From assembly GCA_973895155.1 (NCBI GenBank), contig OZ316894.1, positions 9,324,234 through 9,388,233 of the forward strand: a DNA stretch of 64,000 nt, given 5' to 3'. Every line of letters starts with the position of its first letter. Position 1 is the first letter of the stretch. Source of the stretch: Marsupella aquatica. Its lineage: Eukaryota; Plantae; Marchantiophyta. This document shows positions 1 to 64,000 of this stretch, piece after piece. The position numbers and the translations under genes are program-made. A model generated the notes under the pieces. It had not been told where the DNA came from and made no database searches. It was given only the letters and a program-made list of their open reading frames with translations.

Positions 1-529
1 TCAAGCTCAACAGACGTTAGTAAGTAGGTCAAAACCTAGAACCTCTTGGGTTTGAGTGGCCTTGCCATAAGCCAAAGCCAGAGCCGACAATCTCTGTTTG
101 TCCAAAATAGCCCCTCTATTGGGTACCTCCTGAGCTTCCCCATTTGCTATTCACCATTGGCTGACCACCCTGCCTCTAGGACATGCTCATGCCCAAATAG
201 CTAGCTTGTCCCAAACTTCGGGACCAGTTTAGCCCTGACTCTAGCAACCATCTCTAAGGTTCCAACTCAATTGAGAGTCTAGGGAAAAAATGCACTTGGA
301 CCTCAACACCCATGCTTACTTTGCATTCCCCCCCAATGCAAGCTCCCGTGAGAAACTGAACACGACTTGGCTGTTGTTTTTGTAGGATTTGGCAAGTGGG
401 CAAGATAGCCCCAACAAACCTTGAGAACCAAAGTCATCCCTAGACCTTACTGAGCTCAAGAGGATGTAGTCTTCCTTGAGAGGTTCCAATGCATCCAAGA
501 AGTCCTCCAATGGACCTCCCGTTGAGTAG

Positions 530-1022
530 TTATCATCGTTTCCACATGACATTTCCTCTTAGTAGCGTGACTATCACGCTTCACCACTTGGGCTCGTCGC
601 TAGCTTCCAAGGAGACACCACTCCCCTCACATATGCTTTTGGATACTTGTCACCCCGGACCAACTTTGGTCCCCTATATTTTCCCCTCAACCTGAACTCC
701 AACCGAATTGCATAGGTGCGCAAATAACTTGTTATGCCCATACCTTTCTAGTTAGTCATCATATTTGAAGTGCTTTAGCCCGTTGTGATCAGGCCAACGC
801 GGTGCTCATGCCCGAGACCTCAGATTTCATTGTGAGTGGGGGTCCCAAATGGCTACACCTGAGGTACGCCATATCTCCTATGCCAAGCATCCGTTGTACT
901 TGAAGTGAAGTTCTTTGGCCTTGCGCCCAAGATGAGCTCTCACTCAAGTCTTCGAAACTCAAAATTTTTCTAGGGGTCCGGACAGTCCACCCTAAGCTTG
1001 GCCCTTCCCATGACTTGACCAA
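530..1022. repeat. Dispersed repeat into which the CACTA element inserted; it continues at 18863-19010
   Basis: 530-1022 aligns by eye with the reverse complement of 47369-47890 (e.g. cccaagatgagctctcactcaag vs cccaagatgagctttcactcaag). 18863-19010 aligns with the reverse complement of about 47369-47395 and then 46085-46212. Confidence 0.85.
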
Positions 1023-1480
1023 CACAACTACAATTCTTGAGGGTTTAACGTAATATGAGTTGACGCTAAACACGACGTGAACTTACCCTAAAGCAAAGTC
1101 AATTACAACGACATGAAACTGGGCACGTAAAGAGCCCAGACCCAGACGATCTCATTTACGTCATCCACAACAACGTTTGTTGCCACGTTTTAAGTGACGT
1201 AACATTCTTAACGTAGTTGATTAAGACATTCCAAGGGGAAGAGTTTACTAAGAGAATTCTAGTTGTTTACGTCCTTTAATACGATGTCAGAGTTAATTAC
1301 GTCGTACATAACGTGTTTACACGAGGCCTTATAAACAACATTTAGGTGAGTGTGTGTCGTTGGTCATATGGAACAACGTAATTAACTTAACAACGGCAAA
1401 TGAGACGTTGGATTCTTCCCATAGACGAGGTATACTAAAATTATTTGACTTTTGTGGGGATGTTAATTCCGACGTATGAT
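1023..1480 (+). repeat. Left TIR and ACGT-rich subterminal region of the CACTA element
   Basis: The TIR is followed by more than a dozen ACGT cores (cacgacgtga, tttacgtcat, caacgtttg, tgacgtaac, ttacgtcgtac, gagacgttg). Confidence 0.85.
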
Positions 1481-1999
1481 GTTGCTTAGGGCTCCATGGT
1501 TATGTGGGCAGGTTGTGCGTTTTAGGGGGTAGGGAATACATACAAAATACACAATCAAGTGTTCAAGATCAATACATGCCCATTGTACACAGTTCAATCC
1601 TGGAATGTGGCACCACAACATATGGGTGAGATCAAAATAGAATTGGGAAATTTACAAAATTCAGGAGGAAGTCGTGCAAACAAAACCCTAAACCCTATGA
1701 GCCCCATGCAAAACTGAGGTTCTCTAGTTGATTTTAGATCTATATCAAACAGTGACATCTTGAGGGACCTCAACGCCTGTAAAATGGCAAACTAGGCAAT
1801 CTTGGAGTAGTGATGGTGGGAGAGCCCTTAGAAGGAAGGGGTTCCCACACTTGTGTTCCCCTTCACCCTTTGTGTGGTCCTCACATGTTTTTTTGTTCTC
1901 TTTCCCTTCCCCACCGTAGAAGGGCCACCGTAGAAGGGGCCCTAACACTTTCTTCCTTCCCTTTTTCTCTATTCTCACTTGTGAGGTTTCCATCCATAC

Positions 2000-2022
2000 C
2001 TAAACCCTAAACCCTAAACCCT
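2000..2022 (-). repeat. Short interstitial telomeric repeat (TTTAGGG)x3 / telobox
   Basis: ctaaaccctaaaccctaaaccct. Shorter copies occur near 1683, 12964 and 15844. Confidence 0.75.
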
Positions 2023-4191
2023 TTCCCTCTTGTGCTTGCTTTCAACGTGTGTACGGACCCTGGTTGTACGAACATTAGATTTTCGACCATCTCAAAATCT
2101 GGAGTCTACGGGCTTGTTGGAAAAAGCTCGCCGAGCTGAATCCAACCATGTGTCACATGCCAAAATGGAGCTAAGACGGGGGAGATACAACAGATCGCAT
2201 TTTTTTGAGAATACGAGAGTTTTGAGGCCGTACGGATGTCCGTACGGTAGGAAGTCCCGACTTTGCAAGAGAATGAGGAGGTAGCAGCACATACAGGGAA
2301 ACCGTGATCCATGTTTTTCAAAGCCAGGGTCCCCCTGGTGTTGTACGGACGAAACGGTGAGAGACGATGCCCCTTGAAAACTTAAACGATCATATCTTGG
2401 CCGTTTGACCTTCGTTTTGTGCACCATTTACAAAGCCGTGATCAGGAAGAGGAGGGCTCGTCAGATCTGTTTTCAGAAGTGGATTCTGAGAAAATTTTAG
2501 TTTCGACAATTGTAGGGGCTCCCTCCTTTTACGGCGGACCGGTGGTGGCGATCAGGAGGATTGAGGCTGGTAGGCAGGGTAGATAGATAGGATAGGAGGT
2601 GGTGGACTCAAGTAAGTCCTTGTTTAGTAGAGTGGTAGTTGGCACCGTCGGTCCCGTAGTTAGATTAGGGTTTTTCACAACGTGTGTGTGCCGCACGCTT
2701 TAGGTTAGTTTATCTCTTAGATGTTTTTGACGGCGCCTCTAGGGTTGCCGCCGTTGTTGCCACTCCATGAGGGGTGCTTTGGTGTTTTTTTTCAGTATTT
2801 AGGGGGGAGCCCTGTAGTGAGAAGGGGGGGAACTCAGTCTAGTGTTGGTTTTAGGGAAGTTAGCTCATAGCCAGAAGGGGAAATCGAGCCAGAGTAGTGA
2901 GGAGAGGTGTAGCGCTTGCCCCAATGAGACAGGAGTTGGGCAGGAGGCCGGGTTGTCCTTGCAATGTGTTACCACTTTTTGCCAAAAGATATGGATTTGG
3001 TTTGATTCCTCAAGTTTTGGTGTGGCGTTATTTTTTCCGGCTCACGATTGTGTTCTTTCCCCAAGAAGTGTCTAAGGAATCCTTGCACGGATTGGTCAAC
3101 CATGTGAGTAGGGGGGGGGGGTGGTGACAGCACTCCACCAGCGACCAGCAGAAGTGTGTGTATGGCGTAGTCCATGGGACTTGATCAAAAGCAGAGCGGC
3201 TAGTCGATAAACTTGATCAAAAATTACATTTCCGGGAGCAAAAATAAACATATTCATCCTACATGCAATAGAATCCTAATAGCGTCCCTCCACGTTCCCG
3301 TCATACAATAACAAACAATTTTAGTAGGAGTAAATACGTATTTGTCGTGTAAATCGTTTGATAAGCAGGTGACACTCTCCTTCCCTTGTCTCTTTTTCTC
3401 TCCCTCCCTCTATCTCTCCCTCTCTCCCTCCCTCTATCTCTCCCTCCCTCACCTCTCTCTCTTCCTCCCTCTATCTCTCCCTCCCTCACCTCTCTCTCTC
3501 TCCCTCCCTCTATCTCTCCCTCCCTCGCCTCTCTCTCTGTCAAGAGCCAGTGTGCCTGCACTGCCCTGCTGTCCGCAAGCTAGAGGTGCCTCCTCCTGGG
3601 TACCCTCCTCATCGGGTACAATGTCCACCTGCTCATCCTCTATGATGGGGCGTGCCACTAACCCCTTAGGAGGGGTCCAATCCACCTGCACATGACATAT
3701 TCTATGTATCAATACATGCTGACACAATAGAGCTTATACAACTAGCATTGCCAAGGAATGTTGTTGGATTCCTACTTACAGGGAACTCTTCTGGGGTGGA
3801 ATTCAACTTGGCCCACAATGCCGTAGGGCCATACCGCTTGGAGTACAACCGTTCCTCCTTGCTAGGCTCAGCCTCTCGTCCATACTTGCGCTTCTACAGC
3901 AAAAACTAGTAACGTCGTAAGGGACATTGTAATGTACGCCGCGGAATGGGACATACATTCAATAACGTCGTTTTATGCCACGTAAAGACGAACTACATAG
4001 TTGTAACGTCGATGAGAAGACGTTTCACTAAAAGAATGTCGTTAGGGTGTATGTAAGAAGGAGGCTACGATGTGAGGGACGATGTTACTAGCGGATTTTG
4101 TGACGTAAAATTGGAAAACTCGACGTTTGCAGCAGGATTTCACCGCAAGGCTTTGGTACGCACAAACAGCAAGGAAATCAGGATGGGCACT

Positions 4192-4502
4192 TGTTAGATA
4201 TTGCTCTAGTCTTGTGACTCATGAGCTAACCACAGTTAGTCTAACTTGGGTTAGGACTTAGCTAATGTTAGTGGTAGTGCTGGTGTGCATATAGCTAGGG
4301 CTGATGCCAGACCCTGGTGGAACTTAGGCTCATTGTTACGAAGCTAGTTGAGAGATAGGGAGAGCTTGTGCTGTGGATGCTTGGTATGGCCGGTCGGCCT
4401 AGAGTGCAGTAAAGCTCTTGTGTGTTCCTGTGGACGTAGCCTCATGTGGAGGTGAACCACGTATCTCTCTGTGTCGACTATTGTGCGTTAGATGGTTCAT
4501 GG
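4192..4502 (+). repeat. 5' LTR of the copia element, 3'-truncated, no PBS visible
   Basis: Matches 9636-9946 with about 11 mismatches in 311 bp (counted by eye, mostly transitions). The last ~33 bp present in the 3' LTR are missing. Confidence 0.95.
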
Positions 4503-5774
4503 TTCTCGTCGGCGGCGTTCACTTTTCTTGTTGGAAACGGCACCGGTTAAGTAAGTAATCGGCTTTTTAAAGTTAAGGGCTAATCTTTGGCTTTTGAGGG
4601 GGTTTTAAATGGGTTTTAGTTGTGTATATACATGAGGTGTATACACACCTCGTACCGGCCCCTCATACTCCCCCTTGTACTTGCCGTTTCCCCCTCGCTT
4701 CCCGTTAAACCTAGCGCAGCGGTGAGCTGCGCAGCACCGGCCGGCGCCTCTCGCGCACTCGCCCGCATTTCTCTTGACCTCCCGCTTAACTCAGCGCCCC
4801 AGCCCCTTGTATTCCCTCGCGGTTGCCGATTGGCCCCTCCCGAGCCCCTGTGCACCCGTATACGCGACTGCGTATGTAGCTGTGATCCAGCTGCCGCCTT
4901 CGCCCCCTTGTATTCCCTCCGCGGCCCCGGTTTTAAACGTAGGTGGCTGCGGCTCTACCTGCTTGTGCAACTGTTTTTTTACTCTCGGCCCCCGCCTCAA
5001 TACCCTGTACGCCTCCTAGCCCGTGGATGCACCTTTGTTATACCTGTATTTTTAGTATTTAGGGATTAGCACCCCTTTAGGGCCCCTTTTTATGCCATTT
5101 TTTCCTCTCTTTTGGTTGTCCCTTGTGTTGGGACCTGCCGCCCTCCGTTTTAACCGCTCCAACAAGGGGAACGGTCCCCTATGAGACTTGTCGGACTGTG
5201 CGGGAATATTCCCCAAAAATAGAGAGCTTAGGGTTTAGGGCCGTCCGACAAAGATTCTGTCCGCCAAACGGTAACTTTTTTGGTTCTTTTTTGGCGAGGA
5301 CGTTGCCACTGGAGTTAGCAACGCTGTGCACCAATCACATCGCAATTTTGACGATGGGTTGTACTGGGTATTTTGGTTATTCTCCGAGGTGGTCAAAATG
5401 GGGGAGTTTCGCAAGGTTTTACCCACACCGACCAAAATTTGAATAACTTTTTCGTCGAATTTTGATTTTGATTTTGGCTTTCAATATTGGACTCCTAGCT
5501 TTGTGGGCTATGCGGCGGTGTTGAGTTTTGAGTTTTATGAGAAGTTTCAAAAAAAGACATTTTTTCGTGATTGTTTCATATGAGTGACTCGGAGGATACT
5601 GGAAGAATTGGCGTTGGTGGAGCTTCAGGATCAGGACGATCAGATGGTGAGTCTGAAAAGGAGCTGCTACCATTTGAGGAGGAACTAGTGACACCGGTAT
5701 AATCACCAGTGCGGCGTGCAGTGGAGGAAGTTGTATTACTACTAGAGCTATCGGTAGTAGGGAAGAAGAGGGAG

Positions 5775-8700
5775 ATGGCTAGATTTGGAGGAGTGAAGTT
5801 TGAGGTGGAGAAGTACAATGGTCGTACTGATTACTTGCTATGGGAGAAGCAAGTGAAGGGTGTTCTACGGGCCATGAGCTTAGCTCATCTGCTTTCATCG
5901 CGAGAGCAGTATGATGGAGAGGAGGAGATTTATGTGAGATAATGGAGACAGGAGTAGGTGATTGCTGTCAATGCAATGATGCTATATCTCAAGCCGCACA
6001 TCATCAAGCAGCTGGATGATTATGCAGATTGCGCGTCACTATTCAAGCTTCTAAGAGAGAAGTATTACCGAGAAGATGCGTCAGACCGGTTGTACAAGAA
6101 GTCTCTCTTGATGAGCCTCAGGCTCAAGGAAGGGAGCAAGATGCAGGATTACCTGGATGAGTTTGATAGTCTAGCGGTGGATCTGTCAAACCTGGAAAAA
6201 TGAGTTGAAGATGAGGATAAGGCCTTGCTTCTGCTAAGCTCCTTACCGCCGTCATATCAGGGCTTGAAACAGGTGCTCTTGTACAGAAATCTGAAGTCCA
6301 TTTCGTATAATGAGGTGGTGAGCTCTTTACTGTCTGATGATGCTCAGAAGAAGTTGGGTTAATCACAAACAGCATCTTCTTCTGGCACTGCGCTGAATGT
6401 GAACCGTGGAAGAGCAGCGCAGCGCACGAATGGGCAGAACAGGTTGAGATCTACATCATAGGGGAGATCTAAATCCAGAGGGAAATCGCAAGAGAGGAAG
6501 CCTTTTGCATGTTGGAATTGTGGCAAGCCTGGCCACATGAAAAGGGATTGTCAAGTAAAGGTCCGTACTGCATCTGCTAACGCGGCATCAAGCTCGCATG
6601 AGGTAGATTTACTCGATGATGATGACATATTGTGATGTCAAGGTTATGCTCTCAACGTAGTGTCAAATCCAGGTAGTGATGACTGGATTCTAGATAGTGC
6701 TTGTACTTTTCACATTTGCTCTATGAGAGATTTTTTTAGTTCTTACACGGATTCCAACGGGTTAGTGTTGATGGGAAATGGAATCCCATGTCAAGTTGTT
6801 GGACTTGGATATGTAAGATTTCAGATGTTTGATGGTGTTGTAAGAACGTTGAGGAATGTGAGACATATTCCCAACATGATGAAAAATCTTATTTCACTTG
6901 GAGTGTTAGAAGCAAATGGCCATCAGTGGAGTTCTGCTAATGGTGTCCTTCAGGTTTCAACTGGTACTAAAGTTGTATTGAAGGGAAAGAGACATAACAA
7001 TCTATACGTTTTGGAGGGCAGTGTAGTTTGTGATGAAGCCAATGTAACCTATCTCATGAGGAGACGGCCCGGCTCTGGCACTTTCGTTTGGGCCACATGA
7101 GTGAAAAAGTTTGGTTATTCTTTAGAATAAAGGATTACTTTCTAATTTATAATCTTGTAAGTTGGAATTATGTGAGCACTGTGTGTTAGGGAAGCAACAC
7201 AGGAAACCCTTTGGAGTTGGAACTCACACCAGCAAGGAGATACTTGAGTATATACATAGTGATGTGTGGGGTCCAGCCCCTACTCCCTCACATTCTGGAC
7301 GGTTGTAAGGAGCAGGGGATTACCCACCATCTCACAACAAGTTATACTCCTCAACAGAATGGTGTTTCTGAGAGACTCAACCGAACACTATTGGACCGCT
7401 CGAGGAGTATGTTGAGTCAATCATGTTTACCACATGAGTTTTGGGCTGAAGCTGTCAACACTACAACTTATTTGGTAAATTTTTCTCCATCCAGTTCTAT
7501 TGGATTCAAGACGCCATTTGAAATGAGGTATGGGCGTCCAGCAGATTACTCACATCTGAGGATTTTTGGATGTGATGCTTATGTGCTTACACCTTCCCAG
7601 CTGCGATCCAAGCTGGAGTCCAAGTCGAAGAAGTGCATTTTCCTTGGCTATCAGAAAGGTGTGAAGGGTTATAGGTTATGGGATCCAGTAACCTGTAAGC
7701 TAATTGTCAGTAGAGATGTGTCCTTTAATGAATCCAGATCATCAAAGAAGGGGGAGAGTTCTCAAGACTCCCATACTGACAAGGGAAAATCTCCCATCCC
7801 GGACCGGGTTGAGGGGGAGATTAGTCATGATGCCATTCATGATAGGAGAGATGGAGAAGCTCCGGGCTTGAAGCTGGTTCCTATGATGGAACAAGAGGAG
7901 TAGATTGTTGCTGGGGTACCTCAAATTCAACCAGCAGCAGTAGATCAGCCTGAGTCATCTACTAGAAGAACTTCAAGTTGTTCTACTAGAGCTCCTACCA
8001 GGTATGGTCAATGGGCAGACTCATCTAAGCTAGATGATATTGACATTGCACCTGATGATGATGACATGGCTTTAATCTTGGAAGAAGGAGAGCCGTCTTT
8101 GTATAGTGAGGCTTGTGCTTCAGAGCATAAGCATGAGTGGAATGCAACAATGCAGAGGGAGTTGCAATCTTTGAGTGACAACAAGACATGGGAGCTGGTG
8201 GAGCTTCCAAGAGGTCAGCAAGTGGTGGACAGCAAGTGGATTTACAAGTTGAAGGACAGTCCTTCAGAGGGTGGAGATAAGATCTACAAGGCAAGGCTTG
8301 TTGCCAAGGGGTTCACTAAGGAGAAAGGAGTGGATTACAATGAGGTCTTTTCACCGGTGGCTAAGTATTCCACAATTCGGATCTTGTGTCAGCTTGTTGT
8401 GCTTTTTAATCTGGTGATGGATCAGATGGATGTTGTTATTGCTTTTCTCTATGACAACTTGGAAGAGATGATCTTCATGAGACAGCTGATTGCTCAAGAT
8501 GAGACATGCTGATTGTGGCTAAAGATCAATCTGAGGTTGACAGTCTCAAGGCAAAATTGAGTTCTGAATTTAGGATGAAGGATCTTGGTAAGGCCAAGAG
8601 GATCTTAGGGATGGAGATTTTTAGGAACTCTGAAACTGGATAGTTGTGCTTGAGTCAAGGCCAGTATGCGAGGAAAGTATTTGCACGATTCAACATGGAG

Positions 8701-9439
8701 AACTGTAAGCCAGTGAGTGTTCTTTTAGCTTCACATTTCAAGTTATCATCGGCTTTCTCTCCTACAGATGCTGTGGAGAAAGGTTTGATGGCTAAGATTC
8801 CTTATGAGAAGGCAATAGGCAGTCTGATGTATTTGATGACTTGTAGTAGGCAAGGTTAGCAGATTCATGTCAAATCCAAGGAAGGTACATTGGGAAGCTG
8901 TGAAATGGATTCTCAGGTATGTGAGGGGAACACAAGACTATGGATTACTATTTTATGCCAGATCAGATAGAACGTTAGTTGGCTATGTAGATTCTGACTA
9001 TGGAGGCTGTCTGGATACAAGGAGGTCTACAACTGGGTTTGTATACACTCTTGGAGGAGGATGTATCAATTGGAAATCTACCTTGCAGAAGTGCATATCT
9101 TAGTCTACTACAGAAGCAGAGTATGTTGCAGCAGCAGAAGCAGCCAAAGAAGCAATTTGGTTGGATAAGTTGATCGCGGAGATGGGTTTAGAGCATGACA
9201 AAATGACTATAAACTGTGATAGTCAGAGTGCTCTTCACTTGGCTGCTAACCAGGTGATGGATAGCAGGGTGAAGCACATTGATATCAGGCACCATTTTAT
9301 CAGGCAAGCAGTGTCTGATAAAACTTTTGACCTAGTCAAGATTGATGGAAAGCTCAATCACGCTGATGCCTTTACCAAAGTGATTCCTTTGGAGAGTTTC
9401 TCAAGACACCGTGCTACTTTGTAGGTTTTGCAGTTGTAG
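5775..9439 (+). pseudogene. Copia gag-pol polyprotein pseudogene
   Basis: Gag MARFGGVKFEVEKYNGRTDYLLW, Zn knuckle CWNCGKPGHMKRDC, protease WILDSACTFH, integrase YTPQQNGVSERLNRTL, RT YKARLVAKGF...FSPVAK, RNaseH GYVDSDY...KHIDIRHHF. Many stops and frameshifts, with deletions near 7300 (integrase core) and 8490 (RT YVDD region). Confidence 0.97.
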
Positions 9440-9635
9440 TGCAAGTAGAGTTATTTAGCAATGTGTGACTATTTGTATATGGATTACTCATTCCTGTTAG
9501 GCTACGGCTTAGTTCTAGTTAACCCTTGTGGTTTTTAGGGGGAGACCTGGTTTGGTGATTGTCTAGAACTTCCCGCTGAGGATTCCATATGGTAGCATTT
9601 AGTTTAGTCCCCAAGACAAGAGTCAAGGGGGAGTT

Positions 9636-9979
9636 TGTTAGATATTGCTCTAGTCTTGTGACTCATGAGCTAACCACAGTTTGTCTAACTTGGGTTAGGA
9701 CTTAGCTAATGTTAGCGGTAGTGCTGGTGTGCATATAGCCAGGGCTAATGCTAGACCCTGGTGGAACTTAGGCTCATTGTTACGGAGCTAGTTGAGAGAT
9801 AGGGAGAGCTTGTGCTGTGGATGTTTGGTATGGCCGGTCGGCCGAGAGTGCAGTAAAGCTCTTGTGTGTTCCCGTGGACGTAGCCTCATGTGGAGGTGAA
9901 CCACGTATCTCTCTGTGTCGACTATTATGCGTTGGATGGTTCATGGGCTTGTTGTTACGAATGTCGTCTATGCTCAACA
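9636..9979 (+). repeat. 3' LTR of the copia element (344 bp)
   Basis: TGTTAG...TCAACA, directly after the polypurine tract and followed by the TSD. Confidence 0.97.
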
Positions 9980-11578
9980 GCACTTACATAGGTTGCGAGG
10001 AAGCCTCGCCATCCTCCCTGTCCCTAGAAATTGGTCACTACAAGCCGGCCAGTATGCTTTCGAGCTACTGTTGCTTTGTCCCCCATGCGCACTCGCTTTC
10101 CTATTGCCATGTCTGGGTCTGCCTCCAACTTGCTGACGATCATATTGAAATCAGCCTCAGTCATCCCTTCAGGTTTGTGGTACTCCCCTGTCTGCAAAGA
10201 TTTTGATTTTTGAACCTTGTTTTTCCACCTAAACCTTCTCTCTGCCAAGTGATTTACAATCTTTTGCCTCATGTGACGAAAGTCAATTTCTCTCCCATTG
10301 TGGAACCTAGCCTGCACATCATTAAGGAGTGTCTGCAATTTCTTGGTGTTATGTGACAAATCCTTCCAGGTTGTCCAACCCGGGCTGCAATGTTTTGCAT
10401 AGCAGTCTACACTCGATTGGTGAGTGCCTTCTCATCAAGAACATACGGTTTTGCATCAAAAGCTGCCAAAGTTATGGTCGGGAGCTCCTCTCTATTGCTG
10501 GGTTTAGTTGCAGCTTGCTGGGCAGAATTTGGTGCCTGAGGACAAGACGAATGTGACTATTGAGGTAATTGCCTCCTTCCCCTGTCCGCCTTTGGGTCTA
10601 CATCTACACGTCTACGCTCCTTTCCCTTCTCTTTTCGTCTTCTCCTATCAATGCTACTACTTTTGCTCCTAGAAGGGGATCTATGCTTTCTCTTCCTACA
10701 TTAATCCCGCGCCCCCATCCTCTGGCTCATATCTGTCATGTGGGATCCTGACCTGGCTTTTGATAGGAGTCCCAGAATGAACCTGAGAATCAAGCGCCAT
10801 TCCTAAGAAAGCTAGATCATCCCAACCATCATCTGGTAGCAAAGGGAACAAAGGTAGAGGATTCACTGAAGCCTCACCGAGGTCCCTCGAGCACTCTGCA
10901 GTGGGAATCTGTTCATCCTTGTCCATGGCAAGAGCATTGGCCTTGATATTGCCTAGGTACTCCAAAAATTGGGACTCTTTGCTTCCCACTCCTCCCAAGT
11001 ATCTCCAACTTTGATTGAAAGCGTTGATCAATGGGTGGGTGGAAAGCAAAGCTTGACACACCTTCTCCAACTCCTCTGAATCGTCCATGGCCACCTTGTC
11101 TGCATCAAAGTTCACACTGAAAGGAAGATAGGTTGGTCTAGACATTGGAAGGGCAACTGTCAAACGTAGAGGTCAGAATTGAATGAGAGAAAGAGAGAGG
11201 AGGGGAGTTGGGGTCCAAGATGTTGAATGTGCCTCACATTTGACTATTACCCTGACGTTTTCCTTTGGAAAATGCCGAGCTACACGCAAAACCACAAAGA
11301 ACCCCCGTTCTCCCAATGTAATGTCGTTTTTAACAACGTTCTTTTCATAAACCCTAAATAGTACGTTCTGGGGGATGACGTAAACGTCATAGTACGTCGT
11401 AAAATAGGGGGTTACGCTGTTCTGGGTTTATATAAACGACATTACATTGGGGTTTACGTAGGGTAGGAAAACATGTGGGGTTTATACAACGTATAAAACT
11501 CCATAAGTTTTTAGGGCTTGTTGCCATTATTTGAATGGTACTAATTGGTATCTGGCATGTATGTTGTTGCAGGGCCAT

Positions 11579-14500
11579 ATGGCAACATATGGGTCTTCCT
11601 CAACATACTATGACCATCGTGATGGAGGTACTTGTCACTGACGTAGACATGGTCATCATAGTAGGGAGAGGGATGAGTCGTTGGGGAGGAGGAGAGATCA
11701 GTCATGGGGGGGACTAGTGATGAGCCCCAGGAGAGGAGGAGCCATGGATCCAGGGATAGGAGGAGGGATGGGTCACGACGGAGGAGGAGGAGGGATGAGT
11801 CGCCAAGGAGGAGGGATGTGTCCCTAGGGATGACGAGCCATGACTCAGGAGGGATCACTCCCAGGGTAGGAGGAGGGTTGATCCCCTCAGCGATGAGTCA
11901 CGGGAGAGGAGGAGGGATGACTCACCATCTAGGCGCCATCGGTCCAGGCATCACCAACGCAGACATTGGCGGGATAGAAGGAGAGATACTAGATCCTTGC
12001 GTCCTGCACACCAGTATCACGACCCATCCACGCTGAGGAGGGATTTGGAGACGCTATGGCTGCCATTCAGGGGATTGGACCTATCCGTAAGATGCCTTGC
12101 CCATGTAGGCGGTGCAAGGGAGTTGTATGTCACGAGAGGACCACTGTCCTTAGCCATTTAGGGATCCATGGTCGTTATATACCGCCCACACAAGAGGTAA
12201 TTATAAGGTTTAAACATTTCAATTATTTAGTTGCTTTCTTTTTTTACCTAACTAGAAGTTGTCTAGGCTGCAATTGTTCATGCTTTCATACGCAAATTCT
12301 GAAGTTGTCCTGCTGGTCACATGTGGACAGATTCCTATTGTAGTGCCTTTGGCTGTGGACAGCATGAGAGAGATTGCGAGGCGTGCGATCACCCCTCTAG
12401 TACCCCCATCAGCATTGTCTGCCACATTGAGGGCTATAGACTGTGTTTTTGATGGGATTGTGGTGCAAGTGCACCTTATTGAGAGGGGAGTAGTGGTGAC
12501 CACTAGACTGAGGTCGATGGAGTCTCATCCACCTAGGATAGTGCCGCCACGTTGTCCTTTTCTTGATGCACCTTCTTTGAGAGTTGCGAGACAGTTGCGA
12601 GGGAGAGCCTTGGATATCATAAAGGACTCCTTCCCTGCCCAGTTTGGACTCCCCGACGACCTTCCAGTCAGGGAACCTATCATAGTCTGGGGTCGGCCGT
12701 GGGCCCTCCTCCCATCCACATTGGGACCTGACGTTGGCCTTGGCGTTTTTGCACTTGTGGATATAGTGGTCCCTCATGGGTGTGCCCCTGACGATTTACC
12801 TCAGTTTGGCCCAGAGATGGCAAATCTTGTCTCGACAGTGTCCGACCTTTGGTCGATATGGCATGTCACTGAAGATGGACCCTAGGTATTCTCGGATGGA
12901 TGGTTATCCACCTCGCATGGGAAACTTGGTGGGCTACATCAATAGCATTGTTGGGTGTCGGCGTTTAGGGTTTAGGCCAAACGCTGAGTGGCACGAGTAC
13001 CATGATGCGTGTCACCCACGTTTGCCCATGGCATGCACACATTATGTCTTGACGCATGCCACCCGCACCATTAGAGCAGGAGATTAGATTTTTGTAGATT
13101 ATGATTGGCATTGATCACAACTTTATATGTACATAACCTATTCAATACATGACATTCCTTGCACATATCATTATTCAAGCTTCATTGCACCCTTCATACT
13201 CTTTGTCTAATTATGAGTTTGCATTGGATATGCTTACTTATATATGTAGGATGGTGCCAATATTACTCCTACACCGCACCCATCCATGATGACTACATCA
13301 GCCCGTGCCTTCCACACTTGAGCCACATTACATTTCAGTGACGACGATGATGATGATGTCCATGATGTGGATGATGATGTGGATGATGATGATGATGATG
13401 TGGACGATGATGATGATAAGTACCATGATGCATATGATGTCGAGTTTGATGATGTAGTAGAGGATGAGGGGCCTGCACCTATTCTTGAAGAGGAAGCTTT
13501 TGCCCACCTGGTTGACATTCACTTTGGACCACATGCACCTGACGCTGATCACCCTACTATGGAAGTTAGTAGACCAGGAGGATTGGGACCAGCTCGAATC
13601 AGAAGCCAAAACTCCACTATTCGAGGGTTCTCCAACCTTGAGGTAGAGAAGCTTACGACTTCTCTAATTGTGAGAGTGTAATTGCAGGTAGTACCTCATG
13701 TTCTATTTTGATGAACTAATTGTGGTTTTGCAAATGCAGGTTGGGTGCCACTCTCTTGATGTTAAATTTGCAAGGAGTTTTCAATGGTTCGGATGTCCAT
13801 ACAGATGCACTATTGTAGTTGTTCCACAAGAAATTCTTGCCCCAACCAAACACTCTTCCTGGATGTGTGAGGGAGGCTAAGAAGTTACTTGTCTCCATTG
13901 GATTGGCTTTGGAGTCTATCCATATGTGCCCCGTTGGTTGCATCTTGTATAGAAAGGAGTATGCTGAGCACACTCATTGCCCAAAGGAACGGTGTGGCCT
14001 TCCACGATATCGACCAGACACCATTGGGGACAAAATTCCAGAGAAGGTAAATTACTGATGCGAACTCATGTGATTAGCGTCCACATACTCAGGTGCAAAC
14101 TTAACATCCAACTCAACGAAGCACATTCACATCTTACGTCTTCAAATTCGTTGATTTATTTATTAACATTGTATTAACATCAATGTGAATTGAATACGTC
14201 TTCTCAGGCGATGTAAACCCATTTTACGTCTCTTCGTGTGACGTAAAGTAACGTCTCTTTGTTGTTTACGTCATAGAAGACGTGGCTAAAATAAGATAAC
14301 GTGTTCGTAAATGACGTTAGGGTTCTAATATTGTCGATTCAAATGGTTTCACTGTTGTTATTATAGGTGTTGAGGTATTTCCCTATCACACCCTGGCTGC
14401 AACAGTTATATCGACAAAAACGCTTATCCACACTACAGACTTGGCATGCAGAGAACAAATCTCCACCAAGGATTATGAGGTACCACCAAGATAGTCCAGC

Positions 14501-17218
14501 ATGGAAACACATTGATATGACTTGGCCTCAATTTTCCCAGGAGCCAAGAAATGTCCGGCTGGGGTTGGCAATAGACGGTGTAAACCCGTACAAGCAACGG
14601 CGGAAGCCTAAGTCCATTTGGCCGGTTCTCTTGATTAATCAGAACATCCCTCCATGGTTGGCAATGAAAAAGGGCCATGTCCTCCTCCTTGCTATCATAC
14701 CTGGTTCTGAGGCCTACAAGAATCCAAATGTCTGCTTGGTACCAGCTTATGAAGAGCTACAAAACCTGTGGGAGGTTGGGGCACCTACCACAGATGTCAC
14801 TCGGGCTCCGAGCAATGGGAGGATATTCCAGATGAGAGTGATGATCACCCATTGCACCACCGATGGTCCAGGTAATTCACAAGACAACCTAGAGCATTTT
14901 TCTAATTGCATTGTATTGTACAATGTAATAGAGATAATGACATATTCTATGGACCCAAATTATCATGTGCAGGTATGGGAACAATATCTGGTTTGAAGGT
15001 GGCAGATTATTCAGCTTGCCCTTCATGTGGTCCTGAGTTGCATGGGAGGTACTCATCACTATTGCCCAAAACCACATATGAGGAAAGTAGGGTCCACTTG
15101 CCAATGGATGATCACTTGCGGCGAAACACAACTCATTGGGTAGAAAGTGAGTTAAGACCATGTCCCAATGGCCCTTCGGCTGAAGGGCAAATCCAATTGG
15201 CAGAGATGGTGGAGGCAAAGTTACTCAAACCCAAAGATTGTGGAGTAAATCGCCGCTTAGCTTTGTGGGACTTGCCTTATTGGAGGGTAAGTGAGACAAA
15301 GCAAAATAATGGTTAATTTTTCTAATTGCAAATTGGAGTCTTCACTGAAACTATTGCTATTGAGAAATTTATTAGTGAACTCCAACATTATTGTTTTTTC
15401 ATGCTCCAAATCCTCCAGGTCCGGTGGTTGTTGGACCCCATGCACATTGAAGTGAATGTTGCTAAGAATTTGTTGAAGCACATTTATGGACGGAATGATA
15501 CTCGTCAAGTCCGAGAGGATGTTGAGAATGTAGGAGTTGTGAAGTCTTGCTGGATGACAAGTACTGGGGGGAAACCACCTGCTCCTTGGGTATTGCCAAA
15601 GGAGACATTAAAGCAAATTAATGCGATGATTTGTGAGATGAAATTCCCTAGCCACTATGGAGCCGACTTTCATGGGTGCACTAGCAGAAATGACCACATG
15701 CCCCCAATAGGGCTAAAGTCTCATGATTATCACAAGTTGATTCAACATGTGCTGCCTGCTGTCTTGTGTTGTTGTGATGACTTGCGAGAGAGGCGCCTAC
15801 TTCAACTCACCATTTACGACATGCGCTCTATTTTCCTAAGTTTAAAACCCTAAACCCTAAGTTTAAAACTAGAGACTTGTTGTTTTGGGCTTAATTCTTT
15901 TCATTACCAATATTATAATTAATTAAGTTGGTAATTTGGGCAACCGCTTGGTGTGATTGTGATATTAAATCAATTGGATTGTATGAGGTGGAATATAGGT
16001 GGGTATGCGCTAAGGAGATAAAGGAGTGTGAGATTCCTTTGATGAGGGAGAGGTCAGCACGTGTGATGTGCAATATGGAGAAGGTGTTCCCTCCTTGTCT
16101 CTTTGACATGCAATTGCATTTGCTATGTCACCTCATGGATGAGGTAGCTATTGCTGGTACAGTTCATGCGCGGTGGATGTATTGGGTTGAGCGCTTCATG
16201 AAAGTGCTCAAGTCCATGGTGCGTCAACCAGATCAACCAGAGGGAGCATGACAACAGGATACATTATGTCTGAGTGCTCAGGGGGGATGATAGGGAGTTT
16301 GGACCCTACAACTCCCACAACTTGGGAAGAGGCACAGGATGAGGACAATGGTGGGTTGCGCTTGATGGGTGCGTCAAAGAAGCGGTCACTACATGACGAC
16401 ATTTTTTGACGGCAAATCCACAATTATGTGTTGGAAAACCGCCCTGACATGTCAGCTTGGAGGGAGTTGTACAGGTATGAGGCATTTAGATTGTGAAGTT
16501 TGACTTGTAGTTGGGGAGTACTTTTTTGTCCATAGGATACTGCAAATTTCTAACAATATTTGTGTATACAAATGCCAGGGCATGGAGGGAGCGACAACCG
16601 GTTATTGCAGGACATGTGCACACAATTGCATCATTCTGCGTATGGGCATTGGAGCACATGGAGAGGGTCCTGGCAAAGCATGGGCCCACATCCATCCCGA
16701 TTGATCTTCAGAACATCATTAGGGGGCCATCGATGTGGGCAACAACTCATACACACATGTATGAGTCGGGGCACCACTTTCGGACTTGGAGGACAGACCA
16801 TATGAAAAAGACAACATGTAACTCACAAGTGTTCATGTTGACAGACCGAGGTGATGTTGAGGTTCCTTATTGTGGCACTGTATTGGACATTTTAGATGTT
16901 GACTACTGTGTTAGAGGTGTGGTGGCACAAGTCCATCATACCACTACTGTGTTAGAGGTGTGGTGGCACAAGTCCATCATGTCACCTCTTGTGAGAGCCA
17001 CCATGGTGAAAGATGAGTGTGGATTTTATCGGGTGGACATGACTCGTGTGTCACCAAGCGGGACTGAGGTTAGTGATACCATAGTTTTTCCTAGCCAAGT
17101 GGATCAGTGTATTATGGTGCCCATGCAAACTATGAGAGGGTGGTCCATTGTCAATCCCATCTTCCCACGACGGAGGAAGGGTTTGATGCAATCAACAATT
17201 ATGGACGATGCTGATTGA
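11579..17218 (+). pseudogene. CACTA transposase (TnpD/Tnp2; transposase-associated domain, Transposase_21, DUF4218/DUF4216-like regions), multi-exon, decayed
   Basis: Predicted exons: 11579-12196 (R/S/D-rich, then CPCRRC..V.SHL..HG), 13250-13642, 13740-14046 (LPQPNTLP..IHMCPVGCILY), 14367-14871 (LRYFPI..DSPAWKHID..RNVRLGLAIDGVNPY), 14973-15286, 15419 to about 15836 (DPMHIEVNV, GLKSHDYH), 15999-16474 (FPP..HL..HARWMYWVERFM), 16579-17218. Several stops and frameshifts. Confidence 0.93.
12331..13114 (+). pseudogene. SET-domain (lysine methyltransferase-like) exon carried inside the CACTA transposase gene
   Basis: SET motifs in the expected order: GLGVFALVDI; MDG..RMGNLVGYINS; PNA; ATRTIRAGD*IFVDY; natural stop TGA at 13112-13114. 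One frameshift near 12810 and one in-frame TAG (13085-13087) at the conserved Glu position. Confidence 0.85.
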
Positions 17219-17675
17219 TATGACCATCACCACTGTCATGATGCTTTGGATGCATGTATATTGGCCGTAGCCATCCTTTACATATATACAGATCTGGTTG
17301 GACAGTCCTCATTTACGTCATTTATATAATTAAACGTCCCATTTGTAACACCCAAAATGACGTAGAAAACCCATACGTCGTCACAAAACCCCACCAAAAA
17401 TGACGTAAACCCCTAACTTAACGTCGTTCTTATGTAGCCCTACACAACGTGATACTAAATTGTGACGTAAATACACAGCCCTAAAGGACGTACATTGTGG
17501 AACGTCGTATTATGATATGTAAACTATTTTGGGACAACATGGAGGACAACGTAACGTGTGAGGGGCGACGTTACGCACAATGCACACACTGAAAGGGCAC
17601 ATTCACTGGCACAATCAAAATAATACAATCATGGGTGTCTTTATTAAGGTGATATGAACACACAAGTTATACATT

Positions 17676-18400
17676 TCACAACACATTGTCTTTCCACCAA
17701 AGCAATCCTAACCTATGCGAATCATGGAACCTAAACCCCACCACCAGCTGCGATTTGAAGTATTGTTGCTTAAGGGGTCCCTTCACCAGACCAGTAGTAC
17801 TCCTCATCGGCCTTCCTTGCTTTGTAGGAATCACGCCTCTGGCTTTGGTTCCATTACTTCCGCTCAACCGCTTCCCCAACCTTCAGCCTTTCAGCCTCAA
17901 CCTCAACTGCACAGCTTTTCTTGCAATCGTACAATACAATCCCAAGCTCAGTAGGAGATAACTCACATTTAGAGAAGGTAGGTGGATATGCCTCACCATC
18001 ATCAAGCTTGGGCAAATCATCAAGGATCTCATGATCACCCGGCTGCAACAAGAAGTCTCCTGGATCCAACTCCTTGTTAGCCAGAATGGAGCACTCAACC
18101 CAACGGATAGAAATGAAATGCACTGTCTCCGCAAAGTGCTCAATCAATCCAGGGTAGTCACTGAAGTGCTCAACAACATCTTTCCAAGTATAGGCCAACA
18201 AGTAATCTATCTCTAGGTACACAACTTCTCAATAACACCTCCACGACAAAAGAACCCACGCACAATCTTGTCCTCTTCACCGAGAGGAAGGAAGCAACAA
18301 TGCACATCCTTGAATAACTTGTGCACCATAGCTTAGCACTTTCTATCCCCCACAGAAATTTCTCCCTACTCAAGATGAGAGCTCACTCAAAAACTCTTGA
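17676..18400 (-). pseudogene. Unidentified accessory ORF near the right end of the CACTA element
   Basis: Protein-like minus-strand frames (YLEIDYLLAYTWKDVVEHFSDYPGLIEHFAETVHF...) linked by frameshifts and stops, bounded by two ACGT islands. No family recognised. Confidence 0.45.
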
Positions 18401-18559
18401 ATGCAAGTCTTGGAAGGTCTTGGCAGCTATGAACCAAAAGCCACGGGTAGAAAACCCAAGTCAGCAAGGAATTTGTCATTTACATCAACCAAAATGATGT
18501 CTTGCACGTATCATGTGGCAGAGTAACTCTCAAACGCCGATGAGAGCTCCATAATATAT

Positions 18560-18859
18560 TTAACCTTGCAGATTCCTACGTACTTTTAAACGTCGTCCAA
18601 CAAATTGTATATTATGACGCTCTGGACGACGCAATTAATTTTACCTCTTTCTAGACGATGTTTTATTACCCGGATGAGGAGACGTTAATTTTTGGTCGTA
18701 TCACACGACGTAAAAATAGTTCCGATTGTCGTGCCATATTCTACGACGTTGGCCTAACGTCTTCAGCTATATGGAACGACGTCTTCTTCGACGTGATCCA
18801 ATTGAACGTCTACGTTGAAGACGTTCATAGGGCACGCAACGTTAAAAATTGTAGTTGTG
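18560..18859 (-). repeat. Right ACGT-rich subterminal region and TIR of the CACTA element
   Basis: Dense ACGT cores (aaacgtcgtcc, cgacgttgg, gaacgtctacgttgaagacgttc) ending in aattgtagttgtg. Confidence 0.85.
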
Positions 18860-20650
18860 CAACTCCCAATGCCAATCTAAGTGTTTTGTGTGCGTTACCA
18901 ACTTAGCTCAGTGCCTTTGCTAGTGCTATGTTTCATACAAGTATCTCCATATTAGTCTCCACCAGATGGTTTTTCCGGAGGCCTGGGCCATAGAAGAGCT
19001 CAATGTCGGAGTAAGCAATGTTGGAACTAAGTGGAGTGGACTACAACAATGCAAACAAAGCTGTAGCCACTGAAAGACAACAAAATTTGGAGCTTGTAAG
19101 CTATGTAAAAGTAAGCAAGTGGTGGAGAGCAAGTGACATAGTCTTATTGAGCTAGTGACATAAAAACATTGCACCCATGACATAGTCTGATTTGTAGGAT
19201 GGTTGTAATTTATTTTAAGCATAAAACTAGTGATTTTGTGAAGTTATCCCCTTACATACATTCAGCAAAACAGAAGGACTAAGAAGCAAGCTTCATTTTA
19301 ATAATTGAAGGACTCAGAAGCAACCAGCTGGAAAGTGAAGGGAGGAAATATGGAAGTCCAAGGACAACTGAAGAACGAGAGGAAAAAGGAAAGGCTGGAC
19401 AAAAGGAAGACACAAACAATAAATTGAGCCATTTCTTCTCTCGACCAAAATTTCTGTTCTACAAAAAAGTTGAGGTTTGCATCTTCAACTTTTTGGAAAA
19501 CGGTGGTATTATTCTTGTATGCATCACGTTCTCACTCCAAATGACTAAACTCGAAAAACTTCTGTAAATACTTCATGACTAACTCGCTGTACTCTTGTAC
19601 ATTTCTTTCCAGGTTTAACTCGCTGTACTCTTGTACATTTCTTTCCAGGTTTGTTTACGTGAATGGCGGATCTGAAATCTTTCTGTGAGGAGAGTTTTAA
19701 TACGATTTGAGACAATGATCGTTTAGGGACACGCAAGTGTACGCAGTGTGAAATTGCTCCATTGAGACGATGATAGTGAGGGACACGCAAATGCATGTAG
19801 TGCGATTGGTGAAATTGCTTTATTGGGTTAAGTGGAACATCATAGCATTTACTCCGCAGTCATAGGTTGGCATAATTGCGATGCCTCATTCCAGTTTCAT
19901 CATATCAAACATAACGACGCAGTAGGACCTGCCATAGCGAGATCGTTCACATCGCTACCGCCTTTTACATAAGCGTGACCAGTATCCGACATTGCTCTGA
20001 TATATGCCCTCTCTTTGCCATGAATTCTTAGGTGTCTCATTGCAACCCAAAACTTACTACTACAACTACTGGTCCATCCAAGTTCCTGCTATATACAAGT
20101 GATAGGAAAGACAAAAAACTAGAGTCCGATGGAAAACAGCGTGATGACAATCATCCCTAAAATCCATGTTCGTTTAAGGCCTTGCTATGCTGGTGGCTGT
20201 TGAAAGAGATCTCTATGCAGCATCAAATTTTATACAAGATGAGATGGTGGACCTGGAACTTCTTGAGTTCCAACAGTGGGATTCCAACACGGTACACCTA
20301 AAGTGGGTCTCAGAACCGCTTAGTTCCAACAGTAAAATTCCATCAAAGTAGACCTGACTATTTAGAGGAAACAAAATTGAATCCATCAGATCAAATCATG
20401 ACAGGATAATATCCGTTCTATTCGGTCACTGGACCTAATTTATACAGCTTTCCTCAACCCCATCCTGAAAGGTCCCTCTGATAGCGTGTGCTTGGAGGGG
20501 GAGGAAAAAGGATGGAGTTCTGTACAAAGACTAGACATTCACTGTCAAAGAGCTACAGATGACAGCTTTGTCTTCAAATGGGTTCTTAAGAAAAGGACCT
20601 GCACATTTTTTGCTGCAGCCCAATTCCAAAAATTGCCTACCAATCCTGAT

Positions 20651-23600
20651 CTACCTAATCAAAAATTGATGATTCGACTGAGAAGATTGTGCTTGCCAGT
20701 GCGCATTCCCACCCATATGAACCTGATAACCATTTGTGCTATATTGTTGAACACGGCCATCTGAGCCAGGGGGATGTCTCCGTCCCCTATGATTCTGTCT
20801 ATACCGCTCCGTTCGTTGACCTTGGTGACCACCTGAAGGAATGGATGGAGAAGGCGATGTATGATGGCTTGTTGGCCGACTTTCCACTGCAGGGTAGGCT
20901 GTCTGAGAAGGCTCCACGAATTCTGCATAGCCTGTATTCAAAGTTTGTGGGTATTGAACTCTACGCTCCGCATCTATTGTCGGAAAGTCCACCTCCCTGT
21001 GGACATAACCACCTCCGCTATAACCAACATCAGGAGGGTAAGAGGTCAGAATATCTTCTTTCCTGTATCCAGAGTCCCAGTCCCTGTACCCAGAACCAAA
21101 ATCGGCGTAACCAGACATTGTATGGCCAGCCACCTGCTTCATGCTATGACCAACAGGGATAGATCTGGAGTCGAGTGGAGGATATTCCATTGTATATCCG
21201 TTCATACTGGGCGTCTCATAACGACGCCCTGAATATCCACCTCTGTTCTCACCCTGGGCATGGGAATCAAAACCACCACTAAGGTTTGCAATTCTAGTTG
21301 ATTGTCCCACCTTCCTGTATCCATTGGCTCTGTGGGCAGGACCCTGTCCAGCTTGATTTTGCTCAGCATAAACTGGTGCAGATGGCTTTTGACCCCAAGT
21401 CCCAGCGTTACACAAAGAACTATCTGCGAAACTTTCATGTCCTCTGTTACCTGGAAGATTGGTTCTTCTCTCATTCGCAGGTTGCGACCAACCATTTCCA
21501 CTTAGCCAGTTTCCGGTACTTAGTACCGTCACACCGTGATGTGTACCTCTGTGCCTTTGCCTAATAGATCCAAAGAGATAAGCTTTCAGGTCTTTGGCTT
21601 CCAGGACATCATACACAGGATCCTTAAGGTTGGAAACAGTCGACTGTAAAACCTGATAAATAAGCTCGAACTCTTTCCTAGAAACAGACCGAGCCACATT
21701 TTGAGTACGATCCGCGAAGTCCTCCACCTGGTATTGTAAACATGTTTGTAACGATAGTGTTTAGAAATGAGGGTCTAGGAATTTGCAGCATTTCACAATT
21801 CCTTAGACCTAACAAGCGATAATACATATGAAGTCGATGACCTTCCAGGAGCAAGATTGACAGAAAATCTCATCCTTTCGGCAATCCAACCGGACAGGTG
21901 AGGTCTTACAGAAATGCAGCCGATATGATTTTTTGGCCAGATCTTCGAGATCCACCTTCCTTCATACGTGCTGGAACACAACCCCTGCCCCCACATGCTT
22001 TCCACAGCTAACAACTGCGCCACAGTTCGGACATGGAATTTTAGAATTTCCTCCAATAATTCAACAGGGAGTTCAATGGCCCACTTGAGGACCAACACAA
22101 CGTCAACAAAACAGATCACATTAACTCCACTGTGCATACCCTAACCCCCTCCTCTCTTTCTCCTTCGTAGTGTCAGGGCAGGTCCCCAAACATAACCCGC
22201 TTGCCAGGGGTGTTCCAAGTCTCATAATCCGCAGCCAGTCTCGCCTAGTCTCATAATTTCAAAATCTAATGTGAAAAAACAGTGTCGGGGTTACGCTTGC
22301 TAACCCATGGCTGTAACCGCCTTGGACTCACCACCCTCGGCGATTACAGCCCATACCCCCCTAAAGGCCATGGTTTACCCTACACCAATATCATTTGTGA
22401 GAATATGCAAAGAGTACAAATCAAAGCTGGAACAATCCTGGAAAATACCTTGAGAAAAAACGAACCAAACAGTTCTGGGACACTTTCAGTGTTGTCCTTC
22501 CCAAATCCCCTCTCCTTATATTCCTTTACGCGAAGTTCCACAATTTGAAGACAGCTTCCAATTGCCGGTAAATGCAGCCCTGCTCTACCACAAGCCATCC
22601 GCGTTATCGACCGTAACTAGCATAGAAGTTTTTACCACAAACGGCCTGTGTGCAGAAGCCCTGGTTCAAGTATTATGGAGACTCAAGCATATCTCTATCC
22701 AGTCACAAGTACGACATTGGCACATTGTTCTGTAAAACAACCCGACATTATACCAAACCCCCCAATATCATGGAGAAACCGGGGACAAGCAATAAACTCA
22801 CCTTCCATGAAGACCGAAAATGGTGGAAGAATTGCAGGAGAACGAGTCTGTTGCACAGTTGCAAATTATGAAAAAAATGTAGCATGATCATTACACAGAT
22901 CCAAGGTTTGCTACACCTTCTTCTGCACGGACAGAACCATAATCTTACAATTTTCTAAACAAACATAAATTCATACATCGACCCTGTAGTCTTCACAGTA
23001 GGCCAGAGGATTGCAAACCCGTGGGAAATGCATTGAGAAGCAGTAAGTCAGCACGCACTCTTCAAACCGCTTAACGAGAGAGAAGAGCGAATGATAATGA
23101 CACAAGCTTATATCACTGCACCATGCTGTCTCCCAACGAATCACAGATAGAAGACAGTGCAGCTTTTCGAATTTTAAACAGGTAGTATCCCTCATTGTCA
23201 TAGGCTTCTCATTGCTATAACTTAACCTTGCCTCTTGTGATCTTGCTCAGCTCAGAGTTTATGGTTAGAGTGCAGAGACCTCGCCCTAGTCGTCCCAGGA
23301 AACTTTGGTTCTAAAGATATAGATATCAGTTTGACAGACGTGACATCTGCTAGTAAGCAAAACCATCAAAAGGATTGTCCCTCCATGCGACACGAGTAGA
23401 AGATCTCGTTACCTGCAAATGAAATGCAACAAGAAGACATATTGACAAGGAATTTAAGGTCCCATTTTTGGAGCTGTTGACATTATGCTTTTTGGCCCAA
23501 GCTTTCACCTGCACACATAGCCAAACATCAGCTCTTGAGAAACGCTAAGAAATTATTGGACGTGTCATACTCGATCTAAAGAAGGATGCATTTTGATGAG

Positions 23601-26504
23601 GTCATGTAAAAAGCTGAAACAGGAAAGAAGAACAAACCAGATAGCACAGTTGCCGGAACCTTGAATCCATGGTTGAAAACATCCCCAACACCTGCGACTT
23701 CAGGACTCCGTCATTATTCTCCACTGATATATCGCACTCTATTCCAGTTTTGCATTCGACAAATTTCACCACTGGTACTGCTGCGCGATAAACCGTCTCT
23801 ATCTTTTGGACACTTTGTCGTTGGCCTGCACAGCATCGCGAATATATATCAAATGCATAGTTCGAGACGAGCGTGTAGAAGAGTCCTACGACAAACATTG
23901 ACCTCATTGCAGACCTTTCGAGATAAATGGTTTGATTGGTAGTACGGTCTAGACAGACAGAGAGCCAAGTGGTTGGAACGAGACTTGACAATGGAAACCT
24001 ATATGGCTGCCCTAACAAAACGCAATCGTCCTCTATGTTGAATGAAAGAGCAGTATCATCCAACGACAACTCACCATTTTTTAGACCATACAAAGCCTTT
24101 GCAACCTTTCTCAAGTAATGGACTTTGTCATTACGAGAACGATCACACCTCCCATCAGCTAAATTGAGAGAGAGATCCAAATCGCTGCTTGAGGTGAAGA
24201 GATCCATCACAAACGAACCAAACGCACAGATACAGCTCCCTGAGGTGTAAATGTCAACATGCAGAGTCAGCCTCATTGAAACAATCTAACAAAGCCCAAA
24301 TAGTCACGAAATTATTCCATATTGAAAATCTAGTAGGTCAGGATTTAAGCAGATAGGAGTTTTGAACAGCACTTGCCCACCCTAGCTTTCATACATGATA
24401 CAATGACATGCTGAGAGATAAAACATCGAGTCCTCTTTGCCTCTTAACCCTAATACTTTACACAATGGTGCATGTCAAAGGAGATGGTATACTACCATAC
24501 TCAATTCCAAACCGCCGCATTGCAAGAGAATTGATAAACTTCACTCACCTGGAATCTTGTGATTCACAAACTTCGTGATGTATTGAATCACACTCTGGCG
24601 GGCATCCAAATCGGCTTGTTTCGGTTGGAGTTGACCATATACCTCGTCCAGCATGTCCACAAGCAACTTTTTGCTAGTCGGTGTGAACACAATTTGACCG
24701 ACCTGCTGCAGCTCCAACCATATTGCGCGCTCGTTCACGACTACGAGCAGTAAGAACAGAAGTTAGAAAGCGTTAAAAATACGAAGTAACTGCTCGTTCA
24801 AAGCCATTGAACGGCAGACGAACAGATAATGGAGGCTTCACTTTTGAACAAATATTCCACCTGATTAAACACGAGGTGATCTGTCTGGCGTGAAGAACGG
24901 CGAGGGTTTGCCCATGACTTTGGAGTAACCAACCCCTGTTTGGTTCTGGCAGACAGATATGGTCAGGGCAGTACTCACTGTGCGAGGGAGGGACAACGAC
25001 GCCGTCCGCTGAAGATGAAACATCCTCAGCATCATCATCTGAATCATACTCTTGAAGGTCGGGACTGGAACAACGGTCTCCAGATGCAACCTGCATTGCT
25101 CAGATTTCTAGTATTTGCTGATTCAAATCTGCAATCTAGAACGAAACACGTTTATCAGCCTCTTCAGAAAAGCATCAGGAGGTGAAGAAAGTTACAAAGA
25201 AATTGAGGAAACCAACTTACTACTGACGGAACGGGCCGACTCCGAACACTATACTAAGCTGGACAATCTGCTAAGTAGAAAAATATGCGTCGTCTACGGA
25301 GAAAAGGACGCACGAGACTCGGGACGCGCATAAACCCACGCAACCTAATTAGCTCTAAGATACTACGGTTCATTGCAGAAATGCCACAGAAATATCGCGA
25401 CCATTCGGCGGGAGCCTACAGGTAGCCGAAATGACGATTACTCTCGTTAGGTCCGCAATAACCAGACCACAGCAAACAAATTTCACGGACTACACAAGCA
25501 CTAGGCTGGAGGGTTATGTCGTGGTCTCTTGTGAACATCAGACAAACGGATACAAGGACCAGACAAGACGCGGCTGGCACCGAACAAGAGTCGCAATCGA
25601 AACGTGGGATTCAAGAGTCTCTAATTCGACTCAATTGCTCAAGTGATTCCCACTACGGATGAGGTCATTTCCATAACCACAGCATCACAGAATGAGATGT
25701 GACCTCAGTGAACACAGGTAAGGTGACAAGACATCGGGGGCGGTTTCGATCCCGCATTTGGAACGAGAGGTTCATTCGATAAACACAGAACGACTTACGG
25801 GTCGGACTAGCCACATGCTAAACTGGCGCGCCTGTAGAGCAGTATAAGAGCAGCACTCGTACGCCGCAAGCCACGAAATTGACGAAGGACTAGCTCGGGT
25901 AGCTTTAAAGCTCGAGGGCAATGCGGCGAAGGATTAGACCGTATGGATTGAACATTATATCCACACGAGCTAAGTCGCCAAATTGCACACTGACTGACAA
26001 AAGTGTTCGCATGAGTTTCGAATGACGACCGGACTAATTTGGACTCCAAGCGGAGGGGCAGAACTGAACTCGAACAACAACAATTGCAATACAACGGAGA
26101 GGGACGCCATCATTGGACTGGACCCGCCTGATTATCCTTCACAAGTTCACAATCTCGGAGCGAATACTGAAACAAGCGAAGTATCACAGGCCATATCAAA
26201 CACAGCTTCAAGACCGAAGTAGATAGCGGTACAAACAAAACATTAGAAACAGAGCGTCACGAGATGAACCCATCTCATCAGTGGCACCGCCGATTCCCCG
26301 CTATCTAACCAATGGTAGCTCTACTCCATAAAGTAACCCCGATTCTTCGCTATCCAGCGGTAGTTCTACACCACAGAATTTTTTTTATCAGACCTTTCTT
26401 GACCAAACCGGAATTAAAGTAAACGCGATACGGAGCGGACGCGGCGTCGTACCTGTCGCAAGCCTTAAGAACTTGTGCAACGAAGCTTTTAGCGACCTTG
26501 GCAT
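20651..26504 (-). CDS. HESO1-family terminal nucleotidyltransferase (non-canonical poly(A)/poly(U) polymerase), resembling the NTP4/NTP5-like clade
   Basis: Pol-beta NTase motif FGSFVMDLFTSSSDLDLS, plus VPVVKFVE..GIECDISVEN, VKAWAKKHNVNSSKNGTLNS, TRSPAILPPF and VEDFADRTQNVARSV. Approximate exons: 26504-26394, 25831-25799, 25090-24979, 24740-24549, 24240-24075, 23826-23639, 23508-23413, 22847-22802, 22580-22450, 22013-21909, 21727-20651. The three 5' exons are inferred from splice-phase consistency and are less certain. Confidence 0.9.
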
Positions 26505-27419
26505 CAAAATGAGATGAACGCGCGAGCTGTCGTCGGCATTAGCAGCAACAGCAGTGGGATGAGCGATAGTCACCACAGCAGGATTTCCGTCTACAGCCAA
26601 GCCAAGCCAGACCAAACTACACCACCAGGACGAGAATAGAGGAGTCTGGCGAACGGACGGATTCTCCCAACTTCTTTCCGCACTCACTCCCAGCGTCGTC
26701 GTCCTTGCGATTCGACTATCACAACGAGTGCGGAAAGTAAAGAATGTGCGAAATGAAACGGAATCTCCTCTCCCACCCCTCCGCGCCTCCGTTTCGCCCA
26801 CCAGCAACTTGAGCAACAACTTGCCCTTCGAGGGCGGGCGGGCGGGCGGGCGGTCGGTCGGTCGGTCGGACAAGAAATGCTGAGCACGCGAAAGCCTTTT
26901 GTTGTGAAGCTCTCCCTCGCTTCTTCCTTTTTCACTGTTACTAAAAAGCTCCACCGTAATCCACGCTGTCCCGCTCCACTCCCTCCCTACCAGCAGCAGC
27001 AGCAGCAAAGCATACCATCCTTCCCACCACCGAGGCAGCAGTAGAGCAGACTAGCAGAAACTCATCACGCCAACAATAACAACAATAATTATGGCAGGAA
27101 GCAGGTCCAGCCTCGCCCCTCCACTCCACTACTCGACTCCGGCCCTGCTGCTGTGCTGCAGCGACGCACGCAGGAAGGCAGGCGCAGGCACGCAGGCCAG
27201 GAACGAGGCTGCCTATCATTCTACAGTAGGCAGCACGGCGCAGCCCACACCCAGCCCACAAAGCACACAATGCGCTGCGGATGAGCGCAGCTTGCATCAT
27301 CAAGAAACACAGAACAACGCGAGCCCAAAATCGAAACGTGTGAAAAAACAGCAAAGAATCTACTCCTGTACGCACGCAGATCCCCCCCTACCTACGGTCC
27401 TGTCAGCGGCAGCACCTCT

Positions 27420-29200
27420 GCCGTCTTGCACTCTTTCTCACCACTCCTGGACCAGCAATCGCCCCCCCTCCTGACACCGTCCCCTCCCCCTCGCCTCGCC
27501 TCGCCTTCCATGCGCCCCCACCCCGAGTGGCCGAGTCCCCGACCGCAGGTACACTCCTTCCCGATCCCACAAAGTACCATTCGCTTTACCCTTCGTGATG
27601 TTTTCAGTCTCAGAAGAATATCCCTGTCAAGATTTTGGATCACCTTTTTAATAAGATTCTCTTATACTTTTACTAAAATTAGTACAAATCACTTATGGGT
27701 TAAGATCCGGTTTCCTCTTGCAGTCTCCCTCTCCTAGCCTCATTTCCCATCACTCCTCGACCGACAATCACCCCCTCCTCACACTCTCCCCTCTTTCTCA
27801 TTACTCCTGGACCAACAACCACCCTCTCTTCACACTCTCCCCTCGTCTAGCCTCCCATTCGCCCCACCCCTGTGGCCAAGTCTCCTACCATAGGTCTTTC
27901 CCATACAGTCCACTCACTTACCCTTGTGATTTCTCGCTTTGTATTTTTTCTCAGAACACTCTTAGAGAAGAATGCCCTGTCAAGATTTGGATCACCTCTG
28001 GAGAAAGATTCTCATCTAGGTTTACTGAATTTTATGCAAATAAAAGTCACTTATGCCAACTCTACTAAGGTCCTCTTTGGTCTTGCATTCTTTTCTCATC
28101 ATTCCTCGACCAACAATCACCCCCCATCCTGACAGCCTCCCATTGCCTTGCCTTCCATCCGCCCCACCCCCCAGTGCCCGAGTCCCTGACCCTAGTGCAC
28201 TCCATCCCACACATCACCAGAGATATTGTATAATGCAAGCAAACAGGAATTTTGTTAGCAATGAGAGTGTTGTTAGCAAGACACTAGTGATTTTAAATTT
28301 CTTTTTGCTTTTTGCTGCCTTTTATACTTTTTGTGTGTTTTTTATGATTCCAGATGGAGGAGTCCCCAAAATGTATGTTATCAACCAAGTCCTTGTTAGC
28401 TAGACAGTTGGATATAGAAAAATTAGGGGTCATGTGAGTAATTTTTTTCTCATGCTATCAATTTTTTTACTGTTTCCTTACATGTCACAAAGACCCCAAA
28501 TCACCTTTTGGTCACTCCTTCCCATACAGTACCATTCACTTACCCTTCGTGTTTACCTTTGTACTTTTTGGTGACTCCTCTTTGCCCCCATCGTTTTTTT
28601 CGGTCTACACCGACACTTTTAGAATTATACTCTCACCTAGACTAGATTTCTGGTTTAGAGGTTTCACTCTAGAGAGTATCCCATGGATTTGCTTTTGATT
28701 CCCTTTTGTTACTTAGTCTAAGGTCCTGTTTTGTCATGCACTCTTCTCATCACTGAAGGACCAACAATCACCCCCTCCTGACACAGTCCCAACGGCACAC
28801 TCCTTCCCAGACGACTCTACAGTACCATGCACTTACCCTTCCTGATTGTTTTTTTCTTTGTACTTTTCAGTGTAGTTTTGGAGAAAAATGTGATTTTTTC
28901 ATTTGGATATCTAAGTGCATTTTTTCAGAAGACTGCCTGGGCAAGATTTGGAACACCTTTTCATAAGATTCTCCCCTACTTTCACTAAAAAATTAGTATA
29001 AAACAAATCACGTAGGGCTTTGAGAGTATTAAGGTACTTTTTCGTCTTGCTTACGTTCTCATCACTCCTTGGCCAACAATCACCCCATATTGACACTCAG
29101 TGCATTCTTGGAGAATGCCTTGTCAAGATTTGGATCACCTCAGTCTTTAGAAAAGATTGTCCTCTACTTTTCTAATATTAGCACAAATAGAAATGTCTTA
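27420..29200. repeat. Degenerate tandem array (about 300-350-bp units) upstream of the nucleotidyltransferase gene
   Basis: Recurrent cactcctNgaccaacaatcaccccc-like motif near 27442, 27751, 27802, 28100, 28751 and 29063, and caagatttggatcacct-like motif near 27628, 27981, 28942 and 29124. Confidence 0.75.
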
Positions 29201-29559
29201 GACCTTTAAGTGTATCCTGTTTCCAGCATTGACGACAATAAGGGCCCCTCAAAACCCAAGCTTATACTCTTATTTTTTGAATCATTATCCCATAGTGCTC
29301 AGTAAGCAGGACATTAATATATACTTGATGCCCTTGGTGATTTGTCTGTTTGTAAATTGATGCTTTATGGAGAAGAATGCATGTGAGAAGAATATAAACC
29401 CCAGATTTAGATGGGGCTTATGAAACTTCAAGTCTACTTTTATCAAGTTAGTCCCCCATTTGAGCGTCATGGCCCATAATGCTCTCTTACGAGGATGTTA
29501 CTATATTCATTCACCACTGGTTTCACTTTGTGGACCAGCCATTCTTAAACACTATACAC

Positions 29560-30393
29560 TAGTTACGGACCCCACTAGAGGTCCCTTCAGAAATTCTTAG
29601 CACCACAGCGTGCCATGTCAACAACAACCGCACCAAACAAGACTTGGCGGTTTTGTGAATCAAACTTATAGTTTTCATTCGTGTTTGTGTCAATTTGGGT
29701 GTAAATTTTAGGACGCCGTGCCGTAAAAAGAAAAGTAAAAACATTGGAAAGGCAAAGAGCAAGACGGTTAAAATTGTCACTATGTAGCCGTTTTAGTTAC
29801 ATTTTCAGTTTTAAAACTTAAATTCAAAGATTTATAAAAAATATTTTTCATATAAGAAATAATGACTAATAACTAACTTGATAACTTCCTTGTTAAACCG
29901 CAACTCCCGGTATGTAAGGACCTCTCGTATTGTACGGCCATTAATGATGGGAAGAGCACATAGAAACCCAGGATCGGGGAGGAGGAATGGCTGGAATCTT
30001 GAAATTTCATCGAATTTTATACTCAAAACTATTTACTCATTCTCAAAACAAAAAATACCCAATCGTAGATCTCATTGAGATCTTTCTTTTGCACCCTAGA
30101 TCGCCTTCTAACATGGATGAACAAGATTTCTAGAGGCATTACAAAATGGACGGCAAAGATTGTAAAATCAACAAAATAGACGGCTAGGAAGGCTTGGATT
30201 TGTTTAATTTTTCATTTGAAAAATATTAACCCATTTGCAAGACGGACAATTTCATAGATCTATTTGAGATCTTTTTTTTTTAGCCATAGATTGGCCATTA
30301 TGATGGACGGACGAGATTTCCGGAGATAAGAAATGGAGACGGCTCAAATCGACTCTTCCCCCTGATTTTATTAGCCAAGGGGTCCACGAACTA
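29560..30393 (-). mobile_element. Small non-autonomous element (Helitron/Helentron-like or MITE), copy 1
   Basis: Imperfect inverted ends tagttacggacccc / ggggtccacgaacta. On the minus strand the end reads hairpin GGACCTC-TAGT-GGGGTCC, then CTAG followed by T. 29560-29780 is homologous to the reverse complement of about 47140-47370. Confidence 0.6.
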
Positions 30394-30532
30394 ATTTTCT
30401 TTTCATGAGAGTACAATCTACCATGTCTAAGTGCAACTCTTGGGAAGACGCATTATATCCTGCACTGAATTACAAATGTTCCAAATGCATGAGATTTCAA
30501 TTTTGCACTACCCAATAAACCCATGGAAGAAA

Positions 30533-30535
30533 AAA

Positions 30536-30578
<43 letters not shown>

Positions 30579-30579
30579 A
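30533..30579 (+). repeat. (AAAT)n microsatellite
   Basis: About 11 perfect units. Confidence 0.95.
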
Positions 30580-32444
30580 CTCATGGAAAATCTGGAGGGT
30601 TCAACTGAAATTGAGAGTATATGGGGAAGCAGGACGTTGGGGACAAGACAAGCTTTTGAGAATGACACAACTGGCTCTAACTCTACACAGAACGGGCACT
30701 CATACTACTGTAGTCTGCTAATATATGTAATAATAAATATGTATATTGGGGAGTCTCAAATACAGTACGCGGGCAGTCTCACGTCAGTCCAATTTTTCCC
30801 ACGGCGGCGTGGCTGATACTGGACCCGAAAACATCAAGAGAAAATCTCTGCACCAGTCGAAGCCACCAAGGGTCGATCTTACTGGCACCGGCCATATCTT
30901 GCAGAAGAGCAAAATATTTTAGACCCTCTATTGATTAATTAACTTTACTACCTTTCACAACTATGCTTGTCTCGACGATATTAGTAGTGGAGCCAACCAA
31001 AGCGTCCTGTTCGACTTTTGACCGCGAAATATTCGTGTTACACTGCACAAATCGAGCGCAAATCGACAAGACTATTCTGTTGTCGATAGCGCCAAACCCA
31101 TGTCCCCTATTTCCAAGGCTCGTGGGTCTCTCGCCATCCGGGACTGTAAACTTCCGATCTCCGTCGGAAACGTGCAGCGGTAGGTTCGTCGGTTACGCAG
31201 GACTATACCGTCCTGATCGGTATCCCACGGATAGAGGCATTCACCAGCGGAAGTCAGGTATATCCGTCCTCATCGTATCTCTCGGATAACGGGATTAACC
31301 AGCAGAAACTAGGTGTCACTTCGGTAACTATGACGCTGTTTTAACCTTGCGCGATATCCAAAGTGATGGATTTTGTTTCCTCGAGAGACTCAAAATTCAA
31401 GACGCTTTTTCTATGCTCCGATGTATCTCAAAGCTTTGACCCTTTGACTTCGATGGACCATGTTCAGGTGTTAGTTTAAGCTCAAATATAATAATAGTTC
31501 TCCATAAATGATCACATTTTGGGGCACGAGTTCAGTTGTACCAAGTACCAAGGATACATGATAAGTCGACTGGTTGGGACATGGAAGACCGTCCAGATTG
31601 ATCCACGCTTGACCAACTTTTAGCCTCTGATAGTTGTCCGTACCCTATGCTCAGTTAATTTTAGTATCAAACCCATGCTCCTTAGATGTGATATCTTAAT
31701 GCCCATTGAACTTTTCCTTTCTAATTTCCAGGGTATTCTTGGAGACGAATGCACACTCAAGATTGAGATCAGCCCATTATGAAACTTCTGCTTTTACTAG
31801 AATTAATAAACACCTTATGTACAGAAGGCCTCTGTGAGTAAGGGGCACAGGTATGAGCTAGTGATTGATAAAGGACTTGACCGAGCATCGTAACCAGATA
31901 ACCATGTTGATACTTTCCTGGGAAAACCATGTTGTTACTTTGAATCAAGCACTACATTTCTTTTGAATGAATAATGATCATCATGGTTTTGGGTCCCAAG
32001 AATTATCTGAGTTACATGATCACAGGTTGTGAGCTATCCTAGCATCAACTAGAATTCAGAAAATAAGATCTCCCTATCCCAATCAAATACTACTCCGAGG
32101 AAAGAAATCAAATATTTCCAGCAGATCTTGTCTTTTTGGACTGTGTATCACATCGAAAGTGAACTAAGAAAACAATTTCGCAATTTTTTGCTCCCACAGT
32201 TTTCCACGACCCTGAAAACGACAGTACGGGGAGGGTTTCCGGAATATCTGGCGACGGAAATGAAAAGAAATACCCAAAGACAGAAAGGATGTCCTTGTTT
32301 TTATTATTTTCTCCTGTACTCCAGAAATGGTATCATCGGACATCGGTGATAGTTCCGAACCGTCGTATAGCGCCACTGACGGCGTCTGACCACTGTACTA
32401 CCCGTGGAGGAAACGGAACGGACGGGCTGCCCGGGTGCCATCAC

Positions 32445-33950
32445 TCACTCTTTCCCCATTTGGAGTGAGTCCACGGGTCCCTCCAAATCATTTAAGGCAT
32501 TGTGCCCGTTTACTATGGTAAAATAAACCTGTAAACCCGGTTTGAACAGACTGACACAACAACTTGTCATTAGTTTGTTCCAAAAAGTGTCAAATATCAT
32601 ATATCCGTCTATATTCCCCGGCCGATAGGGACAGGCTGGGACAGGCTGGGACAGGCTGGGACAGGCCGGGGTCGGGCTGGGGTCGGGGTAAGGTCTGGGT
32701 AAGGCCGGGGTGTGACCGGGTTGGGCCAGGCAGGGGACTGGGTCGGGGGCAGGGCCGGGGCTGGGATGACCGGGTGTGACACATGTAGGATGTCAGGGTC
32801 CAAACCCCTCATCTCTCTGACAAGTCCAAACCGGGCCTATAAAGGACACAAATGCAGTCCAAGATAGTAGAGCCATTCAGGCATGTTCCTGCCTCAAAGC
32901 ACAAGATGATTGGAGCATGTAATGGGGAGAGTGTAATGTGGAGAGTCCCTAAGGAAAAGTAATTTTGATTTGCGCACGTGGCAGAGGGACAAGAGGCAAA
33001 ATGCACTTCGCCAAGCCTGGGGTAAACTTTTTCCAGCCTGCCAACAATGCTCAATTTGCAGGTCTGCATTTCCTCTTGTGACCTATCTGGAAAAATAACA
33101 GTGAGATAGCAAGAAAAACATGGATGCTCCTCCATCACTGCATAATCATGCTCTTATGCCACTGTTCGGATGTCTGCACCCAAGTTGTGGGCACAATCAT
33201 CATGGTATACAGATAAAAAAACCAGAAATCTGACCTTAGTGTTAGTGCCTACAGACTCTGAGTATTGCCATAAACGATCTGTGTGGGTACTGTTCAGCTT
33301 TTGCCGGCAACAGGGGGACGCTTGTAGGCAGGCTGGCAGGGGAAGAAGAGGAAAAATGATAATTGTTCAATTTTTGCAGGGCCAATAGACACCCGCGTGG
33401 CATAGGGTACTGGACAGTCAGAATGTGATAAATGACTTTCAAGGGACTAGTCTATCTCTATGCGAATACTTTCCCTATCTGGAAATCGGTCATTGCGAGT
33501 GACTTCTGTTCCGACTGACTTGTCTGTAGTGAGCTGTACAGCATGGCCCAGAGCTGCCCGAGTAGGTCCCACCGCCAACCGACCGTACATGTCTACGTTA
33601 CCAAACGGAGCCGAGCACAGCCCTGCCCGGCTGCCCGGCTGCCCGGCCCAACCTGCCTTCAGTGCGTTTCACGCTCTGACAATAACAAGGAATCGAGGGG
33701 CTCGAGGGGAACGAAGGGGGCCCCTGGAGGGAGGGGCATTGATTGGACAGGAGTCCGAGACGACGGTCCAAATGACTCTAAAATATTGGGGGGGTTTACA
33801 AGGGTACGGCTGACGGTCAAAATCCACACGGGTTACAGAACAAAAGGTACCATTTTACAGGGGCACAGCTGACGGTCCAAATCTCTCGGCTAATCACGGT
33901 TACAAACCTCGAAAGCGCAAAAGTACCCCAAATGGGCAAAGTGTAGTAGT
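32445..33950. mobile_element. Putative non-autonomous TIR element (about 1.5 kb)
   Basis: Imperfect inverted ends: ctttccccatttggagt ... tgtgccc..tggta..ctgtaaacccg on the left, and cgggttacag..tacca..gggcaca ... accccaaatgggcaaag on the right. No TSD resolved. Confidence 0.5.
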
Positions 33951-34789
33951 AAAATATAATATTTGTCAATAATAATGATATTGTTGACAGAAATGAGATA
34001 ACTAGGTCATGGGATGCTCTTTGGGAGTCTAAGAGTCCCTGGCAAGTGGATTTTCAGGTGGGATGCCCTTGGGGAGTCTAAGAGTCCCTGGCAAGTGAAT
34101 TTTTAAGAGTTTGTGAGTTGAGGAGATAGTGGGTGCAGTGAAGATGCAACCTTAAGGCCCATCACATGATTATGAGAAATGTTCCCATCATCACACTGCC
34201 AGGGCACCTTCATGCCAGACTGACATTTTTACACAGATCATGATAAAGAAAGAAGGAGATAGCGTATCAAGAGTTCATATGTTATTAGTTCATACCCACT
34301 CCCTATTGCATGGGGTTATGATCTCACATATCTCCTAAAGTAAGCCTAGAATGGATCTACTACTAAAAGTAGGTGAACAAGGATAAGCAAGCATGGGTTA
34401 TTCATATTTCACTGAGATTGGTTAGTTTCTCAACTTACTCAAGCAACATTTGATCTTTACCCCATTTTGCTTTCCGTACTCGAATCACACCAACAACAAA
34501 AAAGGGTTGCATATTATAGTATGCAGATTACTAAAATTACATCCAAGAGTAGGTTGGTTGCTCCTTGCACATGCTGTAAGTTGCTTTTGTTGCTCGTTTT
34601 AAAACCATATGTGATTTGTTGGAATCGCATGTACAGTTCATTTTAGTTTATTGGATGTTAGGCTGGATGCTCATCCTTAGTAACTGGTGAGCCCAGTTAT
34701 ATTATATGATGTATATCGGCCTGCACAGTCTTTATGACACAGCCAATCCCCTTCTTATGGAAGATATTACATAATTATATAAGATATCT

Positions 34790-35521
34790 TTGCCCACGTT
34801 GTCTGATTGCAAAGGAAAAGTTGTACGTAAAGCCCAAAACCAGGAGTCTTTCTGTCTTATCTCATTACTCTTGCTGTGTGTCACGACTCTCATTATTGTT
34901 CAGGGGCATCTGCGATACCAAATCTCCACACATTCTCCTGTAGACCTGCACAAACTTTCGATGTTGAGAGTGCGACACCTATCGTTGCATGGCTACTTCC
35001 AGGCTGCAAACCAGCTCACCCTTGTGCTGCCATGCAAGACAATCTGGGCTCACTGGTGGAAAGCACCTTAAAGGTCTCGTGTGCGCAGCTGTGGGTTTCT
35101 GTCGGCGTTCGCGTGGAGGTATGTTTACATTTTACATGTAGAATGGACAATACTCAGTAGGTGTGGTAGATTCGCTTTTGAACCCTGGACCAAGACCTTC
35201 AACGCGCGGCATCAGTCTAAGCTTGACAATCCTGCCAGTTGGACACTTTTAATGGATTTGGTTACTGAAAGTGTTATGTTCTTAGCATTTACTGATACCA
35301 GAATCATTCAGGCAGATCCATGTCGGCCTGTATCTTGTTCCATTTTCCTCCATGTTACACAGCGACAGCCGGCATTTTACAATGTGTACAGGTCTCGTAG
35401 CAGAGTGTACAGATTGAGGGATCGAGAAAGAAGCTTTCCTATGCGTGACGTATCATATCCTCCATATCCGTTACATCACTGCTTAGCTGATCTTTGCTAC
35501 CCATGTGATTTAAAAGTATGA
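34790..35521 (+). pseudogene. Possible small secreted Cys-containing protein gene with a one-base frameshift
   Basis: Hydrophobic FCLISLLLLCVTTLIIVQG would join ASAIPNLHTFSC if the G run at 34903-34906 had one more G. Good donor GAG|GTATGT at 35119. No start codon or family established. Confidence 0.25.
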
Positions 35522-36626
35522 CTGAGATCTTGTCAATTTTAGTTGTCAGTGTATCCAAAAGTCGCAAATCGTCAAAAGAATGTATGGACATGGACTGGCA
35601 GTGCCAACAGTGTCTCTACGGTTCAACTAGGACGAGTTTGGGCTCTAAACAGGACAGACCTACTGATGGCATCACTTCCTATCTCCGAGGTACGAACGGT
35701 CTAAGAATTAAGGAAACTGGATAAAAATCAAACCTGAAGCAGAAACTGAGCACCTGTTGGAAAGTTTAGGGTTTGACTAAAAGTTCCCAGTTGAGCTTGA
35801 GGTAGTATTGATCGATCTATCTGACGTAAACAACGAAAAGCATCGCCACCTATTTCGTCTTACAGAAATCTGATCAAAATAGTTGTGCTTGTAGTGAGCT
35901 AAGAAGACCAAATGACGCAGCTCGCATGTGCTGTCTTATAGTTCTTCAGTTATACCCAATGACTAATAAGTCAATCTAGAGCCCTGTGAAAGAGAAAAGA
36001 GACGCAAAGCTTGTAGAAGATTCATTCTTTTTCAACCAAACGCTATGGAGAACCTCGAAGAATATGTAGAAGCAAGGAAATAATCCTCTCCATTCCCTTC
36101 AATCTGGATATTTGAAACAGTGAAGAGATCCAGTACTAGGTCCTGCAGTCTCTCCAAAACCGAAAAGCAAATCAAGGACTTGTACATCAGGTCCAAACAG
36201 AGTGGTTGACAAATTCAACAGGACTATTTGGCCAGTCATGGTTTCCAGTGTAGAAAGACTAATTGGCAATCGATGTTCTTTATAGTGCCAACAGAAATAG
36301 GCTTCTAATTCCACCTCCTAGCAGATCTTCAAAAGCCTGCCTTACATTCTTCTAACCCAGGCCACTACCCGTTTCTAGATGATTATAACTGGAAACTTAT
36401 AACCTGTGCAGGTAGCTGCTATACGACGTACTGTGCTCCAGTTATGCACTGAGGCACGCCCTAAAATTTGTTTCCCTAATGAAATCCAAACACAAGCTAA
36501 AGCTCTAATTGTTTGCTTGTGTTCTACTGGATCCGTACAACAAGTGTCGACAGCTCCAAAACCCTATGCGACCATTCGTGTTAGAAGCAATGGCCCCTGC
36601 TGACATCGCACAAAAGGACCTCTGAT

Positions 36627-38419
36627 TCAGTGAACTTCGAGCGAAGATCCTGAATCATCCACAACAGAAGTCAGCTCAACAACTAGTAAATTGAGAAGAG
36701 AACTTGACGAGCATGTGATGGTTATTATAGAAATTATCAGCCCCATGCGTGAAAAATTATCAGTCCCAAACGTTTGATACAATAGAAAGTTGTTTAAACT
36801 CACCAGTTGAGAATCTCAGTATTTGCAATTCTGAGAGAAACGCGTCTGTATTCGCACAGAACTAAAACTTTATGTGCCAGTTGGAAGTGTTTGGGAATCC
36901 ATCACATCTACATCCACAACGGTGCCCACGGCCAAGTTGAGACAGGTAAAGAAGAACATACAAACTAGGAAGTGAACACCTGTTGACAACGGCTTAGCCC
37001 AGAAGTCCAAAAGAATGGATCAATGAAAAACTTTGAGCATAAACATGATTTCTCTGGCCATGGACCTACACAGAAATTTAGCTGTAGAGACTCGAAACAT
37101 ATTATAGTGGTCAACCACAAGTCCACATATCCTCTGATAGAGACTGCTGACCAGATGGGGTGCACAAACAGTGTGGAGAAGCTTAATGTGATGCTCACTT
37201 GATAAATTACGCAGAGAAATGCGAGCATCTTCACTTGCAATAGCTGATTTTTGCAACCAGTACTGTCCCTATTGTCAGAGCCAAGGAAGAAAATCCCAAT
37301 GATCAGATACAGGCAAAAGGTAGATCTCAAGCCGAGCACCATGTATCCACACAACCATTTTGTCGGGTAGAAAATGGCAAAGTCATTAAAAAGGACCTTG
37401 GAAAATGTTACCTTCTTCATATCTACAGCAACTCCATAACCTGAACAATACATTTGCCCTACGAGACTTTGCATGTCAACTTCACCGCTCTCTGCAGCGT
37501 TCAAAGTGGCCTCAAACCAGCGTCTCTCGCAATCAGCGACTACATCTTTCAGAGGCAATCTTCGAGATGAATCTCCTAGTGACGACAACTGCGCTTCCTT
37601 TTTGCTCTCGGAGAACTCACCCGACGTCATTCTGTGGAAAGCAGCAGATTTCGTGACTGTCATCCAGTCAGCGTATGCAAAGTAACCAAATATTTCATTT
37701 CACTTTCTTTCCAGAGAATCCCAAATAATTACGTCATTCTCCAAATACTTTAGATCAGGACGTCACTAAAGCTGTGGATCAATCTGTCTCTTGCACGAGC
37801 TAGAAAGAAACTGACACGGATTACTGATATCGAGAAATCCTGACCAGCAAGTGGTACAAATGGGTTTGCAGAGAAAGGCAATTGTACCGTTGCTAGTCAC
37901 ATCAGTAAGATATCGTCAGCTTAACAATATGTGAACCGAAGGAAGTGGACATCCGACACCGCGCCCTGGATGTTGCTATAATTCAGCATTTAGGGTTGAA
38001 AAGCCATTAAGTCATTCCTTCACTCAGTTGCCCAATTACCCTGATCAAGTGACTGAACGACAATCTGAGGAAGATGAACACGAACTCCAGCATAGCAGGC
38101 ATCTTCGAAAATTTGAACCCTCGGAAGTGTGGGAAAGAAGTCTTCCAGAACTTAGACATTTTATTTAATTTCATTTTAGGGGAAACTTTGTGTAACTCAT
38201 TTCACATAAACAGTCTTCCGGGAGGTTCACGAATTCATGCCTGTGAAATTTTGTAGAATTTAAACGAAAAGCAATGGCAAAAGAATCCGTCAAGTCAAAA
38301 CAACTCAATCCATCCATAAATCTAGAACCACAGAGCTGCTTTTCAGAATCTACAAACTCACCACTCGCCTCGTCGTCTCCCAGACTTTGAAGCAAAAGCG
38401 GGCCAGACAGCAAAAACAT
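36627..38419 (-). CDS. Small plant Sel1-repeat / HCP-like protein
   Basis: LPLKDVVADCERRWFEATLNAAESGEVDMQSLVGQMYCSGYG matches the conserved plant single-Sel1 family. Exons 38419-38362 (inferred), 37656-37412, 37268-37199 and 36682-36627 have consistent phases. The start could instead be the ATG at 37630. Confidence 0.85.
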
Positions 38420-41199
38420 CCATCAGCGGCCCAAAAAATTCAACGCAATTCACAGAGAGACCGAATGATGAAGGGCCTTCCCCTCGGTAATCTTTTTGAG
38501 TAGCGCTGGAGCTGCAATTGCAATGTTGCTCACCAAGACGTGAATGCATCATAGTGGAAAGCAGATTAGAGTACGCATCAAAACAACTGAACGGTTTCCA
38601 CTCCATCGCTCCTTCATTTTCGTTCCCGAGCTGCGGAAAGAATTTCAATCCTTCAAAGGAAAATCCTCGATCTCTTGTCAAGAATCACGAGTTCAAAACT
38701 ACGGTTTTCATGAGAAAACGAATACCGTACTACTGAAGAAAGAAACTTCGTATCAGTTTACTGTACCAACTCAATTTTGTTCTTGCCGAGATTCGAGCAC
38801 GGACCGACTGACAGCACGAAAAGAACCGAAAAGAACTGAAACAGCCCGGGAAGTGGAAACCACGAAGTGATGACGTGTCGGTCGTGGCGAGCACCGACAT
38901 GCCGACGTGTCGGTCTTGCGGGTAACCAGTTGCTGGCTTTAAAAAAAGGTCCCTCTTAGTGAGGGTAGCCTTTTTGCCAATAGATTATTGGTTTAATTGA
39001 TCACACGAAGAATCATTGGTTGAGAGGAGTTTCAAGGGTGTGCTATTTCTAATTATAAACAAATATCATGCGTATTGCACGTGCTATCAGGTAATTTTTC
39101 CTTTCTTTGTATGCAATAGTTTATAGTTGTGTCCTCAACAATCTGTGACGCATTAACATGACGTACTTTCCCAATAAGTAAAATGATAGAGAAATGAGAA
39201 ATCTACAACGAATGTTGTGGTCTTTGAATTAAACAATGCATATGACACTGTCAAATAGCAAAAAGTGTCCAACAAGGAGACAAGAATTAGTAAAGGAGTA
39301 CTTTCAGGCTTTTCGGTTTTCCTGAGATTTTCCCCTCTGTTTTCTGTCAATGCTTTTGTGATCGTGTCTCCCAGCTATGAGCCTTTTGTGTTTTGCCCGT
39401 GTAATATATATAATTGGCATGTTTGCCACATTACAAAGGGCTAGGACATTCATTAGGGGCTATAGGTTTTAGTGACTCTAGATAAATTACTATTCATGAC
39501 CCTCCTATGGGGTTAACTCCAGCTTTACCAAGCTTTCCTGCTTGCTCTTTTTGTAGGGTTTTAGTTCTTTTTGCATTTGGTTATGACTCTTGACTATTTG
39601 GCTTGTTAAGGTTTTCCCATATCTTCTCCCCTTTTGGGGGATGGGACTGATGGGCTTATTTTCCACCCTGAAACTCCATTCAAGTTGCTATTAATAATCC
39701 ATCTGGAGCTATACCAGACTTTTCAGTTTGGTGCTCAGTAGGGCTTGATTACTTTTGCCATTGTATGAGACTTGTGGTTCTTTGGATCTTTGGTCTTCCT
39801 AGGATTTCCCCTTGTTTCCCTCTCTTTATAGGGTTTCTTGCATTTGAGATCCTATGGCAGTTTCTGTTATTTGGCGATCTGAGATATACTTGATCGTACA
39901 TGTGGGCTTCTCTTCTTTCCTAAAATCTTGATTGGCAAACTTTACAAAGAAGTAAAACAAACCTAGTAGGCTCCTGTTTCACCGATAGCTTAAATGAACC
40001 AAGTTACAGGTATGCTTTTCACCCACCACTTGAGTGAGAACTAAGATGAACCACTATGCAGAATGATGGGCTTCTGCTTCACCACACAATATATATTATA
40101 ATGTGTGATTGAAGTCTACCTTTCCTGATCTACTGGGCAGAGTGAAGCCATAGGTCATAATTTATCTGGTAGGTTCAATGATTTAAATATTTAGATATGA
40201 TTGTGAATAGAGAAGGGCATGGGTATTCTGGGTAAGGGAGCCCTTCCTATGCATACTCAACAATATCTGGGTAAGTTTACTTGCCTTGGAAAAGGTTGCA
40301 CACTTGGCCCTGTTACCCTGGAGTCTTGTACTTTTGTACAGTTCCCAAAGGGAAGAAATGTTTTTCCATCAGAACAGGTTTTAAGGTTTTTTCCTTTTTG
40401 GCCAAGGTGAAGAAGAGCCAAGATCAGATGTGCTCAGAACATTCCTTATCCACCTGTCCTTCAATAGTTTTGAGCCTTAGATAACACTAGATTTAAGGGT
40501 AAGGGTAAGACTCTGGCTATAGGGATCACTGATGAGAAACTGGCTTGTCTAAAGAAGAAGAAAAAAAACTACACTGTTCACCATAATTAGTGTTATGCAA
40601 AAATTAATGTTAGTATAAAATTAGGGCAATTTTGGTAGTGATTTGAGTCCAATTTAGTCTATTATTCAGAATGGCTCTTTTTCCACTTTTCTTTAAATTT
40701 ATAGTAAAAAACTGGATGATATTAAAACCAAAATAACAGTAATTCAAGTGCATTTTTTAAAATAGTTACAATCTAATTACTATTAGTTCACACTATAGTG
40801 GCAAATAGTGGGGTGAAAAATTGTCCAATTTTCGCCACTAAAAACAACGCTCTTACACACTTGTCCTGTACTCCATTCCACTTGGAGTACAGTACAGAAC
40901 AGTGGTGTACAGGACTACAGGAGTTTTGATTTTTAAACTCGCCTGATGACGTTGCCTAGCATGAGCGCGAATAGTACTGTAGTCCATCCTCTGTTGCAGA
41001 AGCCAGAAGGTGACGAGGCGGAGAAGTTGGGCGATAATTAAATTATTCGTCGAAGGACAAGGAGGTTAGTTCACATGAGTGTCGATAAGTGTCAGATGCA
41101 CAGATGCAGAAACAGAATCACGCACCCTGAATTGGGTCAGGCCGACATCATTCTCTGGGAATGCCTTCATGCGAGCAGCAGCGATCTGACCAACGGATT

Positions 41200-41790
41200 T
41201 CTTTTTTGTCCAAACTTTATTGCATGGGTGATCTCTATCGCTCCTATTTTTTACGATCATACTACGGGTGATCTCTATCGCTCCTAGTTTTTACTCTTTC
41301 GGTTTTTGTCCAAACTTTATTGCATGGGTGAGGATCTCTATCGCTCCTATTTTTTTACTCTTTCAGTACGTTTTTGGAGTTTGCATTTGCAATCTTTTTT
41401 TTTTTACTTGTTTAGAGTCCTGTATGGTTTTGGAGTTTGCATTTTTTCCCGCGTTCTTTTTACTTGTTGGGAGTCCTGTGTTTGTCTATGCCCTAAACTA
41501 TATATAGTCCGACAGGACAAAGATCCCAAAGGGGGAGATGCCAAAAGGGCCCAATAAAGGGAGGGAAGAGTAAATTGCATTTGCCCTCTTTTTCTTGACT
41601 TTTTTGAGTTCTGTGTTTGTCTAAACCCTAAACTATATATCCCAGTGTGTTTGTCTACACCCTAAACTATATATCACATTGCCATAGGACAAAGACCCCA
41701 CACAGGGAGATGGCAAAAGGGCCCAATAAAGGGAGAGAAGAGGAAGGACAAAGACACCAATCCCAATGGCAAAAGGACCTACAAGGGAGT
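41200..41790 (+). repeat. Cluster of short direct repeats
   Basis: gatctctatcgctccta x3; tgtgtttgtcta..ccctaaactatat x3; ggacaaaga..gggagatg.caaaagggcccaataaaggga x2. Confidence 0.7.
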
Positions 41791-42039
41791 TAGTTACAAT
41801 GGGCTATGGTGCTGGTTTTCTCCAATGTGACAGTTTTTGCTTCATTTTAAATGTACCCACACTCCATTCTCCATGGATCGCACTCCATTCTCCATGGATC
41901 CACATTTCTTAGTTGCATTGGGATTGGTCTTGTCGAGACGCATCAAATCGGTATGAAACACAATACAAACGATTCTGTATCGACATACTTACGGTCACAT
42001 TAGTTTGTGGCATTTTACTATTATTTTTTTGCAATTTTT

Positions 42040-42520
42040 AGCGTGATTTTTACGGTCATATCTCAGTCAATCCTTCATGCAATCCGGATTTCTCAAATGA
42101 TTTGGAAAGCCCTTCTCCTGGCAAGTGAGATCGATCCAAAGTGCGGCCCAAACGGTCTCATGAGGCCTTGATTAGGTTTCACAGTTTCTTCAATTTTGGC
42201 AATAATCTCTTTTGATCAATTTTGGGGGCATATATCAGTTAATCCTTTAAGGAATCCAATTTCTCAGGTGATTTGGAAATCTCTTTTCCTAGCAAGTCAA
42301 ATCAATCCCAAGATTGGCCCAAATGGTCACATATTGAGACCGTTAAGCCCTGATTAGGTTTCGTAGTTTTTCTTCAATTGGTGGAGTGTGCATCTCTTTT
42401 GATCAACTTTGGGGGTCATATCCCAGTCACTCCTTCATGGAAGTCATTCTCAAGTGATTTGGCAAGCTCTTCTCTGAGAGTGTAAGATCAATTCCAAGTG
42501 TGGGTCCAATTGGTTCAATA
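42040..42520 (+). repeat. Degenerate tandem repeat (about 170-190-bp units, x3), probably TE-derived
   Basis: catatctcagtcaatccttc...tgatttggaaagc...caagt..gatc.atcc.aa..ggcccaaa.ggtc recurs near 42057, 42229 and 42417. Confidence 0.7.
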
Positions 42521-42773
42521 TCAACATTGTTATGCTCCGATTACATTTTAGATTTCCTCATCAAGTTTTTGTAGCAATTTCCTTCAAGCTCACCTTGTTG
42601 GGCATATGCACATTTTCACCCTCTCTAGCATCCTTTTCGAGGCAAACGGACCAAGCTTGGATTCTTTTTATTTGGTGCAATTTGGGAGGCAAAACCAAAG
42701 GTATACAAGATGTTGTGAGAGATGTTATTGCCTAGGTTCTCTCTAGGTCTTTGGTACACGTGCGCCAAGAGAT

Positions 42774-43121
42774 TGTTAGGATTTACTCTTAGGTCTAGAG
42801 TAATGACTGTACCGTAGTTAAGGCTAACCTTAGTCGCAGACTTGGTTAGGTTAATCATGTTGTGCACACTCTATACCCAAGCGATGTTTGCTTGGAGAGT
42901 AGGAACTTAGGCTCATTGTTACGGAGCCAATTGAGAGATAGGAAGAGCTTGCGCTGTGGATGCTTGGTATGGCCGGTAGGCTTAGAGTGCAGTAAAGCTT
43001 TTGTGTGTTCCCCTGGATGTAGCCTCATGTGGAGGTGAACCACGTATCTATCTGTGTGACTCTTGTACGTGCGTTGGATGGTTCATGGGCTTGTCATTAC
43101 GATTGTCATCTATGTTCAACA
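42774..43121 (+). mobile_element. Solo LTR (348 bp) related to the copia element at 4192-9979
   Basis: TGTTAG...TCAACA, flanks GAGAT / GAGGT (4 of 5 TSD match). From ggaacttaggctcattgttacgg onward it closely matches the copia 3' LTR. Confidence 0.9.
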
Positions 43122-43692
43122 GAGGTAGTGCTCAGGCTAGCTACCAAGTCCTCCACCACAACAATTTAGGGTTGATTTGACCATGGTCCGTGATAGTCGA
43201 CATACTCTTGCGGATGTTGTGGTAGCAAACCCTTTGCCCCACGAACTCATTGAGATAGTGGCAACTCATAGATACAACAGTAGGGGAAGTGGAATCCAAA
43301 ATAACCATGACAAAGGAGGCAAAATGTGTTGACTTGCTCAAGCTTCATCTGAACCTTTCTCCCCCTTGATATTGAGATATGTGGGCATCTTCATCATCAG
43401 TTTCACCGGCTTCTTGGACAAGCTGCTCATGATATTCACGGATGAATGGGTCTTTTTGGACCCCACTATCCATCTTGACCACACATGCCTTACATTGTGC
43501 CCAAGCTCAGCAAATTATTGTTGATTCCTCATAGTGGGTGCAATTGTGCCTTTGTAGACTCGGGTGTAGACGCTTGCCCCCTTACAGGACATTCCTGTCC
43601 CACTTGCTGATTTAGTTAGGACACTAGATGTGGACTATTAGCCCTTGCCACATTTTCCAATGTGGACACTAGTCTTTGAGTTTGCACTCATG

Positions 43693-44055
43693 TGTTAGGG
43701 TTAACTCTAGTCTTGGGTTAACTTCTAGTTGCTTAGGCTAAACCACCATTAGGGAGTTAATGGTGATTAGCCATGACTCTAGTATCTAGCATATAGTGGG
43801 GCTAGAGAGAGCTCCTCTTGGAGACTCATATATGCTCATTGTTGATTGACCTATATAGTTAGGTGCTAGGAGGAGAGCTTGTACAAAGAGGCTTTGTGTG
43901 GCCATGGTGTCCAAAGCTTAGTAAAGCTCTAGCATTCTGTGGACATAGGGTTGACAAAGGTGTACCACGTACATCTTGTGTTGGTGTGTGCATGTGCTTG
44001 TTGATTGTGCTCTTGGTTGTGTCATGTTAGTTTTCCCAACAATTGATATCAGATC
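43693..44055 (+). mobile_element. 5' LTR of a third LTR family with a degenerate tRNA-iMet primer-binding site
   Basis: TGTTAG (43693) ... CCCAACA (44041), followed by at-TGATATCAGATC, two mismatches from TGGTATCAGAGC. Shares gctcattgtt, gagagcttgt, agtaaagctct and accacgta blocks with the other LTRs. Confidence 0.75.
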
Positions 44056-44689
44056 AAAGCTTGGGTGGTGACAATTTGGAAAGAGAAATTTTAGCAATGC
44101 GGTGACTAACGAGATTGAGTCTCCCAATGGTCTTGCTGAGTGTGTGGATGTACGAGGGGGCATGCTCAAGAGGACTAGTAGACGCTTATAAATTGAGAGG
44201 TATGTCAATTTCTTAATTAAACGGTTTTTGGTGGTTCTTGAATTGTTGTTTATTGGAGGCATTGAGTGGTACAATTGCAGTGGAGACCTATGAGCAACAC
44301 TCAACTGTAGGCGGAAGAGAGTTTGTCAATTTGGTGGGCAAAATGCTGGAAACGAACAAGCGATGGCTTCAAACAGAGGGATTGTAGCTTGTTTGAATTG
44401 TGAAAGCTATGGAGTAAAGAAAGGGTAGCAACCCATTTTTCAAAATTCTGGTTGCTAGAAATGTTGAGGTGATTGGAAAGTTTATTTCAGTGGAAGGTTG
44501 AAGTGGTGTGGTCATTTTGAACCCAAGAGTGGGCCCAAGAGTAGCCGCAAACAAAGGAGTGTACGCGACGCAATTGAAGATATTAATTTGCTGCAGATAA
44601 GAGTGTGATGGTGATGACATTTTGATTTGGAAGGGTGCACAAACACATTTCTTAAATAGAAAGAACCAAAGGTGGGCCTCCCGCTGTTG

Positions 44690-45585
44690 CACTTCCTAAG
44701 TCCGATGATGTTTCTTTGAAGTCCTTGAGCAAGAATGTGCCAAGAAAGTGGCCCTACAGCTAGTGTGTTTGATTTATTATGGGAGCAACTGGCCCCCAAA
44801 AGTGTTGGTTGCATGCCACCACCCCTATAATAGTCATAGCCGTTGGATTGGATAAGATCAAATGGCAAAAATTGTGGCAATATAGTGCAACTCTAGCCAT
44901 TCGATCTCTGAATCAACAGCCATGGTAAGCAATGCCACCCCCATGCCCCTCCCTTGAGTGAATCTCAGTTGTTCGATTGGCTTGATTTCACTTCCTAAGT
45001 CCGATGATGTTTCTTTGAAGTCCTTGAGCAAGAATGTGCCAAGAAAGTGGCCCTACAGCTAGTGTGTTTGATTTATTATGGGAGCAACTGGCCCCCAAAA
45101 GTGTTGGTTGCATGCCACCACCCCTATAATAGTCATAGCCGTTGGATTGGATAAGATCAAATGGCAAAAATTGTGGCAATATAGTGCAACTCTAGCCATT
45201 CGATCTCTGAATCAACAGCCATGGTAAGCAATGCCACCCCCATGCCCCTCCCTTGAGTGAATCTCAGTTGTTCGATTGGCTTGATTTCACTTCCTAAGTC
45301 CGATGATGTTTCTTTGAAGTCCTTGAGCAAGAATGTGCCAAGAAAGTGGCCCTACAGCTAGTGTGTTTGATTTATTATGGGAGCAACTGGCCCCCAAAAG
45401 TGTTGGTTGCATGCCACCACCCCTATAATAGTCATAGCCGTTGGATTGGATAAGATCAAATGGCAAAAATTGTGGCAATATAGTGCAACTCTAGCCATTG
45501 GATCTCTGAATCAACAGCCATGGTAAGCAATGCCACCCCCATGCCCCTCCCTTGAGTGAATCTCAGTTGTTCGATTGGCTTGATT
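44690..45585 (+). repeat. Near-perfect tandem triplication of a 299-bp unit
   Basis: Units start at 44690, 44989 and 45288. One internal substitution seen (ccattcgatc vs ccattggatc). Confidence 0.97.
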
Positions 45586-46084
45586 GACATCAAGAAGGAG
45601 GCGCATTTGGTCACCCATCCCTCCCACTTCCCCAACCCGCAACCCTCCTAAACTGTAAGATGTCAAGGATATGACGGTTTGTGCCTCCCACTTGAATCCT
45701 TTACACATCATGGGCTGGGTTGACTGGGCCCGTTATACATACCCACAATTCATTGAGGCCATCCAATCTTGCGCATCCAACGGTCACAATCAAACAAGCC
45801 CCTACACTTGGTTTACACTCCCTTTACAATAATAGCTATTGATCCAAGAGATCCAACGGTCCAAATTTAATCATGGGAAACCGACCCTGTCACAGTGGAA
45901 CAACCCCCTCTCAGTAATTTGCTGCAGGGTTCTTGAAAATCCAAGAGTGCTCTTTACGTGGCATTTCAACAATTTGAAGGGGCAAATAGTATCCACTTTG
46001 GCTCCCCGCGTAATTAGCTTCATGATGGTACTAGCAGCTTTCTAAACAGTCACGAAACTCAATTACCTTAACACTTAGCTTTGG

Positions 46085-47890
46085 CGTCGCTGACGCCGAG
46101 CTCCCCTATGGTCCAAACCAGGAATGACCATCCGGGGAGGACTTAGGATGGAGAGACTAGTGGGCAATGGGGCGTGGCACTGACGAAGGCAAGGTGCTAC
46201 GTTGGTGACAATTAATCCGTGGACCCCCATGTTATTTTAGAGACAGTTATCTAGAAACTGAAGCCTAGATGGACCTCCAAATCTAAAGAAAAAAATTTCA
46301 AACTGGACAAGTCAATGTTTGACACTTGAAACAATTGCCAAACTTACCAAGACAACCATAATTAACATCAATCACAAAACAAGGTGCAATGTGAACTACT
46401 TTTTAATGTGTGGGCAGCTTAATTGCCCACTTCAGCAAAACGGTGTTCGACGGTTTTCTCCACGTTATCGAAGGGATGCTGGATGCATTTAGGTTGCATC
46501 AAAAGTAATCACTTTTCAATTCCTACATGCAGAGATACAAAGAGAGAGAAGTCATTGGTGTCATCAAATCACTAACCTTGCATAATTGTATGACAAAAAG
46601 TTTCATGGAAACTAATTTCCAATTGTGGAATTCAGAATGGATTGAAAGTTAGAGAAATTTAGAATTTCATGACCACTTTAGTACTTGATAAAATCTCTCA
46701 ATGTCACACTCATTGGAAAGCTAGAGAACATTGGAAACTTATAATCTCCTCATAACTCAACTAAATCTATCAATGTTAAGTTCATTAAACAACTAAAGAA
46801 ATTCTAAAATTCATAATCTCCTTAGTACTCCATAAAATCTATCAATTTTAGGTTCATTCTCATGGAAGGGGTCAACATTTCAGGGGCTGTACAACAATTT
46901 TTTTAATTTACATTAGAGATTAAAAAATCATGGGTAAAATATATTTTTCAAAATATTTACTCAATTCTTATCTAATGGTGACAACTCTGAGCTCATCACG
47001 ACCGTCTCTTCAAGATCTTTCCAACGCCATATTATACGTGAGTTTTCATTATGATTTGACTTAGCAATGTCAAATCAAAAATTGTTGTCAAGAAATTTTT
47101 ATGTTTTGAATAAAATCAAATGGAAATAAAACCGTTATTGGGAGCAATTTTACCTCAATCTTTTTATCTTTTGATTTGCATGTCAATTTTTTTTAATTCT
47201 TTTTTACAGCATGGCGTCCTAGTTTTTACAGCAAAGTTGCCACAAACACGAATGTAGAAGTTAATTTTATCCAAAAACAAGTCCTTTCCTGTTTGTGGCA
47301 TGCCATGATGATGTGGCGTGCTGTGGAGCCAGGAATTTTGGAAAGGACCTCTAATGGGGGTTCGTAAACACTAAGGACTTAGACTGGCTGGGGGCTGGTT
47401 GGGTCATGGGAAAGGGCCGAACTCAAGGTCAACTGTTTGGACCCCCGAACGGACTTTGAGTTTGAGGGCTTGAGTGAAAGCTCATCTTGGGCCCAAGGCT
47501 AATGGAGTTTACTTCATGCACAACGGACGCTTGGGACACGAGATACGACCCGACCCAGGTTTGGCCGCTCTGGGGCCCTAGGCGATGATGCGTTCTAAGG
47601 GCCTAGGCATGAGCACTGGGTTGGCCCAATCACAACGGGCTACGGCACTTTGCCTACAAATGCCTAACTAGAAAGTTGTGGGCATAGCCAGTTGGTGGCA
47701 TGCCCAGACGTGCGGGTTGGGGTCTAGGTGGGGGACCAAAGTAGGTCCGGGGGTGGCAGGTCTCCCCAAGCATATACGAGGGGAGTGGTGTCTCCCTGGG
47801 GGCTAAAGGCGAGCTGAAATCGTGAGTCGCGATGATCACGACACTAAGGGAAAACGTCAAACAAAAATAGTGATAACTTTCCAACGGGAA
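46085..47890. repeat. Inverted paralog of the repeat flanking the CACTA element (empty site), interrupted by the element at 46213-47368
   Basis: The reverse complement reads cccatgacccaaccagcccccagccagtctaagt; the rejoined CACTA flanks read cccatgacttgaccaactcccaatgccaatctaagt. Confidence 0.85.
46213..47368 (+). mobile_element. Small non-autonomous element, copy 2 (same family as 29560-30393)
   Basis: Ends taatccgtggaccccc ... ggacctctaatgggggttcgtaaa. It interrupts the dispersed repeat, which resumes on both sides. Confidence 0.6.
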
Positions 47891-48456
47891 GTCTGTTGTT
47901 GAGCTTGAGTTAGGATGCTAGACTTGGGGAGATCTAGATCTTGTTGGGTTACTTACCGGGATACTTGGTTGCTTGTGTAGACTGTGAGGACTGTTGAGCG
48001 ATGGTCGTGTTAGGGAGCAAGTGCGGCTTTGTATGAGAGTGCAAGGGGCATCAAGTTGCTTGCTCAAGGAGTTCCATGGAGGCGTTTGGGCACCAAGGGC
48101 ACTTAGGGGTGGGTGTTGGGATTGGTGAGGGCGCTAGGAGGCAAGGTTCACCACTTAAACAAACATAAGCAAGTTATTCACTTAAAATTTTATAAGAGGG
48201 TACAAAATGGTTGAGTTTTGTGATCTTGACACTGAATAATTTTTAACTCAGAGGTCGGTTTGCTGAGCCATTAAGTATTTCAAAACACTTGTCTTGTGAG
48301 TATGTGTGTGATACTAAATTTTTAGTGTGAGCATTTTGGTTTTCCTCAACTTTTCATGACACTTGCATGTGGGCTTGCATGAGAGACAAGCTTGGCGATA
48401 CCACTTGAGCTACATCAATTGGAGGGGAACAGGGAGAGCCCCATGTCTCTTGGAAG

Positions 48457-48820
48457 GTGAGTAGTGCAAAGTTTGAGGTGGTGAGGTTTGACGGGCGGTC
48501 AGATTACTTGCTATGGGAGCGGCAAGTCAAGGGAGTGCTGAAAACAATTGGTTTTAGCAAGACACGTAAGCCAAAACCTGACACGGTTGGAGACAATGGC
48601 TGGAGTGATACCCAGGAGATGGCAATGCTCACTGTCATGCTCTACCAACCACAAGTCATCAAGCAGGTGGACAATCACTAAAATTGTGTGTCTTTATTTA
48701 CAATACTCAAGGAGAAGATCACCAGAACGAGCTGTCAAACCGACTCTTCCTATCGTTGAAGTGATGAGTTTCAGGATGAAAGAAGGTGATGCAAAGATCC
48801 AGGATCACAAGACTTGGTAG
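48457..48820 (+). pseudogene. Copia gag remnant
   Basis: SSAKFEVVRFDGRSDYLLWERQVKGVL...MSFRMKEGDAKIQDH, clearly similar to the gag at 5775. Frameshifted and truncated. Confidence 0.9.
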
Positions 48821-50189
48821 TGGGTCAACCTGGATAATCGAAAGGCTTTCCATCCTTCCCTTTTTTCCCCGCTTTTTTCTCTAACCATAAAAGGTGCAAA
48901 AACTGGCTAGTTGCCAGTTCTTCTCTTTTTCTCCAACCATGTTGCGCTTTTTTTAAGTCTTTGTAAGTGCTGCAAAGAGAGCACCACGAAATGACAGATA
49001 TGTAAGTGCAAGGCCCTCTGTAAGGGTGTGTGTACAATAATGGGTAGGAGGACAACATCTTTATGGATGAGTGCATATGGTTTTTATATAGAGATAACAA
49101 TGTAGTTATGAGATAGTTGACAGGGGCTTACCATGGAGATTCACAAACCAAGGGATGTAGAGTCAATAGTTTAGGGACAGCACATGAATCCTACTTGAAT
49201 GTAAGATGAAAACCTCTTCAAGGTGACAAGTGGCAGAGGGAAGAGGACTGATTGAAGGTAAACCCTAAATTACCCATCCTTAATAAGTGTAAAGTCTGAA
49301 ATGTGCACCAATTATGTAGTCCAAACCACACGTAAGTGCAAAACCCTGGCTTTGTCGTGAGAGTGTCCACTTAGCAAGAGTTCACTGTACTTCAATCTTC
49401 TTTAATATTCATAGACTAGCCCAATACCCCTGTGGCACATGAATGGCAAGGGCAAAGAACAGAAAGCAAGGCAAAGCACTGGTTGGAAGGCAAAATGGGC
49501 ACATAGAGCGTGTTTTCAGCCAATCAAATGGTGACAAGAAACTATTTTTTTCTTGTCCAAAATACAATTCATCAAATGAGGATCAACTACAATTAACTCT
49601 CTTCAAGTGCACGCTTTCGGGAAGACAGATCCAACATGCACTAAACCAGATGTTGCATTGATAAGCGCACACCACCTAAAAAGTGCACTTATCAATATGT
49701 GCGCTTGATTTATATCCCTTTCTTAAAATTAGGGCCCCTCCGTTAGTAAGTAATCAGCCTCATATCTCATATCCCTGCCCTAATTATGTGCTCACCCTCC
49801 TTAAGTGCATTCTCTACTAAGAATGGACATGCATTTATTGGTAAATGCAATTTTGTGATTTTGTGGGTTTACCAATTCTAGCATAGAGACACTTATCAAG
49901 GGTAAACTCTCATAAAATTTGTCTTTCAGCAAAATGATTTTAGTCCTGTGTGTGCTTAGAAAAATACTTAAAAATAACTTATCCTATGTAAAAAGGGAGG
50001 GAAGAATAGGATTACCTACACTAATCGCGATAATGGAATGTGCTCTTAGAGAGAGCCAGTACAGTAGAACCAGCAGATTTAGATCTTATGGTGGTAGATT
50101 ACAATAACTACATTTTACTGTCATGCACCTATGCCCAATTACTATTCTCGGATTTGTACATAAAGAGCCAACAGCTTTCGCCACCAGCC

Positions 50190-53100
50190 TGTGTCATCCT
50201 TCGATTGTTTGTCTACGAGCCACAACCACTGTACTCCATATCGCCAGGTCGGTCTGTCTGCTGCTGATGAGACTGGAGAGTGGAGACCTCGTATTTGGCA
50301 GGCTTGGCTAATCATACTAGCACGTTTCAAGCCTCAAAAGATCATGGATTTTAGTACTAAAAGATGTGGACTACAAAATTCATGATCTATAACTTTTTGT
50401 CATCAAATATTGGTCATATGTCATGACCATAAATATTGGTCATATGCCATGACCATAAAGACATGTGAAAAAGACTTTTGCATCACTATGAAAAAGCTAT
50501 GGCCATTTGATTGCGGCCAAAAGCCATAGGCTGATACTATGAAGCTTTATGACTCCCTATTGAAAAGCCCAATCCCTGTGAGGTCACTAAAATCCTTTCA
50601 GCACTTCTGTTAGAATTGTGGGGGCTTTAGAGGGAATAGACAGATTCTTCCTTTTCTAAACTAAGATGTCATCCCAACCATTAGTTCAAAGGTGGGTGAC
50701 CATTCCAAGTTTAGAAGACTTCTGATGGAAATCTTAGCACTGGTGTATCTGAAAGAACATTGCAATTGGTTGGTCCAGATGAGTAAGACCTGTACACTGC
50801 TTTTGTGGCCAAAGTTTAGACTACCTCAAGAGGTGGTCTACACCTTTGTCCTCTTGATCTCTTGGAATCCCGCTTGGATTGCATTGCCCACCCAGGCCTC
50901 TCTGTTACTCATAGGCCTGGAAGCTAGATTTTAGGCCAAAAGTTGTCCTGTGGAGTTGGTATGGGAAAAGTTATATTGTCCACCAGGTTGTTCTTGTAAG
51001 TCACCCTGAAACCCAAAGGTCCATACCCCATTCTGGACAGTGAGCATACAGTTCACCAGCAAACCTTTATTGTTGGTGTAAGAGTGATATAACTAACCTG
51101 TGCCTTATTGGTAACTTGGTTGGCGATTCTCACTTGCAAAACAGTTATTTATACTTGCTTCCAGGTTTTAGCTGGTGGCCATTCAAAGTATTCCAAACCC
51201 AAAAGTCCTCTCAGTCTACTGCTAGCCAAAAGATGTGCTCACGGCCAATTTAGACAGATAACACTGTTTTCCAGAGAATTTTGCTTAGTAGAACGCTTTT
51301 AGGCTGTTTTGTCTGGAAGTTGATTTCTTTCCAATTTTCCGAGCTGCCCGCATGTTACTCAAAGACACATTTTTGCACTGGACACCAAAAGAATTTTGTG
51401 GCCTACCTTATTTACCACTAAAGTACTGGGAGACCACCAGGTCAGTCTGTCTTGTCAGACTGTCAAGACTTCGTATGCAGCAGCCACTGCCAGGTCACTA
51501 GGGAGAGCCCATTCCCTGTGAGGTCTCTCAAATCCTTTTAGCAGTGTGACATATTTTTGCAGTTCTCTTAGAATCAGACTCGTTGGCAGTTCTATTCACA
51601 AGAGCCCCTTTCTGGGCACTACATATTTTATTTTTTGCAGTTCTGTTAGAATCAGGCCAAACGATTTACTGTACGGTTGACAAAAGCCCCTTTGTGGGCA
51701 CTGGGCACACGGTTCACCTTATTCAGTATTATACTGTGAGTCTGTGACATCCTTCGATTGTTGTTGTACGAGTGCTACAAATACTCTAGTTGGAGATCAC
51801 CAGGTCAGTCTGTCTACTGTAGTCAGGATGTTGAGACCTCGTATTTTGGCAGGCTTTGCCAAGTCCCTAGCTTCAGTGATTTATTGAAAGGTTTTTACCG
51901 ACGGATGTGCTTGATGCACCCTCAAATCAACAACCCATGAGGTACTAAGTATATTGATTTAAAATCTACCAAGGTCTATCAATGGTCTGGATCATTCAGG
52001 GATCCCATCAAGTGACATTTTCATTTTGAAGTCCATCAAGCATACACCTCCCCTTCCCTATTCCTCGGTCCCAAACAACCCATGAGGTACTAAGTATATT
52101 GATTTAAAATATATCAAGGTCTATCAATGGTCTGGATCACTCAGAGTTCCCATCAAGTGACATGTTTGTTTTGGGGTCCATCAAGCATATACCTCCCCTT
52201 AACTATTCCTCGGATTCCAGGAGGAATTTCTTCTTTTCTAGAAAGGTTTATGGGATCATGTTGCATTAATGTGTTAAAAGCCAACGTCCTTAGGGTGAGT
52301 GATCAATTGAAAGCTCATTCCCCCATTCCTCAGATTCCAGGGGGCATTGAAAGTAAATGAAGGGTTAGGATAGTTGGGCGACCTTTTAGAAACTAAAGAT
52401 CGTTGACCGGGGCTAAAAGAGTTTAAAATCCTTTTATGGCCCCCAATGTCTTGTGAGGCTAACTCTAGCAAATAGTCATTGGAGTAGTTTGCTTAGAGAC
52501 AAGTTGTGGACGCACTCCACTTCAAAGGCACATGTCTTTTGCTAGTTCTTCTAGTTCTGACGGGAGAAGATCTCATGAAAGACTTGTGGATTCACTTTTA
52601 ATGCAAACTACTCAAAATTAGGTCTCAGACCAAGCAGCTAGATGAAGAGATCTCCAAGAGAGGTGGTCTAAAATCTTGGACAAAATTGTGCTCCACATAA
52701 GCAAAAGTTGGGTTCCATTACTTCCCATGCAGGATCAACAACAGTGTAGAAAGAAACTGCCCCAACATCTTGTAAAGTGAAATGGAGTTGTATCTCCCCA
52801 TGGATGGTCCTGATCACATCTTGGAGACCAGAAAAGGTTGAAACTGCCACCAATGTCATGAATAGCCACCCTAATTTCTTGAAGGTTCATGGGATTGGGC
52901 TGCAAAAAATGGGATAAGCCGAAGCCCATGTCCTAAGCCTAAGGGATTAAGCCTGGGCCCCCTCTTCCCCAGATTCCAGAAGGCATCAAAAGCAGATGAA
53001 GCTTGATTATTAGAAATGTGGGAACAGGGTATTTTTAAGGGGTTTTCCATTTCATTCTCATCTTATAGTAGATAGATTCTAAGAATATTCCAGATGTAAC

Positions 53101-53420
53101 TTTCCCAGATAGTTTATGGCTGTTAGATCCCTAGATTTAGGATTCACCATCATATTCGGCTAATGGGTACTGTGGTTATCCAGTCAGAAAACGTGGTGAA
53201 TTTTGCCAAAAGTGACAAAAACTTCACGAGACATGGAATTTGGGGAAGTGTTGCCACTACCAAAAAGTGTTGGTGGGAAACTTTTTAATTGGATAGTGCT
53301 GCATAAAATGTGTTTAAAGCCAAAACTGACCTCCCTAATGTGAGGAATTACTTAATAGCCCACTTCCCCCTATCTCAGATTCCAGGAGGCATTAAAAGTA
53401 ATGAAGATTAATTTCTAGAA
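50190..53420. repeat. Mosaic of local duplications, probably an old non-autonomous element
   Basis: 50190-50310 resembles 51745-51860; 50565-50615 resembles 51505-51545; tandem copies of about 146 bp at 51931 and 52077; c.gattccag motif near 52210, 52331, 52970 and 53377. Confidence 0.6.
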
Positions 53421-55089
53421 AGGTGGGAAACGTTGCTTGGGATCATGCTGCAGAAAACGTGCTAAAGCCGATTCCAACTGAGACAGTCATGTCCAGTGTT
53501 TTCCATTTTGGCTATGTATCACCAAATATCACCACTCATTTTGCCTTGGCCACTCCATACAAAGATAATAATTGGAAATTACAGGGCAAATGGCCAAAAC
53601 TGCCTTGTCAGTGAGATCCCAACGCCAGGTTTGCTCAGTTGATCCTTTAAGGAGTGGCCAAATGTCCAATATCTTTTGCTTGTGCTCTAGGGCGTGGCCA
53701 AATGACCGATACACTATCTCCAACTTGTTTGCCAGGTTACCAGTTCACTGGTTTTCTTTGCCAGTTTGCTTGTGTTTTTCCGCTTAGGATGCCTATTATG
53801 GTGTCCCGTGGAGGACAGCCACTTTGGCTGCACTTGACATTCCTCAGGAAACACATGGTGATAACACATACACCGACAAGATTTACCCAGTGCAGATTTT
53901 TATGATTATGGGGACTTCAAGTGAGCCCTGACTTGCTGGCTCACTTGCAGTCCTTCCCCGCACAGACTTGCCAAGTGGAGATGATGAATGGCTTGCAACT
54001 GGGCGACCACGACATTGACGTTACTTTAGCCAACAGTGCTTTGCCCCCCATCTCGAAACCAGTCCATCACGCGGTTGTCAATCGATGGGTTAAAAAACGT
54101 CCATATCAATCAATTCCTATTCATTGAAACAGGCTTCGAGGGAATTATTCGTGCAGGTTCTGCAGAAAAATGAAGTGCACTGCCATCCTGGCCATCAGTT
54201 ATGCATGGAACATGGGAGTTTTCGAAACTCGAATTTAATAAGAGACAGTCCATTGATTTACTCACGGATCAAATTCCTCTCTTTGGACAACATGAATGTG
54301 ATGGTCGAATGTTCATGTACAGCATCCAACAGAAGACACACAGTACATCAGCTTTGTTCTACAACAACAGAAAACTGCACCAAATCTACAAGTGCTACTG
54401 CAGCACCGTGTGATAAGAGCGAGTTTGGATCACACTGCAGGGATGAAATGCTAGATTTTAAAAAACAAATGATGATGTAGACATTCCGAAAACGAATGCT
54501 GCAGACATACCTCCATGCTTACGTAACGTCACCACACCCACGGAGAAAACCAATCTTAATAGAACTGGCCGTTACATGGCGTAGGCGGATGTTCGCAAAC
54601 GCACGTCACGAGATCGCTTTACGCTCTATCGCAAGGTAGCCATGTCTCACGAGGAAAGTAAGTGTTAAAAAGTTGTCCACCCTTCGCTGACTTTTTCAGT
54701 ATTATCCACTTGCTTTGGTGTTGGTGAGCAATGTCTTTTGCAAAAGGTAAATCAGCTACAAAGTTCGCAGCAAAGGCTGACAAAGAACGAACCACTACGT
54801 CAAAAGGAAAAAAGAGGAGCTTTAGCTATGTGGGAACTCCACTAGTCTTCTTCAGACAATTCTGTACCTACCAAGCATGCTCCACAAAGCACACTTGGTA
54901 TCACTTCACCAAAATTGGCTTGGCCTTTCCAAACTCGCCACTCCATGGACATGAAGGCGAGCAGACTATGGAAAGTATAATCAGGATGGGGGACAGCTAC
55001 GTCAAAATGACCCGGAAAGCTCTTGCAAGGAATTCTGTGTCGAGGTAGAGGCAGCTCTGTTTGGTTACAAACTGATTATTTAGATTAAC

Positions 55090-58000
55090 TCAGCCAAAGA
55101 TGATGGTTTTGTTGCCACTGTATCGAATTATTCGCTGTTCGCAGTAATACTTGATGGCCTTCGCCAGACACTGTTTCTCAAGATTCTCAGATTTCATTGC
55201 AAATGTATGTAAGGTATCACGGTGCGAAACACGGTCCACCTGGGGTCCACAATGACAATTAACAGTTCTTAGTGCGAAGACAAAGACTAGTCTCATCGAC
55301 AACCGTGGGAGCTATCTCTCAAAGCTCACGGTTTGAAACAAAAAGGGAAAATGGGTCATGCTTTGGACGTGGCACAGAATCTAGACATGCCTGCTGTCCA
55401 ACCTGGTTCGAACATCCAAAGCTGTTTTTCTGCCTTGAAAAGCTTTGACATATTACATAAAAACAACCAAAGATATCACCCGGGTACAAGATCTCACCAT
55501 CTGTTCTATGATTGGCCCGCTATCCAGTTCTTGAGTGACAAAGTGAGCTGTTGCGCCGATGAGCTTCACTCCGGCTTGATATGCCTAATAATAAGCATTG
55601 CCATTGACCAGCTTTTCATCGTTAGAAAGTAGTACAAAATCGAATGAAAAAATATGCAATGATTCCACAATAATTGGAATAATAAGACGTCCAGAACGTA
55701 ATTGGTAAAAAATATTAAGCAGAAGTTAGGTACTTGGCGCGGAGAAACCAGGATGATTTCACTCTTTAAACACAGTATTTTTCCAGGTGGGCCCTCTCAA
55801 CGAAACCACACAGGAGTTTGAGGGAAAACTAAGACCATGTTGTGTACAGTACTCGAAAATTCCAGAAAAGAAACAACCAATGTTTGAGGTATGCATGGCA
55901 CAGTGACATGCTCTATTGCAGACTCCAATATGATCAAGCTCAAAAATTCTTGAAGCTCACAAAGCAGTTGTGTTGACATTTATAACAGCGACTGGGAGAT
56001 AAGAATCTGAAGTGAACGGGGAGCGAAATGCCTGTTTTGTCATAATTCATACCTGTCTGTAGGGATTGGCCCCTTTAAATGAGGGCAAGAGTCCATGATG
56101 AATATTTATGATGTCTTTCCGATATCTCGTCAGGAAGTCTGGTGACAAAACCTGGCAGTAAGGAATTTCACAAGAGGTCAGCCAGAATTAGTAACACCCA
56201 AAATAAATCTCAGAGACTGATAGTCAAACCATCCGACTCACTTGCATGTAGCGAGCTAGAACCAGGAAATCTGTGTCTGTGACAAGCTCCAAAATTTCTT
56301 CCTCTTTCTTGTTAAACCTGCTTGTCGGCAAATAGTGATATGGTATGCCATGCCGATCCAGGAACCGTCCCACATGCGTGTTTGGTCCACGATCATGATT
56401 ACTGCAAAAAAGAACATGATTGGCTTCATTTAGGCTAAATGTTGGAAATCTGCGGAGCATCAAGACGGTCCAGAGTGAACAGAAGCTACAAATTGAATTG
56501 ACATTGTTGAAACCAGCACAATTCACCTGATCACAGCGCTGATTTGGGCAGGAAGCTCTCCTTCCTGCCATCTGTGCAGAAGGTCCACTAAACAATGGTC
56601 CTGTCTCCGCCAACAATGACAAGTTCAGGATTTTTTCTACATGATAGCATCATAACATAGCCAACTTATTTTAAAGGTGAATTGAAGAGCGCAGACATTA
56701 ATAGAACAGACCATGCTCATTGCGCAAAAAAGTCCCAGGACATTCTATTTGGGGTAGAGACCATGAAGCCTGCAGCAATTGGTACGATGTCCAACCGAAG
56801 TATGTTTGTCCATTATGCTCTTCATTACACTTGGAAATGCCCTCTCCAAGCCTAATTCTACATAGTTAAACTTCCTTATTTACCATTACAGCCCAATTCA
56901 AGCATCTATTCATAGTAAATCGGACAAGGAGATAAACTGATATCTCAAGAAGTTTCACCTGCCGAGACGCAAGAATTACTGTCTTCATAAAGTCATCGAT
57001 CCCAGGCACACGGACAACTGATGTTTGAGCTTTGAAACAGCGCGAAATTACTGCGAAGTCTTCATCCATCACATCTCGGGGCCACTGCAACGGATCAAAG
57101 GAAAACTCACTGTGCTATATTTATGTGAGAACGCACACTTGCAGTGATCAATCATCCCTTAACTTCAGTGAATAAACAGCCTCTTCAGCTTCTTGCCTTG
57201 TCTACGAACCTACTGCACAAGATACTCACCTCCACCAAAGGACGACTCAATTGCTGTGGAGTATCCATGATGGCAGATGATCAGACCAGCAACGAATGTT
57301 TCACATTTTATGACCCTCTAAAAAAATTTAGATATGAAAACACTTCATTTAAATTGAAAGAAGCCATAAAAGTTTTCATTTAATGTGGAGCTCACCTGCG
57401 GGAATAGAAGACAGGTGACCCACTGTCAAAATCAATGTAGATGTGGACGCTTAAAATGTTTGCTCCCCGCTTGGAAATCTTTTCAGATATTGTTGCAACA
57501 ATCCCTAGCTGGTCCTGCACCAGGAGAATAAAGGCAAAGGCATGACATTTCACTACGTGTCTTCCATGAACTCGAATCAATCCGACTAGCTACAGGCCAG
57601 CAATAGCATTCAAAAAGCAGTTTGAAAACTCAGTGTTCGGAACCCAAGTCTGGAAGACACGAAAACACCCACAGCAATTGGACGAGACGAGAATATTCAG
57701 CAGACTACTCAGGTCATTAGATCATATTTCTCCAACAGAAACTAGGAGTCTAAGAATCTGTTCTACCGACTACCAAGCGATATGCTCCTGAACTTCAAGT
57801 TTGAGTTTAAAAGAGAATTCCTGATGTCCTCATGCCCGCGATAGTGTTCATCTTATTTGAACTCAGCTCATTGTCTTCGCGGACTTTATTCCATCTTTAT
57901 TTTTTCACTGGTCTCCATAACGACATACAAACGTACTCCTGCGTAATGTCTGTAATAGAACACACACTGGGCTTCCCACGAAAGTATCTACCCTGATGAG

Positions 58001-58571
58001 TAAAGCTGGGAAGGAAGCTCGGCTCAGCTGAAATGGGTGAAAGTACATTATTTTGCAGGTCATTATCAGCCAAATGCTAAGCCAATTGGGCGTCGATTGA
58101 CAATTTCTTATATGGGAATCCAGCCGCGACGGATATGAGACCCCTTTCCCAACACTATGGAGCTTGGAATCGCCAATGCAATTCGAATATAGACGGAAAG
58201 CGGATGAAATCGAGTCGGCTGACGACATTCTCCAACTGAGCACAGTTTTTGTCATATGGGCTGGACCGGACATGGTGAATTCCATATTTGCATTGCGTAA
58301 TATTAATGTGTAAGTACATGTGACCGGTCAACAGGAACAAAATTGAAGGTGGAGCGAGAGAATTTACAGAGCATTGGAAGATGTGGACGCCGTTCCTTCG
58401 CCGTTGGTTAACGCTACAGAGAGCTCGTTCTGAATTAAAGTAGTCGGTTCTTCTCAACCTGTAGCTCGAGGCGTGCCCCCCATGGCCACCATCCACAATG
58501 CTTCTTCCTGAAACAGCACAACGGCTCCACCTCGCAATCGAGAGACTCGCCAGACGATTCCACCGACGCAT
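55090..58571 (-). CDS. purU: Formyltetrahydrofolate deformylase, probably mitochondrial
   Basis: ACT-domain start GVHIFQCS|[14 protein letters not shown], then [73 protein letters not shown] and [10 protein letters not shown]. Eight GT-AG exons. Arg/Ser-rich N-terminal presequence. Confidence 0.97.
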
Positions 58572-58864
58572 TGTCCCTCCTTCGCTCCGTCCGTCCGTCC
58601 GTCCCTCACCACTCTACCAGTGAACAAACACTTCTCCACGCCATACAACAATTCCTTTCTGCCTCGCACCTCTTGAAACCATCCAATCGAATGAAACTCT
58701 AGTTCTGCCTCTCAAGAATTTCACTCCCCACCTCAATTGGCTTTCCTCGCCTCGCGTCACCCTAGGCTGACTGCTCTATCGCCATGACCCGCCACCTGCA
58801 TCCCCACAGACCCAATGAATCAGAATCTTCAAAAGCAATGACGATGTGAGCAACAATTTTCATT

Positions 58865-59160
58865 AGCCCATTCTCTCTCTCTCTCTAGTCAGCCACTCCG
58901 GTAATGAGGAATGAGGAATCTCTACACTTTATCCACCTTCTATCTCTCTCTAGCTAGTCAGCCACTCCAGTAGGCTGATCCTCTCGGGAAATGGAGGAAC
59001 TCTCTCTCTTGGTAGCTAGTCGGCCATTCCGGTAGGCTGATCCTCTGGAGAAATCTGTAACAGTAAAGTACGGAGAAACTCTCTCTCTTGCTATTAATTG
59101 GCCATTCCGGGAGGCTGATCTTCTCGAGAATCTGTAACAGTACAGTACGGAGAAAGGATT
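58865..59160. repeat. Short degenerate direct repeats upstream of purU
   Basis: agtcagccactccggtaggctgatc-like unit x4 and aatctgtaacagta.agtacggagaaa x2. Confidence 0.7.
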
Positions 59161-59774
59161 GGCAGCGCTTCACTCTTCAACCGTTGCTGTGGATAAAGTA
59201 GCATTTCGGTCAAACTATGCTACACGAGGCAAAACCGCCATCGCCATTTCTGATAACCTTCTCCAATATATCCAGCCGAAACAAATTGCTTCCAAACGAC
59301 ACCGCCAACGTTCACGGACCGAAAAAATCCACCCTGCCAAGATATCCGCCTCTGTATTCTGGCAATCACATGTAGGCAATCACATGTAGGCAATCACATG
59401 TATCCAACAGGCACCCAAAAAGTTGACAAATTTCTCAAACCTGCACCGAAACAGTGCAGCAGAGCAGAACGTAGCTGGATACGACGTTCCTACCCAGCCT
59501 TCTTCCAAACCCGAGAGCTACTAGAATAGATCGATTAAAGTGTTCCTAGCTGAGAGAAATTGTGCGCGTGTGTCTTCGAACTGCGCTCGAGATGCGCAAT
59601 GGTGAGAATCTTAGGAAAAACTCACTCAACATGCCGATTGAAAGAAGAATGAATAATGGAATGCTTTAAGTAGGCGAAGCAGCTGTGGAATTCATCGCAC
59701 TGGTCAGGAGTGATGACGATTTCTGGGGTTATCTCCCGCCTGCAGCAGACATAACCCCCGAACTTGTTGCCATT

Positions 59775-59775
<1 letters not shown>

Positions 59776-59822
<47 letters not shown>
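59776..59822 (+). repeat. (CT)n microsatellite
   Basis: About 23 perfect units. Confidence 0.95.
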
Positions 59823-59824
<2 letters not shown>

Positions 59825-62219
59825 AAAGCTAACTCTGAAAATTGATTCCAATTGGAAAAAGAAGAAGAAGGAGAAGAGAACGATAAGCTGAAGATCAAGG
59901 AGGAGAGCAGTCCAGAAATTTTCAAGGCTTTTCTTCGTCTTCGTCGTCTCCAACGAGAGTGGAATTCGACACTTTCTGTCTTCCTCTTGCAAGGAGGCAA
60001 CGAAGCGATAGACCAGACACAACACAATCATAGCTCTGCACTAGACATCGTCGACCATAATGTATGGGAGCCACAACAACTGTAACCATGGTCAGTCATG
60101 GCCATCGCCCTACTAACTGTGGTTGATTGTATAGGGTAACCTCCATCGCCCTACTAACTATGGTTGATTGTATAGGGTAAACTATGGCCCCAAGTGGGTT
60201 ATGGAATGTAATGCCCAAGTAGGGTGAGCCCAAGGGGGTTATAACCATGGCCCACAAGAGGCCATGGATTAACAACCATAAGCCAAAAGTGTAGTTTTAC
60301 TCTATCTCTGATCTGAAAGTTGTGACTGAAATTGGCTACCCCTTCGGGCGGGCTAGCCAAAGGGACCAAAATCTCATAGCCCCCAGGCCAAGCTGCCCGT
60401 GCCGGGGGAGGGGGGGCGGGGGTGGTGGTAACCCTAAACCCTACACCAACCATTTCTATGCTGCATCCCCAACTCGAGTCATCCTGGGAACTCCTAACCA
60501 CACAACTGCAGCAACCACAGTACAGTTGTCTTTCTCTAAGTGCACAGTCCATCAGTGAACAGCCTGATAATTGCCTCTTTAGAACATGGATTTGCACTTT
60601 TATTTCACCTTTTGTAACTGCCAACAAGCCTGAAAAACTTTAGCTAAATGACAACTTTATAAGTTCAGTACCATTGATAAGTGTACATGTACACTTATTG
60701 GTAAGCGCACAATCTCATCAAATTACACTTACTTAAGTGCATGGCATGTTTCCATATAGTAAAACTCTCACTTATGGGGTAGGGGATCATATGTTTAGGG
60801 TAGATGTACAAATTAGAGTGTGTGTTTGTGTTCACTGACAGAGGGGCTATTGCACGTGGAGGAACTGTAGCTCTTCTCAGTAAATGCACAATTCCCCTAT
60901 AAGCACTTCATCATCGAGTGCAAACCTGCATTAAGTGCACACCAAATGCTTCTTCCTGGGACTATGCACTTAGAGAGAGACCACTATAGACTTTAACTGC
61001 AAATGTGGTGGGCAGTAGCCACTTGCTCACATGCACCCATGCAAAATTGATAGAAATTGTTTACTTTGTGAGCTTTGATCATTTCCAGAGTCTTGGGAAG
61101 CAAAGGCCACATGACATTGAACCCATCCACTGCAACTTGGATACATTATTGCAAAAAGGATGAAATCCTAACAAACATGTAAATGGATAACTTGTAAATA
61201 TTGTGTTGCTATCAATGCAATGTGGCCTTTATCTAGAAAAACATGTCATGTGTGGCTACTCAGTGTGAGCCAGGATGGACTATCATTGTGTCTCTAACAA
61301 CTCCCATGGACTGTGACTCACAGTTCTTCACACACTTTACACCCATGGCTCATGAGAACCAGGGAGCAAAAGTCAGGTTTGAGCTTTTGCAATCAATCTG
61401 GCTCTGCATTTGTAAGCCCAGAGGACTATGCAAGGGAATGTGTTGCACTCAAAATTTTCATCTTTCACATAAACTTTTACATTAGGGGATTTACACTCAA
61501 TTCTTCATGGTTTCTATCTTCATGATTTAGATCTTCCTATGTTACAAAGCCCTTGAATTGCACGTATGTTGACACAAAATTGCCTGTTTTGATAGAGAAA
61601 TACTTCAATGTTGAAGTTTTCCATAAACTCTTGCATCATGGGCAGTTCTGTTTAAAACTGAAGCTGAAACTCAGTTTACTCTTTTTGCAGTGGTATGGGG
61701 GGTGAGAATAGAGGCAACAAATATTTGTGTGGTTGGGGAGGTCACATATTCAAGTTGCCTTTTGTTTTACTCATTGCATGGGGGGTTGTTGTGCACAATT
61801 CAGTTAATTGTTGGGGAGCTAGACAAAAGGTGATGAGCACTCTAAGGATTAACAAAGTGTATATTTTGGGATACCACATGAGATCATAGCCCTTGTTTAA
61901 GCGCCCCCATCTTACAAAGAAAATACAAATATTTATTATTATTTTCACTTTAATTACCTCATTAAGTTTATAACAGGTATATATTAGGAAGTATTTTATA
62001 TATGAGTGTACATTATGATTATTACCTCATATGCTTTTTAAATGTTTTGCAAATACCACTAAAATATACATATTTTTAATCCGATGTAGTTATAAAAAGT
62101 GAGTTTGTCTGCAGTTGTCACCCCTAGAGTTTACAAAAAACTTGAATGTCAAATATAATTTCTTGTCTTTCATAGAACTTGTGTCATATTATGGTGGACT
62201 AGCCCAATGCATGTGAGTT

Positions 62220-62800
62220 GCACAAAAGATGTTGAGGAGATAAATGATATTGAGGTGAGCAAAAGATGTTGAGGAGACAAAAGATGTCAAGGTGATAAAA
62301 GATGTCGAGGTGAGCAAAAGATGTCGAGGTGAGAAACGATGTCAAAGTGAGAAAAGATGTCGAGGAGAGAAGTTGTCAAGGTGAGCAAAATATGTCAAGG
62401 TGATAAATATGTTTAGGAGAGAAAAGATGTCCAGATGAGCAAAAGATGTTGAGGAGAGAAAAGATGCGAGGAGAGAAAAAGATGTTGAGATGAGAAAAAG
62501 ATTTAGAGGAGAGAAATATGCCAAGGAGAGCAAAAGATGTCAAGATGAGCAAAAACATTTGAGGTGATAAAAGATGTTGGGAGAGAAAATATGTCAAGGT
62601 GAGAAAATATGTCAAGGAGAAAAAAACATGTTGCTCAGATGAGAAAAAAATTCAAGGACAGAAAAATGATTTTGAAGAGAGAAAGGGTATTGACTTGAGC
62701 AAAAGATGTGAAGGAGATAAAAACATTTTGAGATAAGAAAAATATGTTTAGGCGAGGCAAAGATGTCTAGGCAAGAGGAGGCAAAAATGTTGAGTGCAAG
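62220..62800 (+). repeat. Purine-rich minisatellite (about 19-20-bp degenerate units)
   Basis: Repeated aaaagatgtYgaggWgag units. Confidence 0.9.
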
Positions 62801-64000
62801 TTTAGATGTACGCTGCATTGAGGCAAGATGTTGGGGTGAGGTGAACATGTTGAGGCGGCAAAGAAATGTAAAAAAATGCAAGTGAGCCAAATAAATGTAG
62901 ACAATGCAAAGAAATGCAAGTGAGACAGGAAAATTGTTTAGACATTTCAAATGTTGTTGCGACTATGTTGTCATTATGGCAAATAATGCAGTCACTCTGG
63001 TCAAGAGAGTGTTGTGGCTATGCCATTCTTGCAGCCATGTTGTTGCCAAGCCCAATGCCAAAGCATTGCATAGATATAGAGAGGTAAGGTAAAGAACTAT
63101 TGATTAAAGGCTGGGGTTTTTAGGTGAATCAAACTGAAAATATTGGATTTGCCATAGTTCCGTCTTGCCCATTTCATGATAGAAGTGTTTTTGATGTGCA
63201 TATCTTGTTCAAAATAGCACATGAAATATTGCCTTCATATTTGCAGTTTTATTTTATTTTGGACAAAGCTGTTGTTATTGTTGTGAAAGCTATGTTGTTG
63301 GTGAGAGCAAGAATGTGGAAAGGGTGAGAGGGAGCGCAAGAGAGGTGAGGACCTCCGGGTTCTTTGCCGGGTCAAGGTGTGGTCGCACAATAATATTGGG
63401 AGGAGAACATCTTTTCCCTGATTTTCCTCCTTTCTTCACTCTTTTCCCCCCTCTTCTTTCTTGGCATCATTAAATAAACAGAGTAAATGCACAATTAATA
63501 CAGAGAAGAAGAGAAAAAAGGGAGTAAAAAGCAGAATTAACTCATTTTCCTTCCTTCTATAGTCTCACACTCACCTCTATTCAAAAATCCAAAAATGTTC
63601 TCATGCCCCAAAAGTTTCTCTTTCCAAACGGGTGTCCTTTCATACTTGAAAAAAATACAATGTGAGGTGATGTCTTATAAGTATCATCTCATGTATTCTG
63701 TATTTGACTGTTAAAATAAGCAAATCATTTGACATACCTGGTCCGTCAATCCAATAGCACTAAAAAATCTTTAAAACAATGTGATGGCTCATGTTAGTTC
63801 CCTCCATTTCTGAATTTGTAAGCAAACTAGAGAACATTTTGGCAGCTCTTGCAAAAGTACTGTTGCTAACTGGAACTCAATTGCTGTTGCTACACTTGCT
63901 ACAAAGTTTGAGTGGCTTTGATTGTTGCTGCAGCTACTGAAATTAAACTGGATCATTATTGTTGTTGCTGAAATTGAGCGGATCTACTGAAATTGAGTGG

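Follow-up and report, generated by a model that had tools for sequence, protein, structure and literature searches.

Why should a transposon carry dense clusters of one short, CpG-containing word both at its ends and in its introns and intergenic gaps? The question is raised by an element of the liverwort Marsupella aquatica, lying in a stretch of 64,000 nucleotides of contig OZ316894.1 (positions 9,324,234 to 9,388,233; assembly GCA_973895155.1), which was analysed as a whole and is called here the window. Coordinates within the window are collected in Table 1.

The element is a member of the CACTA/EnSpm superfamily. Its two ends match perfectly over the 13 bp of the terminal inverted repeat (TIR), CACAACTACAATT, which starts with CACAA, where flowering plants have CACTA or CACTG, and fits the CAC..GTG rule stated for the superfamily in PMC12730594. 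The trinucleotide CAA flanks both ends as the target site duplication (TSD) of 3 bp that is typical of this superfamily, and the transposase gene encodes the Tnp2-type domain (Transposase_21, PF02992, E 1.5e-36) together with DUF4218 (PF13960, E 1.1e-22) and Transpos_assoc (E 9e-4). Past position 18859 other copies of the element continue into unrelated flanks, as seen from contig loose ends in runs X1, X2 and X3. The nested LTR retrotransposon is Copia-like by eye; its LTRs are 96% alike in their shared parts (11 differences in 308 bp), and its 3' end is visible as contig loose ends at 9979.

Table 1. Features of the element in the window, with strand and the counts or evidence on which each rests.
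Feature	Positions	Strand	Counts, evidence or remarks
CACTA/EnSpm DNA transposon	1023..18859		17.8 kb including nested retrotransposon
Left TIR	1023..1035	+	13 bp; TSD CAA at 1020-1022
Island 1, left subterminal motif array	1040..1480		14 ACGT, 9 WACGWC
Gene A, broken accessory gene	3452..11145	-	Open reading frames
Island 2, within gene A intron	3905..4130		7 ACGT, 9 WACGWC
Nested LTR retrotransposon, inside the gene A intron holding island 2	4192..9978	+	TSD GCACT
Island 3, gap between gene A and the divergently oriented transposase gene	11250..11500		8 ACGT, 7 WACGWC
TnpD-type transposase gene, broken in window copy	11579..17218	+	Pfam domains
SET-domain exon, inside transposase intron 1, broken in window copy	12331..13114	+	Pfam SET, relatives, model
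Island 4, within transposase intron 14047-14366	14090..14330		9 ACGT, 7 WACGWC
Island 5, gap between convergent 3' ends of transposase gene and gene C	17310..17580		13 ACGT, 12 WACGWC
Gene C, small broken gene	17770..18329	-	BRCT-like by eye only
Island 6, right subterminal array	18480..18845		12 ACGT in 18560-18845, another at 18506
Right TIR	18847..18859	-	13 bp; TSD CAA at 18860-18862

An earlier note on this DNA had marked six ACGT-dense islands; their coordinates were verified, and they contain 14, 7, 8, 9, 13 and 12 ACGT. The islands hold 63 of the 152 ACGT of the window in 1,716 bp, compared with 12 in the remaining 10,334 bp of the element, 10 in the 5,787 bp of the nested retrotransposon and 67 in the 46,163 bp of the flanks. 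A scan at a threshold of at least 6 ACGT per 300 bp returned six peaks in 64 kb, which are exactly the six islands, and of 100 dinucleotide-shuffled versions of the window one gave a single such peak, so that the predicted enrichment over shuffled and flanking DNA is upheld. Against shuffles of each island, ACGT is enriched with p 0.0002-0.0006 in five islands and 0.048 in island 2, and the longer word WACGWC with p at most 0.0007 in all six. The four internal clusters are as dense as the terminal ones.

The confinement to non-coding compartments also held: the islands occupy the two ends, two introns of about 300 nt and two intergenic gaps. The intron of island 4 is a GT-AG intron of 320 nt between KIPEK and VLRYFP of the transposase, and that of island 2, also GT-AG, measures about 302 nt if the nested retrotransposon is not counted. 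Five further introns of the transposase gene, 97-162 nt long and with one donor placed approximately, were free of ACGT, and none was found in windows covering the SET-flanking introns and one gene A intron. Island 6 is likely the promoter side of gene C, and it probably starts near 18480 rather than 18560; a motif copy at 18484 is decayed in the window's copy of the element. As regards other copies, contigs of runs X3 and X4 cover island 3, and about 35 extra letters with more motif words are present near 14182, in island 4. Contig depth is lower over the islands and gene A, and ordinary introns are likewise skipped by divergent copies; depth is unfit for ranking parts of the element and was left out as evidence.

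The word of the islands is the asymmetric (T)WACGWC, and it is all that the islands have in common. The best local alignments between islands span about 15 bp, close to a null that preserves the motif, and p=0.01 was reached by 2 of 21 pairs; the islands are not copies of one another, and an origin as copies of one nested mini-element was rejected on this failure to align. Pairs of ACGT are in excess at a spacing of 12-15 bp (18 against 8.4 expected, p=0.012) and too few at one of 4-11 bp (7 against 15.8 expected, p=0.003), a post hoc pattern that would be expected of a protein footprint; spacings are also enriched in multiples of 3 (p=0.0008, post hoc). A 10.5-bp phasing of the motifs was looked for in the islands and none was seen, and no tandem arrays were detected inside the window's islands.

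The earlier note had proposed that the islands keep their CpGs. This applies to the CpGs of the motif (ACGT observed/expected, o/e, 10.2) and not to those outside it, which are depleted as elsewhere: island CpGs without a preceding A and without a following T have an o/e of 0.36, compared with 0.53 for the window. The islands are therefore not generic CpG islands; a CpG-rich comparison stretch (4500-5300) has a non-motif CpG o/e of 1.14 and a single ACGT. Decay of the methyl-C type in the body of the element, also suggested by the note, was supported: most of the changes specific to the window copy fall at CG and CHG and are C>T/G>A. The TGA at 13319, cited there as an example probably derived from CGA, is an in-frame stop and is not among the variants listed from the comparison with other copies. 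Relative to run X1, CpGs were lost at 1 of 45 sites in the islands, against 6 of 23 in the sequence between islands (p=0.005); with island 6 extended to 18480 the figures become 3 of 50 and 4 of 18 (p=0.07), and the lower decay within the islands is thus borderline and depends on that boundary. Further losses in islands occur at 18567 (X2-X4) and 11284, and the motif CpG at 18580 is lost in some copies. Moreover, the decayed look-alikes ACATC, ATGTC, ACAAC and ATGAC are enriched 1.8-2.8 times in the islands, from which it follows that the motif itself undergoes deamination.

Three loci were found outside the window (L001, L002 and L003), all shorter than 2.2 kb; the compartment upstream of the transposase gene is visible in two of them and the other five compartments in none. 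L001 starts at the first exon and says nothing on upstream arrays. L002 is a distant relative (44% protein identity) that carries the island word in the same compartment as island 3: the first 240 bp, which precede the start of its transposase, contain 9 WACGWC (shuffle mean 1.0, p=0.0002), three of them in a 21-bp tandem repeat, and the remaining 1,955 bp contain 4. In L003, more remote than L002, the region upstream of the transposase gene carries another CpG word, TTCGCAAA; three copies of TCGCAA lie within the first 120 bp of this locus (p=0.003, post hoc), where WACGWC is absent.

We consider it probable, with somewhat better than even confidence, that the six islands are family-specific arrays for the putative binding of an element-encoded anti-silencing or transposition protein. 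By analogy, the best reading is a system TnpA-like in kind and VANC-like in internal layout. Maize En/Spm and Arabidopsis Spm1, the sources of TnpA, are likewise CACTA elements with a short CpG-containing word clustered near both termini, a word specific to the family and a separate accessory gene; TnpA-Spm1 binds clustered CCVTCGCAAA, which the word of L003 resembles, and causes CG hypomethylation (10.64898/2026.08.24.746577). Islands 1 and 6 reproduce this arrangement of a family-specific word clustered at both termini. Unlike in Spm1, where binding and hypomethylation are limited to the termini, four of the six clusters here are internal, and the word is shorter and ACGT-cored. The internal layout is that described in PMC5735166 for the VANC proteins of Arabidopsis VANDAL (MuDR) elements: VANC21 binds clustered motifs that lie in introns and in intergenic and terminal regions and are amplified by tandem repeats. 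Words that differ among families are shared with that system. Its motifs are also gained and lost between copies; here, L002 has the 21-bp tandem repeat and other copies have the inserts of island 4, and the window's islands have no detected tandem array. The words YAGTATTAY and AGTTGTMC of VANC21 and VANC6 contain no CpG, whereas the present word is CpG-cored, and no VANC-like gene was identified in this CACTA element. Finally, the CACTA elements Tgmt*, Tgm1 and En-1 also have words that recur inside both TIRs, as presumed sites for an element protein; as PMC2613891 describes them, these are words of 12-20 bp confined to the ends, while the word here has 6-7 bp and is also internal.

An alternative that we regard as unlikely is that the arrays recruit host bZIP factors of the TGA/OBF/HBP-1 type as methylation-sensitive enhancers activating the element, an element-encoded binder being then unnecessary. 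ACGT is the core of bZIP binding sites, and TGACGT and ACGTGGC are sites that host bZIP factors could bind; among the 63 island cores, 13 are TGACGT, 9 TGACGTAA and 3 ACGTGGC, three islands flank likely promoters, and the same word in a relative as distant as L002 would fit a conserved host factor. However, none of the 63 cores is the G-box CACGTG, so that G-box arrays were rejected; the base after ACGTC varies (G 17, A 13, T 12) and ACGAC is also enriched 13-fold in the islands, unlike what is expected of a TGACG binder; arrays are found in the convergent 3' gap and in introns as well; and, as a weak point, L003 has its non-ACGT word at the same place.

Also improbable in our estimate is a purely structural role, in which the arrays would be extended subterminal repeats for the transposase or an accessory protein, with internal clusters helping to fold the 18-kb element and with the arrays playing no part in methylation. 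Two islands do adjoin the TIRs, subterminal repeats are described as cis-determinants of CACTA excision in PMC2613891, and the signal of CpG retention is borderline; against this stand the internal position of most clusters, in promoters and introns typical of anti-silencing targets as these are presented in PMC5735166, and the CpG at the centre of both types of word seen. Neutral islands, be they patches that are rich in CpG and unmethylated, micro-duplications or what is left of a single nested mini-element, are very improbable and largely refuted: plain tandem duplication of a motif-bearing 21-mer in L002 and the excess of spacings at multiples of 3 would suit them, but not the depleted non-motif CpGs, the lack of alignment among islands and the convergence of six separate compartments and a distant relative on one word.

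If the islands are arrays for a protein of the element, the candidate binder is, by analogy with TnpA, most likely the product of gene A, a putative TnpA-like protein by its position and a resemblance. TnpA-type accessory proteins have a tandem tri-helical HTH domain that binds DNA. Gene A has a basic helical segment at 10027-10404, modelled as helices (pLDDT 58.6), for which fold searches gave a best Z of 5.4 and no Foldseek match; they tied it neither to TnpA nor to a DNA-binding fold, an outcome with which an HTH fold would be compatible. It has no significant Pfam match, Transposase_24 included, its best Atlas score is 0.75 and, unlike TnpA, it is without a detectable homologue in two homologue searches. 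For gene C one homologue was found (P0001, 77% identical); its Atlas leads, several of them BRCT, score below 0.9, and it has neither a Pfam match nor a PDB sequence match.

A less likely binding partner is a zinc-motif/SET isoform of the transposase gene. The SET domain proposed for the element proved real: the exon of the window copy matches Pfam SET (E 0.008), 18 relatives were found plus one unrelated match, a Pfam scan of 16 relatives placed 10 of them above the SET cut-off, and the model of the family (pLDDT 76) matches SET structures at E 4e-7. The SET motifs (GxG, N and terminal Y) are conserved as G127, G129, N204 and Y257, and the residue after N is S, where H is usual. Sequence and model thus agree with the SET fold of lysine methyltransferases, and the domain is a putative methyltransferase. 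The exon is an in-frame cassette exon of the transposase gene: from its splice phases, it is in frame with exon 1, and its skipping to the next transposase exon is also in frame. The SET family had no match in scans of viral contigs and prokaryote genomes. For Phytophthora, PMC12730594 cites DNA transposons of HarbingerS and MuDR families that carry a SET methyltransferase domain; unlike there, SET is here a cassette exon in a CACTA transposase gene, and both the superfamilies and the host kingdom differ. No SET-carrying plant CACTA was found among the titles and abstract openings of the papers searched, Repbase being outside this scope.

Under the favoured reading of protein-binding arrays, each cluster would gather numerous molecules of the protein by cooperative loading. 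On the terminal clusters the bound protein would bring the two ends together for the transposase and release the promoter there, while at the internal ones it would hold promoters and introns locally unmethylated or open, and the genes of the element could thereby be transcribed and spliced with the remainder methylated. Selection for binding would retain the motif CpGs as other CpGs decay, and short tandem duplications would supply new copies of the motif. A further extension, which we hold to be doubtful, is that a CACTA lineage, probably of non-flowering land plants, has its own sequence-targeted chromatin system, in which an element protein would read CpG-cored arrays set, in the manner of VANC, in all promoters, gaps and enlarged introns, a zinc-motif/SET isoform of the transposase gene made by alternative splicing would write a protective histone mark there, and word and reader would change together between families (WACGWC vs TTCGCAAA).

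In the literature covered, with subscription journals and Repbase outside the scope, no paper describing ACGT arrays within a CACTA element was found; the words of nine Spm families, given in the supplements of 10.64898/2026.08.24.746577, may include a similar one. Sequence-specific anti-silencing by transposons has been shown for a few flowering-plant systems only, with a known split between the TnpA kind, which works at the ends of the element, and the VANC kind, which works inside it; TnpA-like proteins are described as restricted to flowering plants in 10.64898/2026.08.24.746577. If the favoured reading is true, the internal layout would have arisen a second time, perhaps outside flowering plants, on CACTA machinery. 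The system is readily testable, since its word and its six patches are defined and there are three candidate proteins, one of them a SET domain. Recruitment of the SET isoform to the arrays, if it occurs, would make this isoform a transposon-borne chromatin writer that is compact and programmable.

A blind scan of the window for ACGT peaks returned exactly six islands, the same six described in the earlier note, and none besides. These patches total 1,716 bp and contain 63 of the 152 ACGT in the window; the rest of the element has 12 over 10,334 bp, and the flanks have 67 over 46,163 bp. Among 100 shuffled windows, a single comparable peak arose in one. The description of their sites as non-coding compartments is also borne out, as two islands adjoin the TIRs at the two ends, two are intronic, and the other two occupy intergenic gaps, one separating the divergent genes and one the convergent 3' ends. 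Each of the two introns concerned is about 300 nt long, and no ACGT was found in the five other transposase introns (97-162 nt). The transposase coding region at 14367-17215 almost lacks ACGT (one in 2,849 bp, observed/expected, o/e, 0.09).

Coordinates of the element, its components and related exons (window positions unless a locus is named)
Feature	Location	Strand	Remarks
CACTA/EnSpm transposon	1023-18859		13-bp perfect TIR, CAA target duplication
Islands 1-6	1040-1480, 3905-4130, 11250-11500, 14090-14330, 17310-17580, 18560-18845		ACGT-dense
Gene A	3452-11145	-	inside the element, divergent from the transposase gene
Nested LTR retrotransposon	4192-9978		inserted a few bases from a splice donor of gene A
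Tnp2 transposase gene	11579-17218	+	inside the element
SET-domain exon	12331-13114; L002 850-1689; L003 995-1780		inside transposase intron 1
Gene C	17770-18329	-	small gene, right end of the element

The element is a CACTA on all three defining tests, and not a VANDAL; its right end is confirmed by contigs from three public runs, which diverge into unrelated flanks at 18859. Judged by its genes, the host is a plant, conceivably a non-flowering one. The LTRs of its nested retrotransposon have about 310 bp in common at 96%, the 5' LTR running on into a different, CpG-rich stretch (4500-5300), and a fragment of a related LTR is present at 42902-43088. About 1.9 kb of the element (1500-3400), moderately CpG-rich, with AAACCCT repeats, free of motif words and without a match elsewhere in the window, is possibly another insertion. 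The last transposase exon contains a 41-bp tandem duplication (16902-16980) that other copies lack. In the flank, a 299-bp unit is present in three near-identical tandem copies (44687-45584), and a degenerate tandem array of 18-19 bp units (AAAAGATGT...) occupies 62187-62863. Host gene fragments at 20651-25100, 36965-37699 and 56224-56649, labelled by eye, are presumably a nucleotidyltransferase, a SEL1/TPR-like protein and a formyltetrahydrofolate deformylase.

From a compositional perspective, the islands are not generic CpG islands, since CpGs outside the word are depleted (o/e 0.36 vs 0.53 in the window) while ACGT reaches 10.2, and CHG is likewise low (0.11-0.71 vs 0.93); the CpG-rich stretch within the nested retrotransposon has the reverse pattern. 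Nor are they copies of one nested element, as they fail to align to one another beyond the word. In 44 of the 63 cores ACGT is followed by C or preceded by G, and ACGAC is also enriched, 13-fold, giving (T)WACGWC as consensus; GT frequently comes next, making two words overlap, as in the 12 occurrences of ACGTCGT. The words are present on both strands. Spacings of 12-15 bp between ACGT cores are favoured and those of 4-11 bp avoided, both tests being post hoc, and multiples of three are in excess (54%, p=0.0008; six islands, post hoc); no 10.5-bp phasing was found. The ACGT core would be shared with host bZIP enhancers, an unlikely identity for the islands, and no G-box occurs among their words.

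Metagenome contigs scanned with the SET family yielded three loci (L001, L002, L003) from 95 candidate stretches, each <2.2 kb, with a common order of zinc-motif first exon and then SET; the first exon was recognized by a weak match to Pfam Transpos_assoc in L001 and L002 and by eye in L003. The SET domain is real, as indicated by 18 relatives, the Pfam cut-off passed by 10 of the 16 scanned, and a family structural model matching SET structures. Exon 1 splices in frame to SET in the window, L002 and L003, and in the window and L002 the frame is also kept when SET is skipped for the next transposase exon; since both choices are in frame, an exon 1-SET isoform is predicted, not observed, and the SET exon is likely an alternative terminal exon yielding this predicted protein. 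Gene A carries a basic helical segment that resembles CACTA accessory proteins. Pfam, two homologue searches, Atlas and two fold searches gave no confirmation of such an accessory protein or of the proposal that gene A is TnpA-like; to classify the element as a TnpA system would be premature. For gene C there is a single homologue, with weak BRCT leads and a BRCT-like look by eye; in other copies the gene is free of the stop and frameshift of the window copy.

In L002, which is 44% identical to the query, nine WACGWC fall in the 240 bp that precede the transposase start (p=0.0002), three of them inside a 21-bp tandem repeat; this is the position of island 3. L003 (36% identity) has instead, at 1-120 upstream of its transposase gene, three TCGCAA (TTCGCAAA type; p=0.003, for a word spotted before testing and located at the contig edge), resembling CCVTCGCAAA, the Spm1 target word of Arabidopsis TnpA-Spm1; the L001 contig begins downstream of this part. 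Close copies from two organisms span islands 3-6, and some have extra motif-bearing letters in island 4.

In the best-supported differences between the window copy and the others, the window has mostly undergone C>T or G>A changes at CG and CHG sites, the expected outcome of past methylation. Against public run X1 over 17240-18900, in a count that takes in every majority difference of the types A>G (10) and T>C (4), with 11 other rows outside it, 1 of 45 CpGs was lost in islands 5 and 6, against 6 of 23 in the stretch that separates these islands (p=0.005); two of these six border on island 6, one of the two within a motif copy, and with the island started at 18480 the losses become 3/50 vs 4/18 (p=0.07). 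Further losses occur at 18567 in other runs and, within island 3, at 11284; some copies are missing the motif CpG of position 18580, and decayed look-alikes of the word are about twofold enriched inside islands. The earlier claim that the islands keep their CpGs therefore fails outside the word and is suggestive, not proven, as regards losses; such retention could be a product of selection instead of low methylation.

The best fit is that the islands are candidate binding arrays, and they probably are bound by an element-encoded protein, which would recognize the word at the ends, in introns and in intergenic gaps. Purely structural transposition signals (PMC2613891) are about as unlikely a reading as bZIP enhancers. 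Neutral patches are very improbable. Arabidopsis TnpA depends on a word that contains CpG and is densely clustered, and it removes methylation from the ends only (10.64898/2026.08.24.746577). The clusters to which VANC21 binds are intronic, intergenic and terminal, with tandem-repeat amplification (PMC5735166), and TnpA-like domains are reported solely from flowering plants (PMC13547354, as in 10.64898/2026.08.24.746577). Literature searches, judged by titles and abstract openings and with limited coverage, turned up no description of internal ACGT arrays or of a SET exon in a plant CACTA. The element combines the superfamily of the TnpA system with the array layout of VANC21 and, if the binding-array reading is right, its islands would work like TnpA/VANC targeting.

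Follow-up and report, generated by a model that had tools for sequence, protein, structure and literature searches.

What is a reading frame with the signatures of a SET-domain lysine methyltransferase doing inside a liverwort transposon? Such a frame occurs in the 64,000-nucleotide stretch of Marsupella aquatica DNA analyzed here (the window), and the original prediction was of a pseudogenized, element-encoded methyltransferase that may act on the chromatin or the transposase of the element itself. The plant anti-silencing factors TnpA and VANC, in the accounts available, bind DNA motifs, with TnpA depending on host demethylases, and algal and oomycete transposons are known to carry SET cargo, which the accessible accounts report without a functional test.

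Results

The frame is enclosed by a dead CACTA/EnSpm element (positions 1023–18859) with a 13-bp perfect terminal inverted repeat (TIR), CACAACTACAATT, annotated on the plus strand at 1023–1035 and at 18847–18859, and with the target site duplication (TSD) CAA on both sides (1020–1022 and 18860–18862), so that the predicted TIR- and TSD-bounded element is present. The short TIRs, which start with CAC and end with GTG as is typical of EnSpm (5′-CAC..GTG-3′ in the available text of PMC12730594), the 3-bp TSD characteristic of CACTA/EnSpm, and a TnpD transposase that is broken in this copy (Transposase_21, E = 1.5e−36; DUF4218, E = 1.1e−22; Transpos_assoc, E = 9e−4) place the element in this class, as had been proposed, although its termini read CACAA instead of CACTA; the strict pentamer is found in the relatives L005 and L006.

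A Copia LTR retrotransposon (4192–9979, plus strand; TG...CA, TSD GCACT, LTRs 96.5% identical over 311 bp) is nested within the element and was inserted later than its CACTA host. A decayed accessory gene on the minus strand (10024–11175; ORFs 10699–11175 and 10024–10431) is helical and TnpA-like by eye only; its ORF at 10027–10431 gave a low-confidence single-sequence model (pLDDT 57.5, best Z 5.2), no Pfam match, and no fold assignment, and it had no tblastn match to the minus-strand gene of L005. On the plus strand, the transposase unit opens with a coding exon (11573–12196) comprising a frameshifted Arg/Asp-rich tract and then, at 12098, a CPCRRC zinc-finger-like Transpos_assoc piece, whose match to PF13963 (E = 9e−4) is below the cut-off. 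The SET exon (12256–13114) follows, with a conserved N-terminal part ahead of the SET motifs, and then an acidic exon with the next TnpD exon (13250–14050; stops at 13319–13321 and 13816–13818) and the TnpD transposase exons that carry Transposase_21 and DUF4218 (14367–17218; frameshift near 16245, 41-bp tandem duplication at 16902–16983). A decayed minus-strand ORF of unassigned kind near the 3′ end (17854–18228) is without a Pfam match, and the scanned ORFs of the element gave no match to a VANC-type Pfam domain.

Six non-coding blocks contain 14 of the 16 GACGTAA motifs of the 64 kb and have CpG observed/expected ratios of 1.3–1.8, against 0.37–0.52 in the coding parts of the element. These are a 5′ block, a candidate binding-site cluster (1023–1500; ratio 1.34), an internal block (3900–4190; 1.57), a block between the divergent genes that is likely a promoter region (11240–11500; 1.40), a block within a TnpD intron (14055–14366; 1.66), a block past TnpD (17300–17600; 1.36), and a 3′ block (18480–18862, plus strand; 1.84). 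The six were picked by eye first, and a sliding scan across all 64 kb then returned those six only. In L005–L007, the blocks are rich in TCGC/GCGA. Family-specific clusters of short motifs in non-coding DNA are thus found here as in VANC- and TnpA-type systems, and in Arabidopsis such clusters are described as the sites that TnpA and VANC target (bioRxiv 10.64898/2026.08.24.746577 and PMC10398659, available text). The six blocks resemble these TnpA/VANC target clusters.

The SET signatures were all found at the predicted place (12736–13111), in the order GLGVFALVDI (12736–12765, in the frame of 12256), DGYPPRMGNLVGYINS (12899–12946), PNAEW (12977–12991), ATRTIRAGD (13058–13084) and, behind a premature TAG (13085–13087), IFVDYDWH (13088–13111), with the terminal TGA at 13112–13114. 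Two C-terminal SET-like patterns were each found once in a six-frame scan of the 64 kb. The window piece alone matched PF00856 with E = 0.008 and 17 bits, below the cut-off of 22.4 bits. The open frame starts at a splice acceptor (12255/12256, phase 0) and not at 12331, where the feature had been placed. The proposed joining of ORFs 12259–12885 and 12776–13087 with readthrough of the TAG recovers the motifs and the premature stop; Met 12776, however, is not a real start, because the window copy lacks letters at 12814–12817 that are present in homologs and related contigs, and this frameshift rules the codon out. Homologous proteins have Glu at the position matching the TAG at 13085. With the frameshift and the TAG, the window copy is indeed pseudogenized.

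The window SET protein has 22 homologs (35–54% identical), all of which match PF00856 (E ≤ 0.04) and 8 of which exceed the cut-off, and a profile search returned 158 clusters, including liverwort proteins in which the domain is joined to Transposase_21; the SET exon is therefore no one-off capture. A wider profile search by words (16 hits) added little. Conserved residues include G129 (70 of 71 rows), N204 (65/72), N217 (71/71), E252 (64/65), and the C-terminal Y257 (60/63), as well as the tyrosines Y158 (70/72) and Y176 (68/72). The GxG, N(H/x), and ExxxxY motifs, with the Tyr, are kept in 90–100% of rows, and this conservation holds across proteins 23–59% identical to the homolog P0002; in solved SET enzymes, these Gly, Asn, Glu, and Tyr positions serve SAM binding and catalysis. 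The INS in place of INH that had been taken to mark a divergent domain is present, but it is a family trait and no sign of decay, since Ser replaces His in 70 of 72 aligned rows. Many members end 3–5 residues past the last Tyr and hence have no C-terminal flank, a part that contributes to active-site closure in solved SET enzymes.

Naturally intact homologs include P0002, P0008, and the SET frame of L003. P0002, 55% identical to the window protein, gave a model with a pLDDT of 88.9 and 265 matches in the PDB at E ≤ 0.001; among the matches listed, all were SET-domain entries. The best were Set1 (Z 12.6, rmsd 2.6, 124 aligned), SET8 (Z 12.5), and Ezh2 (Z 12.3), and because these top values are tied, the structure does not choose between an activating and a repressive class. 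The predicted domain identity is thus confirmed by profile and by fold, at only 12–23% identity to solved SET proteins. A sequence search with the window protein found no match among solved-structure sequences, and the family profile reached a best E of 0.48 against solved structures, with no canonical SET protein lower; nesting in a host clade was addressed indirectly through this profile search, the family tree having no canonical SDG row. The features of a canonical plant SDG class (E(z), ASH1, TRX, SUVH, or ATXR) were not found, and the scanned homologs had no flanking chromatin domain. Three scans of viral contigs yielded no relative. Separately, the family resembles small viral SET proteins by fold (up to 27% identity) and by language-model features, a likeness that is a lead only.

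Among 17 metagenome loci, window queries showed TnpD directly behind SET in 7, which are all the loci with at least 786 bp of downstream DNA and which form one family, 88–99% identical. Three gene models of Riccia sorocarpa, all automatic, fuse a piece of the SET family to Transposase_21, and four proteins have CxCxxC upstream of the SET part within one chain; a search for long fusion proteins (882–2515 aa) was negative, a result of little evidential weight. The copies linked to Transposase_21 that the original prediction called for were therefore found, and SET lies beside TnpD in many copies from many lineages. The window, L001, and L005 represent three divergent families in which the SET exon sits between an N-terminal zinc-finger exon and the remaining TnpD, with one phase-0 donor and two phase-0 acceptors, and its position and phase are the same in families 35–45% identical. 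L006, a repeat of the L005 sequence, was left out of the count. In the window, the plus-strand GT donor is at 12197 and the acceptor AGs end at 12255 (SET) and 13249 (acidic exon), all in phase 0, each acceptor having been picked from two or three AG candidates by our own filter. Related contigs cease to match at 12201 and 13115, just beyond the donor and the stop codon; the joints listed for them, whose run type is not on record, include none from 12196 to 12256 or from 12196 to 13250. This layout makes it likely that the SET frame belongs to the transposase gene as an alternative exon and does not form a gene of its own. Judging from the phases, one pre-mRNA would quite probably give either the zinc finger with SET as the terminal exon or, with SET skipped, the zinc finger with TnpD. 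A stand-alone SET protein is also possible, since five close homologs have a Met aligned with the one at 12364.

Between two SET subfamilies, dN/dS was 0.24–0.34 in seven pairs that share one partner, L002. Within one family, it was 0.28–1.06 (NG86, nine pairs), and several pairs were near 1, as expected among young copies because of drift after insertion. The values below 1 between subfamilies indicate, at the codon level, that the SET exon is under purifying selection. An old, element-encoded SET, as opposed to a recent capture of a host SDG, is accordingly upheld by its occurrence in many lineages, its place beside TnpD, and these ratios.

Discussion

The reading that we favor, tentatively and with slightly less than even confidence, is that the window holds a broken copy of a conserved CACTA/EnSpm SET exon, with named relatives in liverworts, encoding a zinc-finger-spliced, predicted methyltransferase that marks its own chromatin against silencing. 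The SET fold in the homolog model, the element boundaries, the linkage to TnpD in several lineages, the purifying selection, and the decay are its demonstrated part. In the proposed mechanism, the zinc-finger exon that opens the transposase would be spliced either to SET or to TnpD, and intact copies would bind SAM and methylate a lysine, an activity that the conserved residues make probable. Recruitment of the enzyme to the GACGTAA clusters would then depend on the N-terminus common to both products or on a DNA-binding protein encoded by the element, and the mark written there would oppose H3K27me3, H3K9me, or DNA methylation; given activity, we consider such recruitment and opposition, by analogy with known systems, evenly poised between holding and failing. 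PRC2 is described as repressing transposons in bryophytes, with Marchantia as the case shown, and an anti-silencing role of the SET exon is our best guess. In Arabidopsis, TnpA-type binding acts via the DNA demethylases of the host without removing H3K9me (bioRxiv 10.64898/2026.08.24.746577, available text). Such binding alone accounts for CpG-containing motif clusters, which counts against SET-guided anti-silencing. The wider proposal that CACTAs of early-diverging land plants encode their own chromatin writer, an alternatively spliced zinc-finger-SET protein that is guided to family-specific clusters of CpG motifs and blocks host silencing by methylating the histones of the element's own copies, is conceivable but doubtful.

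An active SET isoform might instead methylate a non-histone substrate, either a protein of the element (the transposase or a different one) or a silencing factor of the host, and so tune transposition or stability. The near structural matches include SET7/9 (Z 11.6; TAF10 complexes), an enzyme that methylates non-histone proteins, and a shared N-terminus would put both isoforms in one complex, but SET7/9 is not singled out, with Set1, SET8, and Ezh2 scoring equal or higher, and we regard this explanation as unlikely while giving it some weight. We give rather less to a non-catalytic domain that binds histone tails or serves as a decoy, steering insertion to marked chromatin or shielding nucleosomes from PRC2 or SUVH. 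The Ser in the NH motif, the missing post-SET cysteines with a chain that often ends right after the last Tyr, and the matches of inactive SET/PR folds (PR domains) at Z 10–11 would suit such a binder, but the Gly, Asn, Glu, and Tyr positions are kept in nearly all rows of a divergent family, and SET8 and SET7/9 are active despite having no post-SET cysteines.

Improbable as well is an enzyme that writes a repressive mark and either damps the activity of its own element or silences host defense genes. Chlorovirus vSET, which methylates H3K27, is a model for it, Ezh2 ties for the top structural match, and the small viral SET proteins are near in the two respects given above; against this, the viral-contig scans gave no relative, and the end and intergenic blocks retain CpGs, which long-term low methylation fits better than repression. 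A passive Pack-CACTA capture of a host SET fragment, left to neutral drift, would explain the broken window copy and the several within-family ratios near 1, yet the segment is neither recent, copy-specific, nor neutral. The same position and phase recur in the divergent families, the subfamily dN/dS is low, the linkage to TnpD is repeated, the motifs are conserved across 72 sequences, and no solved canonical SET protein fell below the profile E of 0.48, so that capture is largely refuted and very improbable.

If the wider proposal of an element-encoded chromatin writer is true, the element would be the first demonstrated case of self-directed histone marking by a plant transposon, and its product would be a small, programmable SET enzyme from a class so far undescribed. 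A compact, selected SET exon makes the self-writing of histone marks by a transposon testable in the tractable Marchantia or Physcomitrium. Because Riccia annotations label members of the SET family "SET domain-containing protein," the family can also inflate host SDG gene counts.

SET had been described at the outset as unfamiliar transposon cargo, which holds in part: our literature search found no land-plant CACTA with SET cargo, but such cargo is already known in the EnSpm/CACTA superfamily (Plavaka) and in other DNA transposons. The fold and the motif order are common to the family and to Set1/MLL, SET8, E(z), SET7/9, and small viral SET proteins; unlike canonical SET enzymes, the family, at 12–23% identity to solved SET proteins, has no pre-SET or post-SET zinc module and has N-S for N-H. 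HarbingerS and Phytophthora MuDR families carry SET genes (Repbase Reports 2014, cited in PMC12730594), and Helitron SET captures are cited in bioRxiv 10.1101/2025.02.11.637652. As far as the available text describes them, these are likewise DNA transposons encoding a SET lysine methyltransferase-like protein, but they belong to other superfamilies, the MuDR families to oomycete hosts, and that text does not mention a shared-exon layout.

Maize En/Spm and Arabidopsis Spm1 and Spm3 are reported to make TnpA and TnpD from one alternatively spliced unit (bioRxiv 10.64898/2026.08.24.746577, available text). The window family resembles them as a CACTA with such a unit, family-specific CpG-motif clusters, and anti-silencing, its splicing and anti-silencing being only predicted. 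TnpA, in the portion of the literature at hand, is a non-enzymatic helix-turn-helix DNA binder that acts at the termini and works by recruiting host demethylases, whereas the predicted alternative product of the window family has the fold of an enzyme, and the interior of the element contains motif blocks as well. VANDAL MULEs with VANC likewise have non-coding regions rich in family-specific motifs at the ends and inside the element (PMC10398659), but they belong to the Mutator superfamily, and the accessible part of that source does not describe a SET domain for VANC. In the red-algal Plavaka PAG2, also of the EnSpm/CACTA superfamily, a PF00856 SET domain is described as long-kept cargo with a proposed role in chromatin modulation (bioRxiv 10.1101/2025.02.11.637652, available text), so that superfamily, cargo, and proposed chromatin role are those of the window element. 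PAG2 is described there as a separate gene, an N6-adenine DNA methylase fused to SET, beside a Plavaka-type transposase; the methylase domain (PF01555) was absent from the window ORFs and from 60 scanned homologs, and, compared by layout alone, the window SET is instead a minimal domain placed within intron 1 of a plant TnpD (Transposase_21) gene.

Structure of the CACTA element and its predicted SET exon

The CACTA/EnSpm element spans positions 1023–18859 of the window and ends in a perfect 13-bp inverted repeat, CACAACTACAATT, with a CAA duplication on either side; its termini read CACAA. On the plus strand, a Transpos_assoc-like exon encoding CPCRRC (12098; E = 9e−4) is followed by the SET frame, opening at 12256, an acidic exon, and the transposase TnpD, with Transposase_21 (E = 1.5e−36) and DUF4218 (E = 1e−22) domains. 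The transposase is dead as well: stop codons interrupt it at 13319 and 13816, its frame is shifted near 16245, and it carries a duplication of 41 bp. Two decayed minus-strand genes (10024–11175 and 17854–18228) have no Pfam match; a single-sequence model of an ORF in the first (10027–10431) reached a pLDDT of 57.5, and its best structural match had a Z value of 5.2. A later-inserted Copia element lies at 4192–9979; its target site duplication is GCACT, and its LTRs share 96.5% identity across 311 bp. Short AAACCCT runs resembling plant telomeres occur within the element at 1683–1697, 2002–2020, and 15845–15860.

All the SET signatures named in the original prediction were found on the plus strand. 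GLGVFALVDI (12736–12765) lies in the frame opening at 12256, and DGYPPRMGNLVGYINS (12899–12946), PNAEW (12977–12991), and ATRTIRAGD (13058–13084) lie one frame on, the last followed by TAG and then by IFVDYDWH and a stop codon ending at 13114. Each of two C-terminal SET-like patterns used for scanning had a single occurrence across all six frames of the 64-kb window, and the C-terminal piece alone gave a weak match to the Pfam SET profile (E = 0.008; 17 bits against a cut-off of 22.4). Alignment with homologs placed two losses, a short one that keeps the frame and another that shifts it, at about 12800–12817, within the conserved LFPFYGPxYSxxxW, and the TAG before IFVDYDWH at a position occupied by Glu, in agreement with the prediction that this copy is pseudogenised. 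The missing stretch is present in frame at 12815 in two contigs from sequencing run X3.

The zinc-finger exon is followed by a GT donor (12197), and two AG acceptors, ending at 12255 and 13249, open the SET frame and the acidic exon leading into TnpD, respectively; all three are in phase 0, each acceptor having been chosen among one to three AT-rich AG candidates. This arrangement of one donor and two acceptors in frame recurs in the metagenomic loci L001 and L005; their SET proteins share about 35–45% identity with the closest members of the window family. The match of related contigs to the window ends at 12201 (X2 and X3 runs), just past the donor, and at 13115 (X1, X2, and X3), just past the stop codon. 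In the simplest reading of these sequences, one pre-mRNA would yield two products, a zinc finger joined to either SET or the transposase. A conserved Met at 12364 would also allow a stand-alone SET protein.

Several other features were seen in the window. An older repeat adjoining the element (508–956) is matched 47 kb off by an inverted copy (47461–47898; 72–81% complementary), and relatives of the nested Copia include a diverged LTR-like copy (42774–43073, 64%) and a gag-like piece (48469–48539, 79%). A host gene lying directly beside the element on the minus strand (20651–25100) encodes a non-canonical poly(A)/uridylyl nucleotidyltransferase (PF22600 at 23605–24285, E = 3.5e−19). A 299-bp unit repeated three times in tandem (44687–45584; 99–100% identical) either was duplicated very recently or reflects an assembly artefact. 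The regions 27434–29140 and 62187–62900 contain a dispersed repeat, roughly 300 bp long and in several copies, and an array of 18–19-bp purine-rich units. The C-terminal end of a minus-strand ORF (56224–56649) presumably resembles formyltetrahydrofolate deformylase.

The SET family and its linkage to the transposase

The read-through window protein had 22 homologs with 35–54% identity among 1,814 candidates; all 22 matched PF00856, and eight passed the cut-off. Among 1.84 billion representatives, a profile search recovered 158 clusters with E ≤ 0.001, of which 89 had E ≤ 1e−10, and the nearest named homologs were from the liverwort Calypogeia fissa. P0002, an intact homolog with 55% identity to the window protein, was modelled with AlphaFold2 from an alignment of 72 rows (pLDDT 88.9), and Foldseek returned 265 PDB matches at E ≤ 0.001, with SET-domain entries throughout the matches listed. 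These results bear out the predicted SET identity. In a wide structural search, the Z values of yeast Set1 (12.6; rmsd 2.6, 124 aligned), SET8 (12.5), and Ezh2 (12.3) were tied, and therefore the target lysine is not readable from the fold.

In a tree of 73 SET segments (rows spanning profile positions 135–250 plus four added; none from a canonical host SET-domain gene), the window protein grouped beside Calypogeia proteins in a 49-row clade (98/93) that also contained Riccia proteins, and Ginkgo Gb_21150 and Calypogeia CAM6103004 lay on more distant branches. These two (P0117 and P0084), together with C. fissa CAM6081997 (P0191), are distant family members whose N-termini are of another, Cys/His-rich kind; they may represent domesticated copies or cargo that different elements carry. 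P0179 (1,024 aa), a weak profile match (E = 1.4e−4), combines a pair of SET domains with a GNAT acetyltransferase; its first SET domain contains IDGDP..NLAGY.N, much like the window family, of which it is a possible outgroup.

Scanning metagenome contigs gave 210 pattern matches, reduced to 17 loci in four lineages: one family of 14 (88–99% identical), L002 (72–83% identical to those), L001, and L013. With window queries, TnpD was found directly behind SET in 7 of the 17, these being every locus with at least 786 bp downstream (≤645 bp in the remaining 10). When the L003 frame served as query, the start of the TnpD frame was seen in 10 of 17. L001 has a Transpos_assoc exon upstream of SET (E = 5e−4). 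Three automatic gene models of Riccia sorocarpa (P0107, P0110, and P0144) link a piece of this family to Transposase_21, and CxCxxC precedes the SET part in one chain in four automatic models (P0057, P0072, P0085, and P0107). Copies linked to the transposase, which the original prediction proposed to look for, occur in more than one lineage. Loci L005 and L006 start at CACTACAACAA with differing flanks. The stretches L005:6266–9130 and L006:6220–9130 each have a left end of the canonical form CACTACAA, a gene on the minus strand that lacks a Pfam match, and TCGCAA-rich non-coding blocks.

The proposed comparison of copies gave dN/dS values of 0.25–0.34 (NG86) and 0.24–0.34 (ML) over about 184 codons for L002 against seven main-family members; the seven pairs have L002 in common, and their values include post-insertion decay. 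Nine within-family pairs, with few differences, ranged from 0.28 to 1.06, a spread to be expected when young copies drift once they have inserted. For the C-terminal half of the window copy against L001, dN/dS was 0.24, with dS nearly saturated at 1.8.

Possible function of the SET protein

Six non-coding blocks, at both element ends and at 3900–4190, 11240–11500, 14055–14366, and 17300–17600, have CpG observed/expected ratios of 1.34–1.84, against 0.37–0.52 in the coding parts. They contain 14 of the window's 16 GACGTAA copies; sliding-window counts with a threshold of at least five ACGT per 300 bp picked out these six regions and no others. L005–L007 have TCGC/GCGA-rich blocks at corresponding places. 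Arabidopsis TnpA is described as binding clustered CCVTCGCAAA motifs and reducing methylation via host demethylases (bioRxiv 10.64898/2026.08.24.746577), and VANC proteins as binding motif arrays in non-coding regions (PMC10398659). Because both bind clustered motifs, the blocks suggest, by analogy, a sequence-specific targeting system, without showing SET as part of it. The TCGCAA in the L005 and L006 blocks resembles the CCVTCGCAAA motif bound by TnpA of Arabidopsis Spm1.

As the most probable reading, we tentatively propose an active lysine methyltransferase in the SET isoform, which would be brought to cognate copies and would write a mark opposing silencing there, a chain whose overall probability we place somewhat short of even. 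PRC2 is reported to repress transposons in bryophytes (bioRxiv 10.1101/2022.10.24.513474). The original prediction of an element-encoded SET domain is supported, and its VANC-like anti-silencing role stays a proposal at that strength. Across 72 rows, the first-motif Gly (70/71), the Asn (65/72) and Ser (70/72) of the N-S motif, the Asn after it (71/71), Glu (64/65), and the last Tyr (60/63) are conserved, positions that we take to serve SAM binding and the lysine channel. The family has no post-SET cysteines, and many members end 3–5 residues past the last Tyr; both features speak against activity. A SET domain serving as a non-catalytic reader or decoy is quite unlikely.

An active enzyme might instead have a non-histone substrate, which we regard as a minor possibility. 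It might also be a repressive writer, which appears improbable; Ezh2 is among the tied structural matches. Passive capture of SET is very improbable, set beside the repeated linkage to TnpD and the dN/dS values of L002.

Comparison with known elements

Red-algal Plavaka elements, which belong to the EnSpm/CACTA superfamily, are described as carrying SET cargo (PAG2, in which an adenine methylase is fused to SET; bioRxiv 10.1101/2025.02.11.637652), as are Helitrons (as cited there) and HarbingerS and Phytophthora MuDR (PMC12730594, citing Repbase Reports). In the literature covered, which did not extend to Repbase Reports or subscription journals, we found no SET exon in land-plant CACTA elements; table 6 of the Plavaka preprint and the 962 Spm protein models of the TnpA/TnpD preprint may include elements of this kind. 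The window contributes a SET-bearing CACTA family with CACAA termini, together with its motif blocks. For TnpA and TnpD, two products of one spliced unit are described as the rule (bioRxiv 10.64898/2026.08.24.746577), a layout like the one that we infer for the zinc finger joined to SET or to the transposase.

Follow-up and report, generated by a model that had tools for sequence, protein, structure and literature searches.

SETMAR (Metnase), a domesticated, single fusion protein, derives from one transcription unit that codes for both SET and a transposase. In the En/Spm transposon, the production of TnpA and TnpD by alternative splicing is established, as described in the accessible text of several accounts (PMC13547354; 10.64898/2026.08.24.746577; PMC4158355). 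Based on the available parts of other sources, SET genes are carried by HarbingerS and MuDR elements of Phytophthora and by Helitrons (PMC12730594; 10.1101/2025.02.11.637652), and PAG2, an accessory gene of the red-algal Plavaka elements of the EnSpm lineage, has a SET domain (10.1101/2025.02.11.637652). VANDAL VANC and Spm TnpA are described, again in accessible excerpts, as sequence-specific regulators that lower DNA methylation (PMC13547354; 10.64898/2026.08.24.746577; PMC12730594). SET-carrying transposons and En/Spm splicing are thus known separately. We did not find the combination in the literature searched, which was mostly open-access main text and did not extend to Repbase Reports, nor did any land-plant CACTA element with a SET exon inside an intron turn up there.

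Here we analyze a 64,000-nt stretch of the Marsupella aquatica genome (contig OZ316894.1; hereafter, the window). A preliminary description of this DNA had proposed that one Cys/His exon can be spliced either to a SET exon or to a transposase.

Results

The window contains an element at 1023-18859 whose two ends agree at 15 of 16 bases and which has the 3-bp target site duplication CAA on both sides (Table 1). The terminal inverted repeats start with CAC, as expected of EnSpm/CACTA; the strict CACTA pentamer is absent, and CACAA is found at both ends. Because CAC..GTG ends with 3-bp duplications are counted as EnSpm in the available text of PMC12730594, the CACAA-ended element is still compatible with EnSpm. 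A Pfam scan detected TnpD-type transposase domains, with PF02992 and PF13960 above the curated cut-off and PF13963 below it. By these sequence features, the element is a plant-type EnSpm/CACTA transposon of ∼12 kb, not counting a retrotransposon insert.

Table 1. Features of the EnSpm element, in window positions
Feature	Position	Strand	Details
Target duplication, left copy	1020-1022		CAA
Left terminal inverted repeat	1023-1038	+	begins CACAACTACAATT
Nested LTR retrotransposon	4192-9979	+	96% identity between LTRs over 312 nt; GCACT duplicated (5 bp)
Accessory ORFs divergent from transposase gene	10024-11172	-	no family assignment
First coding exon (predicted)	11573-12196	+	ATG 11579; decayed 24-nt low-complexity repeats; Cys/His motif
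Short intron (predicted)	12197-12330	+	134 nt, 66% AT, GT..AG, phase 0
SET exon	12331-13114	+	family stop TGA 13112-13114; broken in window copy
AT-rich stretch behind SET stop	13115-13249	+	135 nt; predicted 3' UTR of SET isoform and tail of long intron 12197-13249
Acidic transposase exon	13250-13642	+	ends ...PLFEGSPTLR
Transposase exon with Cys cluster	13740-14046	+	homologous to Riccia model P0030 residues 359-471, E 8e-18
Transposase_21 (tnp2) exons	14367-15313	+	PF02992, E 1.5e-36 and 1.2e-3
DUF4218 part of transposase	15919-16251	+	PF13960, E 1.1e-22
Minus-strand ORF pieces, right arm	17676-18382	-	no Pfam match
Right terminal inverted repeat	18844-18859	-	
Target duplication, right copy	18860-18862		CAA

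The nested retrotransposon, which we take from its motifs to be Copia-like, splits the element's minus-strand gene. Its ORFs contain stops, its left LTR lacks a 3' part that is found in the right LTR, and a related LTR piece (89% identical) lies at 42902-43122. The accessory gene probably continues past the retrotransposon at 3702-3893. Its ORFs, which may be TnpA-like, gave no Pfam match under E 0.07 (best atlas match, 0.79). Clusters of ACGT motifs occur at both element ends and at four internal spots, one of them within a transposase intron (1001-1500, 3751-4250, 11251-11500, 14001-14500, 17251-17750, and 18501-19000), and are possible binding sites for an element protein. A 41-nt tandem duplication at 16902-16983 in the last transposase exon is likely another frameshift.

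To the right of the element lies a minus-strand host gene (20651-24285) whose product has a palm domain resembling that of poly(A) polymerases (PF22600, E 4e-19) and is possibly a uridylyltransferase of the HESO1/URT1 type. The left end of the element is 9 nt past one copy (513-1014) of a 70% identical repeat whose other copy, in opposite orientation, is at 47403-47893. A near-perfect tandem repeat of ∼299 nt (three copies, >99% identical) was also found at 44687-45585.

The splice sites of the preliminary description, a donor at 12196/12197 and acceptors at 12331 and 13250, are present and in phase 0 as it stated. The donor reads GAG/GTAATT, the near acceptor GGACAG/ATT (12330/12331), and the far acceptor ATGTAG/GAT (13249/13250), and both acceptors are phase 0 relative to the frame of the Cys/His motif (CPCxxC-x11-H, coded at 12098-12196). 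This motif had been equated with the CACTA transposase-associated domain; the exon before the donor does match PF13963, at an E value (2e-4) that is below the curated cut-off. Two of the four YAG sites between the donor and the SET exon are in frame (12255 and 12330), and the in-frame acceptor at 12331 is therefore weak evidence when taken from one copy. Its conservation in other copies and in the distant element L001, described below, raises it above chance.

The SET exon had also been described as having its own stop at 13114. That TGA exists, but the frame opened at 12331 terminates at a TAG at 12883-12885, preceded by a frameshifting lesion at ∼12805-12817. The C-terminal half of SET is in the next frame: a tblastn search with P0001 aligned in frame +1 at 12547-12825 and in frame +2 at 12812-13111, and this half contains the second stop, the TAG at 13085-13087. 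At the lesion, the window has 13 nt where relatives code for 13 residues, and the FPFYGP motif is gone. The sequence at 12805-12820 is near the reverse complement of the missing FPFYGPK coding stretch, which appears as a loose end among the sister contigs; this similarity suggests a local inversion plus deletion. Exon 1 contains 10, 7, and 10 stops in the three frames, and the acidic exon is interrupted by a TGA at 13319-13321 and carries, near 13564, an insertion of 4 bases that, among the differences listed, are missing from 10 contigs of four runs. The window copy is dead in every exon examined and is incapable of encoding either isoform.

Sister copies were drawn from contigs of four sequencing runs, under two organism labels, that share 42 to 50% of sampled window words; one of these may be the DNA from which the window itself derives. 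For the region 12150-12450, where differences at a frequency of at least 8% were tabulated in full, 85 contigs from the four runs showed 32 differences, none of which fell at the donor GT (12197-12198) or the AG (12329-12330), and no indel within 12331-12450. At least four pieces (4 of the 32 listed) span the 12331 acceptor by at least 31 letters on each side. Diverged copies stop aligning at 12202 and realign from 12327, then stop at 13114/13115 and realign from 13245/13247, so that alignment picks up at the two acceptors; for the 13250 acceptor, conservation is drawn from these joints and from L001. One subfamily has the consensus donor GAG/GTGAGT at the same position, and the rival YAG at 12255 is missing in one contig each of runs X1 and X3.

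The reading frame of the sister copies was also assessed. Of 18 variant letters between 12331 and 12450, 10 leave the protein unchanged when read in the 12331 frame, compared with 6 and 1 in the two alternative frames (expectation, 26%; p 0.008 by a binomial test, an indicative value since the variants share lineages). Position 13085 is G, giving the codon GAG, in all covering contigs (17, 9, 7, and 8) of all four runs, and one sister contig is a net 20 nt longer across 12669-12874, with the frame restored. A clean GT..AG intron skip was not found among the listed joints of the four runs, whose contigs retain introns; a joint from 12182 to 13458, present once in X1 and once in X3, may come from a SET-less or diverged relative.

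We recovered L001 on a metagenome contig as the single relative among 111 pattern matches in such contigs; no relative locus was found in viral contigs (20, 128, and 226 pattern matches) or prokaryote genomes (36 and 126). Its SET is ∼50% identical to that of the window, its introns are unalignable, and blastn gave only three pieces of 38 to 51 nt, all within SET. The low-complexity first exon ends with CPCNHC..H..GRFDPATTE (PF13963, E 5e-4) at a donor GAG/GTATGA (705/706), followed after a 144-nt intron by the acceptor TATCAG/ATG (849/850), which is the first YAG past the donor. The SET exon (PF00856, E 8e-6) has its own stop at 1690-1692 and one TGA inside SET, and 189 nt separate its stop from the acceptor ATTCAG/GGA (1881/1882) of an acidic exon homologous to that of the window. 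All junctions are phase 0, and the layout (Cys/His, SET with stop, acidic exon) is the same as in the window. TGTA motifs behind the SET stop, numbering seven in the 189 nt of L001 and two in the 135 nt of the window, hint at 3'-end formation.

The first Met of the L001 acidic exon is at codon 60, within a motif common to the window, where the residue is Val. With no Met for 59 codons, this exon must be preceded by another phase-0 exon, for which the contig offers a single coding candidate, the Cys/His exon. This feature, from one locus, is the best evidence for the predicted long junction.

The donor and both acceptors are thus conserved in phase across copies, comprising the sister copies and one distant locus. 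The preliminary description had named a lack of conservation of the 12331 acceptor or its frame as an outcome that would tell against it; the sister copies and L001 keep both.

Searches with the N-terminal half of the SET exon identified 38 relatives at an E value of ≤0.001, and SET motifs are kept in relatives down to ∼30% identity. In P0033 (Logan) and P0097 (ENA), which are 55% identical over 408 residues, the Cys/His motif and a whole SET lie in one uninterrupted ORF. The fusion is therefore encoded, whether the source was RNA or intronless DNA; if the latter, these ORFs prove the fusion and not a splice of the 12196-to-12331 type. Eight of ten relatives looked up are gene models of Riccia sorocarpa, the sole organism named for the relatives looked up (30 proteins), which falls in the other half of the tree from the window. 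In five R. sorocarpa models, a Cys/His motif, which two of them have in degenerate form, is joined to all or part of SET, and models P0023, P0030, P0037, P0040, and P0098 instead splice SET into transposase exons, which confirms linkage but indicates that the models are unreliable on junctions. The annotation combined cDNA and ab initio evidence, according to the available text of PMC11735767. On a midpoint-rooted tree of 36 rows, the link between Cys/His and SET is found in both of the groups formed by the deepest split.

PF00856 was matched by 22 of the 37 relatives scanned at an E value of ≤0.05, 10 of them above the cut-off. The intact relative P0002, modelled at pLDDT 82, is predicted to adopt a SET fold, based on matches of the model to SET domains in Foldseek (E 8.5e-7) and VIA (Z 12.7; rmsd, 2.2 to 2.6 Å over 122 to 124 residues). 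The Cys/His module of P0033 (residues 71-110) was modelled as an independent hairpin and helix at pLDDT 87 to 94, set apart by a low-confidence linker. Sequence searches of solved structures gave nothing useful for P0001, and a profile gave only weak SET matches (best E, 0.023). Viral SET folds match at only 10 to 24% identity, too low to point to an origin. The structural matches of P0002 tie across H3K4, H4K20, H3K27, and PR classes, with no one class ahead as a guide to the substrate.

The GxG motif, the FPxxG-x-x-Y motif (its FPFYGP stretch being the part lost from the window copy), and the catalytic Tyr are present in relatives. In an alignment of 24 rows, G129, P152, G155, and Y158 are invariant and Y257 is present in at least 90%. 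Of 98 stored proteins examined, a redundant set with fragments included, all 64 that match both motif patterns keep the catalytic Tyr, and none of the 98 has the canonical NH-motif His, the motif being GYINS. Methyltransferase activity is not assured, given this missing His and the fact that several relatives end 2 to 4 residues beyond the catalytic Tyr. PR-type SETs such as PRDM9 also lack the NH His yet can be active.

Discussion

Based on the conserved layout, the fusion ORFs, and the kept SET fold, SET is, as judged from sequence, an old, selected part of this transposon family, and the layout is by the same comparisons a real, family-wide feature, seen here in a dead copy. The earlier view that SET is wired into the element rather than accidentally inserted can thus be retained for the family, given the conserved acceptor and frame and the ORFs of P0033 and P0097; the window copy itself can encode neither product.

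We propose, with a probability of about 70%, that in intact copies the SET exon is an alternative last exon: splicing to the near acceptor would give a Cys/His-SET protein, and splicing to the far acceptor the transposase. One donor (12196) would be used with two acceptors. The short junction, to 12331, would yield a protein of ∼470 residues ending at the SET stop, from a transcript likely cut and polyadenylated within the 135 to 190 nt behind that stop, and the long junction, to 13250, would skip SET and yield the transposase. The Cys/His-SET protein is predicted to methylate lysines. It might further serve the element; the likeliest ways would be to place a chromatin mark that protects the element's copies from silencing or, alternatively, to methylate an element protein. 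The proposal builds on the sites, phases, and element ends, the conservation of the layout, the single Cys/His-SET ORFs, and the predicted SET fold of the intact relative; the steps that we infer from these are supported in falling order from use of both junctions, through polyadenylation and enzyme activity, to the anti-silencing role.

Two other arrangements would keep the exons and change their partners. The Cys/His exon could belong to the SET gene only, with the transposase encoded by its own gene farther downstream or spliced from an exon of the 5' UTR. Such an arrangement would account for the single Cys/His-SET ORFs, for an in-frame Met-Met in the acidic exon of the window (13286-13291), and for the fact that no Cys/His-acidic-tnp2 protein without SET turned up in our SET-led searches. 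We consider it unlikely, as the L001 acidic exon has no early Met and is nevertheless phase 0 and homologous, Pfam calls the motif "transposase-associated," and the 135 to 189 nt from SET stop to acceptor leave scant space for a promoter. Conversely, SET could be a nested gene that starts at its own Met or from a noncoding leader spliced to 12331, with the Cys/His exon, in this subfamily, reserved for the transposase. The window (12364), P0002, P0044, and P0047 share the position of a Met just inside the SET exon, an ATG immediately follows the acceptor in L001, and an upstream leader exon is likely (acceptor at 11572; 275 in L001). The ORFs, however, were predicted by gene callers, which place the start of an ORF at a Met, the acceptor phase fits the Cys/His donor in both elements, similarity of diverged copies begins at the acceptor, 33 nt ahead of the Met, and relatives have Cys/His-SET fusion ORFs, all of which make a nested gene rather improbable.

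A SETMAR-like chain of Cys/His, SET, and transposase, in which SET is an internal cassette spliced to the acidic exon from a donor located no later than the end of SET, is suggested by Riccia models P0023 and P0040, which exit SET at an EIF motif into acidic sequence, and by P0030, P0037, and P0098, which join half a SET to transposase. These joins vary by model, as expected of single-isoform gene prediction, and remove either half the fold or the catalytic Tyr. The Tyr is retained in all of the motif-matching proteins, and ORFs stop shortly past it; a single chain is very improbable. Least probable of all, at a few chances in a hundred, is that the SET exon is a piece of a host gene carried along passively, with an acceptor in frame by chance. 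The window copy does decay neutrally (of the 19 SET variants with the best support, 6 are silent), and in-frame AG sites are common, but passive carriage would explain neither the motifs kept by the 38 relatives, nor the bias to silent variation among copies, nor the same layout in L001.

Returning to the alternative last exon, an extended version would be that CACTA elements of the bryophyte type bring along a lysine methyltransferase encoded in this way, with the shared zinc-binding module targeting it to the element, a permissive histone mark being written, and acceptor choice switching between anti-silencing and jumping. We regard this version as doubtful; if true, it would represent a catalytic anti-silencing system in land plants. 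The significance of the layout lies in a SET exon that is predicted to be tied by splicing to the first exon of a transposase and that is kept across elements with SETs only 30 to 50% identical. With it, one can ask directly if a transposon sets histone marks for its own benefit and if splicing controls this. The splice test is feasible now, since an R. sorocarpa genome and long-read cDNA are on record.

Among described systems, maize En/Spm and Arabidopsis ATENSPM3/7 are likewise CACTA-type, with a 3-bp target duplication and two products predicted from one gene (accessible text of PMC13547354 and 10.64898/2026.08.24.746577). The parallel with TnpA and TnpD drawn in the preliminary description is a loose one: here, the second product would be a protein with a SET fold, encoded within an intron of the transposase gene, rather than the DNA-binding TnpA, the termini are CACAA rather than CACTA, and splicing is predicted from sequence. 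HarbingerS, MuDR, and Helitrons resemble this element as DNA transposons with a SET gene, but they belong to other superfamilies and hosts, and the available descriptions present accessory genes and mention no shared exon. Plavaka is, by description, alike in being an EnSpm-lineage element with SET; PAG2 is, in the part of the source available, a separate gene with an N6-adenine methylase fused to SET, whereas the element reported here has a plant tnp2-type transposase (PF02992 and PF13960). The SETMAR SET domain is among the structural matches of the P0002 model. Unlike SETMAR, this element has terminal inverted repeats, a target duplication, and many copies, and its SET ends at its own stop. 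Finally, VANC and TnpA are, in their accessible descriptions, element-encoded factors acting on the element's own chromatin state, and the role that we propose would be the same but for a catalytic fold, predicted here from a model.
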